Shown here in pieces: positions 1 through 64,000 of a stretch of 64,000 nucleotides of DNA. The notes under the pieces were generated by a model that was not told the origin of the DNA, did no database searches, and saw only the letters and a list, made by a program, of their open reading frames with translations. Numbering within the stretch: position 1 is the stretch's first letter; the number at the start of each line of letters is the position of its first letter. Source of the stretch: Candidatus Eiseniibacteriota bacterium (GTDB lineage Bacteria > Eisenbacteria > RBG-16-71-46 > JABDJR01); the NCBI GenBank assembly GCA_963762255.1, contig CAVXKA010000002.1, positions 1,120,001 through 1,184,000 on the forward strand. Reading direction: 5' to 3'. The position numbers and the translations under genes were made by a program.

Positions 1-310
1 AGCTTCCCGCGAAGACCACCGCTTCCACGCCCGATCCGCCGGGGAACACGCCTGCCTGCTCGGCCATCACGCCCGCCCGCGCACGCACTTCCATGGCACC
101 CGCGGGAAGATCGAGGCCGAGCACTCGCACGCGCCCGCTCTTGGCACGCAACACGCCCAAGAGCGCGCCGATCAACGTCGACTTGCCCGCGCCGTTCGCT
201 CCAACCAGTCCGATAGCCCGCCCGCCCAGCGTCGCTGTGATGCCGGTCAGCACCGGGCGCCCGCCGCGGTCGAGGTGTACGTCCTGGAGCTCGATCCACG
301 CCGTGCTCAT
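1..310 (-). CDS. ABC transporter ATP-binding protein (runs off window start)
   Basis: Manual translation from ATG at 310: MSTAWIELQDVHLDRGG...IGLVGANGAGKSTLI, Walker A motif. Confidence 0.9.
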   Translation of the reverse strand, partial: MSTAWIELQDVHLDRGGRPVLTGITATLGGRAIGLVGANGAGKSTLIGALLGVLRAKSGRVRVLGLDLPAGAMEVRARAGVMAEQAGVFPGGSGVEAVVFAGS

Positions 311-317
311 GCGCGCC

Positions 318-1061
318 TCAACACAGCTCACCCAGCGACTTACGGGTGAAGAGAATCGCCGTCGCCGCCGTGGCGACGACACCGATCGCCACCAGCACGA
401 GCGAAGACACGAGCATGGACGGCTCGGGGGGCGTCACCGAGACCGGCAAATGGATGTCGATGACGCGGTCGGCGAGAACGCTCAAGTGATAGGAAGGCGA
501 GAGTCGGCGCAGCGCGAAGGGGATCTGCCCCATCGGCTGGTCGAGCACGAAGTAGAACGCAAGGCCGCCGATCAACCCGCGCCGGTTGGCGACGTGGATG
601 AGACCGAAGATGCCTGTGTAGGCGAACGCGCCCAGCACCATGGCCAGGATTTCGCGGCCGTAGTTCTCGAGACCCGCCCCGCCGAGGATTCGCGTGGCCA
701 GCATGAGCGTGCAGGCGCCTGCGGCAAGGAGCCCCGCGGTCATGAGCGTGCGCACGACCGCAAGCACCGGCCGCGGCACGGGACCGAGAAGTTGGTAGAG
801 CAGCGTGCGCTGGCGGACGCCGTCGCGCAGCGGCATCTCGCCGAAGAGGACCGCCGCCACCGGGATGCCGGGAACGATGAGCGAGAGGCGGATGGACTCC
901 AGCGCGCCGGCGAACATCCCGGGTGCGATCTCGCCCAGAAACATGGCGAGACCGGCGAGCCCGATATAGATGAAGCCGAAGAGAATCGAGAGCTTGAACC
1001 CGCGCGTTGCGAGCATGGGAGCGAGGTAAGCGCGGTAGGCGATCGTGGCAGGGCGGGTCAT
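318..1061 (-). CDS. ABC-2 type transporter permease
   Basis: About 6 hydrophobic segments; ATG at 1061 overlaps the upstream stop (ATGA); adjacent to ABC ATPase. Confidence 0.75.
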   Translation of the reverse strand: MTRPATIAYRAYLAPMLATRGFKLSILFGFIYIGLAGLAMFLGEIAPGMFAGALESIRLSLIVPGIPVAAVLFGEMPLRDGVRQRTLLYQLLGPVPRPVLAVVRTLMTAGLLAAGACTLMLATRILGGAGLENYGREILAMVLGAFAYTGIFGLIHVANRRGLIGGLAFYFVLDQPMGQIPFALRRLSPSYHLSVLADRVIDIHLPVSVTPPEPSMLVSSLVLVAIGVVATAATAILFTRKSLGELC

Positions 1062-1801
1062 GGGCGCGTCTCGCCGTCGCCGGCGGGCTCGCCGCCCGGC
1101 GCCACTCCGCCCTGTGGACCCGTCGCGCGTCCGAGCACTTCGTTCAGCCACGCGCCCACGTCCGCGATCTCTTCCTCGCAGACGTGGTGCTCCATCGGGT
1201 ATTCCGCCCATCGCACGTCGTAGCCCATCGCGCGAAGCCGGTCGCGGGAGTGACGACCGCGCGCGAAGGGCACCATGGGATCGAACGTGCCGTGCGCCTG
1301 GAAAATCGGGGTGGCCGCGTTGGCCTCGGCGCGCTCCGCCTCCGTCGCCTGCTCATCCATCAGATACGTGGACAGCGCGAGGATGCCGGCCAGCCGCTTC
1401 GAATAACGAAGTCCTAGATGAAGCGCGATGGCGCCCCCCTGCGAGAACCCGGCGAGCACGATGCGCCCGGCGGGGACACCGCGCTCTTCCTCGTGCGTGA
1501 GGAGAGCGGTAACCGCTTGCGTGCTGCGCAGGATCCCCTCTCGATCCGGTTGGGCGGCCAGGTCAGGGCTCAAGATGTCGTACCACGCGGGCATCACGAA
1601 TCCGCCGTTGATGGTGACTTGAATGGCCGGCGCGTGGGGGAAGACGAATCGAGTGCGCAGCGCCGGGTCGAGGCCCAGGTGTGGCACGATCGGCTCGAAG
1701 TCGTAGCCGTCGGCCCCGAGACCGTGGAGCCAGACCACCGCGGTTCGCGCGGGGCCGTCCAGCGGCTCGATTTCAAGGGCGGGCAGGAGGTCGCTCGTCA
1801 T
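1058..1801 (-). CDS. Phospholipase/carboxylesterase (alpha/beta hydrolase)
   Basis: WLHGLGADG, GFSQGG nucleophile elbow, HGTFDPMVP, YPMEH. Confidence 0.92.
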   Translation of the reverse strand: MTSDLLPALEIEPLDGPARTAVVWLHGLGADGYDFEPIVPHLGLDPALRTRFVFPHAPAIQVTINGGFVMPAWYDILSPDLAAQPDREGILRSTQAVTALLTHEEERGVPAGRIVLAGFSQGGAIALHLGLRYSKRLAGILALSTYLMDEQATEAERAEANAATPIFQAHGTFDPMVPFARGRHSRDRLRAMGYDVRWAEYPMEHHVCEEEIADVGAWLNEVLGRATGPQGGVAPGGEPAGDGETRP

Positions 1802-2039
1802 CGCAGCTCCGGATAGAGAAGGTGCAGACAATAGCGAAGCCTCCGCGTTCGTGCCAGCCGGTGGTGGTGCGGCCGCCGAACAGCGCCGCGCATGGGGGGC
1901 AGTACGGCGGGGCACCGGCCGGGGTTGCGGCGGTTTCGCGCCCGATGTGCGGCAGTTTCGCCCCCGATTCGCGGCAGTTTCGCCCCCTGTGCGCGGCGGC
2001 TGACGCGCAGCGGGGCTCTACATTGGGTATGCTCATCCC

Positions 2040-2711
2040 ATGTTCCGCGACCCCATCTTCGACTCGCTCCCCGCGCTCGAGGCCCAGATCGAAGCCGCTC
2101 TCGCCGCCCCCTTGCCCGGCGAGGACGCGCAGATCGTCATGGCCCCCTCGCCGCGGCCCACGCACGAGTGGAACCTCGAGAACGCCCGCACCGCCGCGGC
2201 CCTCCTCGTACTCTATCCTCGACTCGACCGGCCCCATGTCCTTCTGACGCTGCGCAGTCACAACCTTCCGTACCATCGCGGGCAGGTATCGTTGCCGGGC
2301 GGCATGGTGGAGCCGGGCGAGTCACCGGTTGCGGCGGCACTGCGAGAGGCCTATGAAGAGGTCGGCCTCGACCCGACGTCGGTGGAAGTGCTCTGCGATC
2401 TCACCCCGGTGTTCATCCCGGTGACCGGGTTCATCCTGCATCCGTTCGTCGCGGTGGCGCGGCGGGCGCTCACCTTCACGCCACACGAGGCGGAAGTGGC
2501 GCGGGTGCTCGAGATTCCGCTCGAGCACCTCGCCGATCCCGCGACGCAGTGCGTGGAGTCGCGTGTCATTGCCGGTGAGTCGCGTCGCGTGCCCTACTTC
2601 CTCGTGGACGAAGAGAAGCTCTGGGGCGCGACGGCAATGATCCTCGCCGAGTTCATGACGCTGCTCGGGTTTCCACCGATCGCGGGAGATGAACCGACCC
2701 CGGCTAGTTGA
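2040..2711 (+). CDS. Nudix hydrolase, CoA pyrophosphatase (NudL-like)
   Basis: LLTLRS..L..HRGQVSLPGG, Nudix box AALREAYEEVGL, LWGATA. Confidence 0.9.
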   Translation: MFRDPIFDSLPALEAQIEAALAAPLPGEDAQIVMAPSPRPTHEWNLENARTAAALLVLYPRLDRPHVLLTLRSHNLPYHRGQVSLPGGMVEPGESPVAAALREAYEEVGLDPTSVEVLCDLTPVFIPVTGFILHPFVAVARRALTFTPHEAEVARVLEIPLEHLADPATQCVESRVIAGESRRVPYFLVDEEKLWGATAMILAEFMTLLGFPPIAGDEPTPAS

Positions 2712-2885
2712 GACCCTGTCTCGACACGCATCAATTGGCAGGTGCGCTCGATTGCTCCCTGCGCTATCCTGCCCAACGGTCACGGCTTTCACGCCGTTGC
2801 CACCGGGTGAGGATGGGAACCATCCGTCGAAGCTCCCGTGAGGCATTCGAAGGTGCTTCGGGGTCGCGCGGGATGACAGGGAGGC

Positions 2886-4205
2886 ATGACGATGGGAAGA
2901 CGGGTTCCTGGGGAATTGCTCGCGGTGCTCGTATTGTTGGGTCTCGGCACCGCCATGATTACGCCTCGGGGAGCGGAGGCAATACGTCTCCAAGGCACGA
3001 GCAGCACAGCCTTCTACTCCCAAGAGGTCAGCAAGAGCGGAGTCGGCGATGATTTCGAGAACCGGACGAGGGCCTTTGAAAGGCTCCGGTTCGACGTTCT
3101 CGAACTCGGAACCCAGAGCCTCTCTTTCCACGGTTCACTGACCGCGCGCAACGATCTGTCTCACCAGAGCCTCGGCGAGACGCGGACGCGGCTGTACCAC
3201 GGGTACCTCGAGTACCGCCCCCATCCGACGGGAACCAGGAAGCTCGCCTTCCAGTCCCGCCTCGGTCGGCAGTGGGTGACAGCAGGCGTCGGCACGGGAA
3301 CCCTGGACGGCCTCCTCGTGCAGTTCGATCGCCCCGAGTGGGGCGGCGTGACCGTCTACGGCGGAACGCTTGGGATCGACTCCCGCGAGCAGTTGCGGTT
3401 CGACTCGCCGGATGACTCCCGGCGAATCGGCGCGGAGCTGCGCATCCGCCCACGAGTGAGCGAGACGGTCTCCCCCGAGATCAAGGCAAGCTTTGCCGAC
3501 ACGCGCCGGAACGACATGGAAGAATCGCGGCGTCTCGGGCTGCGGGGCGCGCTCCGATTCCGCCGCCAGCTCCAGCTCTGGACGGAACTTCGCCACGACT
3601 TCGTTCTGGATCGGACCTACGGCACCGCTGCAGGATTCGAGTACTTCAGGGCGGCCAGGTACCTGCGCGTCTGGGGCGAGTACAACCGAAGGACCGCAGC
3701 CCTCCCGGCAACGTCCTTCTTCGCCTTCTGGGACTCGAAGCCGGTCACCCAGATGCGCGGCGGTGTCGGGTTCGGGATCGCCGGACCCTATCGCGCGAAC
3801 CTCGAGGTCAACCGGACCGAACTCAAGAGCGAGACGGCCGACGAAGGCTCCTCGACCGAGCACGCCAACGTCTACCGTGTCGTGCTGCAGCGGAACGCCA
3901 TCCAACTGGGAGCGCGATTCGAATCCGGCTTCGCCGGCGACCGGGTCGGCCTCGTGGCCTCTGCGACCCACCGCATCGGCGAGCGGTGGGATCTCCTCGC
4001 CGACCTCGGGTGGCAGACCTATGACTGGGGAGAGACCGATCTCACCGAGAACCACGTCGCGTCAGGGATCTTCGCCGCCACCTTCAAGGCGACCCCGACT
4101 ACCCACATCACCGGGCAGCTCGAAACGCTGAACAACTGGGATCTGAAGCAGGATGTCCGCTTCCTGCTTCGAATCGACAAGCGTTTCCGCCTGGGACGTT
4201 CTTGA
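2886..4205 (+). CDS. Putative outer-membrane beta-barrel protein (porin-like partner of multiheme cytochromes)
   Basis: Signal peptide, alternating amphipathic strands (RLGRQWV), aromatic-ended C-terminal strand; directly upstream of the cytochrome. Confidence 0.65.
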   Translation: MTMGRRVPGELLAVLVLLGLGTAMITPRGAEAIRLQGTSSTAFYSQEVSKSGVGDDFENRTRAFERLRFDVLELGTQSLSFHGSLTARNDLSHQSLGETRTRLYHGYLEYRPHPTGTRKLAFQSRLGRQWVTAGVGTGTLDGLLVQFDRPEWGGVTVYGGTLGIDSREQLRFDSPDDSRRIGAELRIRPRVSETVSPEIKASFADTRRNDMEESRRLGLRGALRFRRQLQLWTELRHDFVLDRTYGTAAGFEYFRAARYLRVWGEYNRRTAALPATSFFAFWDSKPVTQMRGGVGFGIAGPYRANLEVNRTELKSETADEGSSTEHANVYRVVLQRNAIQLGARFESGFAGDRVGLVASATHRIGERWDLLADLGWQTYDWGETDLTENHVASGIFAATFKATPTTHITGQLETLNNWDLKQDVRFLLRIDKRFRLGRS

Positions 4206-4218
4206 GGGGAGATCGACC

Positions 4219-5247
4219 ATGAAAAGCATCACTATCTATAGGACGGGCTGGGTCGCCCTCGCCCTCCTCGCTATGACCGGCCTCTTCGTCGCCGTCGGCG
4301 CAGCCGACGTTCCCTTCTCTCACATGACGCATCGGGAGGCGGGCGCCGAGTGCGCCACCTGTCATCCGAACGCAGCCACGAGCAAGTCGGGCTCAGACCC
4401 GTTGCTTCCCGCGGCCCAGGCCTGTCTGGACTGTCACTCCCAGGAGGACCTGACCGGTTGGGGCGGAGTGCCCGTGGTGGTCGCGAAGAGCGGCTTCCCC
4501 CGTTTCTCCCATGAGGCCCACCTGACTCTGACCAAGGGCGATTGCACGCCGTGCCACGGCGCGCTCACCGATCCGAAGCTCGTCGAAACCGACCAGGGGG
4601 CCCTCGGCCACGCGGCGTGTTTCGACTGCCATGACGGCCGCACCGCCGAGGATCGATGCGAGACCTGTCACGCCGACCTCAGCGTGCTCCGGCCGATCGA
4701 TCACGGCCCGGAATACCAGCACACCCACCAGTTCTCAGCTCGTGGAGCATCGGGGGAGTGCGAGTCGTGCCACCGTCAGAGCGAGCAGTGCAGCCAGTGC
4801 CACCAGGGAGAGAACGTTCTCTTCCTGACGCACGATCGGAACTATCTGTTCACGCACCCTCTTGACGCGCGGAAACACGAGACCGATTGCGCCTCGTGCC
4901 ACGACACGGAGTCCTTCTGCAACGACTGCCACGCCCGTGAGGGGATCGCGCCGGAGAATCACGCCGACGACTGGATCTCCGGACTCAACCGGCACGCGGT
5001 GGAGGCCCGCCGGGACATCGCCTACTGCGCCGGGTGCCACTCGCAGGGCGAGCCGCTCTGCGTCGGCTGTCACCGCGACGCGAATCCGGGCCGCGGCAAC
5101 GATCGCAGCATCCACGGCAGCGGATTCAGCGACTACGACGTCAAGGGCCCGTGGCACGAAGACGATGCCTATTACTGCTTCGACTGCCATACGAAGGCCA
5201 ACGCGGCGGACCGGTTCTGCCAATACTGCCACGGCCAGGAGGACTGA
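4219..5247 (+). CDS. Exported multiheme cytochrome c, 13 CxxCH motifs
   Basis: CATCH, CLDCH, CTPCH, CFDCH, CETCH, CESCH, CSQCH, CASCH, CNDCH, CAGCH, CVGCH, CFDCH, CQYCH; signal peptide; FSH motifs of c3/c7 type; RBS GGGGAG. Confidence 0.92.
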   Translation: MKSITIYRTGWVALALLAMTGLFVAVGAADVPFSHMTHREAGAECATCHPNAATSKSGSDPLLPAAQACLDCHSQEDLTGWGGVPVVVAKSGFPRFSHEAHLTLTKGDCTPCHGALTDPKLVETDQGALGHAACFDCHDGRTAEDRCETCHADLSVLRPIDHGPEYQHTHQFSARGASGECESCHRQSEQCSQCHQGENVLFLTHDRNYLFTHPLDARKHETDCASCHDTESFCNDCHAREGIAPENHADDWISGLNRHAVEARRDIAYCAGCHSQGEPLCVGCHRDANPGRGNDRSIHGSGFSDYDVKGPWHEDDAYYCFDCHTKANAADRFCQYCHGQED

Positions 5248-5362
5248 GCGCGGTCGGGATGGGATGGGAGGGAGTCAATTTGGATAAGCGTTATCGTGTA
5301 TTGACCACGAACGTACGGCCGCAGAATAGTGGCGAACGGACCCGAGACAAGGACGGGAAACT

Positions 5363-6745
5363 ATGTCGATACTAGGAAACTGCCGCGAACGTCACTCGGC
5401 GACGCCGACGACCCTCGTTCTCTTCCTGCTCGTCGCCGCCGCCCTCGCCATCTTCGCCGGCTGCGCCGTCGACAACGACGGCGGCACCCGACCCATTACC
5501 GGCCTGGCTGCGGACTGCAAGGGATGCCACACCGACAAGGACATGCTCGTAGCAACAGCCGCCCCCGATACGTCGACGGGGTCCGAGTCATCGGGAGAGG
5601 GGTGAGGCGGGGAAGTACCTCCGTTGGAGGTATGGGAAAAGTACCAGGTCTCGAGTGCGTTCTTCGCCGACGCTCACGGCGCCTTCTCCTGCACGAGCTG
5701 CCACGGGGGTCAAACCGGCATCAATACCAAGGAAGCAGCGCATGTCGGAATGGTCATCGATCCTTCGGCGGGTGACTCCCCTGCATGCCGGTCCTGTCAC
5801 CTGGGCATCGTGACCAATCACGCCGCCAGTCTCCATGGAACGCAGAACGGCTACATGACCCAGTTCGCGATCCGGACGGGACAGGCGCAGCCGTCGGCAC
5901 AGGTCGAGGCGATGTTCACCGCGCGCTGCTCCGGCTGCCATACGTCATGCGGCCAGTGCCATATCAGCCGACCCACCTCGGTGGAGGGAGGCCTGGTAAA
6001 CGGGCACGTGATCGCACGCAGGCCTTCCCAGACCGACAACTGCACGGCCTGTCACGGAAGCCGCGTCGGGGATGAGTTCCGAGGCCACAATGAAGGCATC
6101 GCCCCCGACGTCCACTACCTCAGGGGGAAGACCTGCTTCGCCTGCCACACCGGAACGGAGCTGCACGGCGACGGGACCACACCGGCGGGCCGCTACGACG
6201 CTCCCGGCGCCCCGGAGTGCACCGACTGTCACCCCGAGGTGTTGACCGACACCGAAAACACGCAACACGACATCCACACGGGGACCGTCGCCTGCCAGGT
6301 CTGTCATTCCGTGGAGTACAAGAATTGCTATAGCTGCCACGTAAAGCTGGATTCGCAGGGGATCCGATTCCCGTCGCGGATGGATTTCCGCATCGGCCGC
6401 AATCCCAACCCGACCGCGGACCGTCCGTGGAGCTACGTTGTGGTGCGGCACATCCCCATCGCTCCCGACAGCTTCGAGCCCTGGGGAGTGAGCCTGCCCC
6501 AGTATGCGGCCACGCCCACGTGGCGGTACGCGACGCCGCACAACATTCAGAAGCGTACGCCCCAGAACGCCACCTGCGATGCCTGCCACGGGGTCCGGGA
6601 CCTGTACCTGACTCCGGAGTACGCCGACACACTGATCGAGGCAGGTCTCATGTTCCAGGAGGAGATCCAGGCGAACGACGGCATCTTCGTTCGCCAGTTG
6701 CCAGAGAACACGGCCCTGTTTATGGGCCGCCGGGAAGGAGAATAG
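5363..6745 (+). CDS. Predicted selenocysteine-containing multiheme cytochrome c lipoprotein (11 CxxCH; UGA at 5603-5605)
   Basis: ORFs 5363-5605 and 5624-6745 are in the same frame, separated only by TGA (SGEG-U-GGEVPPLEVWEK); lipobox IFAG-C; 1+10 heme motifs; hairpin follows UGA. Confidence 0.8.
5615..5633 (+). promoter_or_regulatory. Candidate bacterial SECIS element
   Basis: GTACCTCC-GTT-GGAGGTAT: 7 Watson-Crick pairs plus a G-U pair, loop starts with G 17 nt after the UGA. Confidence 0.7.
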
Positions 6746-6749
6746 TGAG

Positions 6750-7769
6750 ATGAAGAAGGTTGTACAGCTGGCCCTGATGGGGCTGGCACTCGCTGGATTG
6801 CTGACCGCCTGCGGAGGCGACGACTCGGATCCGACCCCGGTCGATCAATTCGAGATCGTGCGCACCTCGCTTGACACGTACCTGTCCTCGGCGGGGATGG
6901 CCCCGACCACGACCGCCCAGGTGCTGTTCGACAACCTGAACGACGGCAACACGGCCAATGACCCGTACGTGCTCAGCGTGCGCACCACGGACGACTATGC
7001 CAAGGGGCATGTCGCCGGTGCCCACAACATCAACTGGCGTCTGATCGGCAACGCCACGAATCTGGCAACGCTGCCCACGGACAAGCAGATCGTGGTCTAT
7101 TGCTACACGGGTCACACCGGCGCCGTAGCCACCACCTGCTTGAACGCCATGGGCTACAACGCGGTCAACATGAAGTTCGGAATGTGCGCCTGGACCCGGG
7201 ACGCCACCGTGCGGGCCACCACCGCTTTCCGGGAGGTCGAGGACTCTCACGACTACCCGACGGAGACCACGGCCAACGCGCTGACCCAGACCTATAACCT
7301 GCCGGAATTGAATGTGACCACCTCGCGGGACGAGGACGAGATCGTCCGGGCTGCGGCGGAGGACTACGCGGCGGACGCGACCGTCTCTCCGACGATCACC
7401 GCCCAGACCGTCTTCGACAACATCAACGACGGCAACACCGCCAACGACTACTTCATCCTGAGCGTCCGCTCGGCCGCCGACTACGCGAAGGGACACATCC
7501 CCGGCGCGTACAACATCCCCTACAAGGAGATCGCGAAGGTCGAGAACCTAAGGAAGCTCCCCACCGATAAGACGATCGTCGTCTATTGCTACACCGGTCA
7601 TACCGGCGGCACTGCGACGACCGCCCTGCGGATGCTCGGCTATCAGGCCGTCAACATGAAGTTCGGGATGACGGCGTGGACGCGGGATGCGACGGTGCGG
7701 GCCACCACCGCCTTCCGGGAAGTCGAGGACTCCCACGACTACCCGTTCACCACCGGGGTTAACCCCTAG
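6750..7769 (+). CDS. Tandem rhodanese-domain (sulfurtransferase) lipoprotein
   Basis: Lipobox LLTA-C; two repeats of SVR...DYAKGH(V/I)xGA...IVVYCYTGHTG. Confidence 0.9.
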   Translation: MKKVVQLALMGLALAGLLTACGGDDSDPTPVDQFEIVRTSLDTYLSSAGMAPTTTAQVLFDNLNDGNTANDPYVLSVRTTDDYAKGHVAGAHNINWRLIGNATNLATLPTDKQIVVYCYTGHTGAVATTCLNAMGYNAVNMKFGMCAWTRDATVRATTAFREVEDSHDYPTETTANALTQTYNLPELNVTTSRDEDEIVRAAAEDYAADATVSPTITAQTVFDNINDGNTANDYFILSVRSAADYAKGHIPGAYNIPYKEIAKVENLRKLPTDKTIVVYCYTGHTGGTATTALRMLGYQAVNMKFGMTAWTRDATVRATTAFREVEDSHDYPFTTGVNP

Positions 7770-7785
7770 TCCGTTCCTGACGGCG

Positions 7786-7852
7786 GCGGCCGGCGTTTCC
7801 CCGAGGGGCCTGATCAGCATCCCCCGCGGAGGCGCCGGCCGCTTCCTTTTCT
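7786..7852 (+). terminator. Rho-independent terminator of the cytochrome-rhodanese cluster
   Basis: GCGGCCGGCG(T)TTCC...GGAGGCGCCGGCCGC stem followed by TTCCTTTTCT. Confidence 0.6.
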
Positions 7853-7892
7853 TGCCGCCACCCCGACCCACCCTCTACCCGCCGACCGGCCC

Positions 7893-8552
7893 CTACCTCC
7901 CCCGCTTCGCCCCTCTGACGAACGCCGCATAGAACACGAGGCACCCCAGCGCGAATCCTGCCACGTAGGGAACGATCGGGAACCCCGAAGCCGCTCCCCC
8001 TCCGGTCATCCGTGTCCCGGCGATAAGGAACGACGCCAGGAGCAGCCCGAACGACGCCAGCGCCCCCGCCCACAGCCACCAACGCATCCGCGGTCGCCCG
8101 CCGCAGTCGCTGAAGTGCATGATCCACGCACCCGCCACCACCAGGCTCAATGCGATCAGCACCGCCGTCCAGACCGGCCCAAGCCACGGCGACGGCAACA
8201 GGAAGAGCACGTCCCACGTGCCCAGGCTCTCCGGCCAGCCGATCGCGGCGCGAAGGCCGAGGTAGTAGACGATGTCCCACACGCCGAATACGACGCAGAA
8301 CGCGCCGAATCGCGCCCACGCGCGCCGTCGCGCCAGCATGGCCACGGTGAAGAGCATGAGGATCGTGGCCGCCTCGCGCGCCGTCTCCACACGCATGACA
8401 TGGTTCTCGGGGAGTACCAGGGGAAATAAGAAACCCCTGGGGAAGTAGAGCGCGCGTAGGTAGACCACGACCGCGGCTTCGACAATGCCGAATCCGATCC
8501 CGAAGAGGATCAGCCAACCGAGGTCGCGTCCGGTTCGGCGGGGGCTCGTCAT
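7893..8552 (-). CDS. Conserved hypothetical membrane protein
   Basis: EAAVVVYLR, REAATILML, WDIVYY, TWDVLFLLPSPW motifs; 5-6 TM segments. Confidence 0.75.
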   Translation of the reverse strand: MTSPRRTGRDLGWLILFGIGFGIVEAAVVVYLRALYFPRGFLFPLVLPENHVMRVETAREAATILMLFTVAMLARRRAWARFGAFCVVFGVWDIVYYLGLRAAIGWPESLGTWDVLFLLPSPWLGPVWTAVLIALSLVVAGAWIMHFSDCGGRPRMRWWLWAGALASFGLLLASFLIAGTRMTGGGAASGFPIVPYVAGFALGCLVFYAAFVRGAKRGR

Positions 8553-8574
8553 GCTCCCAACTCTATCAGCCCTT

Positions 8575-11500
8575 CTACTTGAGCAGCACGACCCTCTGCG
8601 ACTGCGAAGCCGTTCCAGCGCGCAAGTGCACGAAGTACACGCCCGGCGGGAGATCGCCGGCGTCGAAGCGCAGGGTGTGGAGACCCGCGGCCTCACGGCC
8701 TTCCGCCAGTGTTCGCACCTGGCGGCCGCGCACGTCTAGAACGCGCAGGGTGACCGGGGCCTCGGCCGACAACTCGTAGGAGAGCAGCGCGGAAGAGCCG
8801 AACGGGTTGGGCGCAGCGGGCAAGAGCCGAAGTACCGGTCGGGCCTCGTCCCGCCCGGGCACCGCGGTGGTCGAAAGAGGGAACGCATACCACTCGGCCG
8901 CGTCGAGGTTGCCGTCGCCGTTACCGGCCGGTGCTTGCGCGGTCAGCGCTCCGCCGTCCGCGGTGCCGTAGCGGGCCACGGCCACGTAGACGGTGGCCGG
9001 TATGCTTCCCAACTCGCCGGCGAGGTCGAGCGTGCCTTCGAGAATGCTCCCCGCCGACACCGCCGTCGCCCCCTGTTGGTCGAACCAGCCGCACCAGTTG
9101 TTGCCGCTCTCGTTGCCGATGAAGGCCGCCCAGTTCGCGACCTGACCCGACTTCGCCCACGGCGCGCCACGCAGCGCGAGCTGCGAGCCCGCGACGAGGA
9201 TGAACACGTCGTTGCCCACTCCGCTTGCGGCCTGCGACGCCATGTAGAGCTGGCTGCCGTTCCAATCCAGGTAGAGATTCACGCCCGCGTTGCTCGAAAC
9301 AAGTTCCGCCGACGCGTCGAGCTGCCCGTCCATGGTGTACGTGGTGGGGGGCGTTCCTCCGGAGACGGTCACGTGCCAATCCGACCCGCTGTTGTTGTCC
9401 CAGGTGCCGTCGTCGTAGTGAAGGACAAAGTCGAGCACGGTCACTGCCTGCGCGGGATCGTTGAACGGTCCCAGCGTGATGGTGAGGTCGCTCCCCGAAA
9501 CCGTCATCGGTGTCTCGACCGCCGGACCGGTGCCGTTGTACAGCGTCGTGCCGGCGGGCCGGTACGCCGCGATCGGCAAACCGAACGAGTTCACGCCCCA
9601 GTGGAGCTTGCAGGGCGCCGTGGTCCCTGCCACCGTGATCGTGATCGTGTTGTCTTCGGTCGGCGCGGTGGGGACCCAAGACACGCCGCCTCCGCCCGTG
9701 CTTCCGCCCTCGCCCACCCACACATGCTGGATCGGCGAGCGGCTCACGTTGCCGTGGATGTCCGTCGCCTCCACGTAGTAGTCGAGCAGCGTGTCGGTGA
9801 GCCCGGTGATCTGCGCGGCGTAGCGCTGGGCGCGGTAGAGCGGCATCGGGTTCGTCCGTGAGGCGATGTCGCTCGCGGTGCACGCGACCGAACTCCAGGC
9901 ACCCACTCCAGACCCGCCGGCATACGTGTCATTCGCCGCCGACGACACCGGCAGCACCCCGTCCGCGTCCGCGCGGTATTTGAGCGCGACCGATCCCAGC
10001 CCGCTCACGTCGTAGACGTAGGTCCACACCTCGAAGTCGCTCGGTTGGGCGATCCCCCACTCGGTGCCGCCCGGGTTGTAGGGCTCGCGCTGGGGGATGA
10101 AGATCGAAGGCCCGGTCAGGTCGGTCTGCCCGGCAATGACCGGCTGCGCGTACTGCACCGCCTGGTTGGCGGCGCGGGTCGGGTGCGAGTCCCAGATCCC
10201 GTCCTGCGCGCCGTCCCAGTACCAGTAATCGCTCGCCTCCGCGTTGAGCATGTATTTCCACGCGTTCACCGTGCCCGCCGCCAGCGGGTTCACCTGCTCC
10301 GCGGTGAAGACGATGTTCTTGGCCGCGGTCACCACCGCCCAACTGTTTCGGTCCGGGCTGTAGCCGTCGGTGGCGGGGTCGCCCAGCCACTTCTTGAACT
10401 CGGGATCGCCGTTGTCGGCGCCGCTCCAGCTCCCGTTCTCGACGTGGATCACGTCGCTCGACGCGGGCGGGAACATCTCGAGATAGTCCTCCACCGTCGT
10501 GCACACGAAGCGCGACGGGTTCGCGGAGAGCCAGTCCACGAACGCCTGGAAGTTGCTCCCGTAGTAGCTGTCCGTGCCGCCGCCGTAGTTGTCGCCGTCG
10601 TGGTGGAGCACGATCAGGAGCGGATGCGTCGGGTCGGTGTTGTAGGACTCGAGCTGGCTCATCACGGTGTCGTAGAGGAGCGCGCCGAATCCCCCGCGGC
10701 CATCCTCGTTGCCCATATAGCGGTCGGCGGGGACCGCGACGATGCTCGACACCGCCCCCGTTGCCGGGTCGCGGTACTCGACGATGTGCGGTTTGTGTCC
10801 CCACGCGCCCGAGATCTTGGTCGGAGCCCAGAGGTTGGTGAGCTGCACCCAGTCGTTGGGGTTCGGGTTGCGGATGTCCGCGCCGTTGGGCTCGTAGAGA
10901 TTGCCGGCCGTGCTGAACGGATAGCCGGCGGCGGCGCGGTCGAAGTGAGCGTTGTCGATCAACACCCACTCGATACCCTCGGCGGCCAGAGCCGGGATCA
11001 TGCGCGGTGTGAAAGCGTTCTCGGGAGGAAACATGCCGCGCGAGTAGGCACCGGGGAAGTTCGCGGCCATGGTCGTCTTGTGCGATTGGATCTGCTTGCG
11101 CAGGTCGATGGTGTCGATGAGCCCCATGAGCGGGTGGTGGTAGCCGAAACCGACCAGATCCATGCGCGGGTTGCCGAGCGCTGTGCTCTGCGACTTGGCG
11201 TAGTTCCAATTCCCCTTCCACCCGATGAAATTACCGTTGCCCGCCGCCTCCAGGTTGTTGAGGTTCTCGATCAACGACCCCGTCAGGCTCACCTGCGCGC
11301 CGAAGTGTCCCATCCCCGCGTTGATCCCCTTCTGCACGGCGTCTTTGGGCCAGCTCGTATAGGGACCGGTCCGCTGATTGTGGATGTCCACCACCGAGTA
11401 GCTATAGCGCGCATTGGCGTCGGTCACGAGCAGCGACTCGTAAGGCCAGTAGATCGGCTGGTGCATGTGCCAGAGGAAGGCGATATAGATGGGGGGGGTG

Positions 11501-11610
11501 GTTGCGGGCACCTGCACCGGCGGGGCGGGGGCGGGCGCGGCGTCAGCCGGCAGGGTCCGGGCCGGGGAGATCAGAAGGGCGGCGAGAAGCAATAGCCAAG
11601 TGTAGCGCAT
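8575..11610 (-). CDS. Secreted GH57-like glycoside hydrolase (alpha-amylase type) with CBM-like module and C-terminal FlgD/T9SS-like domain
   Basis: WHMHQPIY, YHHPL, FPPENAF, HDGDN, AEASDYWYW; WDNN CBM motif; PNPF...GVYFVHL tail; signal peptide. Confidence 0.85.
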   Translation of the reverse strand: MRYTWLLLLAALLISPARTLPADAAPAPAPPVQVPATTPPIYIAFLWHMHQPIYWPYESLLVTDANARYSYSVVDIHNQRTGPYTSWPKDAVQKGINAGMGHFGAQVSLTGSLIENLNNLEAAGNGNFIGWKGNWNYAKSQSTALGNPRMDLVGFGYHHPLMGLIDTIDLRKQIQSHKTTMAANFPGAYSRGMFPPENAFTPRMIPALAAEGIEWVLIDNAHFDRAAAGYPFSTAGNLYEPNGADIRNPNPNDWVQLTNLWAPTKISGAWGHKPHIVEYRDPATGAVSSIVAVPADRYMGNEDGRGGFGALLYDTVMSQLESYNTDPTHPLLIVLHHDGDNYGGGTDSYYGSNFQAFVDWLSANPSRFVCTTVEDYLEMFPPASSDVIHVENGSWSGADNGDPEFKKWLGDPATDGYSPDRNSWAVVTAAKNIVFTAEQVNPLAAGTVNAWKYMLNAEASDYWYWDGAQDGIWDSHPTRAANQAVQYAQPVIAGQTDLTGPSIFIPQREPYNPGGTEWGIAQPSDFEVWTYVYDVSGLGSVALKYRADADGVLPVSSAANDTYAGGSGVGAWSSVACTASDIASRTNPMPLYRAQRYAAQITGLTDTLLDYYVEATDIHGNVSRSPIQHVWVGEGGSTGGGGVSWVPTAPTEDNTITITVAGTTAPCKLHWGVNSFGLPIAAYRPAGTTLYNGTGPAVETPMTVSGSDLTITLGPFNDPAQAVTVLDFVLHYDDGTWDNNSGSDWHVTVSGGTPPTTYTMDGQLDASAELVSSNAGVNLYLDWNGSQLYMASQAASGVGNDVFILVAGSQLALRGAPWAKSGQVANWAAFIGNESGNNWCGWFDQQGATAVSAGSILEGTLDLAGELGSIPATVYVAVARYGTADGGALTAQAPAGNGDGNLDAAEWYAFPLSTTAVPGRDEARPVLRLLPAAPNPFGSSALLSYELSAEAPVTLRVLDVRGRQVRTLAEGREAAGLHTLRFDAGDLPPGVYFVHLRAGTASQSQRVVLLK

Positions 11611-11764
11611 CACAAACCCCCGTTGGACCGGTCCAAGCCACGTAGACATGGGCCCGAAACGTGGTTCATTATACCCTACGCAGGCTCGGAAGTGTCTCGC
11701 CGGATGATGGCTCCCGGGGCCTTACAGCTAGGATGGAGACACCCCCCCTGCGGAGGTTACCGCG

Positions 11765-12178
11765 ATGCCCCTCGTCATTCGCCGCGTCGACTACTACTAC
11801 ACCACCGTGCACGATCGGCCCGGCGAGGGGTTCAGGCTCCTGGCGCGGCTCGCCGAGGCCGACGTGAACCTGCTGGCCTTCAACGCCGTGCCGATGGGAC
11901 CCGGGCACACCCAGCTTGTCCTCTTCCCGGACAAGCCGGCGCTGCTCAACAAGCTCGCCGAGGCGGAGGGCTTCGTCTTGCAGGGGCCCTTCGGCGCGCT
12001 CCTCATCCAGGGAGACGACCACCTGGGCGCGCTCGCCGCCGTCCACGAGCGGCTCTTCGCCGCCAACGTCAACGTGTATTCGTCGAGCGGAGTCGCCGAC
12101 CACGGGGGAGCCTTCGGCTGCGTCCTCTATCTGCGGCCGGAGGATCTTGACGCGGGGATCAAGGCGTTAGGGGCGTAG
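11765..12178 (+). CDS. ACT-domain repeat protein
   Basis: DRPGEGFRLL..LAEADVNLLAF and DHLGAL...LFAANVNV duplicated ACT motifs; RBS GGAGG. Confidence 0.75.
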   Translation: MPLVIRRVDYYYTTVHDRPGEGFRLLARLAEADVNLLAFNAVPMGPGHTQLVLFPDKPALLNKLAEAEGFVLQGPFGALLIQGDDHLGALAAVHERLFAANVNVYSSSGVADHGGAFGCVLYLRPEDLDAGIKALGA

Positions 12179-12217
12179 GTCGGGGGGACGGGCCGGAGCG
12201 ACCCACCGGCACCTCGC

Positions 12218-12973
12218 CTACTCCCGGTGGATAGCCAGCGGTCCCCATGCCTGGCCCGTCGGCATGACCTCCACGCTGTTCACGTTGACATGCGCGGGGA
12301 GGTTCACCACCCAGTGCACGATCTCGGCGATGTCCACCCCGGTCAGCGGCTGCGTCCCGGTGTAGACCTTGTCCGCGCGCTCCTTGTCCCCCTTGAAGCG
12401 CACCACCGAGAACTCGGTCTCGGCGAGCCCCGGCTCGACATCGGTCACGCGGATGTTCTTCCCCAGAAGGTCGGCGCGCAGGTTGCGCGTGAACTGGGCC
12501 ACGAAAGCCTTGGTCGCGCCGTAGGCGTTCCCGCCGGGATAGGGCCAGGCGCCCGCGATCGAACCCACGTTCACGACATGGCCGCGCTGGCGCTCCACCA
12601 TCCCGGGGAGGATCGCCCGCGTGCAGTACATGAGCCCCTTGATGTTGGTGTCGACCATCGTCTCCCAGTCGTCGAGGTCCGCCGACTGCGCGGGCTCGAG
12701 CCCCAGCGCGAGCCCGGCGTTGTTGACGAGCACGTCCACTTCGGCGAAGCGGGCGGGCAGCGCGCTTAGCGCCTCGAAGACCGCGCGCCGATCGCGCACG
12801 TCCAGGGGGATGGTGAGTACCTGGGCGCGGCCCGCGAGAGAGGCCTTCACCTCTTCGAGTCGCCCGGCGCGACGGCCGACGAGCACGAGCCGGCGGCCCT
12901 CGGCGCCGAAGCGCTCCGCGCATGCGCGCCCGAAACCGGACGTGGCCCCTGTGATAAGGACGGTTTGCATCAT
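12218..12973 (-). CDS. ydfG: SDR oxidoreductase, YdfG-like NADP-dependent 3-hydroxy acid dehydrogenase
   Basis: TGATSGFG, NNAGLALGLEPA, YGATK, EPGLAETEFSVVRFKGD. Confidence 0.85.
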   Translation of the reverse strand: MMQTVLITGATSGFGRACAERFGAEGRRLVLVGRRAGRLEEVKASLAGRAQVLTIPLDVRDRRAVFEALSALPARFAEVDVLVNNAGLALGLEPAQSADLDDWETMVDTNIKGLMYCTRAILPGMVERQRGHVVNVGSIAGAWPYPGGNAYGATKAFVAQFTRNLRADLLGKNIRVTDVEPGLAETEFSVVRFKGDKERADKVYTGTQPLTGVDIAEIVHWVVNLPAHVNVNSVEVMPTGQAWGPLAIHRE

Positions 12974-13075
12974 GGCTGAATCTCCTGATCGGGGGACGCT
13001 ACCTTCCGCCCCGCCTTGGGTTGGATTACTGTAGAGTGCCTCGTCGGCCCCTGCCAACCAAGGAGACCGCTGCCC

Positions 13076-15157
13076 ATGGCGTCCGACAACACGAATTCTT
13101 CGGAGGGCCTCGTCCCGCCCCCCGATATCAACCCCCGTCGGGAACCCGCTCTCGACTTCCCCGATCGCGATCTGGGCGGCATGTCCCCCGCGGACTACGA
13201 AGCGATCGGATTCATGGCCGGGCTCGAGGTACACCAGCAACTCCTCACGCGGAGCAAGCTCTTCTGCCGGTGTCCCTCCGGGCACTACGTCACCCACTGC
13301 GACGCCGAGGTGCTCCGCCACATGCGCCCCACCTTGAGCGAGCTGGGCGAGTACGACGGCACGGCCCTCATGGAGTTCAAGACCCACAAGGAGATCGTCT
13401 ACCTGCTCGAGCGTGGCACGGTCTGCACGTACGAGATGGACGACACGCCGCCGTTTCCGATCGACGAGGAAGCGGTCAAGGTCGCGCTCGAGGTTGCGCT
13501 GCTCTTCAACTTGAACCTGGTCTCCGAACTGCACGTGATGCGCAAGCAATACCTCGACGGATCGATCCCGACCGGGTTCCAGCGCACCGCGATGCTGGGA
13601 CTGGCCGGGGCCATCCCCTTCCGCGTGCCCGCACTGGGGATCGATCGCGAGCTGCGCATTCGCCAGCTCTCGCTCGAAGAGGATTCCTGCCGCGAAGTGT
13701 CGGACGTCGGCCATCGCATCACGTTTCGCACCGACCGGCTCGGCATGCCGCTCACCGAGGTCGTGACAGAACCCGATTTCCGCACCCCGCTCGAACTTCA
13801 GGCCGGCGGGCGGCTGATCGCCAATGTCACGCGGACGAGCGGGAAGGTGCGCCGAGGCGTCGGCGCGGCCCGCCAGGACGTCAACGTATCGGTGGCGGGC
13901 GGGCGCCGCGTCGAGATCAAGGGCGTGCCCCATCACCGCGGGCTGCCCGCGCTGGTGCACATCGAGGGCTTCCGCCAGTTGAACCTGCTCCGGGTGAAGG
14001 CCGAACTGGAGCGCCGCGGCGTGAAGTCCGAGACCCTCGTGATCCCCGAAGGGGCCAAGGCGTGGGACACCTCGCCCTTGGTGATCGACGCAAGCTCGGC
14101 GCTTCGCCGCTCCGAATACGCGCCGCTCCGCGACGTCCTGGATCGCGGCGAGATGGCCGCGGCGCTACGGCTCCCCGACTTCGGCGGGTTGCTCACCCGC
14201 CGCACGCAACCCGGGGTGACCTTCGCCAACGAACTCGCCGACCGCGTGCGGGTCATCGCCTGCCTCACCGCGCGCCCGTTCATGATCCACTCCGACATCG
14301 AGGGCTACGGGCTGAGCCACGCCGAGTGGCGCCAGTTGCGCACATCGCTTCGCGCCGCGCCGGGGGACTCGCTGATGGTGCTGTGGGGCCCCGAGCGCGA
14401 CGTCGACACCGCAGTTCGCGAGGTATTCATCCGCGCGCGCGAGGCGCTGGCCGGCGTTCCCGCCGAGACCCGCCAGGCCTACGCGGACGGCACCAACGGA
14501 TTCGAGCGCATCCTCCCCGGCGCGGATCGCATGTACCCCGACACCGACACGCCTCCGCTCCCGATTCCCGACGCGTGGGTCGACGCGATCCGCGTCCATC
14601 CCGCGGAGAGGACGTGGGAGAAGGAGGATCGCTACCGGGCGCTGGGGCTCGACGCTTTCGCCTCGGCGCGGCTCGCCGCAGCCCCCTGGTCCGCGGTCTT
14701 CGACGCCGTCGCCCCCTCCGCGGGCGAACCGGCCCGCCGCCTCGCCTTCGGGCTGGAGAAGCGCGTCCCCCACTTCCGTCGCCGCAGGGTGCTCGACGGC
14801 CTCCCCGCTGCCGACCGCATCGCCTGCGCCGTACGCGCTCTGGAACGCGGGGAGATGCGCGCCGAGGCCTTCGAATCCGCATTCGATCGGCTCATCGAGA
14901 ATCCGTCGCAGCCGGCGGACGCGATCCTCGCCGCCTACCGCGCGACCGCGGGCGACACGGCCAACCTCGGCCGCGCGGTCGCGGATGTCGCCTCGCGCGC
15001 CTCCATCATGGCCGGCAAACCCGCCGAGGCCGTGATGCGATGGGCGATGGGAGAGATTCTTCCCCCCTTCCTCGGCCGCGTGAGTCCGGAGGACGCCGGC
15101 GCGCGGCTGCGCGAGGCCCTGAAGCCCCTTCTGGAGAACACCGCCCATGTCCGATGA
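13076..15157 (+). CDS. gatE: Glu-tRNA(Gln) amidotransferase subunit E (archaeal-type)
   Basis: GLEVHQQL..KLFCRCP, LSELGEYD, MRKQYLDGSIPTGFQRT, LEEDSCR, RQDVNVSV, AspRS-like insert, PGADRMYPDTD. Confidence 0.9.
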   Translation: MASDNTNSSEGLVPPPDINPRREPALDFPDRDLGGMSPADYEAIGFMAGLEVHQQLLTRSKLFCRCPSGHYVTHCDAEVLRHMRPTLSELGEYDGTALMEFKTHKEIVYLLERGTVCTYEMDDTPPFPIDEEAVKVALEVALLFNLNLVSELHVMRKQYLDGSIPTGFQRTAMLGLAGAIPFRVPALGIDRELRIRQLSLEEDSCREVSDVGHRITFRTDRLGMPLTEVVTEPDFRTPLELQAGGRLIANVTRTSGKVRRGVGAARQDVNVSVAGGRRVEIKGVPHHRGLPALVHIEGFRQLNLLRVKAELERRGVKSETLVIPEGAKAWDTSPLVIDASSALRRSEYAPLRDVLDRGEMAAALRLPDFGGLLTRRTQPGVTFANELADRVRVIACLTARPFMIHSDIEGYGLSHAEWRQLRTSLRAAPGDSLMVLWGPERDVDTAVREVFIRAREALAGVPAETRQAYADGTNGFERILPGADRMYPDTDTPPLPIPDAWVDAIRVHPAERTWEKEDRYRALGLDAFASARLAAAPWSAVFDAVAPSAGEPARRLAFGLEKRVPHFRRRRVLDGLPAADRIACAVRALERGEMRAEAFESAFDRLIENPSQPADAILAAYRATAGDTANLGRAVADVASRASIMAGKPAEAVMRWAMGEILPPFLGRVSPEDAGARLREALKPLLENTAHVR

Positions 15158-16535
15158 CAGCACCAAGGGCTACCGCGAACCGTGTGTCGGCGTGATGCAG
15201 CGCTTCGGGATCCGCGTGTGGAGCATCGTCTTTGCCCGTACCACGCGCGGCGACTTCCGCGGACTCGTGCTCCCCCGCTCCGAAACCTCGGATCCGTTTC
15301 ACATCGTATTGAAGCTCAACACCGGCTACAACGTGGGGATCCGCTCCGATACGATCCTAGAAATGCGCGAAGAAGGCTATAAAGAGGCGATCTACAAGAT
15401 CCCGGAGAAAGCGTTTCCGGTGGATCCCAAGAAACCGCGCGTGCGACTGCTGGGAACCGGCGGCACGATCGCCTCGCGCCTCGACTACCGCACCGGCGCG
15501 GTCATCCCGGCCTTCAGCCCCGGCGAGCTCTACGGCTCCGTGCCCGAGCTCGCCGACATCTGCAATCTCGAGACGCTCAAGCTCTTCGGCGTGTTCTCCG
15601 AGAACATGGGACCGGAGCAGTACCTGGAACTCGCGGAGAAGGTCGGCGAGGCCATTCGCGAGGGTTTCGCGGGGGTCGTGGTCGGGCACGGCACCGACAC
15701 CATGCACCACACCGCGGCGGCGCTGAGCTTCATGGTGCAGCGCCCGCCGGTGCCCATCATCATGGTGGGGAGCCAGCGCTCCTCGGACCGGCCCTCTTCC
15801 GACGCCGCGCAGAATCTCATCAACGCCACGTGGGCCGCGGCCGGCGGCCCCATCGCCGAAGTCATGGTGTGCATGTTCGGCCCCACGTCGGACCGCTACA
15901 ACCTGCTCCACCGCGGAACGCGCGTGCGCAAGATGCACAGCTCCTATCGGAGCACCTTCCGCACCATCGGCGACATCCCGCTGGCGATGGTCGAGAACGG
16001 CAAGGTCACTCCGCTCAAGACCGATTACGCCCGCCGCCGCGACGACCGCGAGGCGGAGGTGTTGGCCCGATTCGAGGAGAAGATCACGCTTCTCTACTAC
16101 TATCCCAACATGCTCCCCGACCTGATCGACGCGATCGTGGACAAGGGGTACAAGGGGATCATCATCGCGGGGACGGGGCTGGGGCACGTGAATCGCAAGA
16201 TCTACCCCGCGATCGAGCGCGCGCACAAGGCGGGCGTGCTCATGTTCATGACGCTGCAGACCCTGTGGGGCTTCGTGCAAATGCAGGTGTACGAGACCGG
16301 ACGCGAAATCCTGGGCCTCGGGGTGATCCCGCTCGCCAACATGCTCCCCGAGGTCGCCTACATCAAACTGGGCTGGGCGCTGGGCGTCCATCCCGACGAT
16401 CCGGAAGCGGCGATCGCCCTCATGAAGCAACCCATCGCGGGAGACATGACCGAGCGCGAGCCCCACGACGGGTACTTGATCTTTCAGGGCGGGGTGCCGG
16501 AGATCCAGGACTTCCTGGCCCACGCCTGGAAATAG
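15147..16535 (+). CDS. gatD: Glu-tRNA(Gln) amidotransferase subunit D (asparaginase-like)
   Basis: N-terminal LKLNTGYNVGI domain, GTGGTIASRLDYRTGAV, HGTDTM, GSQRSSDRPSSD; overlaps gatE. Confidence 0.92.
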   Translation: MSDDSTKGYREPCVGVMQRFGIRVWSIVFARTTRGDFRGLVLPRSETSDPFHIVLKLNTGYNVGIRSDTILEMREEGYKEAIYKIPEKAFPVDPKKPRVRLLGTGGTIASRLDYRTGAVIPAFSPGELYGSVPELADICNLETLKLFGVFSENMGPEQYLELAEKVGEAIREGFAGVVVGHGTDTMHHTAAALSFMVQRPPVPIIMVGSQRSSDRPSSDAAQNLINATWAAAGGPIAEVMVCMFGPTSDRYNLLHRGTRVRKMHSSYRSTFRTIGDIPLAMVENGKVTPLKTDYARRRDDREAEVLARFEEKITLLYYYPNMLPDLIDAIVDKGYKGIIIAGTGLGHVNRKIYPAIERAHKAGVLMFMTLQTLWGFVQMQVYETGREILGLGVIPLANMLPEVAYIKLGWALGVHPDDPEAAIALMKQPIAGDMTEREPHDGYLIFQGGVPEIQDFLAHAWK

Positions 16536-16588
16536 GTCGGAGCCCAACCGCGAAACGGTGGCGCATCGCAGAGCTGGGAGGGTGTGAA

Positions 16589-16793
16589 TATGCGGCGGTC
16601 TCTGTTCGAATTCGCGATCGTGACCGCCGGAAGCAAGATCGCCCAGCGCACCTTCGCGGACCGAAACCTCCCGCACGCCAGCTCGCTCGCGCTGATGCTC
16701 GCGGTCGGGATCCTCGTGCCGTCCATCGCGTCGATCGCGCTGAACCGGCGGCGGGAATCCCCGGCGCTTCGCCAGGCGGGGACCGGCGTATGA
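16589..16793 (+). pseudogene. Probable C-terminal remnant of polyamine ABC permease PotB
   Basis: GSKIAQRTFADRNLPHASSL plus one TM resembles the PotB C-terminus; stop overlaps potC start (ATGA). Confidence 0.55.
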
Positions 16794-17560
16794 GACGGAG
16801 CCGCTTTCCCCTCGTGGTGACCGCCCTCGTCATGCTCTTCTTCTACTTGCCGGTGTTCGTGCTGGTGCTGAATTCGTTCAACGCATCCCGGTTCGGCGGC
16901 GCGTGGGAGGGGTTCACCCTCGACTGGTACCGAAGGCTGTGGTCGGCGCGCGAGGTGTGGCACGCCCTGCGCAACACGCTCTTGATCGCGGTGGGCGCCA
17001 CCGCCGTCTCCACCGTGATCGGCACGACCGCCGCGTTCGCGCTCCACCGGTACTCGAGCCGGCTTCAACAGATCCACTACTTGCTCATCTACTCGCCCCT
17101 CATCGTCCCCGAGATTCTCATGGGGATCAGCCTGCTCCTCTTCTTCGTGGCCATCGGCTTCAAGTTGGGGATGATCACCATCTTCATCTCCCACATCACC
17201 TTCTGTATCAGCTACGTCACCATGGTGGTGCTGGGCCGGTTGCAGGACTTCGACTGGTCGCTCGTCGAGGCCTCCCACGACCTGGGGGCGGGGCCGGGTC
17301 AGACCGCGCGGCGAGTGCTGCTGCCCCTCCTGGCCCCCGGCATCGCCGCCGGGGCGCTCCTCGCGTTCACCCTGTCCCTCGACGACTTCGTGATCACGTT
17401 CTTCGTGGCGGGACCGGGTTCCACCACCCTGCCCTTGCGCATCTACAGCATGATCAAGCACGGCTCCCCGCCGCTCATCAACGCGCTCTCCACCCTTCTC
17501 ATTCTTCTCACCTTCACCACCGTCTGGCTCAGCCAGCGCCTCATGGGGGAAAAACGATGA
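16790..17560 (+). CDS. potC: Spermidine/putrescine ABC permease PotC
   Basis: FFYLP..VL..NSFN, GFTLDWY, EAA loop LVEASHDLGA, AFTLSLDDFVITFF. Confidence 0.9.
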   Translation: MRRSRFPLVVTALVMLFFYLPVFVLVLNSFNASRFGGAWEGFTLDWYRRLWSAREVWHALRNTLLIAVGATAVSTVIGTTAAFALHRYSSRLQQIHYLLIYSPLIVPEILMGISLLLFFVAIGFKLGMITIFISHITFCISYVTMVVLGRLQDFDWSLVEASHDLGAGPGQTARRVLLPLLAPGIAAGALLAFTLSLDDFVITFFVAGPGSTTLPLRIYSMIKHGSPPLINALSTLLILLTFTTVWLSQRLMGEKR

Positions 17561-18606
17561 AGCGAGCGATCTTCCCAGTCACCCTACTTGCCGCGGGGAT
17601 CGCCCTCGCCGCCGGCTGCGGCTGCGGCGGCGGTGGCGGCAACCGCGTGCTCAACGTCTACACCTGGGCCGACTACATCAAGCCGGAAGTGGTCCAACGC
17701 TTCGAGCAGGCGGAGCAGTGCCGCGTGGTGATCGACACCTTCGACTCCAACGAGGCCATGTATGCCAAGCTGAAGGCGGGTGCCTCCGGGTACGACATCA
17801 TCACGCCGTCGAGCTACATGGTGAACATCATGGCCGGGCAGGATCTCCTTCAGCCGCTCGACCGCGCGCGTCTCCCTAACCTCGCCAACGTCGATCCCGA
17901 GTACTTGACCATCGCCCTCGACAAGGAAATGAAGTGGAGCGTGCCCTACATGCTCACGAACTCGGGGATCGCCTACCTCAAGAGCAAGGTGGAGAATGTC
18001 GAGCCCACCTGGGCGGTGTTCGATCGCGCCGATCTCAAGGGGCGCATGACCATGCTCAACGACATGCGCGAGACGGTCGGGGCCGCGCTCAAGTTCCTGG
18101 GCTACAGCCTCAACACCACCGACGACGCGCAACTGGCGGAGGCCCGCGACGTCGTGATCCGCTGGAAGCACAACCTGGCCAAGTTCGAGAACGAGCAGTA
18201 CAAGAGCGGAATCGCGTCGGAGGAGTTCCTGCTCGTCCACGGATACAACGGAGACATTCTCCAGGCTCAGGCGGAGAACCCGGACATCGTGTTCGTCGCG
18301 CCCCGCGAGGGCATCTCCGTGGCCTGCGACGACCTGGTGATCCCCAAGGACGCCAAGCAGGTGGATCTGGCCCACAAGTTCATCAACTTCCTGCACGAAC
18401 CGGAGGTGGCGGCCGAGAACAGCGTGTTCATCACCTACCTCTGCCCGAACCGCGCAGCCTACGATCTGCTCCCCGCCGAGTTCCGCGACAACCCGGCATG
18501 GACGCTGGACCCTGAGACACGGGCGCGGAGCGAGGTGATCGTGGACCTGGGCGCGGATAACGCGAAGTACACGAAGATCTGGGACGAGATCAAGGCGGCG
18601 CAGTGA
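17557..18606 (+). CDS. potD: Spermidine/putrescine ABC substrate-binding lipoprotein
   Basis: LNVYTWADYI, FDSNEAMYAKL, YDIITPSSY, lipobox AAG-C. Confidence 0.9.
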   Translation: MKRAIFPVTLLAAGIALAAGCGCGGGGGNRVLNVYTWADYIKPEVVQRFEQAEQCRVVIDTFDSNEAMYAKLKAGASGYDIITPSSYMVNIMAGQDLLQPLDRARLPNLANVDPEYLTIALDKEMKWSVPYMLTNSGIAYLKSKVENVEPTWAVFDRADLKGRMTMLNDMRETVGAALKFLGYSLNTTDDAQLAEARDVVIRWKHNLAKFENEQYKSGIASEEFLLVHGYNGDILQAQAENPDIVFVAPREGISVACDDLVIPKDAKQVDLAHKFINFLHEPEVAAENSVFITYLCPNRAAYDLLPAEFRDNPAWTLDPETRARSEVIVDLGADNAKYTKIWDEIKAAQ

Positions 18607-18635
18607 CCGCGTTGCAGACAAGGGAGGATGTGAAC

Positions 18636-19991
18636 ATGCGGCGGTTCTTGCATAACTTCGCGATCATGATCGTGGCGGCGCTTCTCGTGCCGCCGATGAC
18701 GTGCGGCTGGGCGGCGGCGGCAGAGGACGCGGATGCCTCGGCCGCGGAAGGCATGACCGAGGTGAAGCCTTTGGTCTGGTCGGGCACGGTGAACCTGGGG
18801 ACCTTCCTCGCCCACCGGGCCTTCTTCGGCGGAGATCCCTACTTCGGGTCGAAGCCCGAGGACACCGATTTCGGCTGGATGGAGGGCTATGCCCGGCTCC
18901 AGCTCGACGTCGCTCCGGCGCCTTGGATGTCGGCGAGCGTGGGTGCGGCCGTCTTCGGCACCGGGGCCACCGACTACTACGGGCTCCGCAACGACGGCTC
19001 GGTACTGCTTGACCGGGCGCAAGTGAGCTTCCCGAGCATCGGGGACTCCGACTTCTCGCTCGCGGTCGGCCGCCAGGACATCCTGATCGGCGACGGGTTC
19101 ATCATCGGGGACGGCTACATCGATCACGAGGGCGCGCTCTGGACCATGCCGTTCAGCTTCTTCGACGCGGTGCACGCCGACTACGAGGCGGGCTCCCTGC
19201 ACGTCACGGCCATGGGCGCGCTCCTGTCGTCGACCTTCTCCGGGGAGATCCCCGACCCCGAGGATCCCGAGAGCGTGGTCGAGGTGGAGCCGGACGGTGA
19301 GTTGGTCGGTCTGGACGCGGCCTACGCCTGGGGCGAGCGCGCCTCGGCGGGGCTCGGCGTCTTCCGGCGCAGCGATCGAGGTGACACCGACAACGACGCC
19401 GCCATCGTGGCCCTGCGCGGCAGCGCGGCGCTGACGGGGGTGACGTTCGCCGGTGAACTGGGAATCGAGGCGGGCAAGATCCAGGGGACCGACCTCCGGG
19501 GATATGCCTACCACGTGGACGCTACCCACACCTTTTGCGAGGAGAGCGAGACCTACGCCAAGGCCTCGTACCTGTTCTTCTCCGGCGACAAGGCGGACAC
19601 CGAGAAGAACGAGGGCTACTACCCGTGGTTCTACCGATGGAACGACTGGTCGCAGTACTACGTGGGGGACATCGTGGGTTCGACCATGATCCTCAACTCG
19701 GACGCGCGCATCATGGTTCTGGAAGGAGGGTACAAACCCGCCGAGGCGTGGGGACTGCGGCTGCTCCTGCACCGGATGGACCTCGACACCGGAAGCAGCA
19801 TCGGCGGGCTCCCGTCAGGAACAGGCCGGCACTTCGCGGATGAGGTGAACGTTGTGGCGGACTACACGCTGAACGACGCGTGGTCGTTCTGGGCGATGAC
19901 GGCCTTTGCGAAGCCCGGGGAGGCGGCCAAGGCCGCGTATGGCGACGACGACGCCACCGAGCTGTTCCTGAACGCGACGTTCAGCTTCTAG
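18636..19991 (+). CDS. Outer-membrane beta-barrel, alginate-export-like family
   Basis: Signal peptide, VGRQDILIGDGFII, FFSGD, C-terminal aromatic (TFSF). Confidence 0.7.
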   Translation: MRRFLHNFAIMIVAALLVPPMTCGWAAAAEDADASAAEGMTEVKPLVWSGTVNLGTFLAHRAFFGGDPYFGSKPEDTDFGWMEGYARLQLDVAPAPWMSASVGAAVFGTGATDYYGLRNDGSVLLDRAQVSFPSIGDSDFSLAVGRQDILIGDGFIIGDGYIDHEGALWTMPFSFFDAVHADYEAGSLHVTAMGALLSSTFSGEIPDPEDPESVVEVEPDGELVGLDAAYAWGERASAGLGVFRRSDRGDTDNDAAIVALRGSAALTGVTFAGELGIEAGKIQGTDLRGYAYHVDATHTFCEESETYAKASYLFFSGDKADTEKNEGYYPWFYRWNDWSQYYVGDIVGSTMILNSDARIMVLEGGYKPAEAWGLRLLLHRMDLDTGSSIGGLPSGTGRHFADEVNVVADYTLNDAWSFWAMTAFAKPGEAAKAAYGDDDATELFLNATFSF

Positions 19992-20012
19992 ACCATGCGG
20001 ACCGGTTGAGCC

Positions 20013-21000
20013 ATGCCCACCAACGTCCCGCCCCAGTACCGCAGCGCGGAAGCCCGCTACCGCGCGGCCACGACGCCCGAGGACAAGCTTGCCGCGTTGG
20101 AAGAGATGCTGCGCATCATGCCCAAGCACAAGGCCACGGACAAGCTCCAGGCCGACGTCAAGTCCCGCATCTCCAAGCTCCGCCAGCAGGAGCAGTACGT
20201 CGAAGAAGCACGGCGGCACCCATAGCCACATGGTGCCGCGCGAGGGGGCGGGACAGGTGGTCCTGGTGGGCCCTCCCAACAGCGGAAAGTCCTCGCTCCT
20301 GGCGGAGCTGACCCATGCGGAGCCCAAGATCGGCGAGTTTCCCTTCACCACGCTGGAGCCGTTGCCGGGAATGATGGCGTTCGAGGACGTCTCGATCCAG
20401 CTCATCGACCTGCCTCCCGTCTCGCGCGACCACGTCGAGCCGTGGATCTACGATCTCGTCCGGCGCGCCGATCTGCTGTGGATCGTGGTCGAGAGCGCAG
20501 CCTCCCTGGACGGAATCGAACTATGCCGCTCGCTCCTGGAGGCGAAGCGCATCGAGGCGCAGCCGCCGTTGACGGCGGCGCCTGACGGCGCCGATCCGGC
20601 GACCACGTACAAGCCGGCGCTCCTCGTCCTTACCGGATTCGACAAGCCGGAGAGCGAGGAGAACCTTGCGCTCCTGCGCGAGTTGATCGAGATCCCATGG
20701 CCGTGCCATGCGGTTTCCGTCCGCGACGGGCGCGGACTCGAGGAGCTGCGCAGAGCCACCTTTGACGCGCTCGATGTGATCCGCGTCTACACCAAGGAGC
20801 CGGGCAAACACCCGGACATGGAGAAACCGTTCACGCTGCGTCGCGGGTCCAATGTGGGGGACCTGGCCGCCACCATCCACCGCGACATCGCCCAGCAGCT
20901 CCGCTTCGCGAAACTGTGGGGCAAGGGCGTCTTTGACGGTCAGCCGGTGCAGTGCGATCATGTCCTCAGCGACGGCGATGTGGTGGAGCTTCACTTGTGA
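20013..21000 (+). pseudogene. DRG/Obg-family GTPase with TGS domain, frameshifted near 20185-20200
   Basis: MPTNVPP...PKHKATDKL in one frame; GQVVLVGPPNSGKS, FPFTT, QLIDLP and TGS (RVYTKEPG...DGDVVELH) in the +1 frame. Confidence 0.8.
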
Positions 21001-21047
21001 TTCTCTCTCACCCTGCGGCAGTATTCGCGGGATCCAAGGAGTCGAAC

Positions 21048-22403
21048 ATGAAACGGAGACGCGGCGCGTCGGCGGTGCTTCTGGCGCTGTTCGCGATAGT
21101 CGGGTGGGGATGTGGAAGCAATAGCGTCACCCCTGCGCCCATCTTGACCACGGGGGACTTCGTGGTGGTGGCGTGGAACGATCTGGGCATGCACTGCCTC
21201 AATCCCACCTACGATCAGGCGGTCATCCTCCCGCCCTACAACACGGTGTGGGCCCAGGTGATCAGGCGGGGGAACCCGCCCCAGATCCAGACGGCGAACA
21301 TCACGGTCGACTATCGGATACTCGGCAACACGTACTCCTATGGAAAGACCGATAGTCATGGCGGGGTGTTCGCGCAGTTCTGGGACAACATGCAGCACCT
21401 CTTCGGCGCGTCGCTTCCCCACGACCGGGGGCTGAACCTGGAGGATCCGAGCCTCCACAACGGTCTCTCCGGCACCATGAAGTCCGCCGGTGACCACTTC
21501 CAGGTGAACGGGATTCCGCTGGTGCCGGTGAGCGATGCCGGCGTCTGGAACCCGTACCAGGTGGCCGAGATCGCCGTGCTGAACGCAGCGGGCGACACCC
21601 TGGCCAAGACCCGGTGCACGGTGCCCACTTCGGACGAGCTCAATTGCGCCAAATGCCACGCGCAGAACGGCACCGGGACCAGTTCCATCGGGGGCGGCAC
21701 CGCCGATGTGTTCAAGAACATTCTGTCCGTCCATGATGCGCTCCAGCAGACGACCCTGGCGGCGGACGCGCCCGTTCTGTGCGCCTCGTGCCACGCGAGC
21801 CCGGCGCTGGGGACGCCGGCCCCCACCGATCCCGGCATGTACCTCTCCGCGGCCATCCACGGCTTCCACGTCGGCAGGAACGCAGACTGCTACGACTGCC
21901 ACCCCGGCGGCACGACGAGCTGCAATCGCAGCATCGCACACACCGCGACCGGTGGGAACTGCACGACCTGCCACGGAGCGTTGGATCAGGTGTCTTCCTC
22001 GATCCGCACCGCCGGCCGCGTGCCGTGGGTGCAAGAGCCCAAGTGCTCGGACGCCGGCTGCCATACGGCCACGCAGGACGTGGACACGGGATCCACGCTC
22101 TACCGCAACGCCAAGGGGCACGGCGGCGTCTACTGCGCGGGCTGCCACGGGAGCCCGCACGCCATGGTCCCGAGCAGCGAAGCCGCCGACAACTACCAGG
22201 CGATCCAATACCAGGGAAGCCACCGGGTCAGCACGCTGGGGAGCTGCCATGCCTGCCACGGCAACTCGCAAGGGGAAGGCTTCGGGGAGTTTGGCGAGGA
22301 GCACGGCCCGGGCGGAAGGTCTTCGGCGTGCAACATCTGCCACACCGAGGTACCGGACAACCACTCCGCGGCGCCGCACTCCTTCACCTGGAGGAGGCGC
22401 TGA
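21048..22403 (+). CDS. Multiheme cytochrome c lipoprotein (7 CxxCH + 1 CX4CH)
   Basis: Lipobox GWG-C; VVAWNDLGMHC N-domain; CAKCH, CASCH, CYDCH, CTTCH, CSDAGCH, CAGCH, CHACH, CNICH. Confidence 0.88.
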   Translation: MKRRRGASAVLLALFAIVGWGCGSNSVTPAPILTTGDFVVVAWNDLGMHCLNPTYDQAVILPPYNTVWAQVIRRGNPPQIQTANITVDYRILGNTYSYGKTDSHGGVFAQFWDNMQHLFGASLPHDRGLNLEDPSLHNGLSGTMKSAGDHFQVNGIPLVPVSDAGVWNPYQVAEIAVLNAAGDTLAKTRCTVPTSDELNCAKCHAQNGTGTSSIGGGTADVFKNILSVHDALQQTTLAADAPVLCASCHASPALGTPAPTDPGMYLSAAIHGFHVGRNADCYDCHPGGTTSCNRSIAHTATGGNCTTCHGALDQVSSSIRTAGRVPWVQEPKCSDAGCHTATQDVDTGSTLYRNAKGHGGVYCAGCHGSPHAMVPSSEAADNYQAIQYQGSHRVSTLGSCHACHGNSQGEGFGEFGEEHGPGGRSSACNICHTEVPDNHSAAPHSFTWRRR

Positions 22404-22450
22404 CCCCCCGCGGGGCGCGGAGGCGCTGATCGGATCGCGACACGACCCCT

Positions 22451-22492
22451 GAAAAGAGAACGCCCCGGCCGATCCTGCGATCGACCGGGGCG
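22451..22492 (-). terminator. Rho-independent terminator downstream of pntB
   Basis: CGCCCCGG...CCGGGGCG stem followed by TTCTCTTTT on the minus strand. Confidence 0.65.
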
Positions 22493-22538
22493 CGCTGATC
22501 CGCCAGGACCCCGCTCGCGCGGGGCGCCTATGCAAGGG

Positions 22539-23942
22539 CTAGTGCATTCCCCCCTCGCCCGCCAACGACTTCACGATCTCTCCCACGACCGCCTTGGCGT
22601 CGCCGAAGAGCATGTAGGTGTTGTCGGCGAAGTAGAGCTCGTTCTCGATGCCGGCAAACCCCGGGTTCATGGTTCGCTTGATCGCGAAGCAGGTCCGGGC
22701 TTTGTCGGCGTCGATGATCGGCATACCGAAGATGGGGCTCGACTTGTCGTGGCGCGCCGCGGGGTTCACGACGTCGTTGGCGCCGATCACCAGGACCACG
22801 TCCGCCTGCGGCATGTCGTGGTTGATGTCCTCCATCTCGACGAGCTTCTCGTAGGGGATCTCCGCCTCGGCGAGCAGCACGTTCATGTGGCCCGGCATGC
22901 GCCCGGCCACCGGGTGAATGGCGAAGCGCACGTCCACCCCGCGCTTGGTGAGCTGCTCGTAGAGTTCCTTGACCCGGTGCTGGGCCTGGGCGACCGCCAT
23001 GCCGTAGCCGGGGACGATCACCACGAGGCTCGCCTGCTCCATGATCTGAGCCGCCCCTTCCGGGGTCTCGCTCTTGGCCACCTTCTTTTCGCCTCCGCCC
23101 GCTGCTGCCTGCACCTGCCCGAAGGCGCCGAACAGCACGTTGGAGAACGAGCGATTCATCGCCTTGCACATGATGATCGCGAGGATCAGGCCGGAGGATC
23201 CGTCGAGGGCGCCCGCAGTGATGAGCAGCTTGTTGTCGAGCACAAAGCCCATGGCTACCGCGGAGAGACCAGCGTACGAGTTCAGGAGCGCGATCACGGT
23301 CGGCATGTCCGCCCCGCCGATCGGGATGATGAGGAGCACGCCGAAGAGTAACGACAGCCCGATGATCGCGGGGAAGAGAGGGGCGAACCTGATCGGGTCG
23401 ATGACGATCAGGACTCCGAACACCAGCGCCACCGCGAACAGTAGGAAGTTGCTCTGGTTCTGGAACTTGTAGGTGACCGGGCGCTGCGGGATCCACTTGA
23501 CCTCTTGGAGCTTGCCGGCCGCCATCAAGCTGCCGGTGAAGGTCAGGAACCCGAGGATGATCTCCACGATAATGGCGGTCGCGCGGAACGCAGTGAGACT
23601 TTCCGGGCCCTCACCGAGCTTCAGATAGAACTCCGCCGCTCCCACCAGACCGGCGGCCAACCCGCCGAAGGCGTGGGACAACGCGGTCCGCTGCGGCACC
23701 GCGGTCAGGGGCACCTTGGACAGCGGAATGCCCACCACAAAGCCGAGGGCGATGGCGAGGGCGATCCATCCCCAGTTCACGAGATGCGGGTCGAGCATCG
23801 TGCCGACGATGGCCAGGAGCATCGCAGCCACGCCGGCAAGCACGGAGCGCCGGGCGGTTTTGGGAGTGTTCATCCACTGGAGCGAGAAGATGAACAGCGC
23901 GGTCGAGATCAGATAGACGAACTGGGTGAGTTGCGCTCTCAT
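22539..23942 (-). CDS. pntB: NAD(P) transhydrogenase beta subunit
   Basis: PIGGADMP, LNSYAG, VPGYGMAVAQAQH, IHPVAGRMPGHMNVLLAEA, GANDVVNPAA. Confidence 0.97.
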   Translation of the reverse strand: MRAQLTQFVYLISTALFIFSLQWMNTPKTARRSVLAGVAAMLLAIVGTMLDPHLVNWGWIALAIALGFVVGIPLSKVPLTAVPQRTALSHAFGGLAAGLVGAAEFYLKLGEGPESLTAFRATAIIVEIILGFLTFTGSLMAAGKLQEVKWIPQRPVTYKFQNQSNFLLFAVALVFGVLIVIDPIRFAPLFPAIIGLSLLFGVLLIIPIGGADMPTVIALLNSYAGLSAVAMGFVLDNKLLITAGALDGSSGLILAIIMCKAMNRSFSNVLFGAFGQVQAAAGGGEKKVAKSETPEGAAQIMEQASLVVIVPGYGMAVAQAQHRVKELYEQLTKRGVDVRFAIHPVAGRMPGHMNVLLAEAEIPYEKLVEMEDINHDMPQADVVLVIGANDVVNPAARHDKSSPIFGMPIIDADKARTCFAIKRTMNPGFAGIENELYFADNTYMLFGDAKAVVGEIVKSLAGEGGMH

Positions 23943-24334
23943 GATTTCTTCGGCCCCTGCGTCTTGAACATCTTGAGCATGCGTTCCGTGATCAGGAAGC
24001 CGCTGACGATGTTGGTCATCGACGCGAACAGCGCCACGCCGCCCATGATCGTGATGTAGGTGGGGTGCTTGGTGCCGGTGATGAGGATGGAGCCGATCAC
24101 CGCGATGGCGGAGATCGCGTTGGTGAGCGACATCAGCGGGGTGTGCAGGAGTCTCGAGACACGGGTGATCACCCCGAGGCCGATGAACGTCGACAGCATG
24201 AAGACGAACACCATGGTCATGAAGTCAAAACTGGACGCTGCGTGGCCGGCCTCGGCTGCTTCCGCGGCCAGAGCGGGTGAGGCCCACCCCGCTAGCAGCA
24301 GACCGCTCATCACGAGTCGGTTGGGCTGTTTCAT
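23939..24334 (-). CDS. pntA: NAD(P) transhydrogenase alpha subunit, membrane part (PntA2/PntAB)
   Basis: LHTPLMSLTNAISA, NIVSGFLITERMLKMF. Confidence 0.93.
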   Translation of the reverse strand: MKQPNRLVMSGLLLAGWASPALAAEAAEAGHAASSFDFMTMVFVFMLSTFIGLGVITRVSRLLHTPLMSLTNAISAIAVIGSILITGTKHPTYITIMGGVALFASMTNIVSGFLITERMLKMFKTQGPKKS

Positions 24335-24650
24335 ATCGCCTTTTTCCTCCCCTGGGTCTAACTAGAGACGGAAGTTTGTATCATCCCCCGCCCGATCTGC
24401 CAACCCATGAATTGACTTATCCATACAGGGTTCGAGGGGGGCGCTCAGGAGCGATTTCAGAGGTTTGCGGAGGCCGAGATTCGCGTCAAGTGGAGGGGCA
24501 TCTTCGTGCAGTGGGCACCGTTTGGTGGACACGAACCTACGACTCCCTGCCGGCGCTTCATTGGCTCTGACTGGTCGTTCACCCGGTCCGTGGGGCGCGG
24601 GGTAGTTTTCGAGTAGGCACAATCGTCTCCCGTGGGAGGCGTGAGGCTGC

Positions 24651-24794
24651 ACCCCAGTCCGGGCGGGTCTATATCCCTATGAAATCAATGGGTTTCGGCG
24701 GATCAGTGTTGCGGCCGAAATCGTCCCCAGGCGGCGATTGTGCCCACTCGAAGGGTGGTTTTCGAATGGGAATGAAACATACGTTGCCCCCCCT
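24651..24794. repeat. Structured non-coding repeat, copy A
   Basis: ACCCCAGTCCGGG..TGAAATCAATGGGTTTCGG..CGAAATCGTCCCCAGGCGGCGATTGTGCCCACTCGA..TTTTCGAATGG..CGTTGCCCCCCCT; colinear with 25584-25726. Confidence 0.9.
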
Positions 24795-24965
24795 GGGCGG
24801 TGACTGTCAGGCGGTAACCGTCCCTGCACAGATTGGGTAGCACAGACGGCCGCATGGGCGGGCCACCGCGCTACATCCGGCAGCGCCCCCCTGCTCGGCT
24901 ATCGGCGCGTCGTGCTCGGCGCGTACGCAATGAGCAATTGTCGGGCTCGGGCTTCGATGAAGCTG

Positions 24966-25397
24966 CTACGCGCGTGGCGGCGCGGGAACAAGGCCATAGC
25001 GCGCCATGACCGCGAGGAGCTGCGTGCGATCCGGCGGCCCGGGAGCATTGATAACGGCCGCCACATCCCTGAAATACTGCGCGCCGATGTCGGGCGTCAG
25101 TACGATGAGTGCACGAGCGGTCTCTTCATGGGGATTGCTGAACGCGTGCACCGCGCCTCTAGGAGTGTGCATCCAGTCACCCGGACTGAGATCCCGCATC
25201 ACATCGTTGACAGAGTAGCGTAGCACTCCGCCAAGGGCATAGATGCACTCCTCGTTGTACGAGTGGCTGTGGGGCGGTGGGACGTTCGATCCTGGCGGAA
25301 TCGTGAGTTCAAAGACGCCCATCCCGCCCTGACCTGCGCCATCGATCAAGTAGCTAACTTCGAGTTGACCGATCCTAATGGGTTCCGGTTGCGTCAT
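24966..25397 (-). CDS. Cupin domain protein
   Basis: PPPHSHSYNEECIYALGG and PGDWMHTPRGAVHAFSN cupin motifs; RBS GAGGA. Confidence 0.88.
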   Translation of the reverse strand: MTQPEPIRIGQLEVSYLIDGAGQGGMGVFELTIPPGSNVPPPHSHSYNEECIYALGGVLRYSVNDVMRDLSPGDWMHTPRGAVHAFSNPHEETARALIVLTPDIGAQYFRDVAAVINAPGPPDRTQLLAVMARYGLVPAPPRA

Positions 25398-25583
25398 TGT
25401 CTTATCCTCGGTGGACTTGTGGATGATTGAAACGGCGATCAACGTCACGCGGCTGAACCCCAAGCGTGCTGTCTACCCCCCAGAGATACGGACCATTCCT
25501 CGAAACAGGGGGCCGTCCCACCCTTGCGGGTCGGCAGTCCCCCGGAGCTCTATTCGCCACAAGGGGAGCGGGGGCAAGCTTCT

Positions 25584-25726
25584 ACCCCAGTCCGGGTGCC
25601 CCTATATGTGTTTGAAATCAATGGGTTTCGGGGATCACCGTTACGGTCGAAATCGTCCCCAGGCGGCGATTGTGCCCACTCGAGGGCCGGTTTTCGAATG
25701 GACATGAACTGTGCGTTGCCCCCCCT
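25584..25726. repeat. Structured non-coding repeat, copy B
   Basis: Direct repeat of 24651-24794, roughly 80-85% identical by eye. Confidence 0.9.
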
Positions 25727-25991
25727 CGACTCGCGGGGCTGCGCCTCGCGGTCAGACCGTCGAGCTCGGTCCGCAAGGGCGGTCCGTGGTCAAGAATGAA
25801 GGGATGCGAACTTACGACTCCCTGGACGCGGACAACTGGTGGCAATCACTAGGTATAGCGCCGACTGCGCGAGGAGAACCGGTGCCGGGGGACTGCTGAG
25901 CTTGTACACTAGAATCAACCCGGATCGCCCTAGCGTAGGATGTGGCTACCGATCGGCGCGGGCCGGCCGTCGGAGATGACGGGAGCGACGG

Positions 25992-26705
25992 ATGCTGAAG
26001 AGTGGAAGAGCAATAGTGGACGGCCACCAAGCGCGGAGAAGACTGCAGGGCAGGAGTGACTCGGCATCGCTATTCGCCGGTCCGCTACGCATGCTCCGCA
26101 TAGGCGCGTTTGCCCTCGCCGGACTGCTTCTCAGCCCCTCGACTTCATCCTGTTCGCCGCCCAAGGAAGTCCTGCCTGAAATCTCTCAGGGCCAAGCCCC
26201 CATCGCGTTTGCCGGCAAGGTGATTGACGTTGTGGATGTGGCTCCTACCGAGGCCAATCCCCGCGTACGTCCGTATTCGATCGCCACGGTCGCCGCACTG
26301 TCCAGAGCGGCTGGGGACATGCCCGACACACTCCACGTGCTTCAACGAAACGTTGTCTGGTGGAGTCGCGGCCGTCTCAAGGTTGTCGTACATGACGCTG
26401 ATTGCGTCCTCTTCGTCGGCGATCAGATTGCTGTCGTGGCCACTCCTTCCCCACCCGGCGAGCGTTTCCCATGGAACGCAGTCGGCCCAGTGTGGATTCC
26501 CGACTATCTTCGGATCATCCTGGAATCCGCCGATGACGCTGACCAAGGGTTGTACGGGGTCACCATCGGCCCAACTGGCGAGACTGAGCCGGGGCCGGAA
26601 GCGGTGGGCAGGCCGGTTAGGACATTCATTCAGCGCCACTACGAACCGGTCGGTATCTCCCTCTCCGAGTTCCTCCAATCCTGCGAGGCTCAATACTCGA
26701 GGTGA
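25992..26705 (+). CDS. Hypothetical exported protein (start uncertain, possibly 26091)
   Basis: 237-aa ORF with a signal-like hydrophobic stretch; no recognisable family. Confidence 0.45.
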   Translation: MLKSGRAIVDGHQARRRLQGRSDSASLFAGPLRMLRIGAFALAGLLLSPSTSSCSPPKEVLPEISQGQAPIAFAGKVIDVVDVAPTEANPRVRPYSIATVAALSRAAGDMPDTLHVLQRNVVWWSRGRLKVVVHDADCVLFVGDQIAVVATPSPPGERFPWNAVGPVWIPDYLRIILESADDADQGLYGVTIGPTGETEPGPEAVGRPVRTFIQRHYEPVGISLSEFLQSCEAQYSR

Positions 26706-26832
26706 GGCGTTGATCTGCTGCGGGGCGTGAAACTGACCCCAGACTTGGTCCGCTGGACCCGAATCTCCTGAGGGTAGTTCCCCTTGACCCCGTCGCGTCT
26801 CGGCTGCCCAATGGGGTCTGGAGGTTCACGCA

Positions 26833-27090
26833 ATGTCGCACCTATCGCCCCCGACGCTGACCCGCTCGGAACAGCAATCCCTGCTTGAGGTCTCGGCCTC
26901 GCACCCGCGGGACCACCTGGTGTTCAGCCTTGCGCTGGGAACCGGACTGAGATTGTCGGAGATCGTCGGCCTGAACGTGGGCGACGTGTTCACGCCGGAT
27001 GGCAGGCCACGTTCCCGCATCCGCCCCCGCCGCGAGATCGCCAAGGGCGGCCACGCCGGCGACGTGTTCCTGCCCCGACGCGCTGGGGCC
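26833..27090 (+). pseudogene. N-terminal fragment of small tyrosine recombinase
   Basis: MSHLSPPTLT...LALGTGLRLSEIVGLNVGD...IAKGG..GDVFLP; paralog of 28484-29067; homology ends after DALGPK. Confidence 0.88.
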
Positions 27091-27177
27091 GAAGCGCAAG
27101 ACTACCTGGTTACGCGACCCACACGACGTGAGCGAAGCGCATCTCCCATGCGGGGCCAGGGGTAAAGGGGTAAGGGG

Positions 27178-28299
27178 TCAAGGCGTAACGGTCCTGGCTA
27201 CACGGAACCCGAGGCTGTAGTAGCTGCTCGCCGGGTAGAAGGTGCCCCGGCCCGCGCACCGGAGGTAGTACGTGCCGGTGAGGTCCCACGAGCCGCCACG
27301 AAGCACCCGGTAGGTCTCGCTCACCGGGCCAGCCGGATCCACCGTCGGGCTCCCTTGACTCCCCGCCGGATACGTGGCGTACCAGTCCCAGCACCACTCC
27401 CACACGTTCCCATGCACGTCGTACAGCCCCCATGCGTTGGCTTGCTTCCCCTTCACGTCATGCGTCTGACTCCCCGAGTTGGCGAAGTACCACGCCGCCC
27501 GCGCCAGATCGCTCTCCGCCTCCCCCGACCAGTACCGCGTCGTCGTCCCCGCACGGCACGCGTACTCCCACTCCGACTCCGTAGGCAACCGGTACCCGTT
27601 CGCAGCCCGATTCCACGTCACCGTGCTCCCGCTCACCGTGTAGGCCCGCGTCAGCCCCGGCTCCCTGTCCGTCAGCGCGTTGCAGTAGTTCACCGCATCA
27701 AACCACGTCACCTGTTCCACCGGGCGCTGCGCCCCCTGGTGGTAGCTCGGGTTCGTCCCCATCACCGCTTGGTATTCCGCCTGCGTGACCTCCGCCTCCC
27801 CCAACAAGAGCGGCTTCGTGATCCTCACCCAATGCTGTGTCTCGTGGCTGTCTCCTCCCTCGCTCGTCGGGCTCCCCATCTGGAACATCCCAAGTTCTAT
27901 GCGGACGAATCCCAGCGGAACCGGGGCCACGATCGCCACCGTCGCCGTCCCGCTCTTAGTGGGATCCGCCTGACTCGTCGCCCGCACCGTCGCCGTGGCC
28001 GGATTCGGCACCGTCGCCGGGGCCGTGTAGAGTCCGGTGGGCATGATCGTCCCCCGATCTGCTTCATCCACCGACCACGCTACTCCAGTGTCTGGCGTCC
28101 CCGTCACCGTCGCCGTGAACTGCTGTGTCTGACCGACCTGCACGCTCACCGTCGCGGGCTCCACGCTCACCACCACGGGCTTGCTGGGGTCATCGCCGCC
28201 ACAACCCAACGACACCGTCAGCAGGGCGAGTGGGATGAGAAACCACCGGTGGAGAGTCGAACCGGGCAGAAGGCCCGAAAGAACCCGTGTGAGGCGCAT
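27178..28299 (-). CDS. Lipoprotein with Ig-like domain and FGE-sulfatase (CLec-fold) domain; DGR-target-like C-terminus
   Basis: Lipobox SLG-C; FQMGS, EVTQAEY, PVEQVTW, YRLPTESEWEYACRAG, NAWGLYDVHGNVWEW, RVLRGGSW...GFRVAR. Confidence 0.92.
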   Translation of the reverse strand: MRLTRVLSGLLPGSTLHRWFLIPLALLTVSLGCGGDDPSKPVVVSVEPATVSVQVGQTQQFTATVTGTPDTGVAWSVDEADRGTIMPTGLYTAPATVPNPATATVRATSQADPTKSGTATVAIVAPVPLGFVRIELGMFQMGSPTSEGGDSHETQHWVRITKPLLLGEAEVTQAEYQAVMGTNPSYHQGAQRPVEQVTWFDAVNYCNALTDREPGLTRAYTVSGSTVTWNRAANGYRLPTESEWEYACRAGTTTRYWSGEAESDLARAAWYFANSGSQTHDVKGKQANAWGLYDVHGNVWEWCWDWYATYPAGSQGSPTVDPAGPVSETYRVLRGGSWDLTGTYYLRCAGRGTFYPASSYYSLGFRVARTVTP

Positions 28300-28483
28300 C
28301 GCACACCACCTGTGGTTGAGGATTGCGGCCCTGACCTGTGGACAGCGGTCGTGAAGGATGCAGGGAAGTCGAACGTACTCCGCGAATCCCCCAGAATCAA
28401 GCAGGCAGGTGCTTCACTGGCGCTCGGTTCCCCTTGACCCCGTCCCGTCTCGGCTCCCCAATGTGGCCAGGAGGAACCGACCT

Positions 28484-29067
28484 ATGCCATACCTTTCGCC
28501 CCCCACGCTGACGCGGGCCGAGCAGGCGGCGCTGCTGCGCGTGTCAGGCGTTCAACCCCGCGACCAGGTGATCTTCTCCCTCGCATTGGGAACCGGACTT
28601 CGTTTGTCGGAAATCGTCGGCCTCAACGTGGGGGGCGCGTTCACAGCGGACGGCAAGCCGCGCAGTCGTATCAGGCTGAGGAAGGAGATCGCCAAGGGTG
28701 GCCGCGCCGGCGATGTGTTCCTGCCCGACGCGCTGGGGCCGAAGCTCGTGAGGTCCTGGCGGTACAAGGTGCGATCGGGCGAATCGCTGTCGCCGACCGC
28801 ACCGCTGTTCGCCAACCAGTCCGGCCACCGATCTCCAAACGCCGCGTCCAAATGGCATTCAAGACCTGGCAGCAGCGCGCGGGGTTCGACCGGATCTACG
28901 GGTTTCACGCATTGCGCCACAGCGCGGTCACGAATGTCCACCGTGCGTCGCGCGACCTCTTCCTGGCCCAAAGATTTGCAAGGCATGCCAGCCCCCTCAC
29001 CACCACCATCTACTCGCATGTATCAGATGAAGAGCTCTTCGACGGCATCCGAACCCTGAGCTGCTGA
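28484..29067 (+). pseudogene. Small (about 195 aa, catalytic-domain-only) tyrosine recombinase, 1-nt frameshift near 28830
   Basis: Catalytic R (GLRLSE), K (AKGG), HxxR (FHALRH), H (ARHAS), Y (TTIYSH) split over two frames; RBS GGAGG. Confidence 0.9.
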
Positions 29068-29292
29068 CCGACAGGAGGACGCAAGGGAGATTCAAGATCG
29101 ATCGTGTCCGCATTCGCAACTTTAGAATCCACCCTGCGTTCCGCGTCTTGGAGAATGGCCACGCATCGAAGTCCGTGGCGAGAGTGAAGTAATACGACTA
29201 AAATAGTTGCAGTCAACGCTCTCCACGGGGCAGCTCAGCGAGCGGAACCCCGTCTCTCGTGCAATCACCCAATGCGATCGGAGGGTCCGGCG

Positions 29293-29922
29293 ATGAGTTC
29301 TCTGCTACCGGCTTCCACCATCCAGCGCGTCGTTCGGCATTTCGGCGTAATGACCCTCGTTCTTCTCGGCACGATTGCCCTGCCCGTTGCGTCTGGAGCC
29401 CAGCCATGTCCCCTCCCACCGCAGTACACAAACAGCGCCAGCGTGATGGTAGGTGACCTTCGGTTCATCCTCGCCACGGAGACCTACCTGTACGCCGTCG
29501 GCGATCCGGTCAGCATCATCATGACCGTGGAGAACACCGGCTCCGGTTCAGTGACCATTCCGAATCCCTCGATGATCTCGCCGCTTCAGGCGCTATGGGT
29601 AGTTGCCGATACGTGCGCTACCTTTTACGTGGACGACTGCCCTTCCGTCTCGCCGTTCTATTGGCCTCAGAGCCACTACTACTTCGGGGTGTCGATCGTC
29701 CTCGCTCCCGGCGAATGCCGCACCTACACGCAGACCTGGAACGGTGTGCCATGGCAGGGCGGGACTGCACAGCCGGGTTTCTATGCCGTTCTTGGCGGCA
29801 TGAGCAGGGGGTCGACACTATTCATGCCCCAAGGCGGCGTCCGGCTCCCGATTCAGATCGGTGAACAGGGTGTACCTACGGACCAGCGCACTTGGGGAGC
29901 GATCAAGTCGCTGTACCGGTAG
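29293..29922 (+). CDS. Secreted Ig-like (BsuPI-like) protein with C-terminal TWGxIKxLY motif (start uncertain)
   Basis: Signal-like N-terminus, Y..GDPV..TVEN, LAPGE..TY...W, ends TWGAIKSLYR. Confidence 0.7.
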   Translation: MSSLLPASTIQRVVRHFGVMTLVLLGTIALPVASGAQPCPLPPQYTNSASVMVGDLRFILATETYLYAVGDPVSIIMTVENTGSGSVTIPNPSMISPLQALWVVADTCATFYVDDCPSVSPFYWPQSHYYFGVSIVLAPGECRTYTQTWNGVPWQGGTAQPGFYAVLGGMSRGSTLFMPQGGVRLPIQIGEQGVPTDQRTWGAIKSLYR

Positions 29923-29994
29923 CCAGTCTCGGCAGGACTGCGCATCGCGATCGCACCGTGCAGCGCAAGTTGGGCTATGCGCCGAAGGTCTGTC

Positions 29995-30100
29995 CGCGAC
30001 GTAGCGGTTCGCGAGGTACGCGTCGCCGTTGACTACGACCGTGTACACCCACGTCGGCGACGAAAAACTCATGCAGGGGATTCGCGGGCTGGGGTGCTTA
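29995..30100 (+). pseudogene. C-terminal fragment of the small tyrosine recombinase
   Basis: RFARYASPLTTTVYTHVGDEKLMQGIRGLGC. Confidence 0.85.
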
Positions 30101-30114
30101 GGGAGCAACCACAG

Positions 30115-30345
30115 TCAGCCCGATCCACCCAGGGTCCAGACCTCGCGTCCGCTCTTGAGGTGCTTCTTGTGGATACTCACGTCGTCGGCCCCCTCCGCCT
30201 CGGCAATCGAGCGGAGCTCGGCGATGTCCTCGGGACTGCCGTCGCAGAATCCCATCGGCCGCGGATTATTGGGCAGGTTGAGCTGGACTTTGAACTCGCC
30301 ACGGTCCCAGCGAGTCTGCGTGGCATTGTTGTAGGGGTGGATCAT
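30115..30345 (-). CDS. Small hypothetical protein
   Basis: 76-aa ORF MIHPYNNATQTRWDRG...GREVWTLG with protein-like composition. Confidence 0.6.
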   Translation of the reverse strand: MIHPYNNATQTRWDRGEFKVQLNLPNNPRPMGFCDGSPEDIAELRSIAEAEGADDVSIHKKHLKSGREVWTLGGSG

Positions 30346-30452
30346 GATGTTGCGGAGTCTAAGCGACCGCAGCTTCGAGAGCCAGACCTGAGCGTCGGGC
30401 ACCGCGATCGGGTGTATCCTGAGTCCCCACGCCCCTGAGGTCGGAGGTCGAC

Positions 30453-30617
30453 ATGTCCGTGTATGAGTTCACCTGCCAGGAATGCCGGAAGAAGTTTCAG
30501 GTCGTAAGGCCGATCACCGAGTACAACCCCAAGACCGTGCGCTGCCCGAAGTGTAGAAGCAAGAACGTGAAGCGGAGTTGGGGAGCAGTTCAGGTCCACA
30601 CTTCTAAGAAGAGCTGA
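30453..30617 (+). CDS. FmdB-family zinc-ribbon protein (54 aa, below ORF-track cutoff)
   Basis: Manual translation MSVYEFTCQECRKKF...RCPKCRSKNVKR; RBS GGAGG. Confidence 0.85.
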   Translation: MSVYEFTCQECRKKFQVVRPITEYNPKTVRCPKCRSKNVKRSWGAVQVHTSKKS

Positions 30618-30641
30618 GGGACGCTCCGTCTGTGGCTTGGC

Positions 30642-30725
30642 CTGTTCCTCGCCTAGCGATTCGCAAGGCACGCATCGCCGCTCGCCCCGACCGTGTACAC
30701 GAATCCCTCGGACGAAGAGCGGTTC
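30642..30725 (+). pseudogene. C-terminal fragment of the small tyrosine recombinase (internal stop)
   Basis: LFLA*RFARHASPLAPTVYTNPSDEERF. Confidence 0.8.
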
Positions 30726-31054
30726 GGGGGGACCCCTAAACGGACGTGCCAGCAAGTCGCCCACCCCGGACCGGACCGAGTATCCCGGCTTGAACCACGT
30801 GCCGAGTGCCTCAAGAAGATGGCTATTACCAGCAAAGCGCGCTAGTGTCCTTGACTGTATGGTGCGCTTGGTGCACATGGTGAAGTCTTCTCGAAGCGAT
30901 TCGGATCAGTCCAAACCCGCCTCCCGAACCCTCGCCTCGTCCCCAGTGTTTCCATGTTGACGAGGCTCATCGGTTCGTTGCTCGGATACTCCGGCCACGC
31001 CGATGGTCCGACTTTCGGCGGGCGATCTCGCACCGCACGTCTGGAGAAGTTCTA

Positions 31055-31327
31055 ATGACTAAGAAGATCTACGTGGGCAACCTGCCCTTCGACGCCACCG
31101 ACGACGCGGTTCGAGCGTTGTTTGCTCCTCACGGTGAGGTTACTTCCGTCAATCTCATCACGGACCGCGAAACGGGCCGGCCCCGTGGCTTCGGCTTCGT
31201 GGAGATGGAGAACGGCATCGCCGAGGCGATTCTTGCGCTCAACAACACCACCATGGGTCAACGCAACCTGACGGTCAACGAGGCTAAGCCTCGTGAGGAC
31301 CGGGGCGGCGGCGGCTCGCGCTGGTAG
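31055..31327 (+). CDS. RRM-domain RNA-binding protein
   Basis: RNP2 IYVGNL, RNP1 RGFGFVEM, Gly-rich tail. Confidence 0.95.
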   Translation: MTKKIYVGNLPFDATDDAVRALFAPHGEVTSVNLITDRETGRPRGFGFVEMENGIAEAILALNNTTMGQRNLTVNEAKPREDRGGGGSRW

Positions 31328-31333
31328 TTTCCA

Positions 31334-31370
31334 GGGCCCCCCGGTCACGAACCGGGGGGCCTGTCTTTTC
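31334..31370 (+). terminator. Rho-independent terminator
   Basis: GGCCCCCCGGT-CACGA-ACCGGGGGGCC followed by TGTCTTTTC. Confidence 0.8.
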
Positions 31371-31394
31371 CTCACAAGCACGCCCGTCAAGTAG

Positions 31395-31538
31395 GCGGTC
31401 ACTGCCGTTTATCGGATGTCCCGCGACATCTTCCTCGCGCAGCGCCTCTCGAGGCACGCATCGCCTCTGACGACCACCGTATACACCCACATCGGCGACG
31501 AAGAGCTCATGCAGGGCATCCGCACTTTGAACTGCTAG
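31395..31538 (+). pseudogene. C-terminal fragment of the small tyrosine recombinase
   Basis: AVTAVYRMSRDIFLAQRLSRHASPLTTTVYTHIGDEELMQGIRTLNC*. Confidence 0.88.
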
Positions 31539-31761
31539 CCGCCTACCGCCGGTGGTACGATTGATGGTCCTGAGTGGTGACGAGCTTCATTGCTGCCCAC
31601 CGATTCCCCCAGGTTGGGGCATCACTCGGGAACGCCGGGCCTAGCTCACGCGGGGCCCGTTCGTTTTGCCAGCGACTGGCTCACGGTGGAGAGATTCGGG
31701 AGGTTCGTTTAGCTGCCTGCTGTTCAGTTCAACACTGGACGGCTCATCCAAGGGCCACAGT

Positions 31762-32130
31762 CTATCTGAATGCGCTGCCATCCCCACTAAGCCGCCCGCC
31801 AAGAGCAGTCACGATTGCCGTCCCGATGATCCAGAGGATGACTAGGGCGGGAATGCTCGCGATAGCCCACTTGATCATGAACGCGACCATGCTCCCGAAC
31901 GGCATCTTGATGTCAACGACAGTCACTTCATTGCCTCGAGAATCGATCGTGACGACTGCATGTCCTGGTGCTTCGGATTGCCGGCGAAACGCCTTAGCCA
32001 AGGCACTGCGCTCTGCATCTGTAGCCCCGGTAACGGGTGCCGCTGGCTTCCCAGTAGCCAAGTCAATCCCGCAGTCACAAACCGAGGCTTTTGAGAAGTA
32101 GAACCTCCCGCATCCTGGACAATTCGGCAT
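31762..32130 (-). CDS. Hypothetical membrane protein with N-terminal Cys cluster
   Basis: CPGC...CDCG; VVDIKMPFGSMVAFMIKWAIASIPA hydrophobic tail. Confidence 0.65.
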   Translation of the reverse strand: MPNCPGCGRFYFSKASVCDCGIDLATGKPAAPVTGATDAERSALAKAFRRQSEAPGHAVVTIDSRGNEVTVVDIKMPFGSMVAFMIKWAIASIPALVILWIIGTAIVTALGGRLSGDGSAFR

Positions 32131-32146
32131 CGCTCGTACCCCTTGC

Positions 32147-32853
32147 CTAGATCGTGAAGACCTTGAGTACCTCGTCTCCGTAGTGGGTGATCACCTTGAT
32201 GGCGATCTTGCCGGTCTCAGGTGGGTCGAAGGGACGACTCACCCTGCTGTAGAGGGTTGACCACGCGCCTTCGTCGATCTCCGCGCGGAGGGCGCGCTTC
32301 AGCTTCTCGTACTGCTCATCGCCACCGGTGAAGTAGGCATGTCGTACGAAGAAGCTCTCGCCGTTGTAGTTCGTGTCGATGAACCAACAGGCCATGTCGT
32401 CGGTGGACGAACTGCGGATCTGTCCCGTGGTTGGGTCGTAGACATCTACGCCTCGGACCTCGATCTCGAGCTTCCCGTCCTTGGTCTTCCTGATGTCCAC
32501 ATCCGGCTCACCGAAGACCATGAATAGGTTGCCGGCACCGGTTTTCTTGAGCAGTTCGTCGCCCATCGCGAGGTCGGGGTTCATACGTGTCGCCAGGACG
32601 GTCAGCTTCCCGTAGCGGGTGGCCTCCTCGGAAACATGAGGGTCGAAGGTGAAGCCGCAGACGACCAGGATGTCGAAGCCGACGCCGAGGACCGCTTCCT
32701 TCGCAGCCTCTTTGACGAGCTGGGGGCCAACGGTCCCGTGCTCCGGGCCGATGACCACCGCGACCCGTTTCACCTTCTTGTCGGCGTCCGTGTACTCGCC
32801 AGCCCCCTGAATCCACTTCCCCGCGAAGGGTTCCAGCCGGTCAAAGGTCAGTC
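32147..32853 (-). pseudogene. C-terminal fragment of type III R-M Mod (DNA methyltransferase) subunit
   Basis: GPEHGTV, TGAGNLFMVFGEPDV, GVDVYDPTTG, WFIDTNYNGESFFVRHAYF, KIAIKVITHYGDEV; no catalytic DPPY region. Confidence 0.8.
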
Positions 32854-32996
32854 TGGGCGATCGGCATGAAGTAAGAGCTGACCCGGCGTGTCTCGTCGAT
32901 GTCGCGGGTGATCCCCTCCTGGCCGAAACGCCAGTGCCGAGTCGGCTCGCGGAAGGGCGAGTTCAGGATGGGGTTTTCAATGGTTACGTCGGCCAC
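32853..32996 (-). pseudogene. N-terminal fragment of type III R-M Res subunit
   Basis: Manual translation from GTG 32996: MADVTIENPILNSPFREPTRHWRFGQEGIT...RRVSSYFMPIAQ. Confidence 0.7.
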
Positions 32997-33135
32997 GGGG
33001 TGGGCTCCCAGTTGCTATGTGATCACGGCCTCAGCGCAGCCGGTTGGGGGAATCCAGCGCAGCTATGGCAGAGCGGCCTCTCATGTCGGGTCGCAGCATA
33101 TCGCACAGAGGCGCGGTGGCCAAGGCGAGAGGTCC

Positions 33136-33408
33136 CTACTTGCCCTCCACGCTCTCGCCACAGTACCGGCACTTGATCGCCTCGGACTTGATCAGCTCGG
33201 CGCAGTAGGGGCACTTCTTCATCTCGCCCGCGTCCACGGCTCGCTGCTCGACCTTCTTCGCCTCTTTCGGCATGACGAGGGCGAGAATCAATCCGAATGG
33301 GCCCAGCAGAAAACCGATCGCGAACCACCCGCAGCCACTGCGTCCCTTGTTCGACCCGATGACTGCACTAATGATCCCGCAGAGAATCCATACACCTACC
33401 CATTCCAT
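33136..33408 (-). CDS. Small membrane protein with zinc ribbon
   Basis: Two TM (KGRS..GWF..GFLLGPFG) and KKCPYCAELIKSEAIKCRYCG. Confidence 0.85.
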   Translation of the reverse strand: MEWVGVWILCGIISAVIGSNKGRSGCGWFAIGFLLGPFGLILALVMPKEAKKVEQRAVDAGEMKKCPYCAELIKSEAIKCRYCGESVEGK

Positions 33409-33498
33409 ACTTCGTCCTCATGCGCTTCGAATGCGTCTGGCCTACCCCCCGAACCTCTGCTTCAGCTGGCCCCAGGTGGTGGGGACACCTCGCTAAGC

Positions 33499-35313
33499 CT
33501 ATACTTTCAACACTCGGCGGAGCACGAACGGATCATCCGCCGCCTCACTGCAAAGCCGTCCAATTGCGTCCTCCGTCTCAGCAGAGTCCCGCTCAAGTTG
33601 GGCGATCTTCTCCAGAATCACGTCTCGCTCAGCGCTGATTCCCACCCGTAACCGATTCTGCTCCGCCCTGAGCATCTCAATGCTGGCCACTCGGTGTCGT
33701 CGCACCGAGCTGACAATCCACAGGAGGACGAAGGCCCCGGTAGACAGTAGCCCCACCACCAACAACACCCTGCCAGCGCCATGGAACACCGCTCCCACAA
33801 AGACCTTGTCGGCCTTGCCGCCCAACACAGCGCCTATCGACCTGAGAACGAACATCAATGGCCACACCACACCCATGATCCAGGGGGTCATGAGGCGATC
33901 GGCTGAAGATTCCTCCGCTCGGGCACTCGCCATGCCGATGCCCACATAGGTCGCAATGATCGCGATCCGACCGATGGTGGTGGGAAGCCACTTGAGTCCG
34001 CGGGTCTTCTCATCGATCGCCCCCACCTGCTCCGCCATCGTAGATATGGCCGAGTCGGTGCCAGACATCCGCTTGCTCAGGGCATCAGCCTGCACCCTCT
34101 GCTCGGAGGTTGTCTTGCGAAGCGAGGAGGCGGTCTCCAGGAGTGGGAGAAGCGACTTGTATGTGGCCGTCAAGTGCTGAAGCGCCCAAAGTGTCCGCGT
34201 TCTCACGGAGAATGATGCATCTGGCGGAACAGACATCAGCTCTGCCCCGACCGCGCCCAGCTTGACCAGGCATGTAGCGTGACGTTCGTCGATCTCGCTT
34301 GCCCGAAGCGTTTCCAACTGGGAGACCAGCCGGGTGGCCGCCGCGCCAACTCTCCGAGATGTATCAGTGGACAGCTCCTCCAACATTGCGAACACTCTTT
34401 CTCGAACACCGTTGAGATCTGGGTCTATTCCGGCCCGCACAAATAGTTCGGGTTCTCGCAGAATGCTTCCTCGAATCTGCGAAAGGCCGCTATTAGCATC
34501 CCCAGATAGAATGGCGTACACGCCTGCGGTGAAGACCCAGCCTGGATCGCCAGGGGGATCCGCTGTGATTGCACGGTTGGCATAGTCCCTTGCCTGTGAG
34601 AACTCTCTCTGCTTGTAGAGAACTCGCCCGTACAACCAGAGAGCCCTCGCCCTCGCGGGCGGATCCAGTGCGACTGGAAGTTGCCAAGCGTTCTTGAACC
34701 ACCGTAGAGCATCCCTCAGATTGCCTCTCTCTTTGTCCAATACTCCGAGGTTCATAAGAACTTGGTAGTCTGTTCGATCGGCCTTCAACGCACTTCGCAG
34801 TCGCTCTTCCGCGTCAGCGTATTCGCGAACTGCCAAGAGTCGGGTGCCTTGTTCAACGAGTTGTCGAGCGTCATTGCTGCGACTCTCGGAGAGGACGTGG
34901 AGCACAGCATCGAGTGTCCGTCCCTGCTGGGCCAGGAGCCACTTGATGTCCGTGAGATCTGAGGAGAGAAGTTCACCAAGAGTGAAAAGCGAGTCGGAGA
35001 TCTCCTCGCCGAGCGCGCCCATGCGATCTGCAAGTCTCTCGTGGGCTTGGGATAGTTCCCTGGAGATGGTGTCCGCATGGAGTCGGATCTCATGAGCCAC
35101 CGTGGCGGAGCCATCTTGTACGGCGCCTGAGATTGCATCTGCCTGGGCTTCGAGTAGTGCACACTGCTTACGGCCAAGGCTAACGAGCTCAAGCTCACGA
35201 GCTGCAGGATTGTAGATCTGCTCTCTGAAGAGGTGGTAACCCTCGTCGCTCACGAACAACTTCCTCCGCTCTGTCATCCATCCGATGCTGTGCCTCTCGC
35301 GCAGCATCGTCAT
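33499..35313 (-). CDS. TPR-repeat, coiled-coil membrane protein (start uncertain)
   Basis: TPR-like helices (YADAEERLRSAL..D, NLG), C-terminal TM segments, atypical codon usage. Confidence 0.7.
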   Translation of the reverse strand: MTMLRERHSIGWMTERRKLFVSDEGYHLFREQIYNPAARELELVSLGRKQCALLEAQADAISGAVQDGSATVAHEIRLHADTISRELSQAHERLADRMGALGEEISDSLFTLGELLSSDLTDIKWLLAQQGRTLDAVLHVLSESRSNDARQLVEQGTRLLAVREYADAEERLRSALKADRTDYQVLMNLGVLDKERGNLRDALRWFKNAWQLPVALDPPARARALWLYGRVLYKQREFSQARDYANRAITADPPGDPGWVFTAGVYAILSGDANSGLSQIRGSILREPELFVRAGIDPDLNGVRERVFAMLEELSTDTSRRVGAAATRLVSQLETLRASEIDERHATCLVKLGAVGAELMSVPPDASFSVRTRTLWALQHLTATYKSLLPLLETASSLRKTTSEQRVQADALSKRMSGTDSAISTMAEQVGAIDEKTRGLKWLPTTIGRIAIIATYVGIGMASARAEESSADRLMTPWIMGVVWPLMFVLRSIGAVLGGKADKVFVGAVFHGAGRVLLVVGLLSTGAFVLLWIVSSVRRHRVASIEMLRAEQNRLRVGISAERDVILEKIAQLERDSAETEDAIGRLCSEAADDPFVLRRVLKV

Positions 35314-35699
35314 ATCACAGTGCCCTTGATCGTGAGGCATTCTAGGCGGAACTCAGGCTTCTTGAACAACAGATCGTCATTAGGTTCAAGGGCACCCGCC
35401 CCGCGATCGACAATGCGTCTCCGTGTCGACAGGCGACATGTGGCAATCCGGGGGGCAGCGGGGTCAGTCCTGGCCGTCCGGGACGCGGCAGGGGCCGCTA
35501 ATGGGCTTTTCAGGGACAGTTTTTGGCCTGATTCTTCGCCTCTGCCGAGGCTCCAGGTGAGGCCGAACACGCCTACGTATTGAAATGACTGTGGGTTACA
35601 GGATTGACCCCTCCGGCGCCTCGGGGTCCGACCCCCAAAACGATGCCCATTACAGGCCCTCTTCGGGGGGGCCATGCCCCAAAATCGCGCCCTCCCAGC

Positions 35700-36290
35700 G
35701 CAAACTCCTCACCGACCTCGCCGCCAAGCGCGGCTGGGACGCCATCCTTTACGACGAGGGCGGCGTCAGCGCCGAGACCATCGGCTCGCGCCCCGTCATG
35801 AAGCGGCTCCTCGATGATGTCGCCGACGGCCGCATCGACCTCGTTGCCGTCGTTGAGATGGAGCGGCTGTGCCGCGCCTCCGACCTCCGCGACTGGGCCA
35901 CCATCAGCACGACGTTCCGCGAGCCCGACCTTCGCGGCATCCTGTCGAAGCGCGAGAAGCAGAAGCTGCTCGAGCACACCCACCGCGGCCTGGAACAGGC
36001 CCGCGATGCCGGACGGTTCATCGGAGGTCAGCCGATGCTTGGCTACCGCTACGATCACGCCACCCACGGAGGTCCTGAAGGACCGCCACGCCCGCGCGAT
36101 GGAGACTGCCGGAAGCGTGGACGCGACCGCCGTCGAGATCGATCCACGCAAACGGACGCTGACCGTGGTCTGGCGGCTCGGCGGCGAGACACGGTACCGG
36201 GTGCCGCAGCTTCGCGGCGGGCAGGGGCGCAGCGTGGAGGCGTTCATGGTGCGGGTCGCGGCGGCGTCAAGGGAGTTCCGCGTACCGTAG
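35700..36290 (+). pseudogene. Large serine recombinase relic with internal deletions
   Basis: LYDEGGVSAETIGSRPVMKRLLDDV..GRIDLVAVVEMERLCR, RG...ARDAGRFIGGQPMLGYRYD; catalytic Y.R.S N-terminus missing. Confidence 0.78.
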
Positions 36291-36352
36291 CGGGAGAGCG
36301 CGTCGACATGCCCATCCCGCAGTACAGAGGAGGGCCGGGAAGGAGCATCGGC

Positions 36353-36450
36353 CGCTAACGTGCGCCATGTGGGGCACGCCGCCCGGCGTGGCCCGTACCC
36401 AGCACGGGACTTGACGCGCGTAGCCGTCCGCTCGACCGCACTATTGGGGT
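36353..36450 (-). repeat. Degenerate attC-like site
   Basis: Right after the stop of 36453-37205: CCCCAAT-AGTGC-GGTCGAGCGGACGGC...CAC-GTTAGCG; left core is AAT instead of AAC. Confidence 0.4.
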
Positions 36451-36452
36451 CG

Positions 36453-37205
36453 TCACTGACCGGGTCCGTCGCCTTCCCAAGTCACGATGGCAGTGTCTCC
36501 GAGAGCTTCGTGCTCGAACGGTTCTCGATCAGGCCACCAGAATCGGAACTCCACGATCACCGCGTATTCGCCAGCTGGCGCATTGCCGATCGGAACGACG
36601 TTCCGCGCACCTTCCCAGCGAAACTCTGAAACTGCCCCGCTGGGTCCGAGCTCATGCATATTCGGTCGACATTCGCAGTATTGCGGCTGGATGACTTCTC
36701 GGCCGAGGGAATCAAAGACATGAAAGTAGGGAGGTACGATGCAACAGTCATCCAGGAAGTCCACGCGCTCGTCTCCTTGCTTTCCCACCATCGCGATCGC
36801 GGTGATTGGGGAACCTCTCCGTCCCGTTGTGACTATCGCGCTCAGACTTAGAAACACTCCAGGGCCGACACAGCGAGTGCAGTCGAAGAAGGACACCCGA
36901 GTCGTGTCGCCGGCCTCAGCCACAACTGAGATATCCACGAAAGGTCGCCCAGGCCCTCCGGTATTGATCCCATACGCCCGAACGATGTAGTCCCCCGCCG
37001 GAACAGCGAACTCCGCCAAGCCATCGACGCCTGTCGTCCGCGTCTCACCCCCCTCCAGCAGCTCCACCTGCTTGCCCGACTCAGCCCCTTCTTCGGTGTG
37101 TACATAAGCCACGATCACTGCGTCGGCATTCGGAGTTTCTGGGTCGGATTCGTGGCACGCCACCAGACTCAGCATCACGAGGATCGCGGGGAGGTACACA
37201 CGCAT
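36453..37205 (-). CDS. Hypothetical lipoprotein
   Basis: Lipobox LVA-C; prealbumin/Ig-like beta pattern (TTGVDG.AEF.VPAGDY). Confidence 0.7.
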   Translation of the reverse strand: MRVYLPAILVMLSLVACHESDPETPNADAVIVAYVHTEEGAESGKQVELLEGGETRTTGVDGLAEFAVPAGDYIVRAYGINTGGPGRPFVDISVVAEAGDTTRVSFFDCTRCVGPGVFLSLSAIVTTGRRGSPITAIAMVGKQGDERVDFLDDCCIVPPYFHVFDSLGREVIQPQYCECRPNMHELGPSGAVSEFRWEGARNVVPIGNAPAGEYAVIVEFRFWWPDREPFEHEALGDTAIVTWEGDGPGQ

Positions 37206-37309
37206 GACCTTTGCTTCCCTCGCTTTCGTTGGCCGAATACACCGCCGGTCCGCCCACCCTTCAGGGCCGATTCTACTCCCCAGGAGCGGGCGACGGCGGC
37301 ACCGGGCAG

Positions 37310-37525
37310 TCAGGCCGCTGCGCCATCCTTACGAGAAGCGAGATACCGTCCGCTCGCCACTCCTGAACCGTAACCCAGGCAGAAAAGGGCGATCTTGGCC
37401 GCACTTGAGACATGCGGCCAGATCACAACGGACAAAACACACGCCAGTACCAGGAACATCAGCGCAACAGGAATCAGGCTACGGCCGGATCGTCTCAAGG
37501 CAATCCCCTTTCGAATGAAGTTCAC
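37310..37525 (-). CDS. Small hypothetical membrane protein
   Basis: 71-aa ORF with two hydrophobic segments. Confidence 0.45.
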   Translation of the reverse strand: MNFIRKGIALRRSGRSLIPVALMFLVLACVLSVVIWPHVSSAAKIALFCLGYGSGVASGRYLASRKDGAAA

Positions 37526-37644
37526 CAGCGGGCTCGCCCGTTCGACCGCACAATCTGGCTAACGTGCTGTCGGTCAGCCGCGCCCGCGACGACCGATTCC
37601 ATCGCCCTATCCTACTCCCCAGGAGCGAGCGGGGGCCGTCATTC

Positions 37645-37905
37645 CTAGAGCCCCAACTCGGGAAGTATCCCCCTTGGCCTGATTGCCGCGTCGTAGATCA
37701 GCTTCATGCCCAGTCCGATGAGGACACCCCCACCGCCTGAAACCAAAATGGCGATGCCGTTACGCAGAAGTGCGGATCGCCACTGGGGATGCTCCTGACT
37801 GCGCATCAGCACCCGATGGTGCCACATGCTCCCGAGCAAGAGTGTCCCCGCCCCGATCGTGATGCAGGCCAGCGTTAGCACGGTCCTCATGGTGAGGTCA
37901 TCCAT
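37645..37905 (-). CDS. Small hypothetical membrane protein (start uncertain)
   Basis: Two hydrophobic segments. Confidence 0.45.
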   Translation of the reverse strand: MDDLTMRTVLTLACITIGAGTLLLGSMWHHRVLMRSQEHPQWRSALLRNGIAILVSGGGGVLIGLGMKLIYDAAIRPRGILPELGL

Positions 37906-38195
37906 CCAGGATGTTTCCCGGAGCACCACTACAAGTGAGTCTCGCGAGAGTCAGGGGATCGAATCGATTGGATCGGCAATTCTGGAGCTGCGCTCACCTG
38001 TCTTCTTGCGGAACAGCGTAGTCAACGTAATTCTTCCGTGGGCAACATCTCCAGGAGCTTGCAGACGGTGTGGTGGTTGCGGCGCCACCGTTAACAGGGC
38101 TCAGGGCAGGCTCTATGACTAAAGAGGCTCAAACACCGTGGCAAGTATTCCTCGTTTCACTCAGCACGACACGACAATAGGAGGAATTGGGTTAC

Positions 38196-39128
38196 CTACT
38201 TGTCCTGCTTGTCGTCCATCGAGATCTCGTCGTCGTTGGGCTCAAGGTGGGTGACAACGATGCTTTCAGGCAATACCCTACGGATGTCGCCTTCGAAATC
38301 CTCGGCGATGTGATGCGCGTCGTGGACCGTCCATTCGCCAGGCACGAGCACGTGCACCGTGACGAAGCGCCGCCAGGACGATTGGCGCGTGCGCAAGGCA
38401 TGAAAGGTCACGCCTTTCTGCTTGTACATAGCGACCACCTCGTCGATCAACTTCTTCTCCGCAGGCGGCAGGGAGGCGTCCATGAGGCCCGAAACGGAAC
38501 GGCTGATCAGCCGGTAGGCCGTCCAGGTGATGTTCAGGCCCACGGCGATGGCGATGATCGGGTCGAGCACGATCCATCCTGTCAGTGCAACAACCCCGAT
38601 AGCCGCCACAACCCCAACCGAGGTCCACACGTCGGTCATCAGGTGATTCGCGTCGGCTTCGAGCGTGATCGAGTCATTCTTCTTGCCCACCCGCAACAGG
38701 ATTCGGGCCACCGCCAGATTGATCAGTGAAGCGAACACAGATATGACCAGCCCCATCCCAACCTGCTCCAGTTCCTTGGGGTGGATAAGGCGCTGGATGG
38801 CGGTGAAGATGATTCCGCCTGACGCGACGAGGATGAGGATGCCCTCGACCAAGCTGGAGAAATACTCCGCCTTGCCGTGCCCGTACATGTGACCCTCATC
38901 CTCAGGACGCGCGGCGATGGTCAACATGCCGAGCGCCATGATGGCGGCCACGAGATTGACGCCCGATTCCATGGCATCCGACAGCAAGCCGACCGAACCC
39001 GTCAGCAGGTACGCGCCCGACTTGAGCCCGATTGTCAACACGGCGGCCCAGATGGACAGCCAGGCGAAGCGGGTCAACCAGGCGCGGCTATTCGGGATAT
39101 CGAGGGTGTCTTCCATCTTGTGGGACAT
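38196..39128 (-). CDS. Cation diffusion facilitator (FieF-like) transporter
   Basis: TGSVGLLSDAMES, HMYGHGKAEY, ADANHLMTD, LDP, HLEP. Confidence 0.93.
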   Translation of the reverse strand: MSHKMEDTLDIPNSRAWLTRFAWLSIWAAVLTIGLKSGAYLLTGSVGLLSDAMESGVNLVAAIMALGMLTIAARPEDEGHMYGHGKAEYFSSLVEGILILVASGGIIFTAIQRLIHPKELEQVGMGLVISVFASLINLAVARILLRVGKKNDSITLEADANHLMTDVWTSVGVVAAIGVVALTGWIVLDPIIAIAVGLNITWTAYRLISRSVSGLMDASLPPAEKKLIDEVVAMYKQKGVTFHALRTRQSSWRRFVTVHVLVPGEWTVHDAHHIAEDFEGDIRRVLPESIVVTHLEPNDDEISMDDKQDK

Positions 39129-39280
39129 GCGGGCAATGATACCTGTAAGGGACGGGTGACGCCTGGAGCTGAAGTCCTCTCCGGGGGCCACGTCAGCGCC
39201 GGGCGGCCTTCCTGCTCGACCGGCTGCATCGCGAGGCTAGGCGAGATCCAGCCGGCCCCCAAATGCAGCGACTCTTCGCT

Positions 39281-39811
39281 TTACTTGTCCGGTTGAATCC
39301 GAAAGTCATATATATTGCAAGTGTTTCCGTCAATCTTGTACTCACGAAGCTCGATTCTGGTCCCCTTAGTCACCGGAACCAACTGGTGTGCCGAAATCTT
39401 CAACTTGGTACCCTGGTTTACTATTATGAACTTCAGATTAGGGTATTCAGTGAGACGAAAGGCGAGGCCTTCTCGCACTCGTTGGGGCATTTCGGCAATC
39501 GTGCCGGCCATTCTCTCGAGCACTTGAATCCGCTTCTCTGCCTTTGTTACAAACGCGCTCTTCGGACAGATGCTCAAGAAGTTCCGATATCCTTCGGCCG
39601 TGTCATCCTGTTGTGCCCGTTGCCAAGCGCGTTCTTCCACCTTCCGGGTCGCTCCAGCAGCAAACTCGCTTTGCGGATACTTCTGTAGGAAGTCCTGGTA
39701 TGCCTGAACGGTGTTCTCCCGCTGAGCCTCTCGCCAAGCTGACCTAGTGGTCGCGCATCCCGAAAGGGTCAGCCCCATGAGCGCAACGAGAATCATTACT
39801 TGCTTCGCCAT
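39281..39811 (-). CDS. Hypothetical lipoprotein with two helical repeats
   Basis: Lipobox LSG-C; two AW..AQ..(N/D)T...Y..FL...P.S.F repeats; RBS GGAGG. Confidence 0.75.
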   Translation of the reverse strand: MAKQVMILVALMGLTLSGCATTRSAWREAQRENTVQAYQDFLQKYPQSEFAAGATRKVEERAWQRAQQDDTAEGYRNFLSICPKSAFVTKAEKRIQVLERMAGTIAEMPQRVREGLAFRLTEYPNLKFIIVNQGTKLKISAHQLVPVTKGTRIELREYKIDGNTCNIYDFRIQPDK

Positions 39812-40027
39812 GTCGCTGCCTCCTGCTTGGACCATTGCGCATGGTGCCGCCTGACGCAAATTGCACTGCGAGCAACCCGATCACGACGCGGCCTGCCACG
39901 CAGTATTGACCCGTCGATGATGTCGGGGTTCGCGCCATGCCCGTAGGAACGGCTCAGTCGACCTTTTCAATTCCCGGGGCCTAGCCTGCGCATGCTGCGA
40001 GTCAATGCGGACGAAAGCGGTCTTGTT

Positions 40028-40102
40028 TCAGGGGGGGCAACGCTTGTGCCCACTCGAAGGGCGGTTTTCGACTGGGTAGGAAACATGCGTTGCCCCCCCT
40101 GA
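40028..40102. repeat. Structured repeat copy C with perfect 16-bp terminal inverted repeats
   Basis: TCAGGGGGGGCAACGC (40028-40043) and GCGTTGCCCCCCCTGA (40087-40102) enclose the TTGTGCCCACTCGAAGGG..TTTTCGA core shared with copies A and B. Confidence 0.88.
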
Positions 40103-40284
40103 TTCAAGGGCGACAGGGCGCTCCGTGGTCAGTTTCGGATGGGCACGAACATGCGGCTCCCTGCTCGCTGGTAACCGGCCGCAAACTCTACCCACAGCGC
40201 CGTTGTTGCGCTGAGAGACCGGGCTCGGCGAATCCACAAAAGACCCGAGGTAGCTCATCGTGGTACGAGGGTCATCGTGTCCAT

Positions 40285-40507
40285 CTAACGCGACTTCGCG
40301 TGGTCGACCATTCCCTGGAAGTCCACGATGTCCGCAGGTTCGTCTCCGACCCCCCAAGCCTCGTAGCCTGAGGGAAGAAGGGACACATCACCTGGCCGGC
40401 AGTCAAGCTGACGGTTACCCCCCGATCTTGACCAGTTCCAGTCGTCCCTTAGGAAACTCCCGAATCTCATCTGGCTTGCCAGATCGCTTCAGTTCCGTCT
40501 TGTTCAT
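40285..40507 (-). pseudogene. Cupin protein with internal deletion and frameshift
   Basis: MNKTELKRSGKPDEIREFPKGRLELVKIGG joined out of frame to DCRPGDVSLLPSGYEAWGVGDEP..VDFQG. Confidence 0.65.
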
Positions 40508-40531
40508 TGCGTTCCTCCTGAAAGTCAACTG

Positions 40532-40837
40532 CTAGGACCACTTCTTGGCGAGCGCCTCAAGACCCGCCCCTCCAAGTTCCTCCGGACTCATGACGATGTG
40601 GAACTGCACGTCCGCATCAAAGAGAAGAAACCAGGGCTCCGCCAGAGCGGGCACCTTGGATGGACCGTCCACGTTCACGATCAGGATCGCGCCTCGATGG
40701 CCGTCGTACTCCGTAAAGTAAGCGGCTTCGGGCTTGGTCTCCTTCAAAATTTGCTGGATCTTCTGTCCCACCGTTCCATCCTTGACGGCCGCATTGAACT
40801 TGGCGTGTGGGAACTTGGCGTGCATGAGCATTCGCAT
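40532..40837 (-). CDS. Conserved small protein (DUF3303/GYD-like)
   Basis: FNAAVKDGT, KPEAAYF...GHRG, ALAEPWFL; RBS GGAGG. Confidence 0.75.
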   Translation of the reverse strand: MRMLMHAKFPHAKFNAAVKDGTVGQKIQQILKETKPEAAYFTEYDGHRGAILIVNVDGPSKVPALAEPWFLLFDADVQFHIVMSPEELGGAGLEALAKKWS

Positions 40838-41358
40838 TGTTGACCTCCCTACCTAGTGAATGAGTGAAGCTTGGCTGATGTGAATCGGACCCGGCGCCCT
40901 CGCCCGGTAACCGCGTATACACGACAAAAGATATCATGATTCCAGGCGAGGGGGGCCAGGTTCGTGCCCGCGGGAGGTTGTCCCTACCGTAAACTCCATC
41001 CTCCCCAATCGGAGCCATCCACTGCAGGCATTCTGCTCCACGCGAGAAGTCATCGACCGCTCGGAATGTCCCCCGGCATGGTGGCAACAATGGGGTTCCA
41101 TGCACTCAGATCACGTTGAGGCGCAGGCGGGCGCAGTTGCCCGAGGACACCCCTGCAAAGGGTCGGCTCGAAGACCTCAGGCAGCTCGGCGCTCATAGTG
41201 ATGGTGAAGGTCGTAGACCTGGGGCACCTCAACGATCCGACCTTCACAAACCGCTCGGCGCCGCCAGCGCATCACGGTCTCGGAGCGGACGAGGACAAGG
41301 CTTACTCGCCCCGAGCGTGATAGCCTCTCCTCCAATCCACCCAGGAGGCTAGACTTCG

Positions 41359-42207
41359 ATGGCTGCAAGCACCCCTCTTCTCCCCGACGGCATCTACAAG
41401 GGCTCCACTGCATTTGTGACCGGCGGGGGCACCGGCCTTGGCCTCGCCGCCTCCACCCGTTTCGGGCGGCTCGGCGCCAACGTCGTCTGTGCGAGCCGCG
41501 ATACCGGCCACCACGCGGAACTGGTTGGCCGCGGCGCCGCCGAGGGATTCGAGGTGCTGAGCCTAGCCCTCGACGTGCGGGACGCCGGCTCCGTCGCGGA
41601 AGCGGTGCGCGCAGCGGTGGACCGCTTCGGCGCCATCGACGTCCTGGTCAACAATGCGGCCGGCAACTTCATCCGTCCATCCATGCAGCTCGCGCCAAAA
41701 GGGTTCGCCACCGTAATCGACATCGCGCTGAACGGCGTGTTCAACATGTCGCGCGAGGTGGGCCGCGCGATGCGGGAACGCGGCGGCTCGATCGTGAACA
41801 TCTCGGCCCCCTACGCGCGGGACGGCAAGCCCGGCGTTGTGCACTCCGTCTGCGCGAAGGCGGGCGTCGAAGCGATGACCCGCACGCTGGCCGCCGAGTG
41901 GGCGCCCTATCGCATCCGCGTGAACGCGATATCGCCGGGTCCTTTCTACAGCGCCGGCGCCGCCGAGCGGCTCTGGCCTACTCCTGAGCTGGAGCGCGCG
42001 GTCCTGGGGCAGATCCCGCTCGGTCGTTTCGGCACCGTCGAGGAGATCGCGGAGCTGGTGTGCTTCATCGCGAGCCCCGCCGCGGAGTGGATCACCGGGA
42101 CGATCCTTGTCGCCGACGGCGGGTGGAGCCTACCCGCTCCACTGGTGGACGCGGGTGCGGAAGGCATACCGAGGCGCCGCCGAGTCAAAGACGACGCTGA
42201 GGGGTGA
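41359..42207 (+). CDS. SDR oxidoreductase, 2,4-dienoyl-CoA reductase-like
   Basis: TGGGTGLG, NNAAGNF, HSVCAKAGV, LAAEW, VNAISPGP. Confidence 0.85.
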   Translation: MAASTPLLPDGIYKGSTAFVTGGGTGLGLAASTRFGRLGANVVCASRDTGHHAELVGRGAAEGFEVLSLALDVRDAGSVAEAVRAAVDRFGAIDVLVNNAAGNFIRPSMQLAPKGFATVIDIALNGVFNMSREVGRAMRERGGSIVNISAPYARDGKPGVVHSVCAKAGVEAMTRTLAAEWAPYRIRVNAISPGPFYSAGAAERLWPTPELERAVLGQIPLGRFGTVEEIAELVCFIASPAAEWITGTILVADGGWSLPAPLVDAGAEGIPRRRRVKDDAEG

Positions 42208-42223
42208 GCGTCGGCCAACCGCG

Positions 42224-43312
42224 TCACACCTTGAAGTGAAATTGCAGGACGTCCTTGTCCTGGACGACGTGATCGCGCCCCACCGTGTGGAGCAGGCCGT
42301 GGTCGTGCAAGGCCTGTCGGGTGCGGTGCTGGAGGACGTCGTGCAGGGCCATCACCTCGGCGCGTATGAACCCCCGCTCCATGTCGCTGTGTACCTGCCC
42401 CGCCGCCTCCGCGGCGGTGCGCCCCCGGCGCAGTGACCACGCGCGCAGTTTCTCGTTGGCGATCGTGTAGAAGGTGATGAGGTCGAGCAGCCGGTAGCAG
42501 GCGGCGACAACCAATCCAAGCGCGGTCTCCTCGAGACCCATCTCCATGAGGAACGTGACCTGCTCGTCGGGCGGAAGCTCCGAGATCTCCTCCTCGATGC
42601 GCACGGAGACCGGGATCACGCGCTCGGCGCTCTTGACCTGCCGGAGCGCGGCGACCAGCGGTCCTTCGCCGCGTGGATCGTCTTCGCCGGTGTTGGCCAC
42701 GTAGAGGACGGGCTTCGCGGTGAGGAGGCCCAACTCGCGGACGGTCTGGCGATCGCGATCGGTGAGGCCGAGCGCACTCACCAGCGCCCCTTTCTTGAGC
42801 GCCTCACCCACGTGATGGAGTGTCGCCTCGCGTTCCCGATCCTCCGTCTTGCCGCTCTTGGCGGCGTTGGCAACCTTGCGGCTCGCCCGCTCGACGGTGT
42901 CCAAATCGGCGAGCAGGAACTCCGTTTCGACGATCCCCGCGTCGCGCACCGGATCGGTCGCACCGGCGGCGTGGGCGACGTTGGGATCCTCGAAACAGCG
43001 CACGACGTGGAGGACGACGTCCACCTCGCGGATGTGGGCGAGGAACTTGTTGCCGAGGCCTTCGCCTCGGCTGGCTCCTTCGACCAGACCGGCGATGTCG
43101 ACGAAGGTCACCGCGGCGGGCACGGTCTCCTGCGGGGCAAGCACTTCCTGCAACAGCAGGAGATCGAGGTCGGGCACCGGAGCGATCCCCACGTTCTTCT
43201 CGATCGTGCAGAAGGGATAGTTCGACGCTTCAGCCCCCGCGTGGGTCAGCGCGTTCAAGAGCGTCGACTTGCCGACGTTGGGGAGCCCGGCGATACCCAC
43301 GGAGAGACTCAT
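42224..43312 (-). CDS. ychF: Ribosome-binding ATPase YchF
   Basis: GLPNVGKST, NYPFCTI, DIAGLVEGASRGEGLGNKFL, HSDMERGFIRAEV. Confidence 0.97.
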   Translation of the reverse strand: MSLSVGIAGLPNVGKSTLLNALTHAGAEASNYPFCTIEKNVGIAPVPDLDLLLLQEVLAPQETVPAAVTFVDIAGLVEGASRGEGLGNKFLAHIREVDVVLHVVRCFEDPNVAHAAGATDPVRDAGIVETEFLLADLDTVERASRKVANAAKSGKTEDREREATLHHVGEALKKGALVSALGLTDRDRQTVRELGLLTAKPVLYVANTGEDDPRGEGPLVAALRQVKSAERVIPVSVRIEEEISELPPDEQVTFLMEMGLEETALGLVVAACYRLLDLITFYTIANEKLRAWSLRRGRTAAEAAGQVHSDMERGFIRAEVMALHDVLQHRTRQALHDHGLLHTVGRDHVVQDKDVLQFHFKV

Positions 43313-43476
43313 GCTTCACCTCCCGCACATGAGAGCCGCGGGCTGGGGGGCGGCCCGCGAGGCCGATTCTCTTGCAGCAGCAGCCGGGTGTCCAGCCGGA
43401 GAGGATCGGCGTATCGTTGCCCCGACGTACGCTGGCGCCTCGGCAGGTTTGGCGGCGGCGGCCCAAAGGAGTAGCG

Positions 43477-45042
43477 ATGATGCGGAACCGCGCTTGGATC
43501 GTTACCGTCGGTCTTCTGAGTTGTCTTCTGGGCGTGCGCGAAGGCGCCGCCGCGACGGGGACGGCCAGCCCCATCCTCGTCCAGAAGAGTCAGAGCGAAC
43601 TCGAACTCGATCTGGGGATGATGGTGCGCGATCTCCTCCCTCCCATCCTGGAGACGATGAAGCTCGAGGACGAGGCGAAGGCGGCGAAAGCGCAGTCCCT
43701 CATCGACCTGATCGGTCTCGGCGCGCTGGATCGCCTCCACATGACTTCCACCGCCGACGAACAGGGCTCGCACACCACGATCACGGTAAGCGTCGATCCG
43801 ACGGTTCATGGCGGGCTCTTGAGCGCGATGCTCTCGCTGCCACCGGGCGAGTTTCGCTTCGCGCGATACGTGCGACCGGACGACGCGCTTCTGGTGGCGT
43901 CGCTCCAGAACTTCGCGCAAGGCGCTAGCACGGTCCTCGAAGAGATGATCGAGCATCAGGCGGATGGACCGATCTCGTTCGCCCCCCCGGGAGCAGACAG
44001 CACGTTCATCCGCATCGCGACCGACCTGCAGAGAGACGTGATGCCGCTCTTGGCGGGCGAGCTGGACGTGCTCCTCTTCCCCTCTGATCCGGAGAACGCG
44101 TCCAAGATTCCGCCCATGGCGCTGGTGCTGGGAAGCAAGGATGGCATGCAACTTCGAGAGCGCATCTTCGATCTTCTCGCTCCCAAACTGGGGGAGGAGC
44201 AGATCGCTGCCCTCGAGGCCATGCCCGCGGAAACCGTGGGTGACTTCGCGTTCTACTCCCTCCCGGTCGGCTGGTCCTACGCAGTGAGCCCCGACTTCCT
44301 GATCGTCACCACCGACGCGACACGGCTTCGCGGGATGCTGGCCGAGCCGATCGGGACGCTCACCGTGCCGCCGGGGAGGCACTACCTGCGCGTCGACGGG
44401 AGGTTCTTCGCCGACATGCTGACCGCAAGGATGGCGGCGCTGAATCCGTCATCCCCCGACGCGCGGCTCAGGACCGAGGCGCTGCAGGCGATCGGAAAGG
44501 CGTCGGCGGGAGCCATCGAGATGTTCACCACGAGCGAGCCGAACCGCTGGATGATCGATATCCGCCAGCAGGGATCCATGATGGATCTGCAATACGCCGC
44601 GCTGCGGGAGATGCTCCTGGCGGCGCCGCGCATGAAGGCGCTGGAGATGCGGGGGAAGCGGTATCACGAAGCGGTGGCGAGGATGGACGAGGCCATGACC
44701 CGCTACGGCGAGGAACATGAGGGCGTGTTCCCGAAGAAGCTGGAGACCCTGGTCAAGGAGGGTTACCTCGACGCGCTCCCCGACCTCAAGGCGACACCTC
44801 TGGGGGTGTACGTGGAGGAAAGCTATACATACCTTCCACTCCGCGACGAGGACGGCGTCGTGACGGGCTACTACTACTTCGTCTACGGTGTGGATCCAAA
44901 CGGCGGGCACGACATCCTGACCCCGGGAAGCGTCGCCGACCCGGGCAACTTTGTAGCCGCCCGCGACGGCAAGCCTGACGGGATCGTCTCGTTCTGCTAC
45001 GACGGCACCGCCGTGCGGCAGGTGGAGGCGTGGCGCGAGTAA
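43477..45042 (+). CDS. Hypothetical exported protein with C-terminal pseudopilin-like segment
   Basis: Signal peptide; AM.RY..EH.G.FP..LE.LV..GYL..LP motif; RBS AAGGAG. Confidence 0.65.
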   Translation: MMRNRAWIVTVGLLSCLLGVREGAAATGTASPILVQKSQSELELDLGMMVRDLLPPILETMKLEDEAKAAKAQSLIDLIGLGALDRLHMTSTADEQGSHTTITVSVDPTVHGGLLSAMLSLPPGEFRFARYVRPDDALLVASLQNFAQGASTVLEEMIEHQADGPISFAPPGADSTFIRIATDLQRDVMPLLAGELDVLLFPSDPENASKIPPMALVLGSKDGMQLRERIFDLLAPKLGEEQIAALEAMPAETVGDFAFYSLPVGWSYAVSPDFLIVTTDATRLRGMLAEPIGTLTVPPGRHYLRVDGRFFADMLTARMAALNPSSPDARLRTEALQAIGKASAGAIEMFTTSEPNRWMIDIRQQGSMMDLQYAALREMLLAAPRMKALEMRGKRYHEAVARMDEAMTRYGEEHEGVFPKKLETLVKEGYLDALPDLKATPLGVYVEESYTYLPLRDEDGVVTGYYYFVYGVDPNGGHDILTPGSVADPGNFVAARDGKPDGIVSFCYDGTAVRQVEAWRE

Positions 45043-45087
45043 CGCGCCGAGGCGGCGGTCCAGCCACCCCCGCATCGCCCCTCCGAC

Positions 45088-46434
45088 CTATGCGGTAGCT
45101 TGCTTCCGATCGATCCGGCGCGTCACGATGATGTAGACGATCATGAGCGTCAGCGAAACCGCGCCTACGCCCGCGAACGCATACCACAGGTAGTGCGCGT
45201 GGGCATAGGCCTCCGGCATCGGGGCCTGCCCCAACAGCGCCAACTCGTGTTGCTGGCGAACGGCCTCGGGCAGCGAACTGGGCTCGGGGCAGAACGCCTT
45301 CAACAGGTAGCCGGCGAAGATGAAGCCGAAGAGCCAGGCGAAGAACGTGTTGAGGTGGGCATAGCCCAGATAGAGCCCCTCACGCCCCTTGGGCGCCTGC
45401 TTCGACGCGTACTCCAGGTACTTGGGGCTCAAGAAACACTCCGCCAGCCCCTGAATCGCGATCCCCACCACCATCATCGCGGTGATCGGGTGCACGGCGA
45501 TCCCGAACAGGTTGATCGGACCGCGGAAGAGGTGCGCCGCCGACATGGCCAGCGACGAGAGCGGGATGAGCGTCATGGCGACCAGCATCGACCACTCGGG
45601 CTTCCACTTCCGTACGAGCTGGGTGATGGCCACCACGAAGAGTACGACCACCAACGGGTTCACGTTGGCGTACCACTCGGGCTTGTAGGTCTCCCCCGCC
45701 ATGCGCATCACGTAGTCGGGCATCGACGCGTAGAGTTGACCCTGGATCGCCCAGAACCCGGCGGTGATGAGGATAAGAGACGAGAACCGCAGGTTGCCCA
45801 GCGCCGCTTTCATCCCCTGCAGCGTCTCGCGCACGCTGCGCGGGCGATCCGCGCCGCTATCCTTCGGCCAGTAGAACGCGGCTACGATCAAGAGCGCAAT
45901 GAGGGCCGCCGCAGCCGAGAAGAACGGCACCTTGTCCACACCGAGCTGAATGCGGATGGGGGCCACGATGGTCTTGCCGGTGAACGAGCCGATGTTGACC
46001 ATCATGTAGAAGATGCTGAAGGCGCGCGCCCGGTTGGTCTCGTCGGATAGCTTGGCGGCGGTACCGGTGATGATCGGCTTGACGAAGGCGCCACCCACCA
46101 CGATCAGCGAGAGCCCTACCAGCACCGGCCCCAGCGTGCTGACCATCCCGAGGGAGCCGTAGCCCACGGTGAGCAACGTGAATGCCAAGAGGAGGCCGTT
46201 CCGGAATCCCATCCGGTCGGCGAGGGCGCCGGTGAAGAACGGCAGGAGATAGATGATCGCGCCGAAGAGCCCGGCCACGAACCCCGCCTGCACGTCGTCG
46301 AGGTGCACGACACGCAGCAGGTACGTGCGCAGCGCGATGAAGGTGCCGTAGTACGCGGCCCGCTCGCAGAGTTCGACGACGTTGGCCGTCCAGAACGCGC
46401 GCGGGAACCGCCAGGTGGTCTTCGTGTCCGTCAT
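45088..46434 (-). CDS. MFS transporter, POT/PTR peptide-transporter-like
   Basis: ELCERAAYYG (ExxER), GALADRMG, AFSIFYMMVNIG. Confidence 0.88.
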   Translation of the reverse strand: MTDTKTTWRFPRAFWTANVVELCERAAYYGTFIALRTYLLRVVHLDDVQAGFVAGLFGAIIYLLPFFTGALADRMGFRNGLLLAFTLLTVGYGSLGMVSTLGPVLVGLSLIVVGGAFVKPIITGTAAKLSDETNRARAFSIFYMMVNIGSFTGKTIVAPIRIQLGVDKVPFFSAAAALIALLIVAAFYWPKDSGADRPRSVRETLQGMKAALGNLRFSSLILITAGFWAIQGQLYASMPDYVMRMAGETYKPEWYANVNPLVVVLFVVAITQLVRKWKPEWSMLVAMTLIPLSSLAMSAAHLFRGPINLFGIAVHPITAMMVVGIAIQGLAECFLSPKYLEYASKQAPKGREGLYLGYAHLNTFFAWLFGFIFAGYLLKAFCPEPSSLPEAVRQQHELALLGQAPMPEAYAHAHYLWYAFAGVGAVSLTLMIVYIIVTRRIDRKQATA

Positions 46435-46554
46435 GCGTCTCCCCCTCTTCCTGCAACACCGTCTGCGCCGGGCATGGCGGCGAAGTATAGCAATCCGACC
46501 GGGCGGGAACGAGGAATTCACCCGCGGACCATGCAGGGATGATCCACCTCTGGA

Positions 46555-48396
46555 TCAGGAATTGCGACGGATGGAGGCGACCCAACCCAGCCACTCGCTC
46601 AGGACGGCCAGCGTCCAGATCGCACGCGCATGGTCCGCTTTGCGCCCGCGATGCTCCTTCAGAATGGTCAGCGCCGCGTTCGGATCCACCCCCACCTCGC
46701 ACATGCCGGGATCACCCAAACGCTCGGCGGCCCAGTCGTAGAGTTCCTCGCGAAGCCAGCCGGCCAGGGGCACCGAGAGGCCGCGCTTCTTCCGGTGGAC
46801 GATCCGCGCGGGAAGATATCGAATCGCATAACGTTTGAGGAAGAGCTTCGTCTTCACCCCGCGCACTCGGTCGTCTTCCCGCAGTGTGGCGGCAAACTCC
46901 ATCACATCGCGATCCAGGAACGGCGCGCGCAGCTCCAGGGCCGAACTCATGCTGGCCCGGTCCGCCTTGGTGAGAAGCCCCTCGGCGAGTGACGTCTCCA
47001 GATCGTGCCGCTGCACGGAGTCGAGGATCGAGGGGAGCGCGTCCATTCCCACGACGGGCAGCTGCACTCCCAACCGGCGCAACAGATCGGGCGGAATGTT
47101 TGAGGTCCAGAGGAGATGGCGGTCGCCCCCGGTCAACTCCGCTCCGGCCACGAACTTCTTGAGAAGGAACGAGAGCGTCACCTTCTTGTCGCCGGGGGGC
47201 CACGCCTCCACCGCTCGGCGGATCGGCGCCTTGATCCACCGAGGAAGCGACGCGTAGCGCCCGCCCACCAGAGCGCCTATGTACGTGGGATAGCCGCCGA
47301 AGAGTTCGTCGGCGCCCTCTCCCACCAGCGCGACCTTCACGTCCTCCGCTGCGCGCCGCGCCAGAAGCGCGGTCGGAATCCAGGCGGGATCGGCCAGCGG
47401 CTCGCCCACCATGGAGATCAAGCGGCTCAGTTCCCTGGGGAAGTCGCCCGCTCCGACCCACACGGGCACCGCTCGCACACCGAGCGTCCGCGCCACCAGC
47501 GCTGCGGCGTCGCCCTCATCGTACGAGGCTTCCGAGAACCGCAGCGTGTAGGCGGAGAAGTCCGCGTCGGGGCGCAGAGTCTTCGCTACCGCCGTCACCA
47601 GCGACGAATCGACCCCGCCGCTCAGGAACACGCCGAACGGGACGTCGTTCTCGCTCTGGAGATGCACGGCCCGGCGAAAGATCGTGTCGAAGCGGTCGAG
47701 CGAAGCGGGCTTCTTGGCCACGTGTCCCACCGGCCAGCGCCACGTGCGCTCGCAGCGCACTGCGCCGCCTTCGAACACGATCCGCTCGGCGGGGGCCACC
47801 TTGCGGATCTCGAAGAAGGGCGATGCGGGCGCGGTGAAGCTCCCGAAACGCATGTATCGGGCTACGGCGTTGCGGTCGACGGTCAAGCGCAGCGAACGAT
47901 CGGTGGCGAGCGCCGAGATCTCGGTGGCGAACGTCACCCCATCCTCCGTGCGCATGTAGAACAGCGGACGCTCACCGGCGCGGTCGCGTGCAAGGATGAG
48001 CCGCCGATGCCGCGGGTCGTAGAGAGCGAGGGCGAACGCACCCACGAGTTCCTTGACGAAGTCCTCGCCCAGCTCCAGGTAGAGGGCCGGGATGACCGCC
48101 ACGTCCGTGCGCATCTCCACGCGTCGTCCACGCGAGGCGAGGAAGTCGCGCAACTCGGCGTGATTGTCGATCTCGCCGTTGCACACCGCGATCACGCCGG
48201 TGTCGGCGTCGATGATCGGTTGCCTGCCGCTGTCCACGCCGCGGATGGCGAGACGGGTGACGCCGAGGAGCGCGTGGGCGGGTCCGCCGATCCCCGATTC
48301 GTCCGGTCCGCGGTGGAGCATCGCGTCCATCATCGCCTGCACCCGCACGCGATCCGCATCCAAGCCCCGGCCCACGACACCGCACACGCCGCACAT
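46555..48396 (-). CDS. asnB: Asparagine synthase (glutamine-hydrolysing) family amidotransferase
   Basis: N-terminal MCGVCG, HRGPD, NGEI, FLSGGVDSS, GEGADELFGGY, ELRAPFLD. Confidence 0.93.
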   Translation of the reverse strand: MCGVCGVVGRGLDADRVRVQAMMDAMLHRGPDESGIGGPAHALLGVTRLAIRGVDSGRQPIIDADTGVIAVCNGEIDNHAELRDFLASRGRRVEMRTDVAVIPALYLELGEDFVKELVGAFALALYDPRHRRLILARDRAGERPLFYMRTEDGVTFATEISALATDRSLRLTVDRNAVARYMRFGSFTAPASPFFEIRKVAPAERIVFEGGAVRCERTWRWPVGHVAKKPASLDRFDTIFRRAVHLQSENDVPFGVFLSGGVDSSLVTAVAKTLRPDADFSAYTLRFSEASYDEGDAAALVARTLGVRAVPVWVGAGDFPRELSRLISMVGEPLADPAWIPTALLARRAAEDVKVALVGEGADELFGGYPTYIGALVGGRYASLPRWIKAPIRRAVEAWPPGDKKVTLSFLLKKFVAGAELTGGDRHLLWTSNIPPDLLRRLGVQLPVVGMDALPSILDSVQRHDLETSLAEGLLTKADRASMSSALELRAPFLDRDVMEFAATLREDDRVRGVKTKLFLKRYAIRYLPARIVHRKKRGLSVPLAGWLREELYDWAAERLGDPGMCEVGVDPNAALTILKEHRGRKADHARAIWTLAVLSEWLGWVASIRRNS

Positions 48397-48397
48397 A

Positions 48398-50125
48398 TCA
48401 GGGTCGCCCTTCGAGCGGGGCGGCGCTCGCCGGCGGAAGCTCTACACCGTGCCAGCCCGCGCCGAGATCGGCGGGCTCGCGGCCGCGCTCCGCAGCCACG
48501 GCGCGCAGCGCCTCCAAACGCCGCTTGTGCGCAAGCAGATAGACCGGATGCGTGCGCGATGCGAGCCAACCCGGAAACTCTTCGAGGCGCACCACGCCGG
48601 GCGGCCAGGTCTGGGCGCGCCGAAGCGTATAGAGGACGTAGTTGCTGGTGAGTTCACCGCCGTCCTTCGTGATGACGGTCATCGTGCGGCCGAGATAGAA
48701 GGAGAGTCCGTTCGGATAGCACTCGAGACCGGCCAACTCCGTCGTCTCGGGAAGTGCGGGCAGACGCGCGGCTAGCGCGCGCGCGGAGCTTGCCTCGGCG
48801 TACTCCCGCACGCCGCCGAAGCTCACGGTGATCAGGGAAAGCGGGAAGAGCAGGAACGCGGCGAACGCCAGCGGGACGCGCCGGCTCCACGCCGCCGCGA
48901 TCGCGGCCGCCGCCACCGCTGCCAGCGAGATCGCCGCGGGGAGGAAGGCTGCGTCGAGGCGATCGAACTCACGGCTGCGGATGTGGAGAAGGCGCTGCAG
49001 CGTCCCCGGATCGGCGACGTTGAGTCCGCAGAGCGCGGCGCCCGCGGCGGCAAGTGCGGCCAACACGAGCGCCCCGCGAAAGACGGTCCCCGCCGCGGAG
49101 CCGGTTCGGTCGCGCCACGCCAGCGCGAAGAGACGCCCCACGAGCACCGCCGCGGCCACGGCCCCGGTCAAGATGTAGCCCGGGAGCTTGGACTGGGACG
49201 TGGAGAAGAAGAGCACGACCACGACCGCCCACACCGCGAAGAGGCGATCGAGGCGTGCGAGCCCGCGCCAGCCGCGCACCACGCGCGCGGACCCTTCGAA
49301 GAGAAGCGCGCTCCAGGGGAAGAGGACCGCGATCGTCACCGGTGCGTAGTAGTACCAGGGCGCGGTGCGATGAAAGGACGTCGTGGTGTAGCGGCGAAAG
49401 GTCTCCTCGACGAGTCCGTAGTCGGGAAAATCGGGGCGTTGCGCGGTGACGGCCAGGAACCACGGCAGCACGACCGCGAAGAAGGCGAAGAGGTTCAGCG
49501 GCGCGAAGAACCGGCGGAGCGCGGCGCCGTCGCGCTCCACCGCGAAGAACGCGAGCACGACCAGCGACGGAACGATGAAACCCACCGGGCCTTTCACCAG
49601 CACGGCGACTCCGGCGGATGCCGCGCCCGCGACCCACCATGCGCGACGCGCCGCGCCCGCCGAGGCCTCGGCGAGGTAGGCCGCACCGATCGCGACCGAC
49701 ACGAAGAACGCCAGCGCCATGTCGAAGATGACCATGCGGGCGAAGGCGAAGTAGAGCGGGGTCGCCGCCACGACGATGGAGATCAGCGCGGCGCTCCGCG
49801 CGCCCGCTTCGCGACGGCAGAAGGCATAGAGCGCCGCGAGCAGTCCCAACGCGAAAAGGGCTGAAGGAAGCCGCGCAGCGGTCTCCGTATCTCCCAGTAG
49901 AGCCAGCGAGAGCGCCACCGTCTTGAAGTAAAGCGCCGGTTTGTCCATGTAGGGAAGGCCGTCATAGGTCGGGATCAACCACGCGCCGGAGACCTTCATC
50001 TCGCGCGCGACCTCGGCGTTGCGCCCTTCATCGGGCTGGATCAGCGGGAGATCCCCCAGGCGCGCGAAGAGCAGAATCAGCGCGGCCGCGGCGGCGATCC
50101 AGGTGAGCGGGGCGGGACGGCGCAT
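48398..50125 (-). CDS. ArnT-like GT-C glycosyltransferase
   Basis: PDEGRNAEVAREM, DKPAL, ARLPSA, KGPVG, SKLPGYIL; multiple TM. Confidence 0.88.
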   Translation of the reverse strand: MRRPAPLTWIAAAAALILLFARLGDLPLIQPDEGRNAEVAREMKVSGAWLIPTYDGLPYMDKPALYFKTVALSLALLGDTETAARLPSALFALGLLAALYAFCRREAGARSAALISIVVAATPLYFAFARMVIFDMALAFFVSVAIGAAYLAEASAGAARRAWWVAGAASAGVAVLVKGPVGFIVPSLVVLAFFAVERDGAALRRFFAPLNLFAFFAVVLPWFLAVTAQRPDFPDYGLVEETFRRYTTTSFHRTAPWYYYAPVTIAVLFPWSALLFEGSARVVRGWRGLARLDRLFAVWAVVVVLFFSTSQSKLPGYILTGAVAAAVLVGRLFALAWRDRTGSAAGTVFRGALVLAALAAAGAALCGLNVADPGTLQRLLHIRSREFDRLDAAFLPAAISLAAVAAAAIAAAWSRRVPLAFAAFLLFPLSLITVSFGGVREYAEASSARALAARLPALPETTELAGLECYPNGLSFYLGRTMTVITKDGGELTSNYVLYTLRRAQTWPPGVVRLEEFPGWLASRTHPVYLLAHKRRLEALRAVAAERGREPADLGAGWHGVELPPASAAPLEGRP

Positions 50126-50137
50126 GGAGTCCTGCGC

Positions 50138-52384
50138 CTATCCGCCGACCGTGAGTTGGATCACGACCGAGCGTCCGGGCTGGGGAAACGCGTCGGCTTC
50201 CGGTCGATCCAGATAGCGCGCATCGAGCAGGTTGGTGACCGCTGCATGGAGGCTCACGTTCGGCGCCGGCCACACCGAGAGACCGACGTCGGCGCGCGCG
50301 TATCCACGATGGCCGACCTCGTCGCCCCCGATTCGGGTCGAGCCGAGGAGATCCGACCACCATGCGGCGGCCTCGCCGGAAGCGACGGGTGTCTTCGCCG
50401 CACCGAGCCGAAGGCTCGCGGTCGACCGCGCCCGCGGCGCGGAGGCGGTGCCGGCGATTCGAAGCGCACCGGCCAGACGAAGCTCGCTCGATGGGATGTC
50501 CGGAAGCGGGTCGCCGTCCTCGTCCTCACCATGGAGGTAGGCGTAGGCCGCTTCGAGGCTCGCCCGCTCTTCCCCGCTCGTCCACGCGAACGACGCCTCC
50601 ACCCCGAAGAGCCGGCCTTGCGTGACGTTTTCGAATCGCAGCGTGTCCCCCGCGGCGTCCACCGGAAGTTGCGCGATGAACTCGGCGGCGGCGATGCCCC
50701 ATGTCGTGATCGACGCGCTGAGCGGGCCCCGCCCCCAAAGGAGCCCGCCCTCGCCCGCCCACGCGGTCTCCGGTTTCAGATCCGGGTTGGCGAGCCGCGA
50801 TCCGCCGGGTCGATCCCCCGCGAAATAGAGTTCCTGGATGCGCGGGGCTCGGAACGCGCGGCCCACTCCCGCGCCGATCGCCCAACCCGCGTTGAGCGGG
50901 TACAGCACCCGAACGTCCAGGCTCGGCGCGACCCAGGACGCCTCGCGCCGGCGCATCGCGGAGCGCCGTGCCCAGTCGAGCCGTCCCGTCACCAGAACTT
51001 CCCCGACCTCGCGCAGAGGACGCTTCCAGCCCGCGTAGGCACCCACGTCCGCGCGTCTCGCGTTCTCGACAAGGTCGACCCGCGTCTCGACGGGAGGCGC
51101 GGCATCCGGGTAGTCCACGCGCCTCTCCACCGCGTCCACGTTCCACCTCGTGAACACATCGACGCCGGCAAGCCAGGTCTGTGCGCCGCGCTTGCGCTCG
51201 ACTCGACCGATGCCGGTTGCGTCCACCGATGTGTTGTCCGTGAACGTCGTGCGCGTGACGCCGCCGGTCTCGTTCATGCGGTCCGCGCGATTCACGGTGC
51301 GGGGACGATGCATGCCGAGCGTCCACTCGCTGCGACCCGCTTCCGTTTCGTCGGTGAGCCGCGCCGAGGCAAGCACGTGGTCCTCGTCGGTGATCGTGTC
51401 CTTGCGCTGCGCGAGCGAGGTCGGCCGCCCCACGTCGTCGGCGGTCGTCCCGATCACGGCGATCCGAAGCAGGCGGGAGCCGCTCGCGCGGTCCAGCACC
51501 AGACTTCCGCCCCCGCTGCGCAGACCCGAGTTGATCGCCTTGCCCCCCTCGATCCCCTCGCCGTCCGGAAAGCGGTAGTCCCCCTGCCGGCGAAGAGCGC
51601 TCCCCAGAGCGGCCCGCCAACCGTGCCCGATCGGCCTCGCCGCGGAGATCGCCCCCGCGATTCCCCCGCCGTTCGAGGAACCGGAGGCATGAGCGAAGAA
51701 CTCGGGACACGAGGCGGGTGAGGGGAGTTCGAGGAGCACGATCCCACCCATCGCGCCGCTTCCGTAGGCGACCCCCGAGGTGCCACGCACGATCTGCACG
51801 TCGCCGATCAGGTACGGATCGAGAAAACTCGCGGAAGGCCCGACGCCGCGATCGGCGGAGAGACGGACACCCTCCAGCAGAACGAGCGAACGATCGCGAC
51901 CCAGACCGCGGATCGTGGGCGCGGATGTGAACCCGTCCCGGCCCACAGCGCCCACACCGGGGAGCTGCTGAATCGCTTCGGACACCGAGGGCAACTCCGC
52001 GGCCGCGGAGCGCACGTCCTCGGGCGTCAGCGTCTCGACCCGCTGCGCGTCGCCTTCCCAGGCGAGCTCCAGCGGGAGCGCGGTGATCCGCACGGGTGCG
52101 ACGCTGAACCCCTCGGTGGGCAGCGCCACCGTCCGCGGGTGCTCGCAGAGGAAGGCCTGACTCGAGAGGAGCCGATCCCCCTGCCAGAACTCGAGGACGG
52201 CGGAGGGACCGAGGGAGTCGGGAAGGCTGAAGCCGAATTCGCCCGTGGCGTCCGTGGTCGCCACCAGCTCACCCGTCCGCGCGAGGATCACGGAGAGACC
52301 GCTGGGAGGCGCCTCGTCGGGGAGCACAACGCGACCGCTGAGAAGGCATGCGGCCAGTATCGCTGTCCAGGTTTCCGGTGCCAT
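50138..52384 (-). CDS. TonB-dependent receptor
   Basis: Plug (PTIRGL, VRGTSGVAYGSGAMGG), RAFRAP.IQELY, NPDLKPE, NLLD..Y, PGRS. Confidence 0.9.
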   Translation of the reverse strand: MAPETWTAILAACLLSGRVVLPDEAPPSGLSVILARTGELVATTDATGEFGFSLPDSLGPSAVLEFWQGDRLLSSQAFLCEHPRTVALPTEGFSVAPVRITALPLELAWEGDAQRVETLTPEDVRSAAAELPSVSEAIQQLPGVGAVGRDGFTSAPTIRGLGRDRSLVLLEGVRLSADRGVGPSASFLDPYLIGDVQIVRGTSGVAYGSGAMGGIVLLELPSPASCPEFFAHASGSSNGGGIAGAISAARPIGHGWRAALGSALRRQGDYRFPDGEGIEGGKAINSGLRSGGGSLVLDRASGSRLLRIAVIGTTADDVGRPTSLAQRKDTITDEDHVLASARLTDETEAGRSEWTLGMHRPRTVNRADRMNETGGVTRTTFTDNTSVDATGIGRVERKRGAQTWLAGVDVFTRWNVDAVERRVDYPDAAPPVETRVDLVENARRADVGAYAGWKRPLREVGEVLVTGRLDWARRSAMRRREASWVAPSLDVRVLYPLNAGWAIGAGVGRAFRAPRIQELYFAGDRPGGSRLANPDLKPETAWAGEGGLLWGRGPLSASITTWGIAAAEFIAQLPVDAAGDTLRFENVTQGRLFGVEASFAWTSGEERASLEAAYAYLHGEDEDGDPLPDIPSSELRLAGALRIAGTASAPRARSTASLRLGAAKTPVASGEAAAWWSDLLGSTRIGGDEVGHRGYARADVGLSVWPAPNVSLHAAVTNLLDARYLDRPEADAFPQPGRSVVIQLTVGG

Positions 52385-52397
52385 GGCGGCGCGAAGT

Positions 52398-53350
52398 CTA
52401 TCCGACCGCCTTGAACCCCACCAGCCGCCCGCGATCTTCGTCCCAGAGACGATAGCCGAAGCACCTGAGGCTCGCTCGGAGCGAGATCGACGGCACGTTG
52501 CGAAGCTCGGGAGTTTCGCGGTGGCAGCGCTCGAGGAAGTAGTTCGGGATGCGAGGGCTCAAATGGTGGATGTGGTGGAACCCGATGTTGCCGGTGAACC
52601 ACTGAAGCAGCTTGGGCAACCGGTAGTACGAACTCCCGCGGAGTCCGACGCTGGGGTAGTCCCAGCCCTCGTGCCGGCGCCAGTAGACCCCTTCGAACTG
52701 GTGCTGCACGTAGAAGAGCCACACCCCGACCGGCGTTCCGAACGCGAAGACGAGCAGGTGGACGGTGAGATAGGCCTTCCAGCCGATCGTGGCCGCAAGC
52801 GTCACGACGATCACGGCGAGGGTGAAGTTGGTGAGGTCGACGCTCAATCGCTCGCGCTTCCCCGATTTCGGCCCCGCGAACCGATTGCACAGCACGAACG
52901 AGTACACGGGTCCGAGCGTGAGCAGAACGGCCGGGTTGCGGAAGAACCGATACACCGCCCGCTTCCACAGCGGAGCCGCGGTGTACTCCCGAACCGTCAT
53001 CGTCCACACGTCCCCCACTCCGCGCCGATCCAGGTCGCCGGCGGTGGCGTGGTGGATGGCGTGGGCGCGCCACCATTGATGAGAAGGGGTGAGGGTGATG
53101 ACCCCGGTCACGAACCCCACGATCTCGTTGGCCCGACGCGATCTGAAGAACGAGCCGTGCCCGCAATCGTGGAAGATGATGAAGACGCGAATCATGAAGC
53201 CGCCCGCGAGCGGCGCCAAGGCAACGGGGATCCAGATGGAGACCGAATAGCCCCACACCATGAGGATCCACAACCCGATGAATGGAACCAACGAGTTGAT
53301 GAGCTGCCAGACGCTCCGCCAAACATCGGAGCGCTGATAGGGAGCGAGTG
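52398..53350 (-). CDS. Membrane fatty acid desaturase (Bacillus Des-like); start unclear
   Basis: His boxes HDCGH, HAIHH, HHIHH; YVQHQFE; conserved LAPYQ..WQL.NS lies upstream of the first TTG (53291). Confidence 0.88.
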
Positions 53351-53395
53351 TCTGAGAGAGCCGGGACCCGGCGTCGACCGGGAGCCGCGTCGCGC

Positions 53396-53674
53396 CTACC
53401 AGCGTGGGCGGTGAGGGGCGCGCGAGTCGGTGCGCGGCTTCGCCTCGTTCACGTTCAGGCTGCGCCCGCCGAAGTCCGTCTTGTCGAGCGCGGCGATGGC
53501 GGCATCGGCGGCCTCGGGCGCCATCTCCACGAAACCGAAGCCGCGCAGGCGGCCGGTCTCGCGATCGGCGACGAGGGTGACGCTCTCCACCACTCCGAAC
53601 GGGGTGAATAGGTTGCGGACATCGTCTTCAGAGACGTCGAACGGCAAGTTTCCGACAAAGAGCTTCTTGGACAT
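53396..53674 (-). CDS. RRM-domain RNA-binding protein
   Basis: LFVGNL, RGFGFVEM, LNVNEAKPR; RBS GAGGA. Confidence 0.95.
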   Translation of the reverse strand: MSKKLFVGNLPFDVSEDDVRNLFTPFGVVESVTLVADRETGRLRGFGFVEMAPEAADAAIAALDKTDFGGRSLNVNEAKPRTDSRAPHRPRW

Positions 53675-53819
53675 AGTTCCTCACGATTTCCGCTCGGCCG
53701 CGGCAGGTCAGACTCGACCGGCCGGCTAGCGAATTACAATGAACTTTACCGTACAGGACACGTCAAGGACTGGCAAGCGCCATTTCCGTCCAGCGGGTCT
53801 CTCTGCTAGGATGCCGCGC

Positions 53820-55181
53820 ATGAGAGCCTACCCCGTCGCCCTTCTCCTCGTGTTGGTCGCGTGTCAGGCGGGTCCCGGCCGAGGCAAGGCGCCCGCCGAA
53901 TCATCTCCGCCCACTGTCATGCAGTTCGTGGCTGACGATTATGCGGGGGCGCTCGCCGAGGCCAAGGCGCGTGGCGTTCCGCTCTTCATCGAAGCCTGGG
54001 CGCCGTGGTGACACACGTGCCGCTCGATGAGGGCCTTCGTCTTCACCGACAAGGCGCTCGAGAGCGAAGCCGGACGGTTCGTCTGGCTCGAGATGAACAC
54101 CGACAGAGCACAGAACGCGGCGTTCAAGACGCAGTACAAGATCGTGGCGCTCCCGACCTACTTCATCGTCGACCCCGATAGCGAGACGGTATTGCTGCGC
54201 CGGGTCGGCGGTGCCACCGTACCGCAGCTCGTGTCGATCCTGGAGGCGGGGCGGAACGCGTACGCGTCCGGAGCGGCTCCCGAAGCGCTCTCCCCCGCCG
54301 ATCGCATCCTCGCTCAGGGTGACGCGCAGTACGGCGCGGGCGACTACGTCGCCGCGGCCAAGACGTACCGGGAAGCGTTGGCGGCCGCTCCCGCCGAGTG
54401 GCCCGCATACGAGCGCACCGTCGAGGCACTCCTCTTCGCGCTGCAGGGCACGGACGAGAACGAGGCCGCGGCGACCATGGCCCGGGACGTCTACCCGAAG
54501 CTGCGGCGCTCCGCCTCGGCGGCCAACGTCGCGGTCACCGGACTCGATTGCGCGCTCGCTTTGCCGCGTGAGAATCCGGCGCGCGCGCCGCTCCTGGCCG
54601 CGATGGTGGCGGACGCGCGCGAGGTCGTGACCGATCTCACGATGCCTGTAGCCGCCGACGACCGATCCGCGGTCTTCGGTTCGCTGATCGGCGCCTATCA
54701 GGACGCGGGAGATTCGACCGCAGCCCGTGGCATGGCCCAGCGCTGGGCGGCCTTCCTCGAAACCGAGGCGGCGCGCGCCGTCGGCCCCGAGGCACGCGCG
54801 GTATTCGACCCGCACCGCATGTCCGCCTACTTCGAGTTGAATCAACCCGAGCGGGCGCTTCCCATGCTGGAGGCCTCGGAGCGCGATCTCCCCGACGACT
54901 ACAATCCTCCGGCGCGCCTCGCCGCGGTCTATGCGCGGATGGAGCGCTGGAACGAGGGGTTGGCGGCGTCGGAGCGTGCTCTGGCCAAGGCCTATGGGCC
55001 GCGCAAGCTACGCATCCTCCAGACCCGCGCGGACGTTCAGGCGGGGATGGGCGACTCGACGGCGGCACGGGGAACGCTCGAGGAGGCGCTCGCGCTCGCG
55101 GAGTCGCTTCCTCCCGGCCAGCGTTCGGAGAGAACGATCGACGGGTTGCGCAAGGCTATCGACGCGATGGGATCGCGTTGA
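53820..55181 (+). CDS. Predicted selenoprotein: UxxC thioredoxin-fold + TPR lipoprotein (UGA at 54009-54011)
   Basis: In-frame read-through gives FIEAWAPW-U-HTCRSM; cis-Pro motif ALPTY; lipobox LVA-C; TPR helices. Confidence 0.85.
54019..54034 (+). promoter_or_regulatory. Candidate SECIS hairpin
   Basis: GCC(G)CTC-GAT-GAGGGC: 6-bp stem with a bulge, loop starts with G 14 nt after the UGA. Confidence 0.5.
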
Positions 55182-55193
55182 TCGGCCGCCGCG

Positions 55194-56633
55194 CTACGCC
55201 GGCGTCTTGCCGATGACCCCCGCCGTGCCGGTGCGAAGCAAGGCTTCCATCTCGAGCCGCGGCGTCGTTACCGCAAGCGACTCGTAGAAGCGCGCGCGCT
55301 CGATCCACTCGCCTGCGAGGGCGAGCGCGAAGACACCCAGCGTTGCCGCGGGGTCGTCGGAGAGCATCCGCAACGCCGGAGCGGCGATGAACCCCAGAGC
55401 GATGCGCAGTGCGGGTAGAGCCATCCGCGCGCGCACGAAGGTCCGACCCGAGAACGTGACGTAGGCCCGGGCGACGCCTATCGGTACCCAGAGCCAGACG
55501 GGGCCGATCGCGAGCGCGGCCAGATAGAGGCTGCCAATGAAGATGGGGCCGGCCGGGAGCATTCGGCGTCGGGCGCCCACGACCCCGGTCGGAGGCAGGA
55601 TCACCGAGTACACGCGGTCCACGGCGAAGGCGGAGGCGAAGCCGAGGAGAGCCACCACCCAACCCGCTCCCGGCCGAACCTGATGCGGCGCCGTCCTCAC
55701 CGTCCACGAGGCGATCAGCATCCACGCCGCCGAGAGGCCGAGGAAGCTGCCGACGAGCAGGACCTCCCGGCTGAGCCACGAAGTTCGCCAGTTGATCGCC
55801 GCGCGCCACGCGCGCTCCGGGCGACCGAGGTGCCACATCGAGAGCGCGAGCGCGGCCAATCCGACGCCCGCATAGGCCAGCGCCCCACCGAGGCGCACAG
55901 TCATCCCACCGGCCTGCGCCGCCGCGAACACCGCAACCAACGCAAGCACCGCGCTCGTGAAGGCGAAGAGCGTCCACTCTCCTCGCAACGTGATTTTGGA
56001 TCGACTCGATGGGCTCGCGATCGTCGCGACGTCCGCTGGCTTCTCCTGCTCGATGTGAACTGCCCCATCGCGCAGGGGAACGAACCGGATGGCCGGTCGC
56101 AGGTCCGTGTGCCGGAATCCGGGCACTCCGCCGTGCGCGCCGCCTTTGCGCGCAGCGCCCCCGGTTTCGTCTCCGCGCGCCGCGTCCCCGATTTCGAGCG
56201 CGCCCGTGGGGCACGCCTCCACGCAGGCCGGCCGCCCGCCGTCCACGAGCCGATGATGGCAAAACGTGCACTTCTCGACGGTGCCGGTGCCCGCGTTGAA
56301 GCGCGGCGCATCGTAGGGGCAGGCCCAGGTGCAGTACCGGCAACCGATGCAACGTTCGGCGTCGACGAGTACCGCACCGGTCACCGCGTCCCGCGTGTAG
56401 GCATTCGTCGGACATGCGGTCAGACAGGCGGGTTTCTCGCAGTGGTTGCAGGCCAGGGAGAGCGAGAACGAGGGAATCGCGGGGATGCGAGCTTCGTTAT
56501 AGGTGTCGATCCGCCGCCAGTCCAGGCCGCCTGCGTCGATGCGGTCGGGTGCGTTCTCGATCCCGCACGCGATCGCGCAGGCGTGGCAGCCGGTGCAGCG
56601 GTTCAGATCGAAGACGAAGGCGCGACGGGTCAC
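55194..56633 (-). CDS. Fused DmsB-like 4Fe-4S subunit + DmsC-like membrane anchor
   Basis: CTGCHACAIAC, CNHCEKPAC..ACP, CIGCRYCTWACPY, KCTFC; HLGRPERAWRA..NWRTSWLSRE; GTG start overlaps the upstream stop. Confidence 0.9.
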   Translation of the reverse strand: MTRRAFVFDLNRCTGCHACAIACGIENAPDRIDAGGLDWRRIDTYNEARIPAIPSFSLSLACNHCEKPACLTACPTNAYTRDAVTGAVLVDAERCIGCRYCTWACPYDAPRFNAGTGTVEKCTFCHHRLVDGGRPACVEACPTGALEIGDAARGDETGGAARKGGAHGGVPGFRHTDLRPAIRFVPLRDGAVHIEQEKPADVATIASPSSRSKITLRGEWTLFAFTSAVLALVAVFAAAQAGGMTVRLGGALAYAGVGLAALALSMWHLGRPERAWRAAINWRTSWLSREVLLVGSFLGLSAAWMLIASWTVRTAPHQVRPGAGWVVALLGFASAFAVDRVYSVILPPTGVVGARRRMLPAGPIFIGSLYLAALAIGPVWLWVPIGVARAYVTFSGRTFVRARMALPALRIALGFIAAPALRMLSDDPAATLGVFALALAGEWIERARFYESLAVTTPRLEMEALLRTGTAGVIGKTPA

Positions 56634-58669
56634 CGCTCCACCTCGACGCGATTCTCGTGGAAGGCGGCGCCGTGACCGATATCGGTCTCCCGCGCACACG
56701 AGAGGAAATTCACCGTCCCCCCGCGCTGGATCCAGTACCCGTTCGGGGTCGAGACGCACCCCGGCCTCAATCCGTGATCGAACCGCACCGGGAGCCGGAG
56801 CTCGCCGCGGTCGTTGAACACGCGCACGCGATCGCCCTCGCGGATCAAGCGCGCGGCGGCGTCGGAAGGGTGCATGGAGAGGACGGGACCGGGATCGATC
56901 CGGCGGATCAGCGCGAGGTTGTGGAACTGCGAGTGGATCCCGTTCTTGGTGTTGGGCGTCATGAAGTGGAGCGGGTACCGCGAGGCGGCGCGGCCGGCTT
57001 CGACCGGCTCCGCGTAGCGCGGCAACGCGTCGACTCCCCACCGCTCCTCCGCCTCGCGGGAAAGGATTTCGATCCGGCCCGAAGGCGTCGGGAAAATGTG
57101 ATCGCGAAACGCCACTTCTTCCGTGCCCGGCGCGAGGACGGGACCCTCGGCTAGGCGCTCCAGAGTCAAACCGGGAAAGGGCGCCAGCCTCTCGCGCAGG
57201 AACGCCTCGACCTCCGCATCGGACGGCCCCGGAATCCTGCCGCGCAGCTCCTCCTCCGAGAACCCGAGCCGGCGCGCGAGCGCGTGATAGATCTCGGTCT
57301 CGGGCTTCACCTCGGGGGGCGGATCGACGATCTTCTGCTTGAGCTGAATGTAGGAATGCCAATAGGCGCCGATGACGTCCGACTGCTCGAAGATCGCCTT
57401 GGCGGGTAGGACGATGTCCGCCTCGCGCGCGGTGTCGGTGAGGAACTCGTCCACCACGACTCGAAACTCGAGCCCACGGATGGCGCGCAGGACGGTGTGC
57501 GTCTCGGGATTCTGCGTCACCGGGTTTCCGCGCTCGACCCACATCATGCGCAGGGGCGGATCCTTCTGCACGAGCATGTCGGGACCGAGGCGCGCGGTGG
57601 AGATCGAAACTCGCGCGATCCCGTCCGGTGTCTGCGGCGGGTAGAAGGCCAGCGGGTCGCGCACCGAGTCGAAGATGTGCGATTGAAGGTTAGCGTAGAC
57701 CCACCCCGCGCCCGGTCTTCCGATGTTCCCGGTGACGGCGAGCAGCGCGATGATGGCCCGCATCGACTGCCCCGCGTTGGTGTAGCGCTGCATGCCGAAG
57801 CCGGCGTTGATCGTGACGGGGCGCACCGTCCCGATCGCCTCGGCCAGGTGCCGGATCTGCACGACGGGCACGCCGCTGATGGCGGCGGCCGCCTCGGGCG
57901 GGAACTCCTCCAGCAGCGCCGCGAACTCGGTGAAGCCCAGCACGTGCGATGCAACGAACCCCGAGTCGATCCAGCCGTTCTTCACCAGAACATGCGCCAC
58001 ACCCAGCGCGAGCGCGCCGTCCGTCCCCGGCCGCGGCCGCACGAGAAGCTCGGCGTGCTCCGCGGAAACGGTGCGGCGGGGGTCGATCACGATGAGCCGC
58101 GCACCGCGCTTCAGCGCTTCATCCACGAGGCGGACCAGGTGCACGTTAGTCTCGGCGGGGTTCTTTCCCCAGAGTACGATGAGCCCCGCGTTCTCGATAT
58201 CCCACGGTGCCGAATGCGTGTTCGCGCCGAGGGTGAGCCGCGTGGCCTCGAGGCCAGCCGGCCAGCAGAGATCGCCGTACGTGGTGGTGTATCCGCCGTA
58301 GAGCCGCCAGAACTCGGGACCGACGCGGTTCAAGAGCCCCTTCGTGCCGCTCCCGGTGTAATAGAGGACGCTCTGCGGGCCGTCGCTCGCGCGGAAACGC
58401 CGGAGCTTCTCTTCAATCGTATCGAGCGCTTCATCCCACGAGATGCGATCGAACTCGCGCGTGCCGGCGCGACGCCGAAGCGGCCACCGCAGGCGGTGGG
58501 GCGAGACGAGGCGCTCGACGTAGCTCTGCCCTTTGAGGCAGACTCCCTCCGGCGTGGCGAGGTTGTCGGGATGCGACTCGATGCGCACCACCCGACCGCC
58601 CTCGACGAACACCTTCATCGAGCAGGTGCTGTAGCAGTTGCGCGGACAGGCGGTGGTGAGACTCTCCAC
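56630..58669 (-). CDS. Molybdopterin oxidoreductase catalytic subunit (DMSO reductase superfamily, no Tat signal)
   Basis: CPRNCYSTC...CLKG FS0 motif, ISWDEAL, GDLCWPAG, RPGTDGAL, TDTAREADIVLP. Confidence 0.92.
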   Translation of the reverse strand: MESLTTACPRNCYSTCSMKVFVEGGRVVRIESHPDNLATPEGVCLKGQSYVERLVSPHRLRWPLRRRAGTREFDRISWDEALDTIEEKLRRFRASDGPQSVLYYTGSGTKGLLNRVGPEFWRLYGGYTTTYGDLCWPAGLEATRLTLGANTHSAPWDIENAGLIVLWGKNPAETNVHLVRLVDEALKRGARLIVIDPRRTVSAEHAELLVRPRPGTDGALALGVAHVLVKNGWIDSGFVASHVLGFTEFAALLEEFPPEAAAAISGVPVVQIRHLAEAIGTVRPVTINAGFGMQRYTNAGQSMRAIIALLAVTGNIGRPGAGWVYANLQSHIFDSVRDPLAFYPPQTPDGIARVSISTARLGPDMLVQKDPPLRMMWVERGNPVTQNPETHTVLRAIRGLEFRVVVDEFLTDTAREADIVLPAKAIFEQSDVIGAYWHSYIQLKQKIVDPPPEVKPETEIYHALARRLGFSEEELRGRIPGPSDAEVEAFLRERLAPFPGLTLERLAEGPVLAPGTEEVAFRDHIFPTPSGRIEILSREAEERWGVDALPRYAEPVEAGRAASRYPLHFMTPNTKNGIHSQFHNLALIRRIDPGPVLSMHPSDAAARLIREGDRVRVFNDRGELRLPVRFDHGLRPGCVSTPNGYWIQRGGTVNFLSCARETDIGHGAAFHENRVEVER

Positions 58670-58814
58670 GGGCTGAACCTCCAGCAGAGCAGTATACCTG
58701 CGGAGCGTTGCCCCCCATGATTGTCGCGACGTACCCGGGAACGAACCGGGCCGGACCGAGGTATTGGACCTCGGACCTGAACCCCCGTGCAGGGGGATGA
58801 AAGGAAGGCATGCG

Positions 58815-59504
58815 ATGAGTTCAACAAGGGCAAGCCTTCGGGCGATGGTTCTCCTGGTGGGAGCCGGCCTGCTCGCCTCATGCGGTACCCAGAGCCGCCT
58901 GGAGACCAGTTACGAGATCCCCGGTTACACCGACACTCCGTTCAAGAAGATCGCGGTGGTCGGGATCTTGAAGGATCACGAGCTGAGCAGGTCATTCGAG
59001 ATAGAGATGTCGGACGACCTCATGAAGGCAGGGGTCCAGGCGGTCCCCGGATTCACGTTCATGGACAACGACACGAGCCTCACTCAGAAGGAGATGGAGG
59101 CACGCGTCACTGGAACCGGCGCGGACGCGATACTCATCTCGAAGGTGATCGCGGTCGACAAGACGAGCACATATGTTCCCCCCACGACTTACGTGACCGC
59201 AGACTCACCCACGGATACGTGGTGGAAGGATCCTTACTGGGGCTACTACACCCCCTATCCCTATCACTACTGGGGGTACTGGTACTCCGCGATACAGGTC
59301 GTCACCTCACCTGGCTACTGGACGACGCAGGACACCTACCGCGTGGAAACCACGGTGTACCGGGTATCCGACAGCCGGCTGATCTGGACGGCCACTTCGG
59401 ACACCTACGATCCGAAGAGCAGCTACGATCTCGCCTCGTCGCTGAGCCCGATCCTGGTCAAGCGGCTGAAGAAGTCGGGGCTCATCCCCGCCAACCCAAG
59501 CTGA
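58815..59504 (+). CDS. Lipoprotein (DUF4136-like)
   Basis: Lipobox LAS-C; Tyr/Trp-rich loop; VETTVY.....LIWTATS. Confidence 0.75.
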   Translation: MSSTRASLRAMVLLVGAGLLASCGTQSRLETSYEIPGYTDTPFKKIAVVGILKDHELSRSFEIEMSDDLMKAGVQAVPGFTFMDNDTSLTQKEMEARVTGTGADAILISKVIAVDKTSTYVPPTTYVTADSPTDTWWKDPYWGYYTPYPYHYWGYWYSAIQVVTSPGYWTTQDTYRVETTVYRVSDSRLIWTATSDTYDPKSSYDLASSLSPILVKRLKKSGLIPANPS

Positions 59505-59597
59505 GGGAGGAGAGCCGGGCGCTGGCTCGCCTCCGGCCATTCGTCGCGAATCACCCTCAGGTCGAGTACGGCAGCGGGTACGCCATGGGGGCGGGGC

Positions 59598-60797
59598 CTA
59601 TTCCCGGTTGCGTGCCACCACCACCGCGGTCGTGTCGTCCTCCCAGGGCTTGTTCTTTCCGAAGCGCTTGGCCTCGGCGAAGAGGGCGTCGAGGATCTCC
59701 GCCGCCGGGCGCCCGCGCATGCGCGTGATGACCGCCGCGACCCCGTCATCGCCAAAGAGAGCTCCCTTGGCGTTCTCGCGCTCCAGGAATCCGTCGGTGA
59801 CGATGGCGAGCGTGTCCCCGGGCTCCATGTGGGCCCAACTCCGGCGGAACGTCTGCGCCTTGATCGGCCCCAGGATGGTCCCTCCGATCTCGAGACGGCG
59901 TCCGCCCCAATCCCCGATCAACCACGGCGGGGGGTGCCCCGCATTCACGTAAACCAGGTCGCCGTTCGATTCGAGGTCCGTATAGAACAGAGAGACGAAG
60001 CGCGACGACAGGGCGCTGCGGCTGATGACGCGGTTCAGCCGGTGGATGATCTCGGTGATCTTGAGCGACCGCTCCGCCCCCATCCGGATCCCGGTCACCG
60101 TGTCGCGAGCGAGGAGCGCCGCTCCCAGACCATGCCCGCTGACGTCCCCCAGCGCGATGACCAGCGTGTTCGGGTCGGACTGCAGGAAGTCGTAGAAGTC
60201 CCCGCCCACCCGCTCGGCGGGAATCGAACGCGCGGCGACGGTGAATCCGGGGAACTCGGGAGGCGACTGCGGAAGGAGCGCCTGCTGGATTTCGGCGGCC
60301 TGGTTGATGTCGGTCTGCAACCCCTGAACCGTCACGCGCAGATCGATGGCGTTGTGAAAGGTCTGCAACGCGAAATCGAGATCGTCCCGCTGCCAGCCCG
60401 GGCGCAGTCCGAAGGCGAGGATGCGCCGGGGCACGCTGGCGACGCTCAGCGCGGCGGACTCGGGCCCGCCGAGGCGTCCTTCCACCTCGGGCGATTGCCC
60501 TTCCACCGTCCGGTCGAAGATGAAGACCTTGTGTTCGAGCACGAGCTGAAGGGGGCGATAGTCGAGGGGAAGCCCGAGTCCGACCGATTCCGGATCGCGG
60601 GAGCCGACGCCGTGCACGATGCGGAAACCGTCGAACTCCTCCTCGTAGAGGCGGCCGCTGTCGATCAAGAGAGCGTCGCCGAAACGCGTCACGGTCTCGT
60701 CGACCAGCCACCGAAACCAGGTTTGAGAGAGCGGGTCCGGTTGGTGCTCGTGGAGCAACCGTTCCAGCTCGCGGTAAAAATGCTTGGGTTGAAACAC
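59598..60797 (-). CDS. PP2C/SpoIIE (RsbU-like) protein phosphatase
   Basis: AAEIQQALLP, VGGDFYD, GDVSGHG, NAGHPPP, TDG, DDTT; GTG start with GGGAG RBS. Confidence 0.9.
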   Translation of the reverse strand: MFQPKHFYRELERLLHEHQPDPLSQTWFRWLVDETVTRFGDALLIDSGRLYEEEFDGFRIVHGVGSRDPESVGLGLPLDYRPLQLVLEHKVFIFDRTVEGQSPEVEGRLGGPESAALSVASVPRRILAFGLRPGWQRDDLDFALQTFHNAIDLRVTVQGLQTDINQAAEIQQALLPQSPPEFPGFTVAARSIPAERVGGDFYDFLQSDPNTLVIALGDVSGHGLGAALLARDTVTGIRMGAERSLKITEIIHRLNRVISRSALSSRFVSLFYTDLESNGDLVYVNAGHPPPWLIGDWGGRRLEIGGTILGPIKAQTFRRSWAHMEPGDTLAIVTDGFLERENAKGALFGDDGVAAVITRMRGRPAAEILDALFAEAKRFGKNKPWEDDTTAVVVARNRE

Positions 60798-60905
60798 GCG
60801 ACAACTCCCGGAGAATAGGTCTTGCCCCGGCGCCGTTGGGGGCACAAAGTCGGCGAGTTTAGCACGATGGGCGAAGAACCTCCTCCGGCCCGGAATCGCG
60901 AGGCG

Positions 60906-62267
60906 ATGCATGCCATCCACAACGGAAACGGCGATCCGATGAGATCCGGCCGCGCCGCGCCCTCCTCGCTCGATGCGCTGGGCCGCGCCCTGCACCACCG
61001 CAACTACCGGCTCTTCTTCGCCGGGCAGAGCATTTCCCTCATCGGCACCTGGATGACCCGCATTGCGGTGAGCTGGCTCGTCTACCGCATGACCCACTCC
61101 GCCCTGCTCCTCGGACTCGTGAGCTTCACCGGCCAGATCCCCACGTTCATTCTCGCCCCGCTCGCCGGCGTGTGGGTGGATCGGTGGAATCGGCATCGCG
61201 TTCTGGTGGTGACCCAGGTGCTGGCGATGATCCAGTCGGCGCTCCTGGCCTTCTTCGCCCTCTCGGGGACGATCACCGTCACCCACATCGTCCTGCTCAG
61301 CATCTTTCAGGGGCTCATCAACGCGGTCGACATGCCGGCCCGCCAGGCCTTCCTGGTGGAGATGGTGGACAACCGCGAGGACCTGCCGAACGCGATCGCG
61401 CTCAATTCGTCGATGGTCAACGCAGCGAGGCTCGTGGGTCCGTCGGTGGCGGGCGTGCTCATCGCCGGGGTCGGCGAGGGATGGTGTTTCTTCATCGACG
61501 CGGTGAGCTACCTGGCGGTGATCGCCTCGCTCCTGGCCATGCGGCTCGCCCGCGTTCCACCACGCGCCAAAACCACTCACGTTCTCGCGGAACTGCGGGA
61601 GGGATTCCGCTACGTGACCGGGTCCGCGCCGATTCGCTCGATCCTGCTTCTGCTCGCGTTGGTGAGCCTCATGGGAATGCCCTACACGGTGCTCATGCCG
61701 ATCGTGGCCAGCAAGGTGCTGCACGGCGGCCCGCACACGCTGGGGTTTCTCATGGCGGCCTCCGGTTTTGGTGCGCTCCTGGGGGCGGTCTACCTCGCCT
61801 CCCGCCGCACCGTCCTCGGCCTGGGCCGGCTCATCGCGGTCTCCGCGGCCACCTTCGGGCTCGCGCTCGTCGCGTTCTCGTTCTCACGCACCTTCTGGCT
61901 CTCGCTGGCGCTCATGCCGCCGGTGGGCATGTCCATGATGGTCCAGATGGCCTCCAGCAACACGATCCTCCAGACCATCGTGGACGAGGACAAGCGCGGG
62001 CGTGTGATGAGCTTCTATGCGATGGCGTTCTTCGGGACGGTGCCGCTGGGAAGCCTGCTCGCCGGTTCGCTGGCGTCGCGGGCCGGCGCACCGATCACGA
62101 TCCTCGTCGGCGGAACGGTCTGCATCCTCGGAGCCGGCTTCTTCCTGCGCGGGCTCCCCGAGCTGCGCCGGGCCATACGTCCCATCTACATCCGGTTGGG
62201 GATTCTTCCCGAGATCGCGGAGGGGGTCCGCAGTGCAACCCGGTTCACGGCCCCGCCGGAAAACTAG
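60906..62267 (+). CDS. MFS transporter (DUF894/EntS-like; start uncertain)
   Basis: RNYRLFFAGQSISLIGTWM, DMPARQAF, NAIALNS, RGRVMS. Confidence 0.9.
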   Translation: MHAIHNGNGDPMRSGRAAPSSLDALGRALHHRNYRLFFAGQSISLIGTWMTRIAVSWLVYRMTHSALLLGLVSFTGQIPTFILAPLAGVWVDRWNRHRVLVVTQVLAMIQSALLAFFALSGTITVTHIVLLSIFQGLINAVDMPARQAFLVEMVDNREDLPNAIALNSSMVNAARLVGPSVAGVLIAGVGEGWCFFIDAVSYLAVIASLLAMRLARVPPRAKTTHVLAELREGFRYVTGSAPIRSILLLLALVSLMGMPYTVLMPIVASKVLHGGPHTLGFLMAASGFGALLGAVYLASRRTVLGLGRLIAVSAATFGLALVAFSFSRTFWLSLALMPPVGMSMMVQMASSNTILQTIVDEDKRGRVMSFYAMAFFGTVPLGSLLAGSLASRAGAPITILVGGTVCILGAGFFLRGLPELRRAIRPIYIRLGILPEIAEGVRSATRFTAPPEN

Positions 62268-62268
62268 C

Positions 62269-62290
62269 GGGGGGGCGGAGCCGCCCCCCC
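62269..62290. terminator. GC hairpin between convergent genes
   Basis: GGGGGGGCGG-AG-CCGCCCCCCC. Confidence 0.55.
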
Positions 62291-62298
62291 CTCAAGTG

Positions 62299-63513
62299 CT
62301 AGGACGCGCCGATCACCGGCGCCAGCCGACCCTCTTTCGATTCGAGCGCCTGCCGCAGATCCTCGATGAGATCCTTGACGTCTTCGATACCGACCGAGTA
62401 GCGAACCAGACCGTCGGTGATCCCGGCCGCGCGACGCTCTTCCGCAGGAAGCCCGGCGTGAGTCATCGATGCCGGATGCTCGATCAGCGTCTCGACACCG
62501 CCCAGCGAAACGGCCAGCACCGCCAGATGCACGTTGTTCATGAGGTGCTTGCCCGCCTCGAGTCCGCCCCGCAACTCGAAGCTGATCATCGAACCCGGAC
62601 CGGCCATCTGGCGCTCCACGAGCGCGTGTTGGGGATGCGAAGGAAGCCCGGCATACCGGACCCACGCCACCTCCTCGCGCGCCTCCAACCAGCGCGCGAT
62701 CTGAACCGCGCTCTCCTGAGCTCGCTGCATGCGCAGAGCGAGGGTCTTGATGCCGCGATGAACGAGGAACGCCTGGTGCGGATCCATGTTGCATCCCATC
62801 AGGACCATCGTCTCGCGGATCCGCCGGTAGATCGCGGGGTCGCGAGCGACGAGGATTCCGCCCACGACGTCGGCATGTCCGTTGATGAACTTCGTCACCG
62901 AGTGCAGCACCACGTCCGCGCCCAGCAGAAGCGGCTTCTGCAAGTAGGGCGAGGCGAAGGTGCTGTCCACGACGAGCAGCGCGCCATGGGAATGAGCGAT
63001 CTCTGCCACGGCGCGCAGGTCGGTGATCTGCATCATGGGGTTCGACGGCGTCTCCACGTAGATGAGTCGGGTATTCGGCCGAACCGCTTTCCGAACCGCC
63101 TCCAGATCCGAGGTGTCCACGAAGGACGCGGAGACCCCGAACCTCCCAAGGTGCTTCTCCATCAGCGTGCGCGAGGGCCCGTAGACTGAGGCGGTGCTGA
63201 GGATGTGCTGGTCCTTCTCGACGAGGGCCATGCAAACAGTGGTGACCGCCCCCATCCCGGAGCTGGTGGCCACCCCACCCACGCCCTCTTCCAGCTCGGC
63301 TACGCACTCCTCGAGCGCGCGGATGGTCGGATTCCCGATCCGGGTGTAGATGAACCCGTCGGCCCGGCCGGCGAACCGATCCGCGCCCTGCTGCGTGTTG
63401 TCGAACGCAAACGTAGATGTCTGGTAGATGGGGGTCACGACGCTCCCGAGCGGATCCTTGGACATTCCCGCGTGCACGAGCTTCGAGAAGAACCCCAGAG
63501 TCTTCGTCTTCAT
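62299..63513 (-). CDS. PLP-dependent Cys/Met metabolism enzyme (methionine gamma-lyase-like)
   Basis: PIYQTSTF, YTRIGNPT, ETPSNP, HSVTKFINGHAD, LAVSLGGVETLIEHPASMTH. Confidence 0.92.
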   Translation of the reverse strand: MKTKTLGFFSKLVHAGMSKDPLGSVVTPIYQTSTFAFDNTQQGADRFAGRADGFIYTRIGNPTIRALEECVAELEEGVGGVATSSGMGAVTTVCMALVEKDQHILSTASVYGPSRTLMEKHLGRFGVSASFVDTSDLEAVRKAVRPNTRLIYVETPSNPMMQITDLRAVAEIAHSHGALLVVDSTFASPYLQKPLLLGADVVLHSVTKFINGHADVVGGILVARDPAIYRRIRETMVLMGCNMDPHQAFLVHRGIKTLALRMQRAQESAVQIARWLEAREEVAWVRYAGLPSHPQHALVERQMAGPGSMISFELRGGLEAGKHLMNNVHLAVLAVSLGGVETLIEHPASMTHAGLPAEERRAAGITDGLVRYSVGIEDVKDLIEDLRQALESKEGRLAPVIGAS

Positions 63514-63526
63514 CTTCCCCTCCTCC

Positions 63527-63895
63527 CTAGTGGCCCTGACCGTGCTGCGCGCATGCGCTGTCCATCGTCACCGGGCGCAGTGTCCCGGCCTTGAACGCCG
63601 CCACCGTACGCTCGACGTTGGATTGATCGGAAAGATAGACCTCGATGCCGGCGGAGAGCAACTTGCTCAGCGCACCCGCCCCGATGCCGCCGACCACCAC
63701 CGCCTCGAACAACTCTCCTTGAAGCGAAGCGAGCGGCGTGCACATGCCGTGGTTGTGGTGCTGGTTGCCGTTGGCGATCGGTCGGCAATCGCCGCTGTCG
63801 GTGTCGACGATCATGAAGAGAGGTGTGGACCCGAAATGGGCGCAGACACGGCTCTTCGTTCCCCGATCCTCTTCGACGGGGATGCAGATGTTCAT
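63527..63895 (-). CDS. NifB/NifX family Fe-Mo cofactor-binding-like protein
   Basis: HFG..P.F.IVD, HNHGMC, GGIGAGA. Confidence 0.88.
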   Translation of the reverse strand: MNICIPVEEDRGTKSRVCAHFGSTPLFMIVDTDSGDCRPIANGNQHHNHGMCTPLASLQGELFEAVVVGGIGAGALSKLLSAGIEVYLSDQSNVERTVAAFKAGTLRPVTMDSACAQHGQGH

Positions 63896-64000
63896 GACTT
63901 CTTCTCCTTGGATGGTTTCTCTTCGACCGGCGCCACAGCCTTCGGGTCATGGACCCGACAGCACCGGCGGCCTCTTCTGGTAATCGGACCGCCCTCGATC
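63892..64000 (-). CDS. C-terminus of a probable DUF134 protein (runs off window end)
   Basis: IEGGPITRRGRRCCRVH...KS*; IEGG motif; stop overlaps the NifX start. Confidence 0.5.
   Translation of the reverse strand, partial: IEGGPITRRGRRCCRVHDPKAVAPVEEKPSKEKKS

Follow-up and report, generated by a model that had tools for sequence, protein, structure and literature searches.

The window analysed here, a DNA stretch of 64,000 nt, carries a four-gene envelope cluster that consists of two separately conserved two-gene modules: a barrel and a 13-heme cytochrome (module A, 2886–5247), and a selenocysteine (Sec)-containing cytochrome and a rhodanese (module B, 5363–7769). Judged by its sequence, the Sec-cytochrome represents a previously unrecognised, very widespread family. 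We lean slightly towards a reading in which the operon couples a porin-cytochrome conduit with a Sec-cytochrome/rhodanese enzyme pair that would reduce sulfane sulfur at the cell surface. ORF calling places all four genes on the + strand within 2886–7769, with intergenic gaps of 13 nt, 115 nt and 4 nt in order, which sets them in two tight pairs, and the 24 CxxCH motifs are divided between the second protein (13) and the third (11). These ORFs agree with the four co-oriented envelope genes of the original prediction, namely a barrel, a 13-CxxCH cytochrome, a UGA-interrupted 11-CxxCH lipoprotein and a rhodanese lipoprotein. The features of the cluster are:

2886–4205, + strand: outer-membrane beta-barrel protein, 439 aa, with a signal peptide (ORF; AF2 model)
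4219–5247 (alternative start 4153), + strand: periplasmic 13-CxxCH cytochrome with c7/c3-type repeats (ORF, motif count, PF14522)
5301–5330, + strand: promoter-like site in the 115-nt gap between the gene pairs (site scan)
5363–6745 (5363–5605, then in frame 5624–6745), + strand: predicted lipoprotein 11-CxxCH selenocysteine cytochrome, 460 aa, U81 (UGA read-through)
5603–5605, + strand: UGA read as selenocysteine, motif G-E-G-U-G-G (conserved in-frame TGA)
5615–5633, + strand: SECIS-like hairpin, 8-bp stem, loop GUU, 12 nt after the UGA (fold and covariation)
6750–7769, + strand: tandem-rhodanese lipoprotein, 339 aa (PF00581, two stretches)
7828–7856, + strand: terminator-like hairpin (7828–7846) with a T-rich tail (terminator scan)

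The terminator that had been proposed for the cluster end stands in part: the hairpin is present at 7828–7846, but five terminator-like sites were found against 3.4 expected, making it weak evidence taken alone. Likewise, one promoter-like site was found against 0.7 expected, which is not significant by itself.

The four genes had also been put forward as one module, but they do not form a single conserved unit: the Sec-cytochrome/rhodanese pair is the widespread core, and the barrel is missing at 70 of 80 Sec-cytochrome loci. In the phylum, 22 genomes carry the Sec-cytochrome and 22 carry the barrel, with the modules adjacent in three; overall, they lie side by side in few lineages only. The barrel pair is found upstream of module B in the window and in loci L022 and L025, and downstream of the rhodanese in L030, L031 and L053. 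We counted this adjacency, which occurs in different gene orders and in unrelated lineages, for a coupling of the modules, and since the barrel is present in a minority of loci, the term ‘extracellular’ applies at most to a minority of the family. Elsewhere, module B neighbors a Tat-type 4Fe-4S protein (14 loci), a cytochrome b561 (11 loci) or a CCG/4Fe-4S membrane protein (11 loci), which we regard as the respiratory input modules of these other lineages.

Modelling of 2886–4205 as a beta-barrel was a check named beforehand, and the AF2 model is all-beta with 22 strands (pLDDT 85.5, pTM 0.75). Its VIA matches include SusC (5t3r_D, Z 19.6), FyuA (Z 18.8), FimD (Z 18.3) and MtrB (6r2q_B, Z 15.3, rank 20), the best of them (Z 19.6–18.3) being 22–24-strand outer-membrane barrels. 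The protein has no Pfam or NCBIfam family match and none of 32 relatives reaches a Pfam cut-off; a profile of the barrel finds 873 cluster representatives at E ≤ 0.001. The 13-heme protein has a signal peptide without a lipobox and matches only c7/c3-type models (PF14522, E 3.2e-18), and a homologue of it adjoins the barrel gene in 21 of the 22 barrel-bearing genomes of the phylum. Modelled as a complex, the two proteins score 0.61 (runs 0.72, 0.56 and 0.61) against 0.00 for the best control, a result to which likeness to the solved MtrAB structure 6r2q may contribute; at least 41% of contacts are shared between the runs and the partner pLDDT is at least 70, a mark that 116 of 157 solved complexes and 2 of 215 mismatched pairs also reach. 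In the model, residues 141–281 of the 13-heme protein lie against lumen-facing barrel residues, with contacts on alternate residues of nearly all barrel strands. Gene adjacency and the predicted placement of the cytochrome inside the barrel lumen thus support the proposal that the two proteins behave as a porin-cytochrome pair. MtrAB and Geobacter Pcc likewise have an outer-membrane barrel gene that adjoins a periplasmic multiheme cytochrome gene, with a lipoprotein cytochrome encoded alongside, and here too the model puts a cytochrome in the lumen. However, MtrB has 26 strands whereas 22 are predicted for this barrel, MtrB ranks low among its fold matches, and neither MtrB_PioB (Pfam) on the barrel nor DmsE/MtrA on the 13-heme protein gave a match at E ≤ 0.01.

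In module B, comparative sequence evidence indicates that the UGA at 5603–5605 codes for selenocysteine, as originally predicted. The read-through product is 460 aa long, its residue 81 being U, and 78 of 80 related loci have an in-frame TGA at the corresponding position, with cysteine in L074 and neither in L031; one of the loci with the TGA (L046) has a further stop two codons ahead of it. Exactly one TGA is present in 19 of 23 Sec-cytochrome matches within the phylum, and all 74 full-length relatives have Sec or Cys at position 81. Among nine full-length database relatives, four have Cys at the site (P0024, P0054, P0082 and P0119) and five have neither Sec nor Cys, so some lineages can dispense with the residue. 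The downstream hairpin is supported by covariation across 72 sequences: 87.0% of cells pair compared with 41.8–50.7% when the partner is slid, double-sided changes number 51 cells against 18.2 in shuffles (0 of 500 shuffles reach 51), and pair 16–28 is CG in 37 sequences and GC in 30. An Rfam search returned no match to the hairpin, and Rfam may hold no model of such an element. SelA, SelB, SelD and tRNA-Sec are all over cut-off in the genome, where ARAGORN identifies a tRNA-SeC with anticodon TCA. The TGA at 5245–5247 is the ordinary stop of the 13-heme gene, so the genetic code is not altered. If the UGA at 5603–5605 were instead a true stop, the locus would encode an 80-aa lipoprotein with one heme and, separately, a cytochrome of 373 aa, which is how gene callers split it (of the 120 best database relatives, 111 span no more than 81% of the read-through protein); but the ORF downstream of the UGA lacks a signal peptide and any other export signal, frame and motif are kept across the TGA in those 78 loci with Cys in homologues, the hairpin covaries and the Sec machinery is complete, and we consider a true stop extremely improbable.

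The read-through protein has the lipobox FAGC, and no curated family (Pfam, NCBIfam) reaches its cut-off on it. Among 8000 candidates scored, 2807 database relatives were found at E ≤ 0.001, and the family extends over at least 585 species genomes in many phyla, many of them Chloroflexota without the barrel, in lineages of sediment, soil and groundwater. All 80 nearest records are titled MAG, consistent with the probably uncultured lineage that had been suggested. Across the 74 full-length relatives, the only conserved non-motif cysteines are lipobox Cys34 and the Sec/Cys81 site, and 10 non-motif histidines are conserved for 11 hemes; as the 13-heme partner shows 12 conserved distal histidines for its 13 hemes, this count is not specific to the Sec-cytochrome. 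The Sec loop (residues 74–85) has pLDDT <50 in a heme-free model. The only standout fold match is the octaheme tetrathionate reductase (OTR) 1sp3_A, at Z 8.2, the edge of the fold tool's informative range (rmsd 4.3, 260 residues; next row Z 3.3), and at E 0.43 by Foldseek; the alignment spans model residues 102–454. Weak profile matches to OcwA and NrfA/NrfB were also obtained, and, like OTR, these are catalytic multiheme enzymes that act on sulfur and nitrogen oxyanions. Together, these matches hint at an enzyme rather than a plain wire. OTR differs in having 8 hemes rather than 11, the N-terminal heme and the Sec loop fall outside the aligned range, and TIGR04315 (octaheme tetrathionate reductase) matches 3 of 34 family members weakly (best E 1e-4), the window's protein not among them.

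Other matches would suit a protein that serves mainly as an electron-transfer terminal, to a metal oxide or an electrode, with Sec and the rhodanese as accessories in repair, sulfide tolerance or maturation. Relatives of the Sec-cytochrome have PF22113 matches resembling MtrC/MtrF domain II/IV, and weak DmsE and OmcA/MtrC matches occur within the family. Further large multiheme cytochromes abound in the genome, including ORFs with 35 and 36 hemes, which makes metal reduction an equally natural setting, and the five database relatives without Sec or Cys point the same way. We nevertheless think such a role improbable, because 73 of 80 loci have the rhodanese next to the cytochrome, 78 of 80 retain Sec, costly as it is, and the pair recurs commonly in Chloroflexota, where it is accompanied by membrane quinol-type input modules and by no conduit.

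To our knowledge, MccSep is the only heme selenoenzyme that has been characterised. It and the Sec-cytochrome described here are alike in being c-type multiheme cytochromes with one Sec from an in-frame UGA followed by a hairpin, in having genes for a rhodanese-like lipoprotein and a porin-like barrel close by, and in being usually mis-annotated as two ORFs, and a sulfur/selenium redox role is proposed for both. MccSep (ExtKL, GSU2937-2936) of Geobacter sulfurreducens is described as a polysulfide reductase that also turns over selenite at lower efficiency; it contains 5 hemes, one of which is a His/Cys heme, and a D-G-U-P loop that holds Sec325 (PMC13510729). Its Sec lies ~100 residues from the C-terminus, and it has an Ig-like C-terminal domain, a Cys ligating heme 2 and a soluble periplasmic location, whereas the Sec-cytochrome has 11 hemes, an N-terminal Sec81 in G-x-G-U-G-G, no conserved extra Cys and a lipobox. 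The Sec-cytochrome is centred on Chloroflexota and FCB-type phyla, and MccSep on Desulfobacterota and Nitrospirota. Membership of the ExtKL/MccSep family (NF040886) was rejected, as the read-through protein gave no match at E ≤ 0.01, and in the whole genome nothing exceeds the 250-bit cut-off, the best score being 20.5 bits at another locus. With heme number and Sec position differing as well, the idea of an ExtKL-like Sec-cytochrome is not sustained.

The originally proposed analogy with the Geobacter ext cluster does hold in principle, in that a rhodanese, a porin and a heme selenoprotein all occur in the cluster. The operon extHIJKLMNOPQS likewise encodes a rhodanese-like protein, a ~45 kDa porin-like protein and several multiheme cytochromes (PMC5877670), whereas in the window the barrel's partner is a 13-heme cytochrome that is predicted to lie inside it. 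No ExtH or ExtI model came up for the rhodanese or the barrel, and the NCBIfam models may include none for either protein. ExtJ (NF040942) is absent from the genome, and no Rieske or cytochrome b match, as for a bc-type ExtO/ExtP, was found among 30 ORFs of the window. The only recurrent weak likeness of the Sec-cytochrome family is to the 12-heme ExtM, local and seen in 28 of 34 members (best 2.6e-12, far under the 800-bit cut-off).

The second protein of module B has the lipobox LTAC and two PF00581 domains (E 6.5e-33), and its ATG lies 4 nt past the cytochrome stop. Its predicted catalytic residues, Cys118 and Cys280, each lie within CYTGHTG, with CYTGHT as the six-residue rhodanese loop, and both are kept in 70 of 74 partner rhodaneses, the other four being short or truncated ORFs. 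The rhodanese adjoins the Sec-cytochrome in many phyla and shows weak matches to selenium-related rhodanese models. In 12 Dehalococcoidia loci, module B is accompanied by a CsoR-family regulator in which two Cys are conserved and the metal-ligand position lacks a His, a pattern that we take to mark persulfide-sensing CstR. Sulfur or selenium reduction by module B may be inferred, and the link to sulfur is drawn from the rhodanese partner, these regulators and the polysulfide reductase activity of MccSep.

In the mechanism that we favor, the 22-strand barrel threaded by the 13-heme cytochrome would carry electrons across the outer membrane to a terminal redox pair, formed by the lipid-anchored 11-heme cytochrome, with U81 on a flexible Gly-rich loop, and the lipid-anchored tandem rhodanese; in this organism, the pair would sit at the cell surface and be fed by module A. 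The rhodanese cysteines would take sulfane sulfur from polysulfide, S0 or thiosulfate as a persulfide and pass it to the U81 selenolate, and the heme chain would then supply electrons to reduce the Se-S adduct so formed, yielding sulfide, with selenite as a plausible side or alternative substrate. Such a system would work like Geobacter MccSep/ExtKL combined with a Sud-type sulfur carrier, using a different protein family. In the Wolinella Sud-Psr system, a periplasmic rhodanese-type carrier hands polysulfide sulfur to a terminal reductase; Psr is a molybdoenzyme, not a heme selenoprotein, and the likeness to the Sec-cytochrome/rhodanese pair would be functional only.

Nothing in the sequence fixes the direction of this chemistry, and the pair could instead use its Sec/heme site to oxidise sulfide, polysulfide or thiosulfate, much as TsdA or SoxAX use His/Cys hemes, passing electrons inward through the heme chain and, here, the barrel-cytochrome conduit. 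The MccSep mechanism has been likened to the reverse of TsdA/SoxAX chemistry (PMC13510729), and a cytochrome c with cbb3-type domains lies near the Anaerolineae loci. Oxidation is nonetheless unlikely in our view, given that both MccSep, the heme selenoenzyme characterised so far, and the fold match OTR are reductases, and that no Sox or Dsr genes were seen within the 64-kb window. Alternatively, the substrate could be a selenium or tellurium oxyanion, in respiration or detoxification, and the rhodanese could handle selenium rather than sulfur. MccSep does turn over selenite, with the lower efficiency noted above (PMC13510729), and loss of ExtI is described as impairing selenite and tellurite reduction (PMC5877670). 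The recurrent ExtM likeness, to an operon that NCBI names ‘selenite/tellurite reduction’, and the weak selenium-related rhodanese matches fit such a role, but the ExtM matches fall far below their cut-off. The family is moreover found very widely among lineages of sediment, soil and groundwater, settings in which selenium is far scarcer than sulfur species, and we give these oxyanions little weight as the main substrate.

Returning to sulfane sulfur reduction, a farther-reaching possibility, which we hold tentatively, is that module B represents a second, independently evolved class of heme selenoenzyme (11- to 13-heme, lipid-anchored), with a rhodanese-to-selenium-to-heme relay that would reduce polysulfide or thiosulfate sulfur. 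In it, a dedicated tandem rhodanese would hand sulfane sulfur straight to the enzyme, whose Sec, carried by a flexible Gly-rich arm, would act as a heme ligand or be poised above a heme. Few respiratory selenoproteins may be as widespread as such enzymes, above all in Chloroflexota; in a few diderm lineages they would act outside the cell through a new conduit family.

A 2026 paper presented MccSep as the enzyme that Geobacter sulfur respiration had been lacking (PMC13510729). The Sec-cytochrome family is unrelated to it in sequence, has no Pfam or NCBIfam model and occurs in at least 585 species-level genomes. Most database entries appear to be cut at the UGA, losing the signal peptide, the first heme and Sec, so the family escapes metabolic reconstruction in Chloroflexota, Eisenbacteria, KSB1, Calditrichota and others. 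The barrel/13-heme pair, with the 873 cluster representatives found by the barrel profile, constitutes a further unannotated porin-cytochrome family. If sulfane sulfur or selenium is indeed reduced, module B would add a common route to the sulfur and selenium cycles of sediment and subsurface, and, if true, the relay would illustrate a way for rhodanese carriers to supply a heme-selenium site.

The cluster comprises four open reading frames on the plus strand, separated in order by gaps of 13, 115 and 4 nt, with the following layout:

2886-4205, + strand: barrel ORF, 439 aa
4219-5247, + strand: 13-heme cytochrome ORF, 342 aa counted from the ATG ahead of the signal peptide (an alternative, longer reading begins at 4153)
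5301-5330, + strand: sigma-70-like promoter match, within the 115 nt that separate the 13-heme and Sec-cytochrome genes
5363-5605, one TGA, then in frame 5624-6745, + strand: Sec-cytochrome ORF
6750-7769, + strand: rhodanese ORF, 339 aa

A scripted count of CxxCH motifs gave 13 for the second protein and 11 for the third, and the fourth carries two PF00581 domains (E 6.5e-33) and an LTAC lipobox, which agrees with the four-gene anatomy of the original prediction down to the 4-nt gap before the tandem rhodanese. The flanking genes are unrelated housekeeping genes: upstream is a NUDIX hydrolase, and downstream, on the opposite strand, are a membrane protein and a GH57 enzyme. A terminator-like hairpin lies 3′ of the rhodanese gene at 7828-7846; the region has five such sites against 3.4 expected, so this class of hairpin is not rarer than chance here. 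The promoter match, itself not significant (one site against 0.7 expected), would fit two transcription units. Contigs from four RNA-library runs are 90–99% alike to parts of all four genes, and one of them (X19, 545 nt) spans the UGA; the largest share of sampled words in any sequencing run was 0.19. We regard these contigs of close relatives as weak hints of expression, since DNA carry-over is possible and they prove neither transcription nor the state of the codon.

Several features indicate that the in-frame UGA of the third gene, already called in the original prediction, is almost certainly a selenocysteine codon and the gene's product a selenoprotein. Reading through the TGA at 5603-5605 yields a product of 460 aa whose signal peptide ends in a lipobox (FAGC) and which has U81 in a G-E-G-U-G-G motif, and the frame 3′ of the UGA has no export signal of its own, a requirement for c-type cytochromes. 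The 4.14-Mb genome, in 3 contigs and 93.6% complete, encodes SelA, SelB, SelD and a tRNA-Sec with anticodon TCA, and the neighboring 13-heme gene ends in TGA as a normal stop, so the genetic code is standard. Among the best 80 of at least 585 related loci in species-representative genomes, 78 have an in-frame TGA at the Sec position (76 recognized by pattern, and L032 and L042 from reading the translations), one has Cys (L074) and one has neither (L031). Of the best 120 database proteins, 111 extend over no more than 81% of the read-through protein, which is what gene callers starting after the UGA would produce; the remaining nine, which are longer, have Cys at the site in four cases and neither Cys nor Sec in five.

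An 8-bp hairpin with a GUU loop begins 12 nt after the UGA. Its fold in the single sequence is non-significant alone (z -1.53) and was set aside as evidence; the case is instead carried by covariation. Across 72 distinct sequences, 87.0% of alignment cells pair, as against 41.8–50.7% when the 3′ partner is slid by 1–3 columns, and 51 cells are changed on both sides compared with 18.2 in shuffles, a value reached in 0 of 500. At one pair, 37 sequences have CG and 30 have GC. As read from the alignment, these compensating changes alter the encoded residues (V-P-P...E-V vs V-A-P...E-P), which argues that RNA structure, and not the peptide alone, is under selection. A search of 2500-8200 against Rfam at E ≤ 5 returned three chance-level matches and no SECIS family. 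Two further observations concern in-frame stop codons: the genome's SelD match (G000 C2:841489-842421, L010) contains one in-frame TGA, so this SelD is probably a selenoprotein itself, and the Gemmatimonadota-labelled locus L046 (region L046:3328) has an in-frame stop two codons before the TGA at its Sec site, which may reflect a pseudogene or an error of assembly.

The Sec-cytochrome is widespread and tightly associated with the rhodanese. A scan of one genome per species gave at least 599 pattern matches, at least 585 of which encode a Sec-cytochrome relative. The best 80 of these loci, all from MAGs, carry record titles of Eisenbacteria, Phycisphaerae, Calditrichota, KSB1, Gemmatimonadota, Krumholzibacteriota and Ignavibacteria, together with many Anaerolineae and Dehalococcoidia and some Actinomycetota. 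In 73 of the 80 a tandem-rhodanese gene adjoins the Sec-cytochrome gene, mostly downstream of it, though in Dehalococcoidia directly upstream; two of the seven exceptions stop at a contig edge right at the gene. Both catalytic cysteines are retained in 70 of 74 rhodanese partners, the other four being truncated ORFs. In Anaerolineae loci such as L045, L061, L064 and L065 the partners measure 566–604 aa rather than the usual ~340, implying extra domains, and the Sec-cytochromes have 13 CxxCH motifs by way of a C-terminal extension.

No curated family reached its cut-off in any of 34 Sec-cytochrome members; the commonest matches below cut-off were to ExtM (28/34, best E 2.6e-12, cut-off 800 bits) and DmsE-type decahemes (27/34), with the TIGR04315 family in 3/34. 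An AlphaFold2 model of the protein was moderate (pLDDT 73.8, with the Sec loop at residues 74-85 below 50), and Foldseek found nothing significant with it (none below E 0.43), as did phmmer against PDB sequences (nothing below E 0.08). Exhaustive structural alignment placed octaheme tetrathionate reductase (1sp3_A; Z 8.2, rmsd 4.3 Å over 260 residues, model residues 102-454) far above the rest, the next row being at Z 3.3. A profile search of PDB sequences gave local matches only (28pb_A, E 7.9e-6; OcwA, 1.2e-4; NrfB; NrfA), and the ESM Atlas gave only generic cytochrome c7/c554 clusters of 318–452 aa. Residues conserved outside the heme motifs in 74 full-length relatives include Sec/Cys81 (74/74), ten His, Met256 (67), Tyr319 and four Arg. 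The resulting count of distal ligands (ten His plus Sec for 11 hemes), though suggestive, was dropped because the 13-heme partner shows a similar shortfall, with 12 for 13.

The original prediction drew an analogy to the Geobacter ext cluster, whose selenoenzyme MccSep (ExtKL) is a periplasmic homotetramer with five hemes and an Ig-like domain, and has Sec325 in a D-G-U-P loop beside heme 2, whose ligation is His/Cys (PMC13510729). Each of these defining features fails in the Sec-cytochrome; the analogy holds in principle and not by descent. ExtJ, present in the ext cluster, is absent from this genome. NF040941, tried as an Ext model, was rejected as an unrelated family. Passages of a 2026 review of prokaryotic selenoproteins give as heme-related entries ExtKL (NF040886), the GSU2204 family (NF041027) and the TIGR04315 octaheme family, and the Sec-cytochrome falls into none of these three (PMC13188914). 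Full-text literature searches turned up no 11-heme cytochrome with an N-terminal Sec and a rhodanese partner, though subscription journals or supplements may describe one.

The first two genes form a separate module. The barrel protein matched no Pfam or NCBIfam family, none of 32 relatives reached any Pfam cut-off, and the ESM Atlas placed it in 'hypothetical protein' clusters; a profile search found 873 cluster representatives at E ≤ 0.001, 139 of them at E ≤ 1e-30. The proposal that 2886-4205 encodes a beta-barrel is upheld by an all-beta AlphaFold2 model with 22 strands (pLDDT 85.5, pTM 0.75) and by fold matches to outer-membrane barrels, of which the top ones (SusC 5t3r_D, Z 19.6; FyuA, Z 18.8; FimD, Z 18.3) are 22- to 24-strand barrels with a protein domain in the lumen; MtrB (6r2q_B) ranked 20th at Z 15.3. 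Modelled with the 13-heme cytochrome, the barrel scored 0.61 (runs 0.72, 0.56 and 0.61), whereas the best of three controls scored 0.00; at least 41% of contacts agree between runs and the partner pLDDT is at least 70. This passes a mark that 116 of 157 solved complexes reach, as do 2 of 215 mismatched pairs. The predicted contacts join alternate, lumen-facing residues of nearly every barrel strand to residues 141-281 of the cytochrome. This model supports, and does not show, an MtrAB-like arrangement, and its pass may partly reflect likeness to MtrAB, which is already solved. Neither protein is a member by sequence of the MtrB/PioB or DmsE/MtrA families.

Gene distribution separates this module from the Sec-cytochrome/rhodanese pair, so the four genes are not a single conserved unit. 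Barrel homologues occur in 10 of the best 80 of at least 585 loci and 13-heme homologues in eight, the latter always with a barrel. Across 206 genomes of the phylum the barrel is found in 22, the Sec-cytochrome in 22 and both in eight; in 21 of the 22 barrel-bearing genomes a homologous 11–14-heme cytochrome directly follows the barrel, and in the remaining one a contig end cuts the sequence. Three genomes of the phylum (this one, G052 and G050) have the modules side by side, in G010 they are 43 kb apart, and elsewhere in the phylum the barrel pair has other ORFs with 4 to 9 hemes as neighbors. In Calditrichota-type loci (L030, L031 and L053) the pair sits downstream of the rhodanese rather than upstream of the Sec-cytochrome. 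These differing placements imply repeated joining of the modules and hence favor a functional link between them where both occur. The cluster unites two new pairs, a porin-cytochrome pair and a widespread Sec-cytochrome/rhodanese pair, in a coupling that is lineage-specific.

The window encodes a further cytochrome (20952-22403, + strand), some 13 kb downstream of the four genes, that has seven CxxCH motifs and matches MtrC/MtrF domain II/IV and c7 models weakly. Outside the window, the same genome has open frames with 35, 36 and 19 CxxCH motifs (G000 C2:1067450-1070074, C3:876531-879311 and C2:800994-803870, respectively) and several clusters of multiheme ORFs, a content that suggests extensive capacity for extracellular electron transfer. 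The window also holds a molybdopterin oxidoreductase with Fe4S4, Molybdopterin and Molydop_binding domains (56630-58669, − strand), and two adjacent genes (13016-16535, + strand) with GatB_N (713 aa) and Asparaginase plus GatD_N (462 aa) Pfam matches. The latter look like a GatE/GatD-type amidotransferase pair, an archaeal type, in a bacterial genome.

Gene neighborhoods in other lineages point to membrane respiration and sulfur. In Dehalococcoidia loci (L035-L043, L055, L057, L063, L066 and L079) the Sec-cytochrome/rhodanese pair is accompanied by a Tat-type 4Fe-4S protein (in 14), a cytochrome b561 (in 11) and a CsoR-family regulator (in 12). Two Cys are conserved in this regulator, and Tyr takes the place of the His found in Cu-sensing CsoR, a fingerprint of two Cys without the metal-ligand His that we take to mark persulfide-sensing CstR. 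Anaerolineae loci carry a LysR regulator (32), Ccm genes and a CCG/4Fe-4S membrane protein (11), and FCB-type loci a sigma-54 PAS activator (7). MccSep prefers polysulfide and is poorer with selenite (PMC13510729). The main rivals to a sulfur-reducing role are that the system operates oxidatively, that selenium oxyanions are its true substrate, or that its role is mainly in metal reduction. On the parts, their partners and the MccSep precedent, we lean modestly toward a sulfane-sulfur relay, in which the rhodanese Cys would hand sulfane sulfur to Sec81, where it would be reduced by the heme chain, in this organism at the cell surface.

Follow-up and report, generated by a model that had tools for sequence, protein, structure and literature searches.

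The window analysed here, 64,000 nt of the genome of Candidatus Eiseniibacteriota bacterium, an uncultured bacterium from soil (GCA_963762255.1, CAVXKA010000002.1:1,120,001-1,184,000, forward strand), contains a 15.5-kb genomic island of low GC content (0.58-0.63, versus ~0.66 outside). Near the head of the island lies an array built around int, the gene for a small tyrosine recombinase: one promoter-bearing 5' piece (intN), one near-full copy and three 3' pieces (intC 1 to 3), all on the plus strand and interleaved with unrelated small genes. The first-pass annotation had called five copies or fragments of this gene, and all five were found where it had placed them. The features are listed below in window coordinates, which are used throughout.

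24604..24798, plus: full copy of a ~190-nt repeat, left border of the island (blastn against own genome)
25584..25726, plus: 5'-truncated copy of the repeat, right three quarters (sequence match)
26777..26824, plus: promoter box of intN (48 nt; TTGAC -35-like hexamer and GGAGG), 90% identical to 28427-28474
26833..27095, plus: intN, codons 1-87, then unrelated sequence (E 2.6e-36 against the near-full copy)
27178..28299, minus: FGE-sulfatase / Big_2 lipoprotein, convergent with intN (Pfam E 1.6e-46)
28427..28474, plus: promoter box of near-full int (sequence match to 26777-26824)
28484..29067, plus: near-full int, 194 codons, 1-nt frameshift at ~28830, where two frames meet
29272..29922, plus: 216-aa 'TWG' ORF with a signal-like N-terminus, no Pfam family
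29985..30100, plus: intC 1, codons ~157-194; TAG at codon 162, TTA in place of the stop (per-genome E 2.9e-10)
30115..30402, minus: 95-aa ORF, no Pfam family; 88% aa identity to the gene directly after a full-length int in genome G006
30453..30617, plus: 54-aa zinc ribbon (Zn_ribbon_8, FmdB type; Pfam E 5.8e-12)
30641..30727, plus: intC 2, codons ~157-187; TAG at codon 162 (per-genome E 3.3e-8)
31055..31327, plus: 90-aa RRM RNA-binding protein (RRM_1; Pfam E 2.4e-19)
31394..31538, plus: intC 3, codons 148-194 with its own stop codon (per-genome E 2.5e-18)
31539..31676, plus: conserved 138-nt block that follows the int stop and closes with a GC hairpin and T run (putative terminator, by eye)
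31681..31715 (about), plus: possible sixth int remnant, short and decayed, codons ~157-167 only (three-way alignment, weak: ~60% over 35 nt)
40041..40101, plus: 5'-truncated copy of the repeat, right third, right border of the island (sequence match)

Full copies of the border repeat lie upstream of every int locus of the genome, and partial 3' copies lie at the right ends of islands (blastn). The repeat has no Rfam or tRNA match, and no copy of it occurs between the int pieces of the array. The island also carries an ORF with a resolvase domain (35585-36355).

All three intC translations cover His168 and Tyr177, as expected from the earlier remark that they span the catalytic His/Tyr region, and they begin 63, 24 and 67 nt after the stop of the preceding cargo gene, in keeping with the 25-75 nt first noted. 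Across the scars, first and second codon positions are conserved at ~0.9-1.0 while the third is free, which argues that they were coding until recently. intC 3 is 87-90% identical to the tails of two other int copies of the same genome, and the 138-nt block that follows it is 90-94% identical in three paralogues, above the int gene itself. The sixth remnant sits at the position that a full intC occupies in the second array of the genome. Contigs of relatives have one extra C after 28830, so that the frameshift in the near-full copy is either a 1-nt loss or an assembly error. The promoter box, with TTGAC[TC], precedes int genes in several phyla. The segment from intN through the FGE-sulfatase gene to int is an old paralogous module, with a counterpart (FGE on the minus strand, promoter, int) on contig 1 at ~1.409 Mb, and is not a fresh event at this array. 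Elsewhere in the genome a promoter box is fused to the last int codons; isolated 58-nt int pieces were also noted.

The cargo genes carry 130-330 nt of upstream spacer and occur on both strands, the FGE-sulfatase gene and the 95-aa ORF being on the minus strand. Pfam supports the initial naming of the FGE-sulfatase/Big_2, FmdB-type zinc ribbon and RRM proteins; the 'TWG' and 95-aa ORFs match no family. Inserted units measure 0.5-1.5 kb and contain one or two genes, which by Pfam differ between arrays and are unrelated. An RRM gene likewise occurs among the cargo of L071, an array from Acidobacteriota. No recombinase domain was detected by Pfam in 27 proteins scanned, ~20 of them cassette cargo from arrays. 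In the 14 arrays examined, the cassettes between int and intC are free of recombinase genes, and tblastn finds only int pieces.

The Int recombinase

Int is a 194-aa tyrosine recombinase composed of the catalytic domain alone. It matches only PF00589 (Phage_integrase; 70.6 bits against a curated cutoff of 27.1), and the match spans residues 9-182 of 194, leaving no room for an N-terminal DNA-binding domain; the absence of such domains, first read from the sequence, is thereby borne out. The catalytic R-K-H-R-H/W-Y set is present: R40, K71, H142, R145, H168 and Y177 are invariant in an alignment of 11 sequences, and one of 37 sequences keeps H142, R145, H168 and Y177 without exception, with R40 conservation of at least 90% and K71 as the consensus residue. 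A structure model (pLDDT 89.3, pTM 0.83) gave XerA (5hxy) as its best Foldseek match (E 8e-10, TM on query 0.75), followed by XerH, VchIntIA and the lambda Int core, the best structural matches being catalytic domains. As modelled, Int is a tyrosine recombinase with a catalytic-domain fold.

Two familiar assignments were tried and rejected. Int is not a Xer chromosome-dimer resolvase: it scores far below cutoff for XerA (72 bits versus 220), XerC (69 versus 335) and XerD (51 versus 330), it matches only the C-terminal halves of these models, and int is multi-copy and island-borne. Nor is it IntI (TIGR02249, 47 bits versus a cutoff of 265; NF011946, 22 versus 435), given its 194 aa and lack of an N-terminal domain. 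Recombinases of the FimB/FimE type, ~200 aa in length, have little or no separate core-binding domain, yet carry out site-specific recombination. They invert a short promoter segment between inverted repeats, whereas inverted int pieces are absent here.

Recurrence, polarity and mosaicism of int arrays

The same genome contains a second array, with two intN pieces, a near-full copy and an intC, as well as two intact int copies. Beyond this genome, a full int followed by cargo and intC recurs in Eisenbacteria, Acidobacteriota, Nitrospirales and Thermoanaerobaculia with different cargo, a positive outcome for the recurrence check suggested with the first-pass annotation, and more than one int piece is present at 18 of 77 loci. 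To quantify the layout, we counted pieces within 4 kb downstream of full-length homologues that had at least 3 kb of downstream sequence in public genomes, one per species (n = 50). Eighteen co-oriented, 5'-truncated (C-type) copies were found behind 11 of these 50 genes, together with 2 other pieces; not one N-type and not one opposite-strand piece was seen, and 39 of the genes had no scar. C-type pieces occurred in the close family (11/33) and not in the distant family (0/17). An N-type piece upstream was found in 0 of 49, and all 11 loci with C-type pieces lack one; where pieces do occur upstream (W, A2 with two, IB, L097 and L139), all are N-type. Full-length tandem copies less than 6 kb apart are absent from the 77 loci, the nearest pairs being separated by 6.2 and 7.2 kb. 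The loci of relative G021 were left out of the downstream count; its int pieces are more scrambled, and one N-type piece, for instance, follows a C-type piece at a distance of 4.4 kb. The order of a whole int followed by co-oriented 3' fragments, as in target-restoring arrays, is found in the window (three fragments plus the remnant) and repeatedly elsewhere. This polarity is absolute (18 C-type, 0 N-type, 0 inverted) and is not what unbiased decay predicts.

Modules also appear in different settings. From the last ~25 nt of intC 1 through the next gene, the window matches at 84% identity the tail of a full int and its downstream gene in G006, which belongs to another genus, so the 95-aa cargo gene stands after a scar in the window and after a full int in G006, a different array position. 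Metagenome contigs of close relatives, short and at 88-95% identity, also have modules of the array between other int pieces. In two runs, possibly from one campaign, block 30040-31459 is flanked by another int 5' part and another tail, with no TWG module present; in a third run, the sequence after intC 1 diverges at 30102. Within G006, two int copies agree at ~100% across nt 431-531, with mostly 86-100% identity from nt 190 onward, and become unrelated immediately past the Tyr177 codon, a sharp break.

Four of five N-type ends lie inside an 8-nt interval, and two of them, in separate genomes, stop at exactly the same nucleotide; the end of the window's intN lies in the same 8-nt interval as three other N-type ends of its genome. 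intC 5' ends range from nt 297 to nt 505, and breaks between related int pairs lie at -51, -31, -19, -13, +3 and +3 relative to the last codon, scattering over the last ~80 nt of the reading frame. Aligning the breakpoints, as had been suggested, therefore yielded no single site or core, and the int genes are mosaics along their whole length. The simplest account of the joints 28947>31419, 29004>31478 and 28900>31526 is that whole paralogous genes map onto two pieces. We saw no circle, no empty site and no excision product.

Origin of the arrays and known systems

The array is not an integron. It resembles one in having a tyrosine recombinase at the head of a series of small genes of unrelated function, with a recurring ~90-150-nt element between them, and in that a given cargo gene stands at different positions in the arrays of different genomes. 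However, its spacers are pieces of the recombinase gene rather than imperfect palindromes, int is co-oriented with the array where an integron integrase is divergent, and the cargo genes have their own promoters and either orientation. Nor do the spacers show attC-like folding: 8 of 8 int tails or intC pieces folded no better than shuffles (z -0.27 to +1.30). Another comparison is with the rAID-1 arrays of Bacteroidales, in which a non-IntI tyrosine recombinase stands beside an array of small acquired genes. That recombinase belongs to a different family and has extra N-terminal modules, and the spacers there are not known to be copies of the recombinase gene.

Target-restoring islands at the 3' end of tRNA, tmRNA or protein genes, as catalogued in Islander (PMC4383910), show much of the same logic: a whole target is followed by co-oriented, 5'-truncated displaced fragments, one per inserted unit, tandem arrays grow at one site, and the duplicated 3' part varies in extent. 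Unlike these, the int array targets the recombinase gene itself, its units are 0.5-1.5 kb without an integrase of their own, and a mirror-image process seems to act on the int 5' part.

For the anatomy, recurrence and polarity that we observe, with mosaic int genes and the same modules in different settings, we consider the following mechanism. A module, probably circular, would consist of a partial int copy and one or two genes, and one reciprocal crossover inside the int reading frame would link it to the chromosome. If it carried the int 3' part, the gene would be rebuilt with the incoming tail, followed by the cargo, and the former tail would be pushed downstream as an intC scar; a module with the promoter and 5' part would give the mirror image, an intN scar upstream. 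Repetition would produce n intN pieces, one whole gene and m units of cargo plus intC, as for islands at tRNA 3' ends, except that the target would be the recombinase gene and the captured modules would bring no integrase. Both single-crossover entry and passage through a circle are steps that we infer. Int would most likely be the catalyst, and we would place the exchange zone around the Tyr177 codon, from the His168 codon to the stop. The recurrence of the layout across several phyla suggests that the arrays gain genes through recombination within the recombinase gene. We give roughly even odds (about 0.5) to this reading, in which modules enter by a single crossover inside int, the gene is rebuilt each time with its old end displaced, and the array records successive captures of genes at a docking site within the recombinase gene. 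Repeated integration in or near int with intC pieces as spacers, the core of the first-pass annotation, is partly supported, by recurrence, polarity and cargo in another array position; a single breakpoint is not. With a strict core site, tail and cargo would stay together, so the scattered junctions, and the intC 1/G006 match that begins only ~25 nt before the stop, count against a single crossover point.

Whole-gene mosaicism would be expected from general homologous recombination, or from gene conversion, between paralogues. Single-crossover entry and the same architecture could then reflect RecA acting on int paralogues, with Int taking no direct part and int serving as a portable homology patch, the longest stretch shared among mobile DNA. 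We hold this to be unlikely. Junctions that scatter instead of meeting at one position fit it, as do the ~340-nt tract at 86-100% identity in G006, which resembles gene conversion, and the failure to find a hairpin or clear dyad site. Yet the present-day partners share only 65-85% identity, and within the exchange zone their identical stretches are a few bases long, which would make a poor RecA substrate; moreover, the pattern is confined to one recombinase family, and three independent junctions adjoin the Tyr177 codon.

Ordinary decay, with several int-carrying islands inserted one behind another at a single hotspot, most extra int copies then lost to deletion and the pieces left over at random, seems rather improbable to us. 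Unbiased deletion predicts both kinds of piece downstream, a close undeleted tandem pair is missing from all 77 loci, the scars show no degradation, N-type ends agree to a few bases, and the border repeat never lies between pieces. These outweigh, in our view, the debris of the low-GC island, the promoter box fused to int codons elsewhere, the isolated 58-nt pieces, the frameshifted int, the scrambled pieces of G021 and the variable intC 5' ends, all of which decay would explain. It is more improbable again that Int is a passive landing site and that another enzyme, an integrase on the incoming DNA or one encoded elsewhere, such as the island's resolvase-like gene or the genome's larger integrases, targets int. 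In two related genomes a different element, with a second small recombinase and its own GGCATAA-rich ends, is inserted in int at the H-x-x-R-H codons, showing that other elements do target int genes, and the resolvase-domain ORF of the island could be a source. But that element leaves complementary halves, unlike the arrays here, and no cassette in the 14 arrays encodes a recombinase.

The remaining comparison, with SSV-type 'suicidal' integrases (SSV1, pTN3, pT26-2), bears on how capture by Int might work. As portrayed in passages of PMC8371274, integration splits these genes into complementary halves at the element ends, the pTN3 enzyme is in addition able to recombine any stretch of homology, and the enzymes fall in PF16795 and are stated to be known only in archaea. 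Set beside that account, the likenesses are a recombination target that would lie inside the integrase reading frame and Int(N)/Int(C) chimeras from exchange between related copies; by analogy, the any-homology activity of pTN3 offers a possible model for the scattered int junctions. In contrast, Int matches PF00589 only, and int would be rebuilt with only a displaced end left. The likeness drawn at first to SSV1 and pTN3 does not extend to the pieces, since intN ends at codon 87 and intC starts at codon 148 or later, and they are not complementary halves flanking an element. Tentatively, and with less confidence than in capture itself, we propose a bacterial, non-suicidal counterpart of archaeal integrases with an att site in their own gene: a catalytic-domain-only Int whose docking site may lie within the final ~30 codons of its own gene, around the codon for the catalytic tyrosine, forming a cassette platform independent of IntI and of hairpins in Eisenbacteria, Acidobacteriota and neighbouring phyla, in which each capture would swap the C-terminal tail of Int.

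If active, a 194-aa recombinase with a ~100-nt site would make an attractive tool. If our reading holds, gene capture by site-specific recombination would not be limited to integrons and could be achieved by a much smaller enzyme that uses its own coding sequence as landing pad, with enzyme and site tied together in ~640 bp and the gene rebuilt at each event. An att site within an integrase gene, thought exclusive to archaea in the account of PMC8371274 cited above, would then reach bacteria without destruction of the gene, and displaced int ends would provide a simple marker for recently acquired genes in uncultured soil and sediment phyla.

Arrangement of the int array in its island

The source genome comprises 4.14 Mb in three contigs, with the window at 1,120,001-1,184,000 of contig 2. 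All five co-oriented pieces of the tyrosine recombinase gene int that the first-pass annotation had described as alternating with cargo were found, all on the + strand of the window, and we add to them a sixth, short remnant. Five cargo genes, searched against Pfam, sit between the int pieces. N-type pieces (intN) are 5' pieces of int truncated at the 3' end, and C-type pieces (intC, or scars) are 3' pieces truncated at the 5' end.

Int pieces, cargo and border repeats of the window
24604-24798: ~190-nt repeat, complete
25584-25726: ~190-nt repeat, 5'-truncated
26777-26824, +: promoter box of intN, 48 nt, the same box as before the near-full int
26833-27095, +: intN, codons 1-87, by sequence match to int
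28427-28474, +: promoter box of the near-full int, the same as the intN box
28484-29067, +: near-full int, in which two frames meet near 28830
29985-30100, +: intC 1, 3' piece of int
30641-30727, +: intC 2, 3' piece of int
31394-31538, +: intC 3, 3' piece of int
Directly after the last intC: conserved 138-nt block
~31681-31715: sixth, short int remnant, after the 138-nt block
40041-40101: ~190-nt repeat, 5'-truncated, with an inverted partner at 40022-40047
Cargo, - strand: FGE-sulfatase/Big_2 lipoprotein gene (Pfam)
Cargo: 216-aa ORF without a family (the TWG ORF)
Cargo, - strand: 95-aa ORF without a family
Cargo: Zn_ribbon_8 gene (Pfam)
Cargo: RRM gene (Pfam)

The three intC pieces follow the stop of the preceding cargo at 63, 24 and 67 nt, in line with the spacing of about 25-75 nt noted earlier. 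Contigs of relatives in the metagenome comparison carry one extra C after 28830, so the frameshift of the near-full int either reflects the loss of 1 nt or was introduced by the assembly. A TAG replaces the Gln162 codon (CAG/CAA) in three intC pieces from two genomes (window 30002-30004 and 30654-30656; ~2990 of locus L098), and may reflect a chance C>T change or selection against translation of the scar.

GC is lower over the 15.5 kb in which the array lies; pntAB and an SDR/ychF pair flank this stretch, and the ~190-nt repeat bounds it, whole at the left and 5'-truncated at the right. Every copy of this repeat ends at the same G/ACGTTGCCCCCCC word (...CGTTGCCCCCCC); the repeat contains a 28-bp internal stem, and each int locus of the source genome has a copy of it 1-4 kb upstream. 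Scans of the window and of 24300-26000 for tRNA, tmRNA and Rfam families gave no match. The border repeat is therefore no known RNA gene; it could serve as the attachment target of the island itself or encode a small RNA not yet described. The same island holds a second recombinase, of the serine type, in a 257-aa ORF (35585-36355, +) with a Resolvase N-terminal domain (E 6e-11). Also on the - strand are an ORF at 32147-32773 and, upstream, a short one at 32841-32996. The longer ORF could be a restriction/methylase remnant, but this is a guess, as it matches nothing in Pfam. The sequence of the two is 81% identical in DNA to that at the same position downstream of a second array on contig 1, and the two islands thus have a common backbone beyond int.

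The recombinase and its promoter-like box

The recombinase, Int, had been described as lacking the N-terminal binding domains of XerC/IntI, and this is borne out by its sole profile match, PF00589, over residues 9-182 of 194. Against NCBIfam it aligns with the C-terminal halves only of Xer and IntI models, far under their cutoffs. Two intact 194-codon paralogues are present on contig 1, one of them at 467341-467925, and a promoter-like box, TTGAC[TC] ... GGAGG, precedes int in several phyla. The AlphaFold model is confident (pLDDT 89.3), and its best structural matches are the catalytic domains of XerA, XerH, VchIntIA and lambda Int. The 194-aa form is therefore native, a catalytic domain without a core-binding domain. 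Residues R40, K71, H142, R145, H168 and Y177 are all invariant in an alignment of 11 sequences; among 37 sequences, H142, R145, H168 and Y177 remain invariant, R40 is conserved in at least 90%, and K71 is the consensus residue.

Nucleotide homology among all int copies of the genome starts 55 nt ahead of the ATG. As the box is promoter-like and kept across phyla, homology beginning there requires no recombination site, and the 48-nt box was ruled out as an att site. A GTTCC word common to the box and two places in int is too short to carry weight, and a 22-nt stretch at 27169-27190 that weakly resembles the box in inverted orientation (77%) has no counterpart at the paralogous locus.

Recurrence and polarity of int pieces

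The second array, on contig 1, repeats the order intN, intN, frameshifted near-full copy and then intC. A diverged paralogue of the module intN-FGE(-)-promoter-int adjoins an intact int on contig 1, indicating that this part of the array is old and reflects no local event. Of five N-type ends, four cluster within 8 nt (gene nt 253-262), and one N-type end here stops at the identical nucleotide to one in another genome (L139). The int genes of the source genome are mosaics over their whole length.

Smaller int remnants also occur in this genome. Two isolated 58-nt pieces (contig 1, 1410217-1410276, -; contig 2, 1428117-1428169) correspond to gene nt ~200-260, a part of int that carries GCGGCCGC/CGCCGGCG palindromes; they are ~90% identical to whole genes, their ends coincide on both sides to within a few bases, and each lies directly against the stop codon of a gene on the minus strand. 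At ~70921-71010 of contig 1, the promoter box is joined directly to the last ~10 int codons and then to sequence that in the window lies 130 nt past the near-full copy, so that nearly all of the gene's interior is deleted.

A scan of public genomes, one per species, yielded 77 int loci, from Eisenbacteria, Acidobacteriota/Terriglobia, Nitrospirales, Thermoanaerobaculia and Gemmatimonadota, with more distant loci in Myxococcota and others; 18 of the 77 hold more than one int piece by tblastn. Flanks were counted for whole int genes that had 3 kb of flank or more, dropping one locus that overlapped another (L139) and not counting related loci L046-L065 separately. The recurrence proposed at the outset held: 11 of 50 whole genes have co-oriented C-type pieces within 4 kb downstream (18 pieces in total), at 11/33 loci of the close family (identity of 55% or more) and 0/17 of the distant family. 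Downstream of the 50 genes we found no N-type and no opposite-strand pieces, and two others (one internal, one weak). No N-type piece lies within 4 kb upstream of whole int genes (0/49); N-type pieces upstream of int bodies occur in the source genome, L097 and L139. The nearest pairs of whole int genes among the 77 loci are 6.2 and 7.2 kb apart, and the pieces in one relative, G021, are more scrambled.

Cargo ORFs, chosen by a GC3-based rule of our own, are heterogeneous among 14 arrays: RRM proteins in two phyla, an HSDR_N-type nuclease-like protein in two Acidobacteriota, CPXCG, DUF4823, Lcl_C, serpin, Rieske and zinc ribbon proteins, and several ORFs without a family.

Two further arrangements were seen in other genomes. 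In G013 (L098-L108), the ~1 kb ahead of int is common to eight whole copies, as is a 2.4-kb block on the downstream side. The distance of this block from the int stop runs from 0.1 to 4.7 kb, which places a variable-length region exactly at the int end. In G038 and G021 (L054 5446-8826; L062 4801-4950, -, and 8361-8510, +), another element, which has its own small recombinase (25-28% identity to Int) and repeated GGCATAA words at its ends, is inserted in int at the H-x-x-R-H codons; in G021 it is flanked by two int 3' ends in inverted orientation.

Shared modules, junctions and the origin of the scars

Parts of the array recur in other settings. The last ~25 nt of intC 1 together with the 95-aa gene match, at 84% identity, a whole int's tail and the gene that comes after it in G006, a genome from a different genus of the same family; the 95-aa proteins are 88% identical, and in G006 this module stands first in the row, followed by a short int remnant. 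Metagenome contigs, compared over the parts with contig cover, were short and 88-95% identical, and no run contained more than 13% of the sampled words. In runs X1 and X3, which are possibly dependent, the segments 30040-30394, 30396-30682 and 30762-31459 follow one another on a single contig. On the left of these segments stands sequence matching the last part of the 138-nt terminator block (joint 31677>30040, with ~49 letters or fewer in between); on the right, beyond 31459, stands a different type of int tail, and the cassette with the TWG ORF is missing. These joints place both ends of the common block inside int, near gene nt 506-531. Run X4 has one contig that includes both TWG ORF and intC 1 and diverges after 30102, and another that includes the 95-aa gene and diverges before 30111. 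Joints 28947>31419, 29004>31478 and 28900>31526, considered as excision, are attributed instead to whole paralogues that map to two pieces.

The 5' ends of C-type pieces range over gene nt 297-505, and the last codon is kept in 21 of 22 aligned pieces, with the stop kept in most. First and second codon positions of 23 C-type pieces are about as conserved as those of 38 whole genes, with third positions free, so most of the divergence arose while the scars were still coding. Two int copies of G006 are ~100% identical over gene nt 431-531, mostly 86-100% from ~nt 190, and unrelated right past the Tyr177 codon. A breakpoint scan of 70 tails gave eight informative related pairs, with breaks (upper bounds only), counted from the last codon, at -51, -51, -31, -19, -19, -13, +3 and +3; both -51 pairs include G006 and both -19 pairs G013.

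How might such arrays arise? The nesting of whole int elements inside int genes is ruled out as a general cause, since C-type pieces lack upstream N-type partners (0/49) and N and C ends are not complementary. For the latter reason, the likeness to the split integrases of SSV1/pTN3 breaks down in its central feature: the array is not the archaeal split-gene arrangement. The suggestion of an integron-like platform without IntI stands as to the absence of IntI; the array is not an integron, because neither Int nor the int tails qualify, the one as IntI and the other as attC. Hairpins are absent from int tails, which rules out attC-like folding. The absolute polarity, the lack of close whole-gene tandems, the fresh scars and the common modules argue against unbiased decay of tandem islands, and the same four lines of evidence fit single-crossover entry of DNA carrying a partial int copy.

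Int itself may catalyze such an exchange, as the confinement of the pattern to one recombinase family and the three junctions adjoining the tyrosine codon would suggest. Alternatively, homologous recombination or an activity of relaxed specificity may perform it, which would accord with the scattered junctions and with mosaicism through the whole of int.

The literature searched, mostly abstracts, contained no description of arrays of int fragments and cargo or of the 194-aa family. A review of the archaeal enzymes (PMC8371274) states that no integrases whose target lies within their own gene are known outside archaea. With single-crossover entry, DNA bearing a partial int copy would undergo one crossover with int, rebuilding the gene and displacing its former end. 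Islands that target tRNA genes follow the same logic, but here the target would be the recombinase gene.
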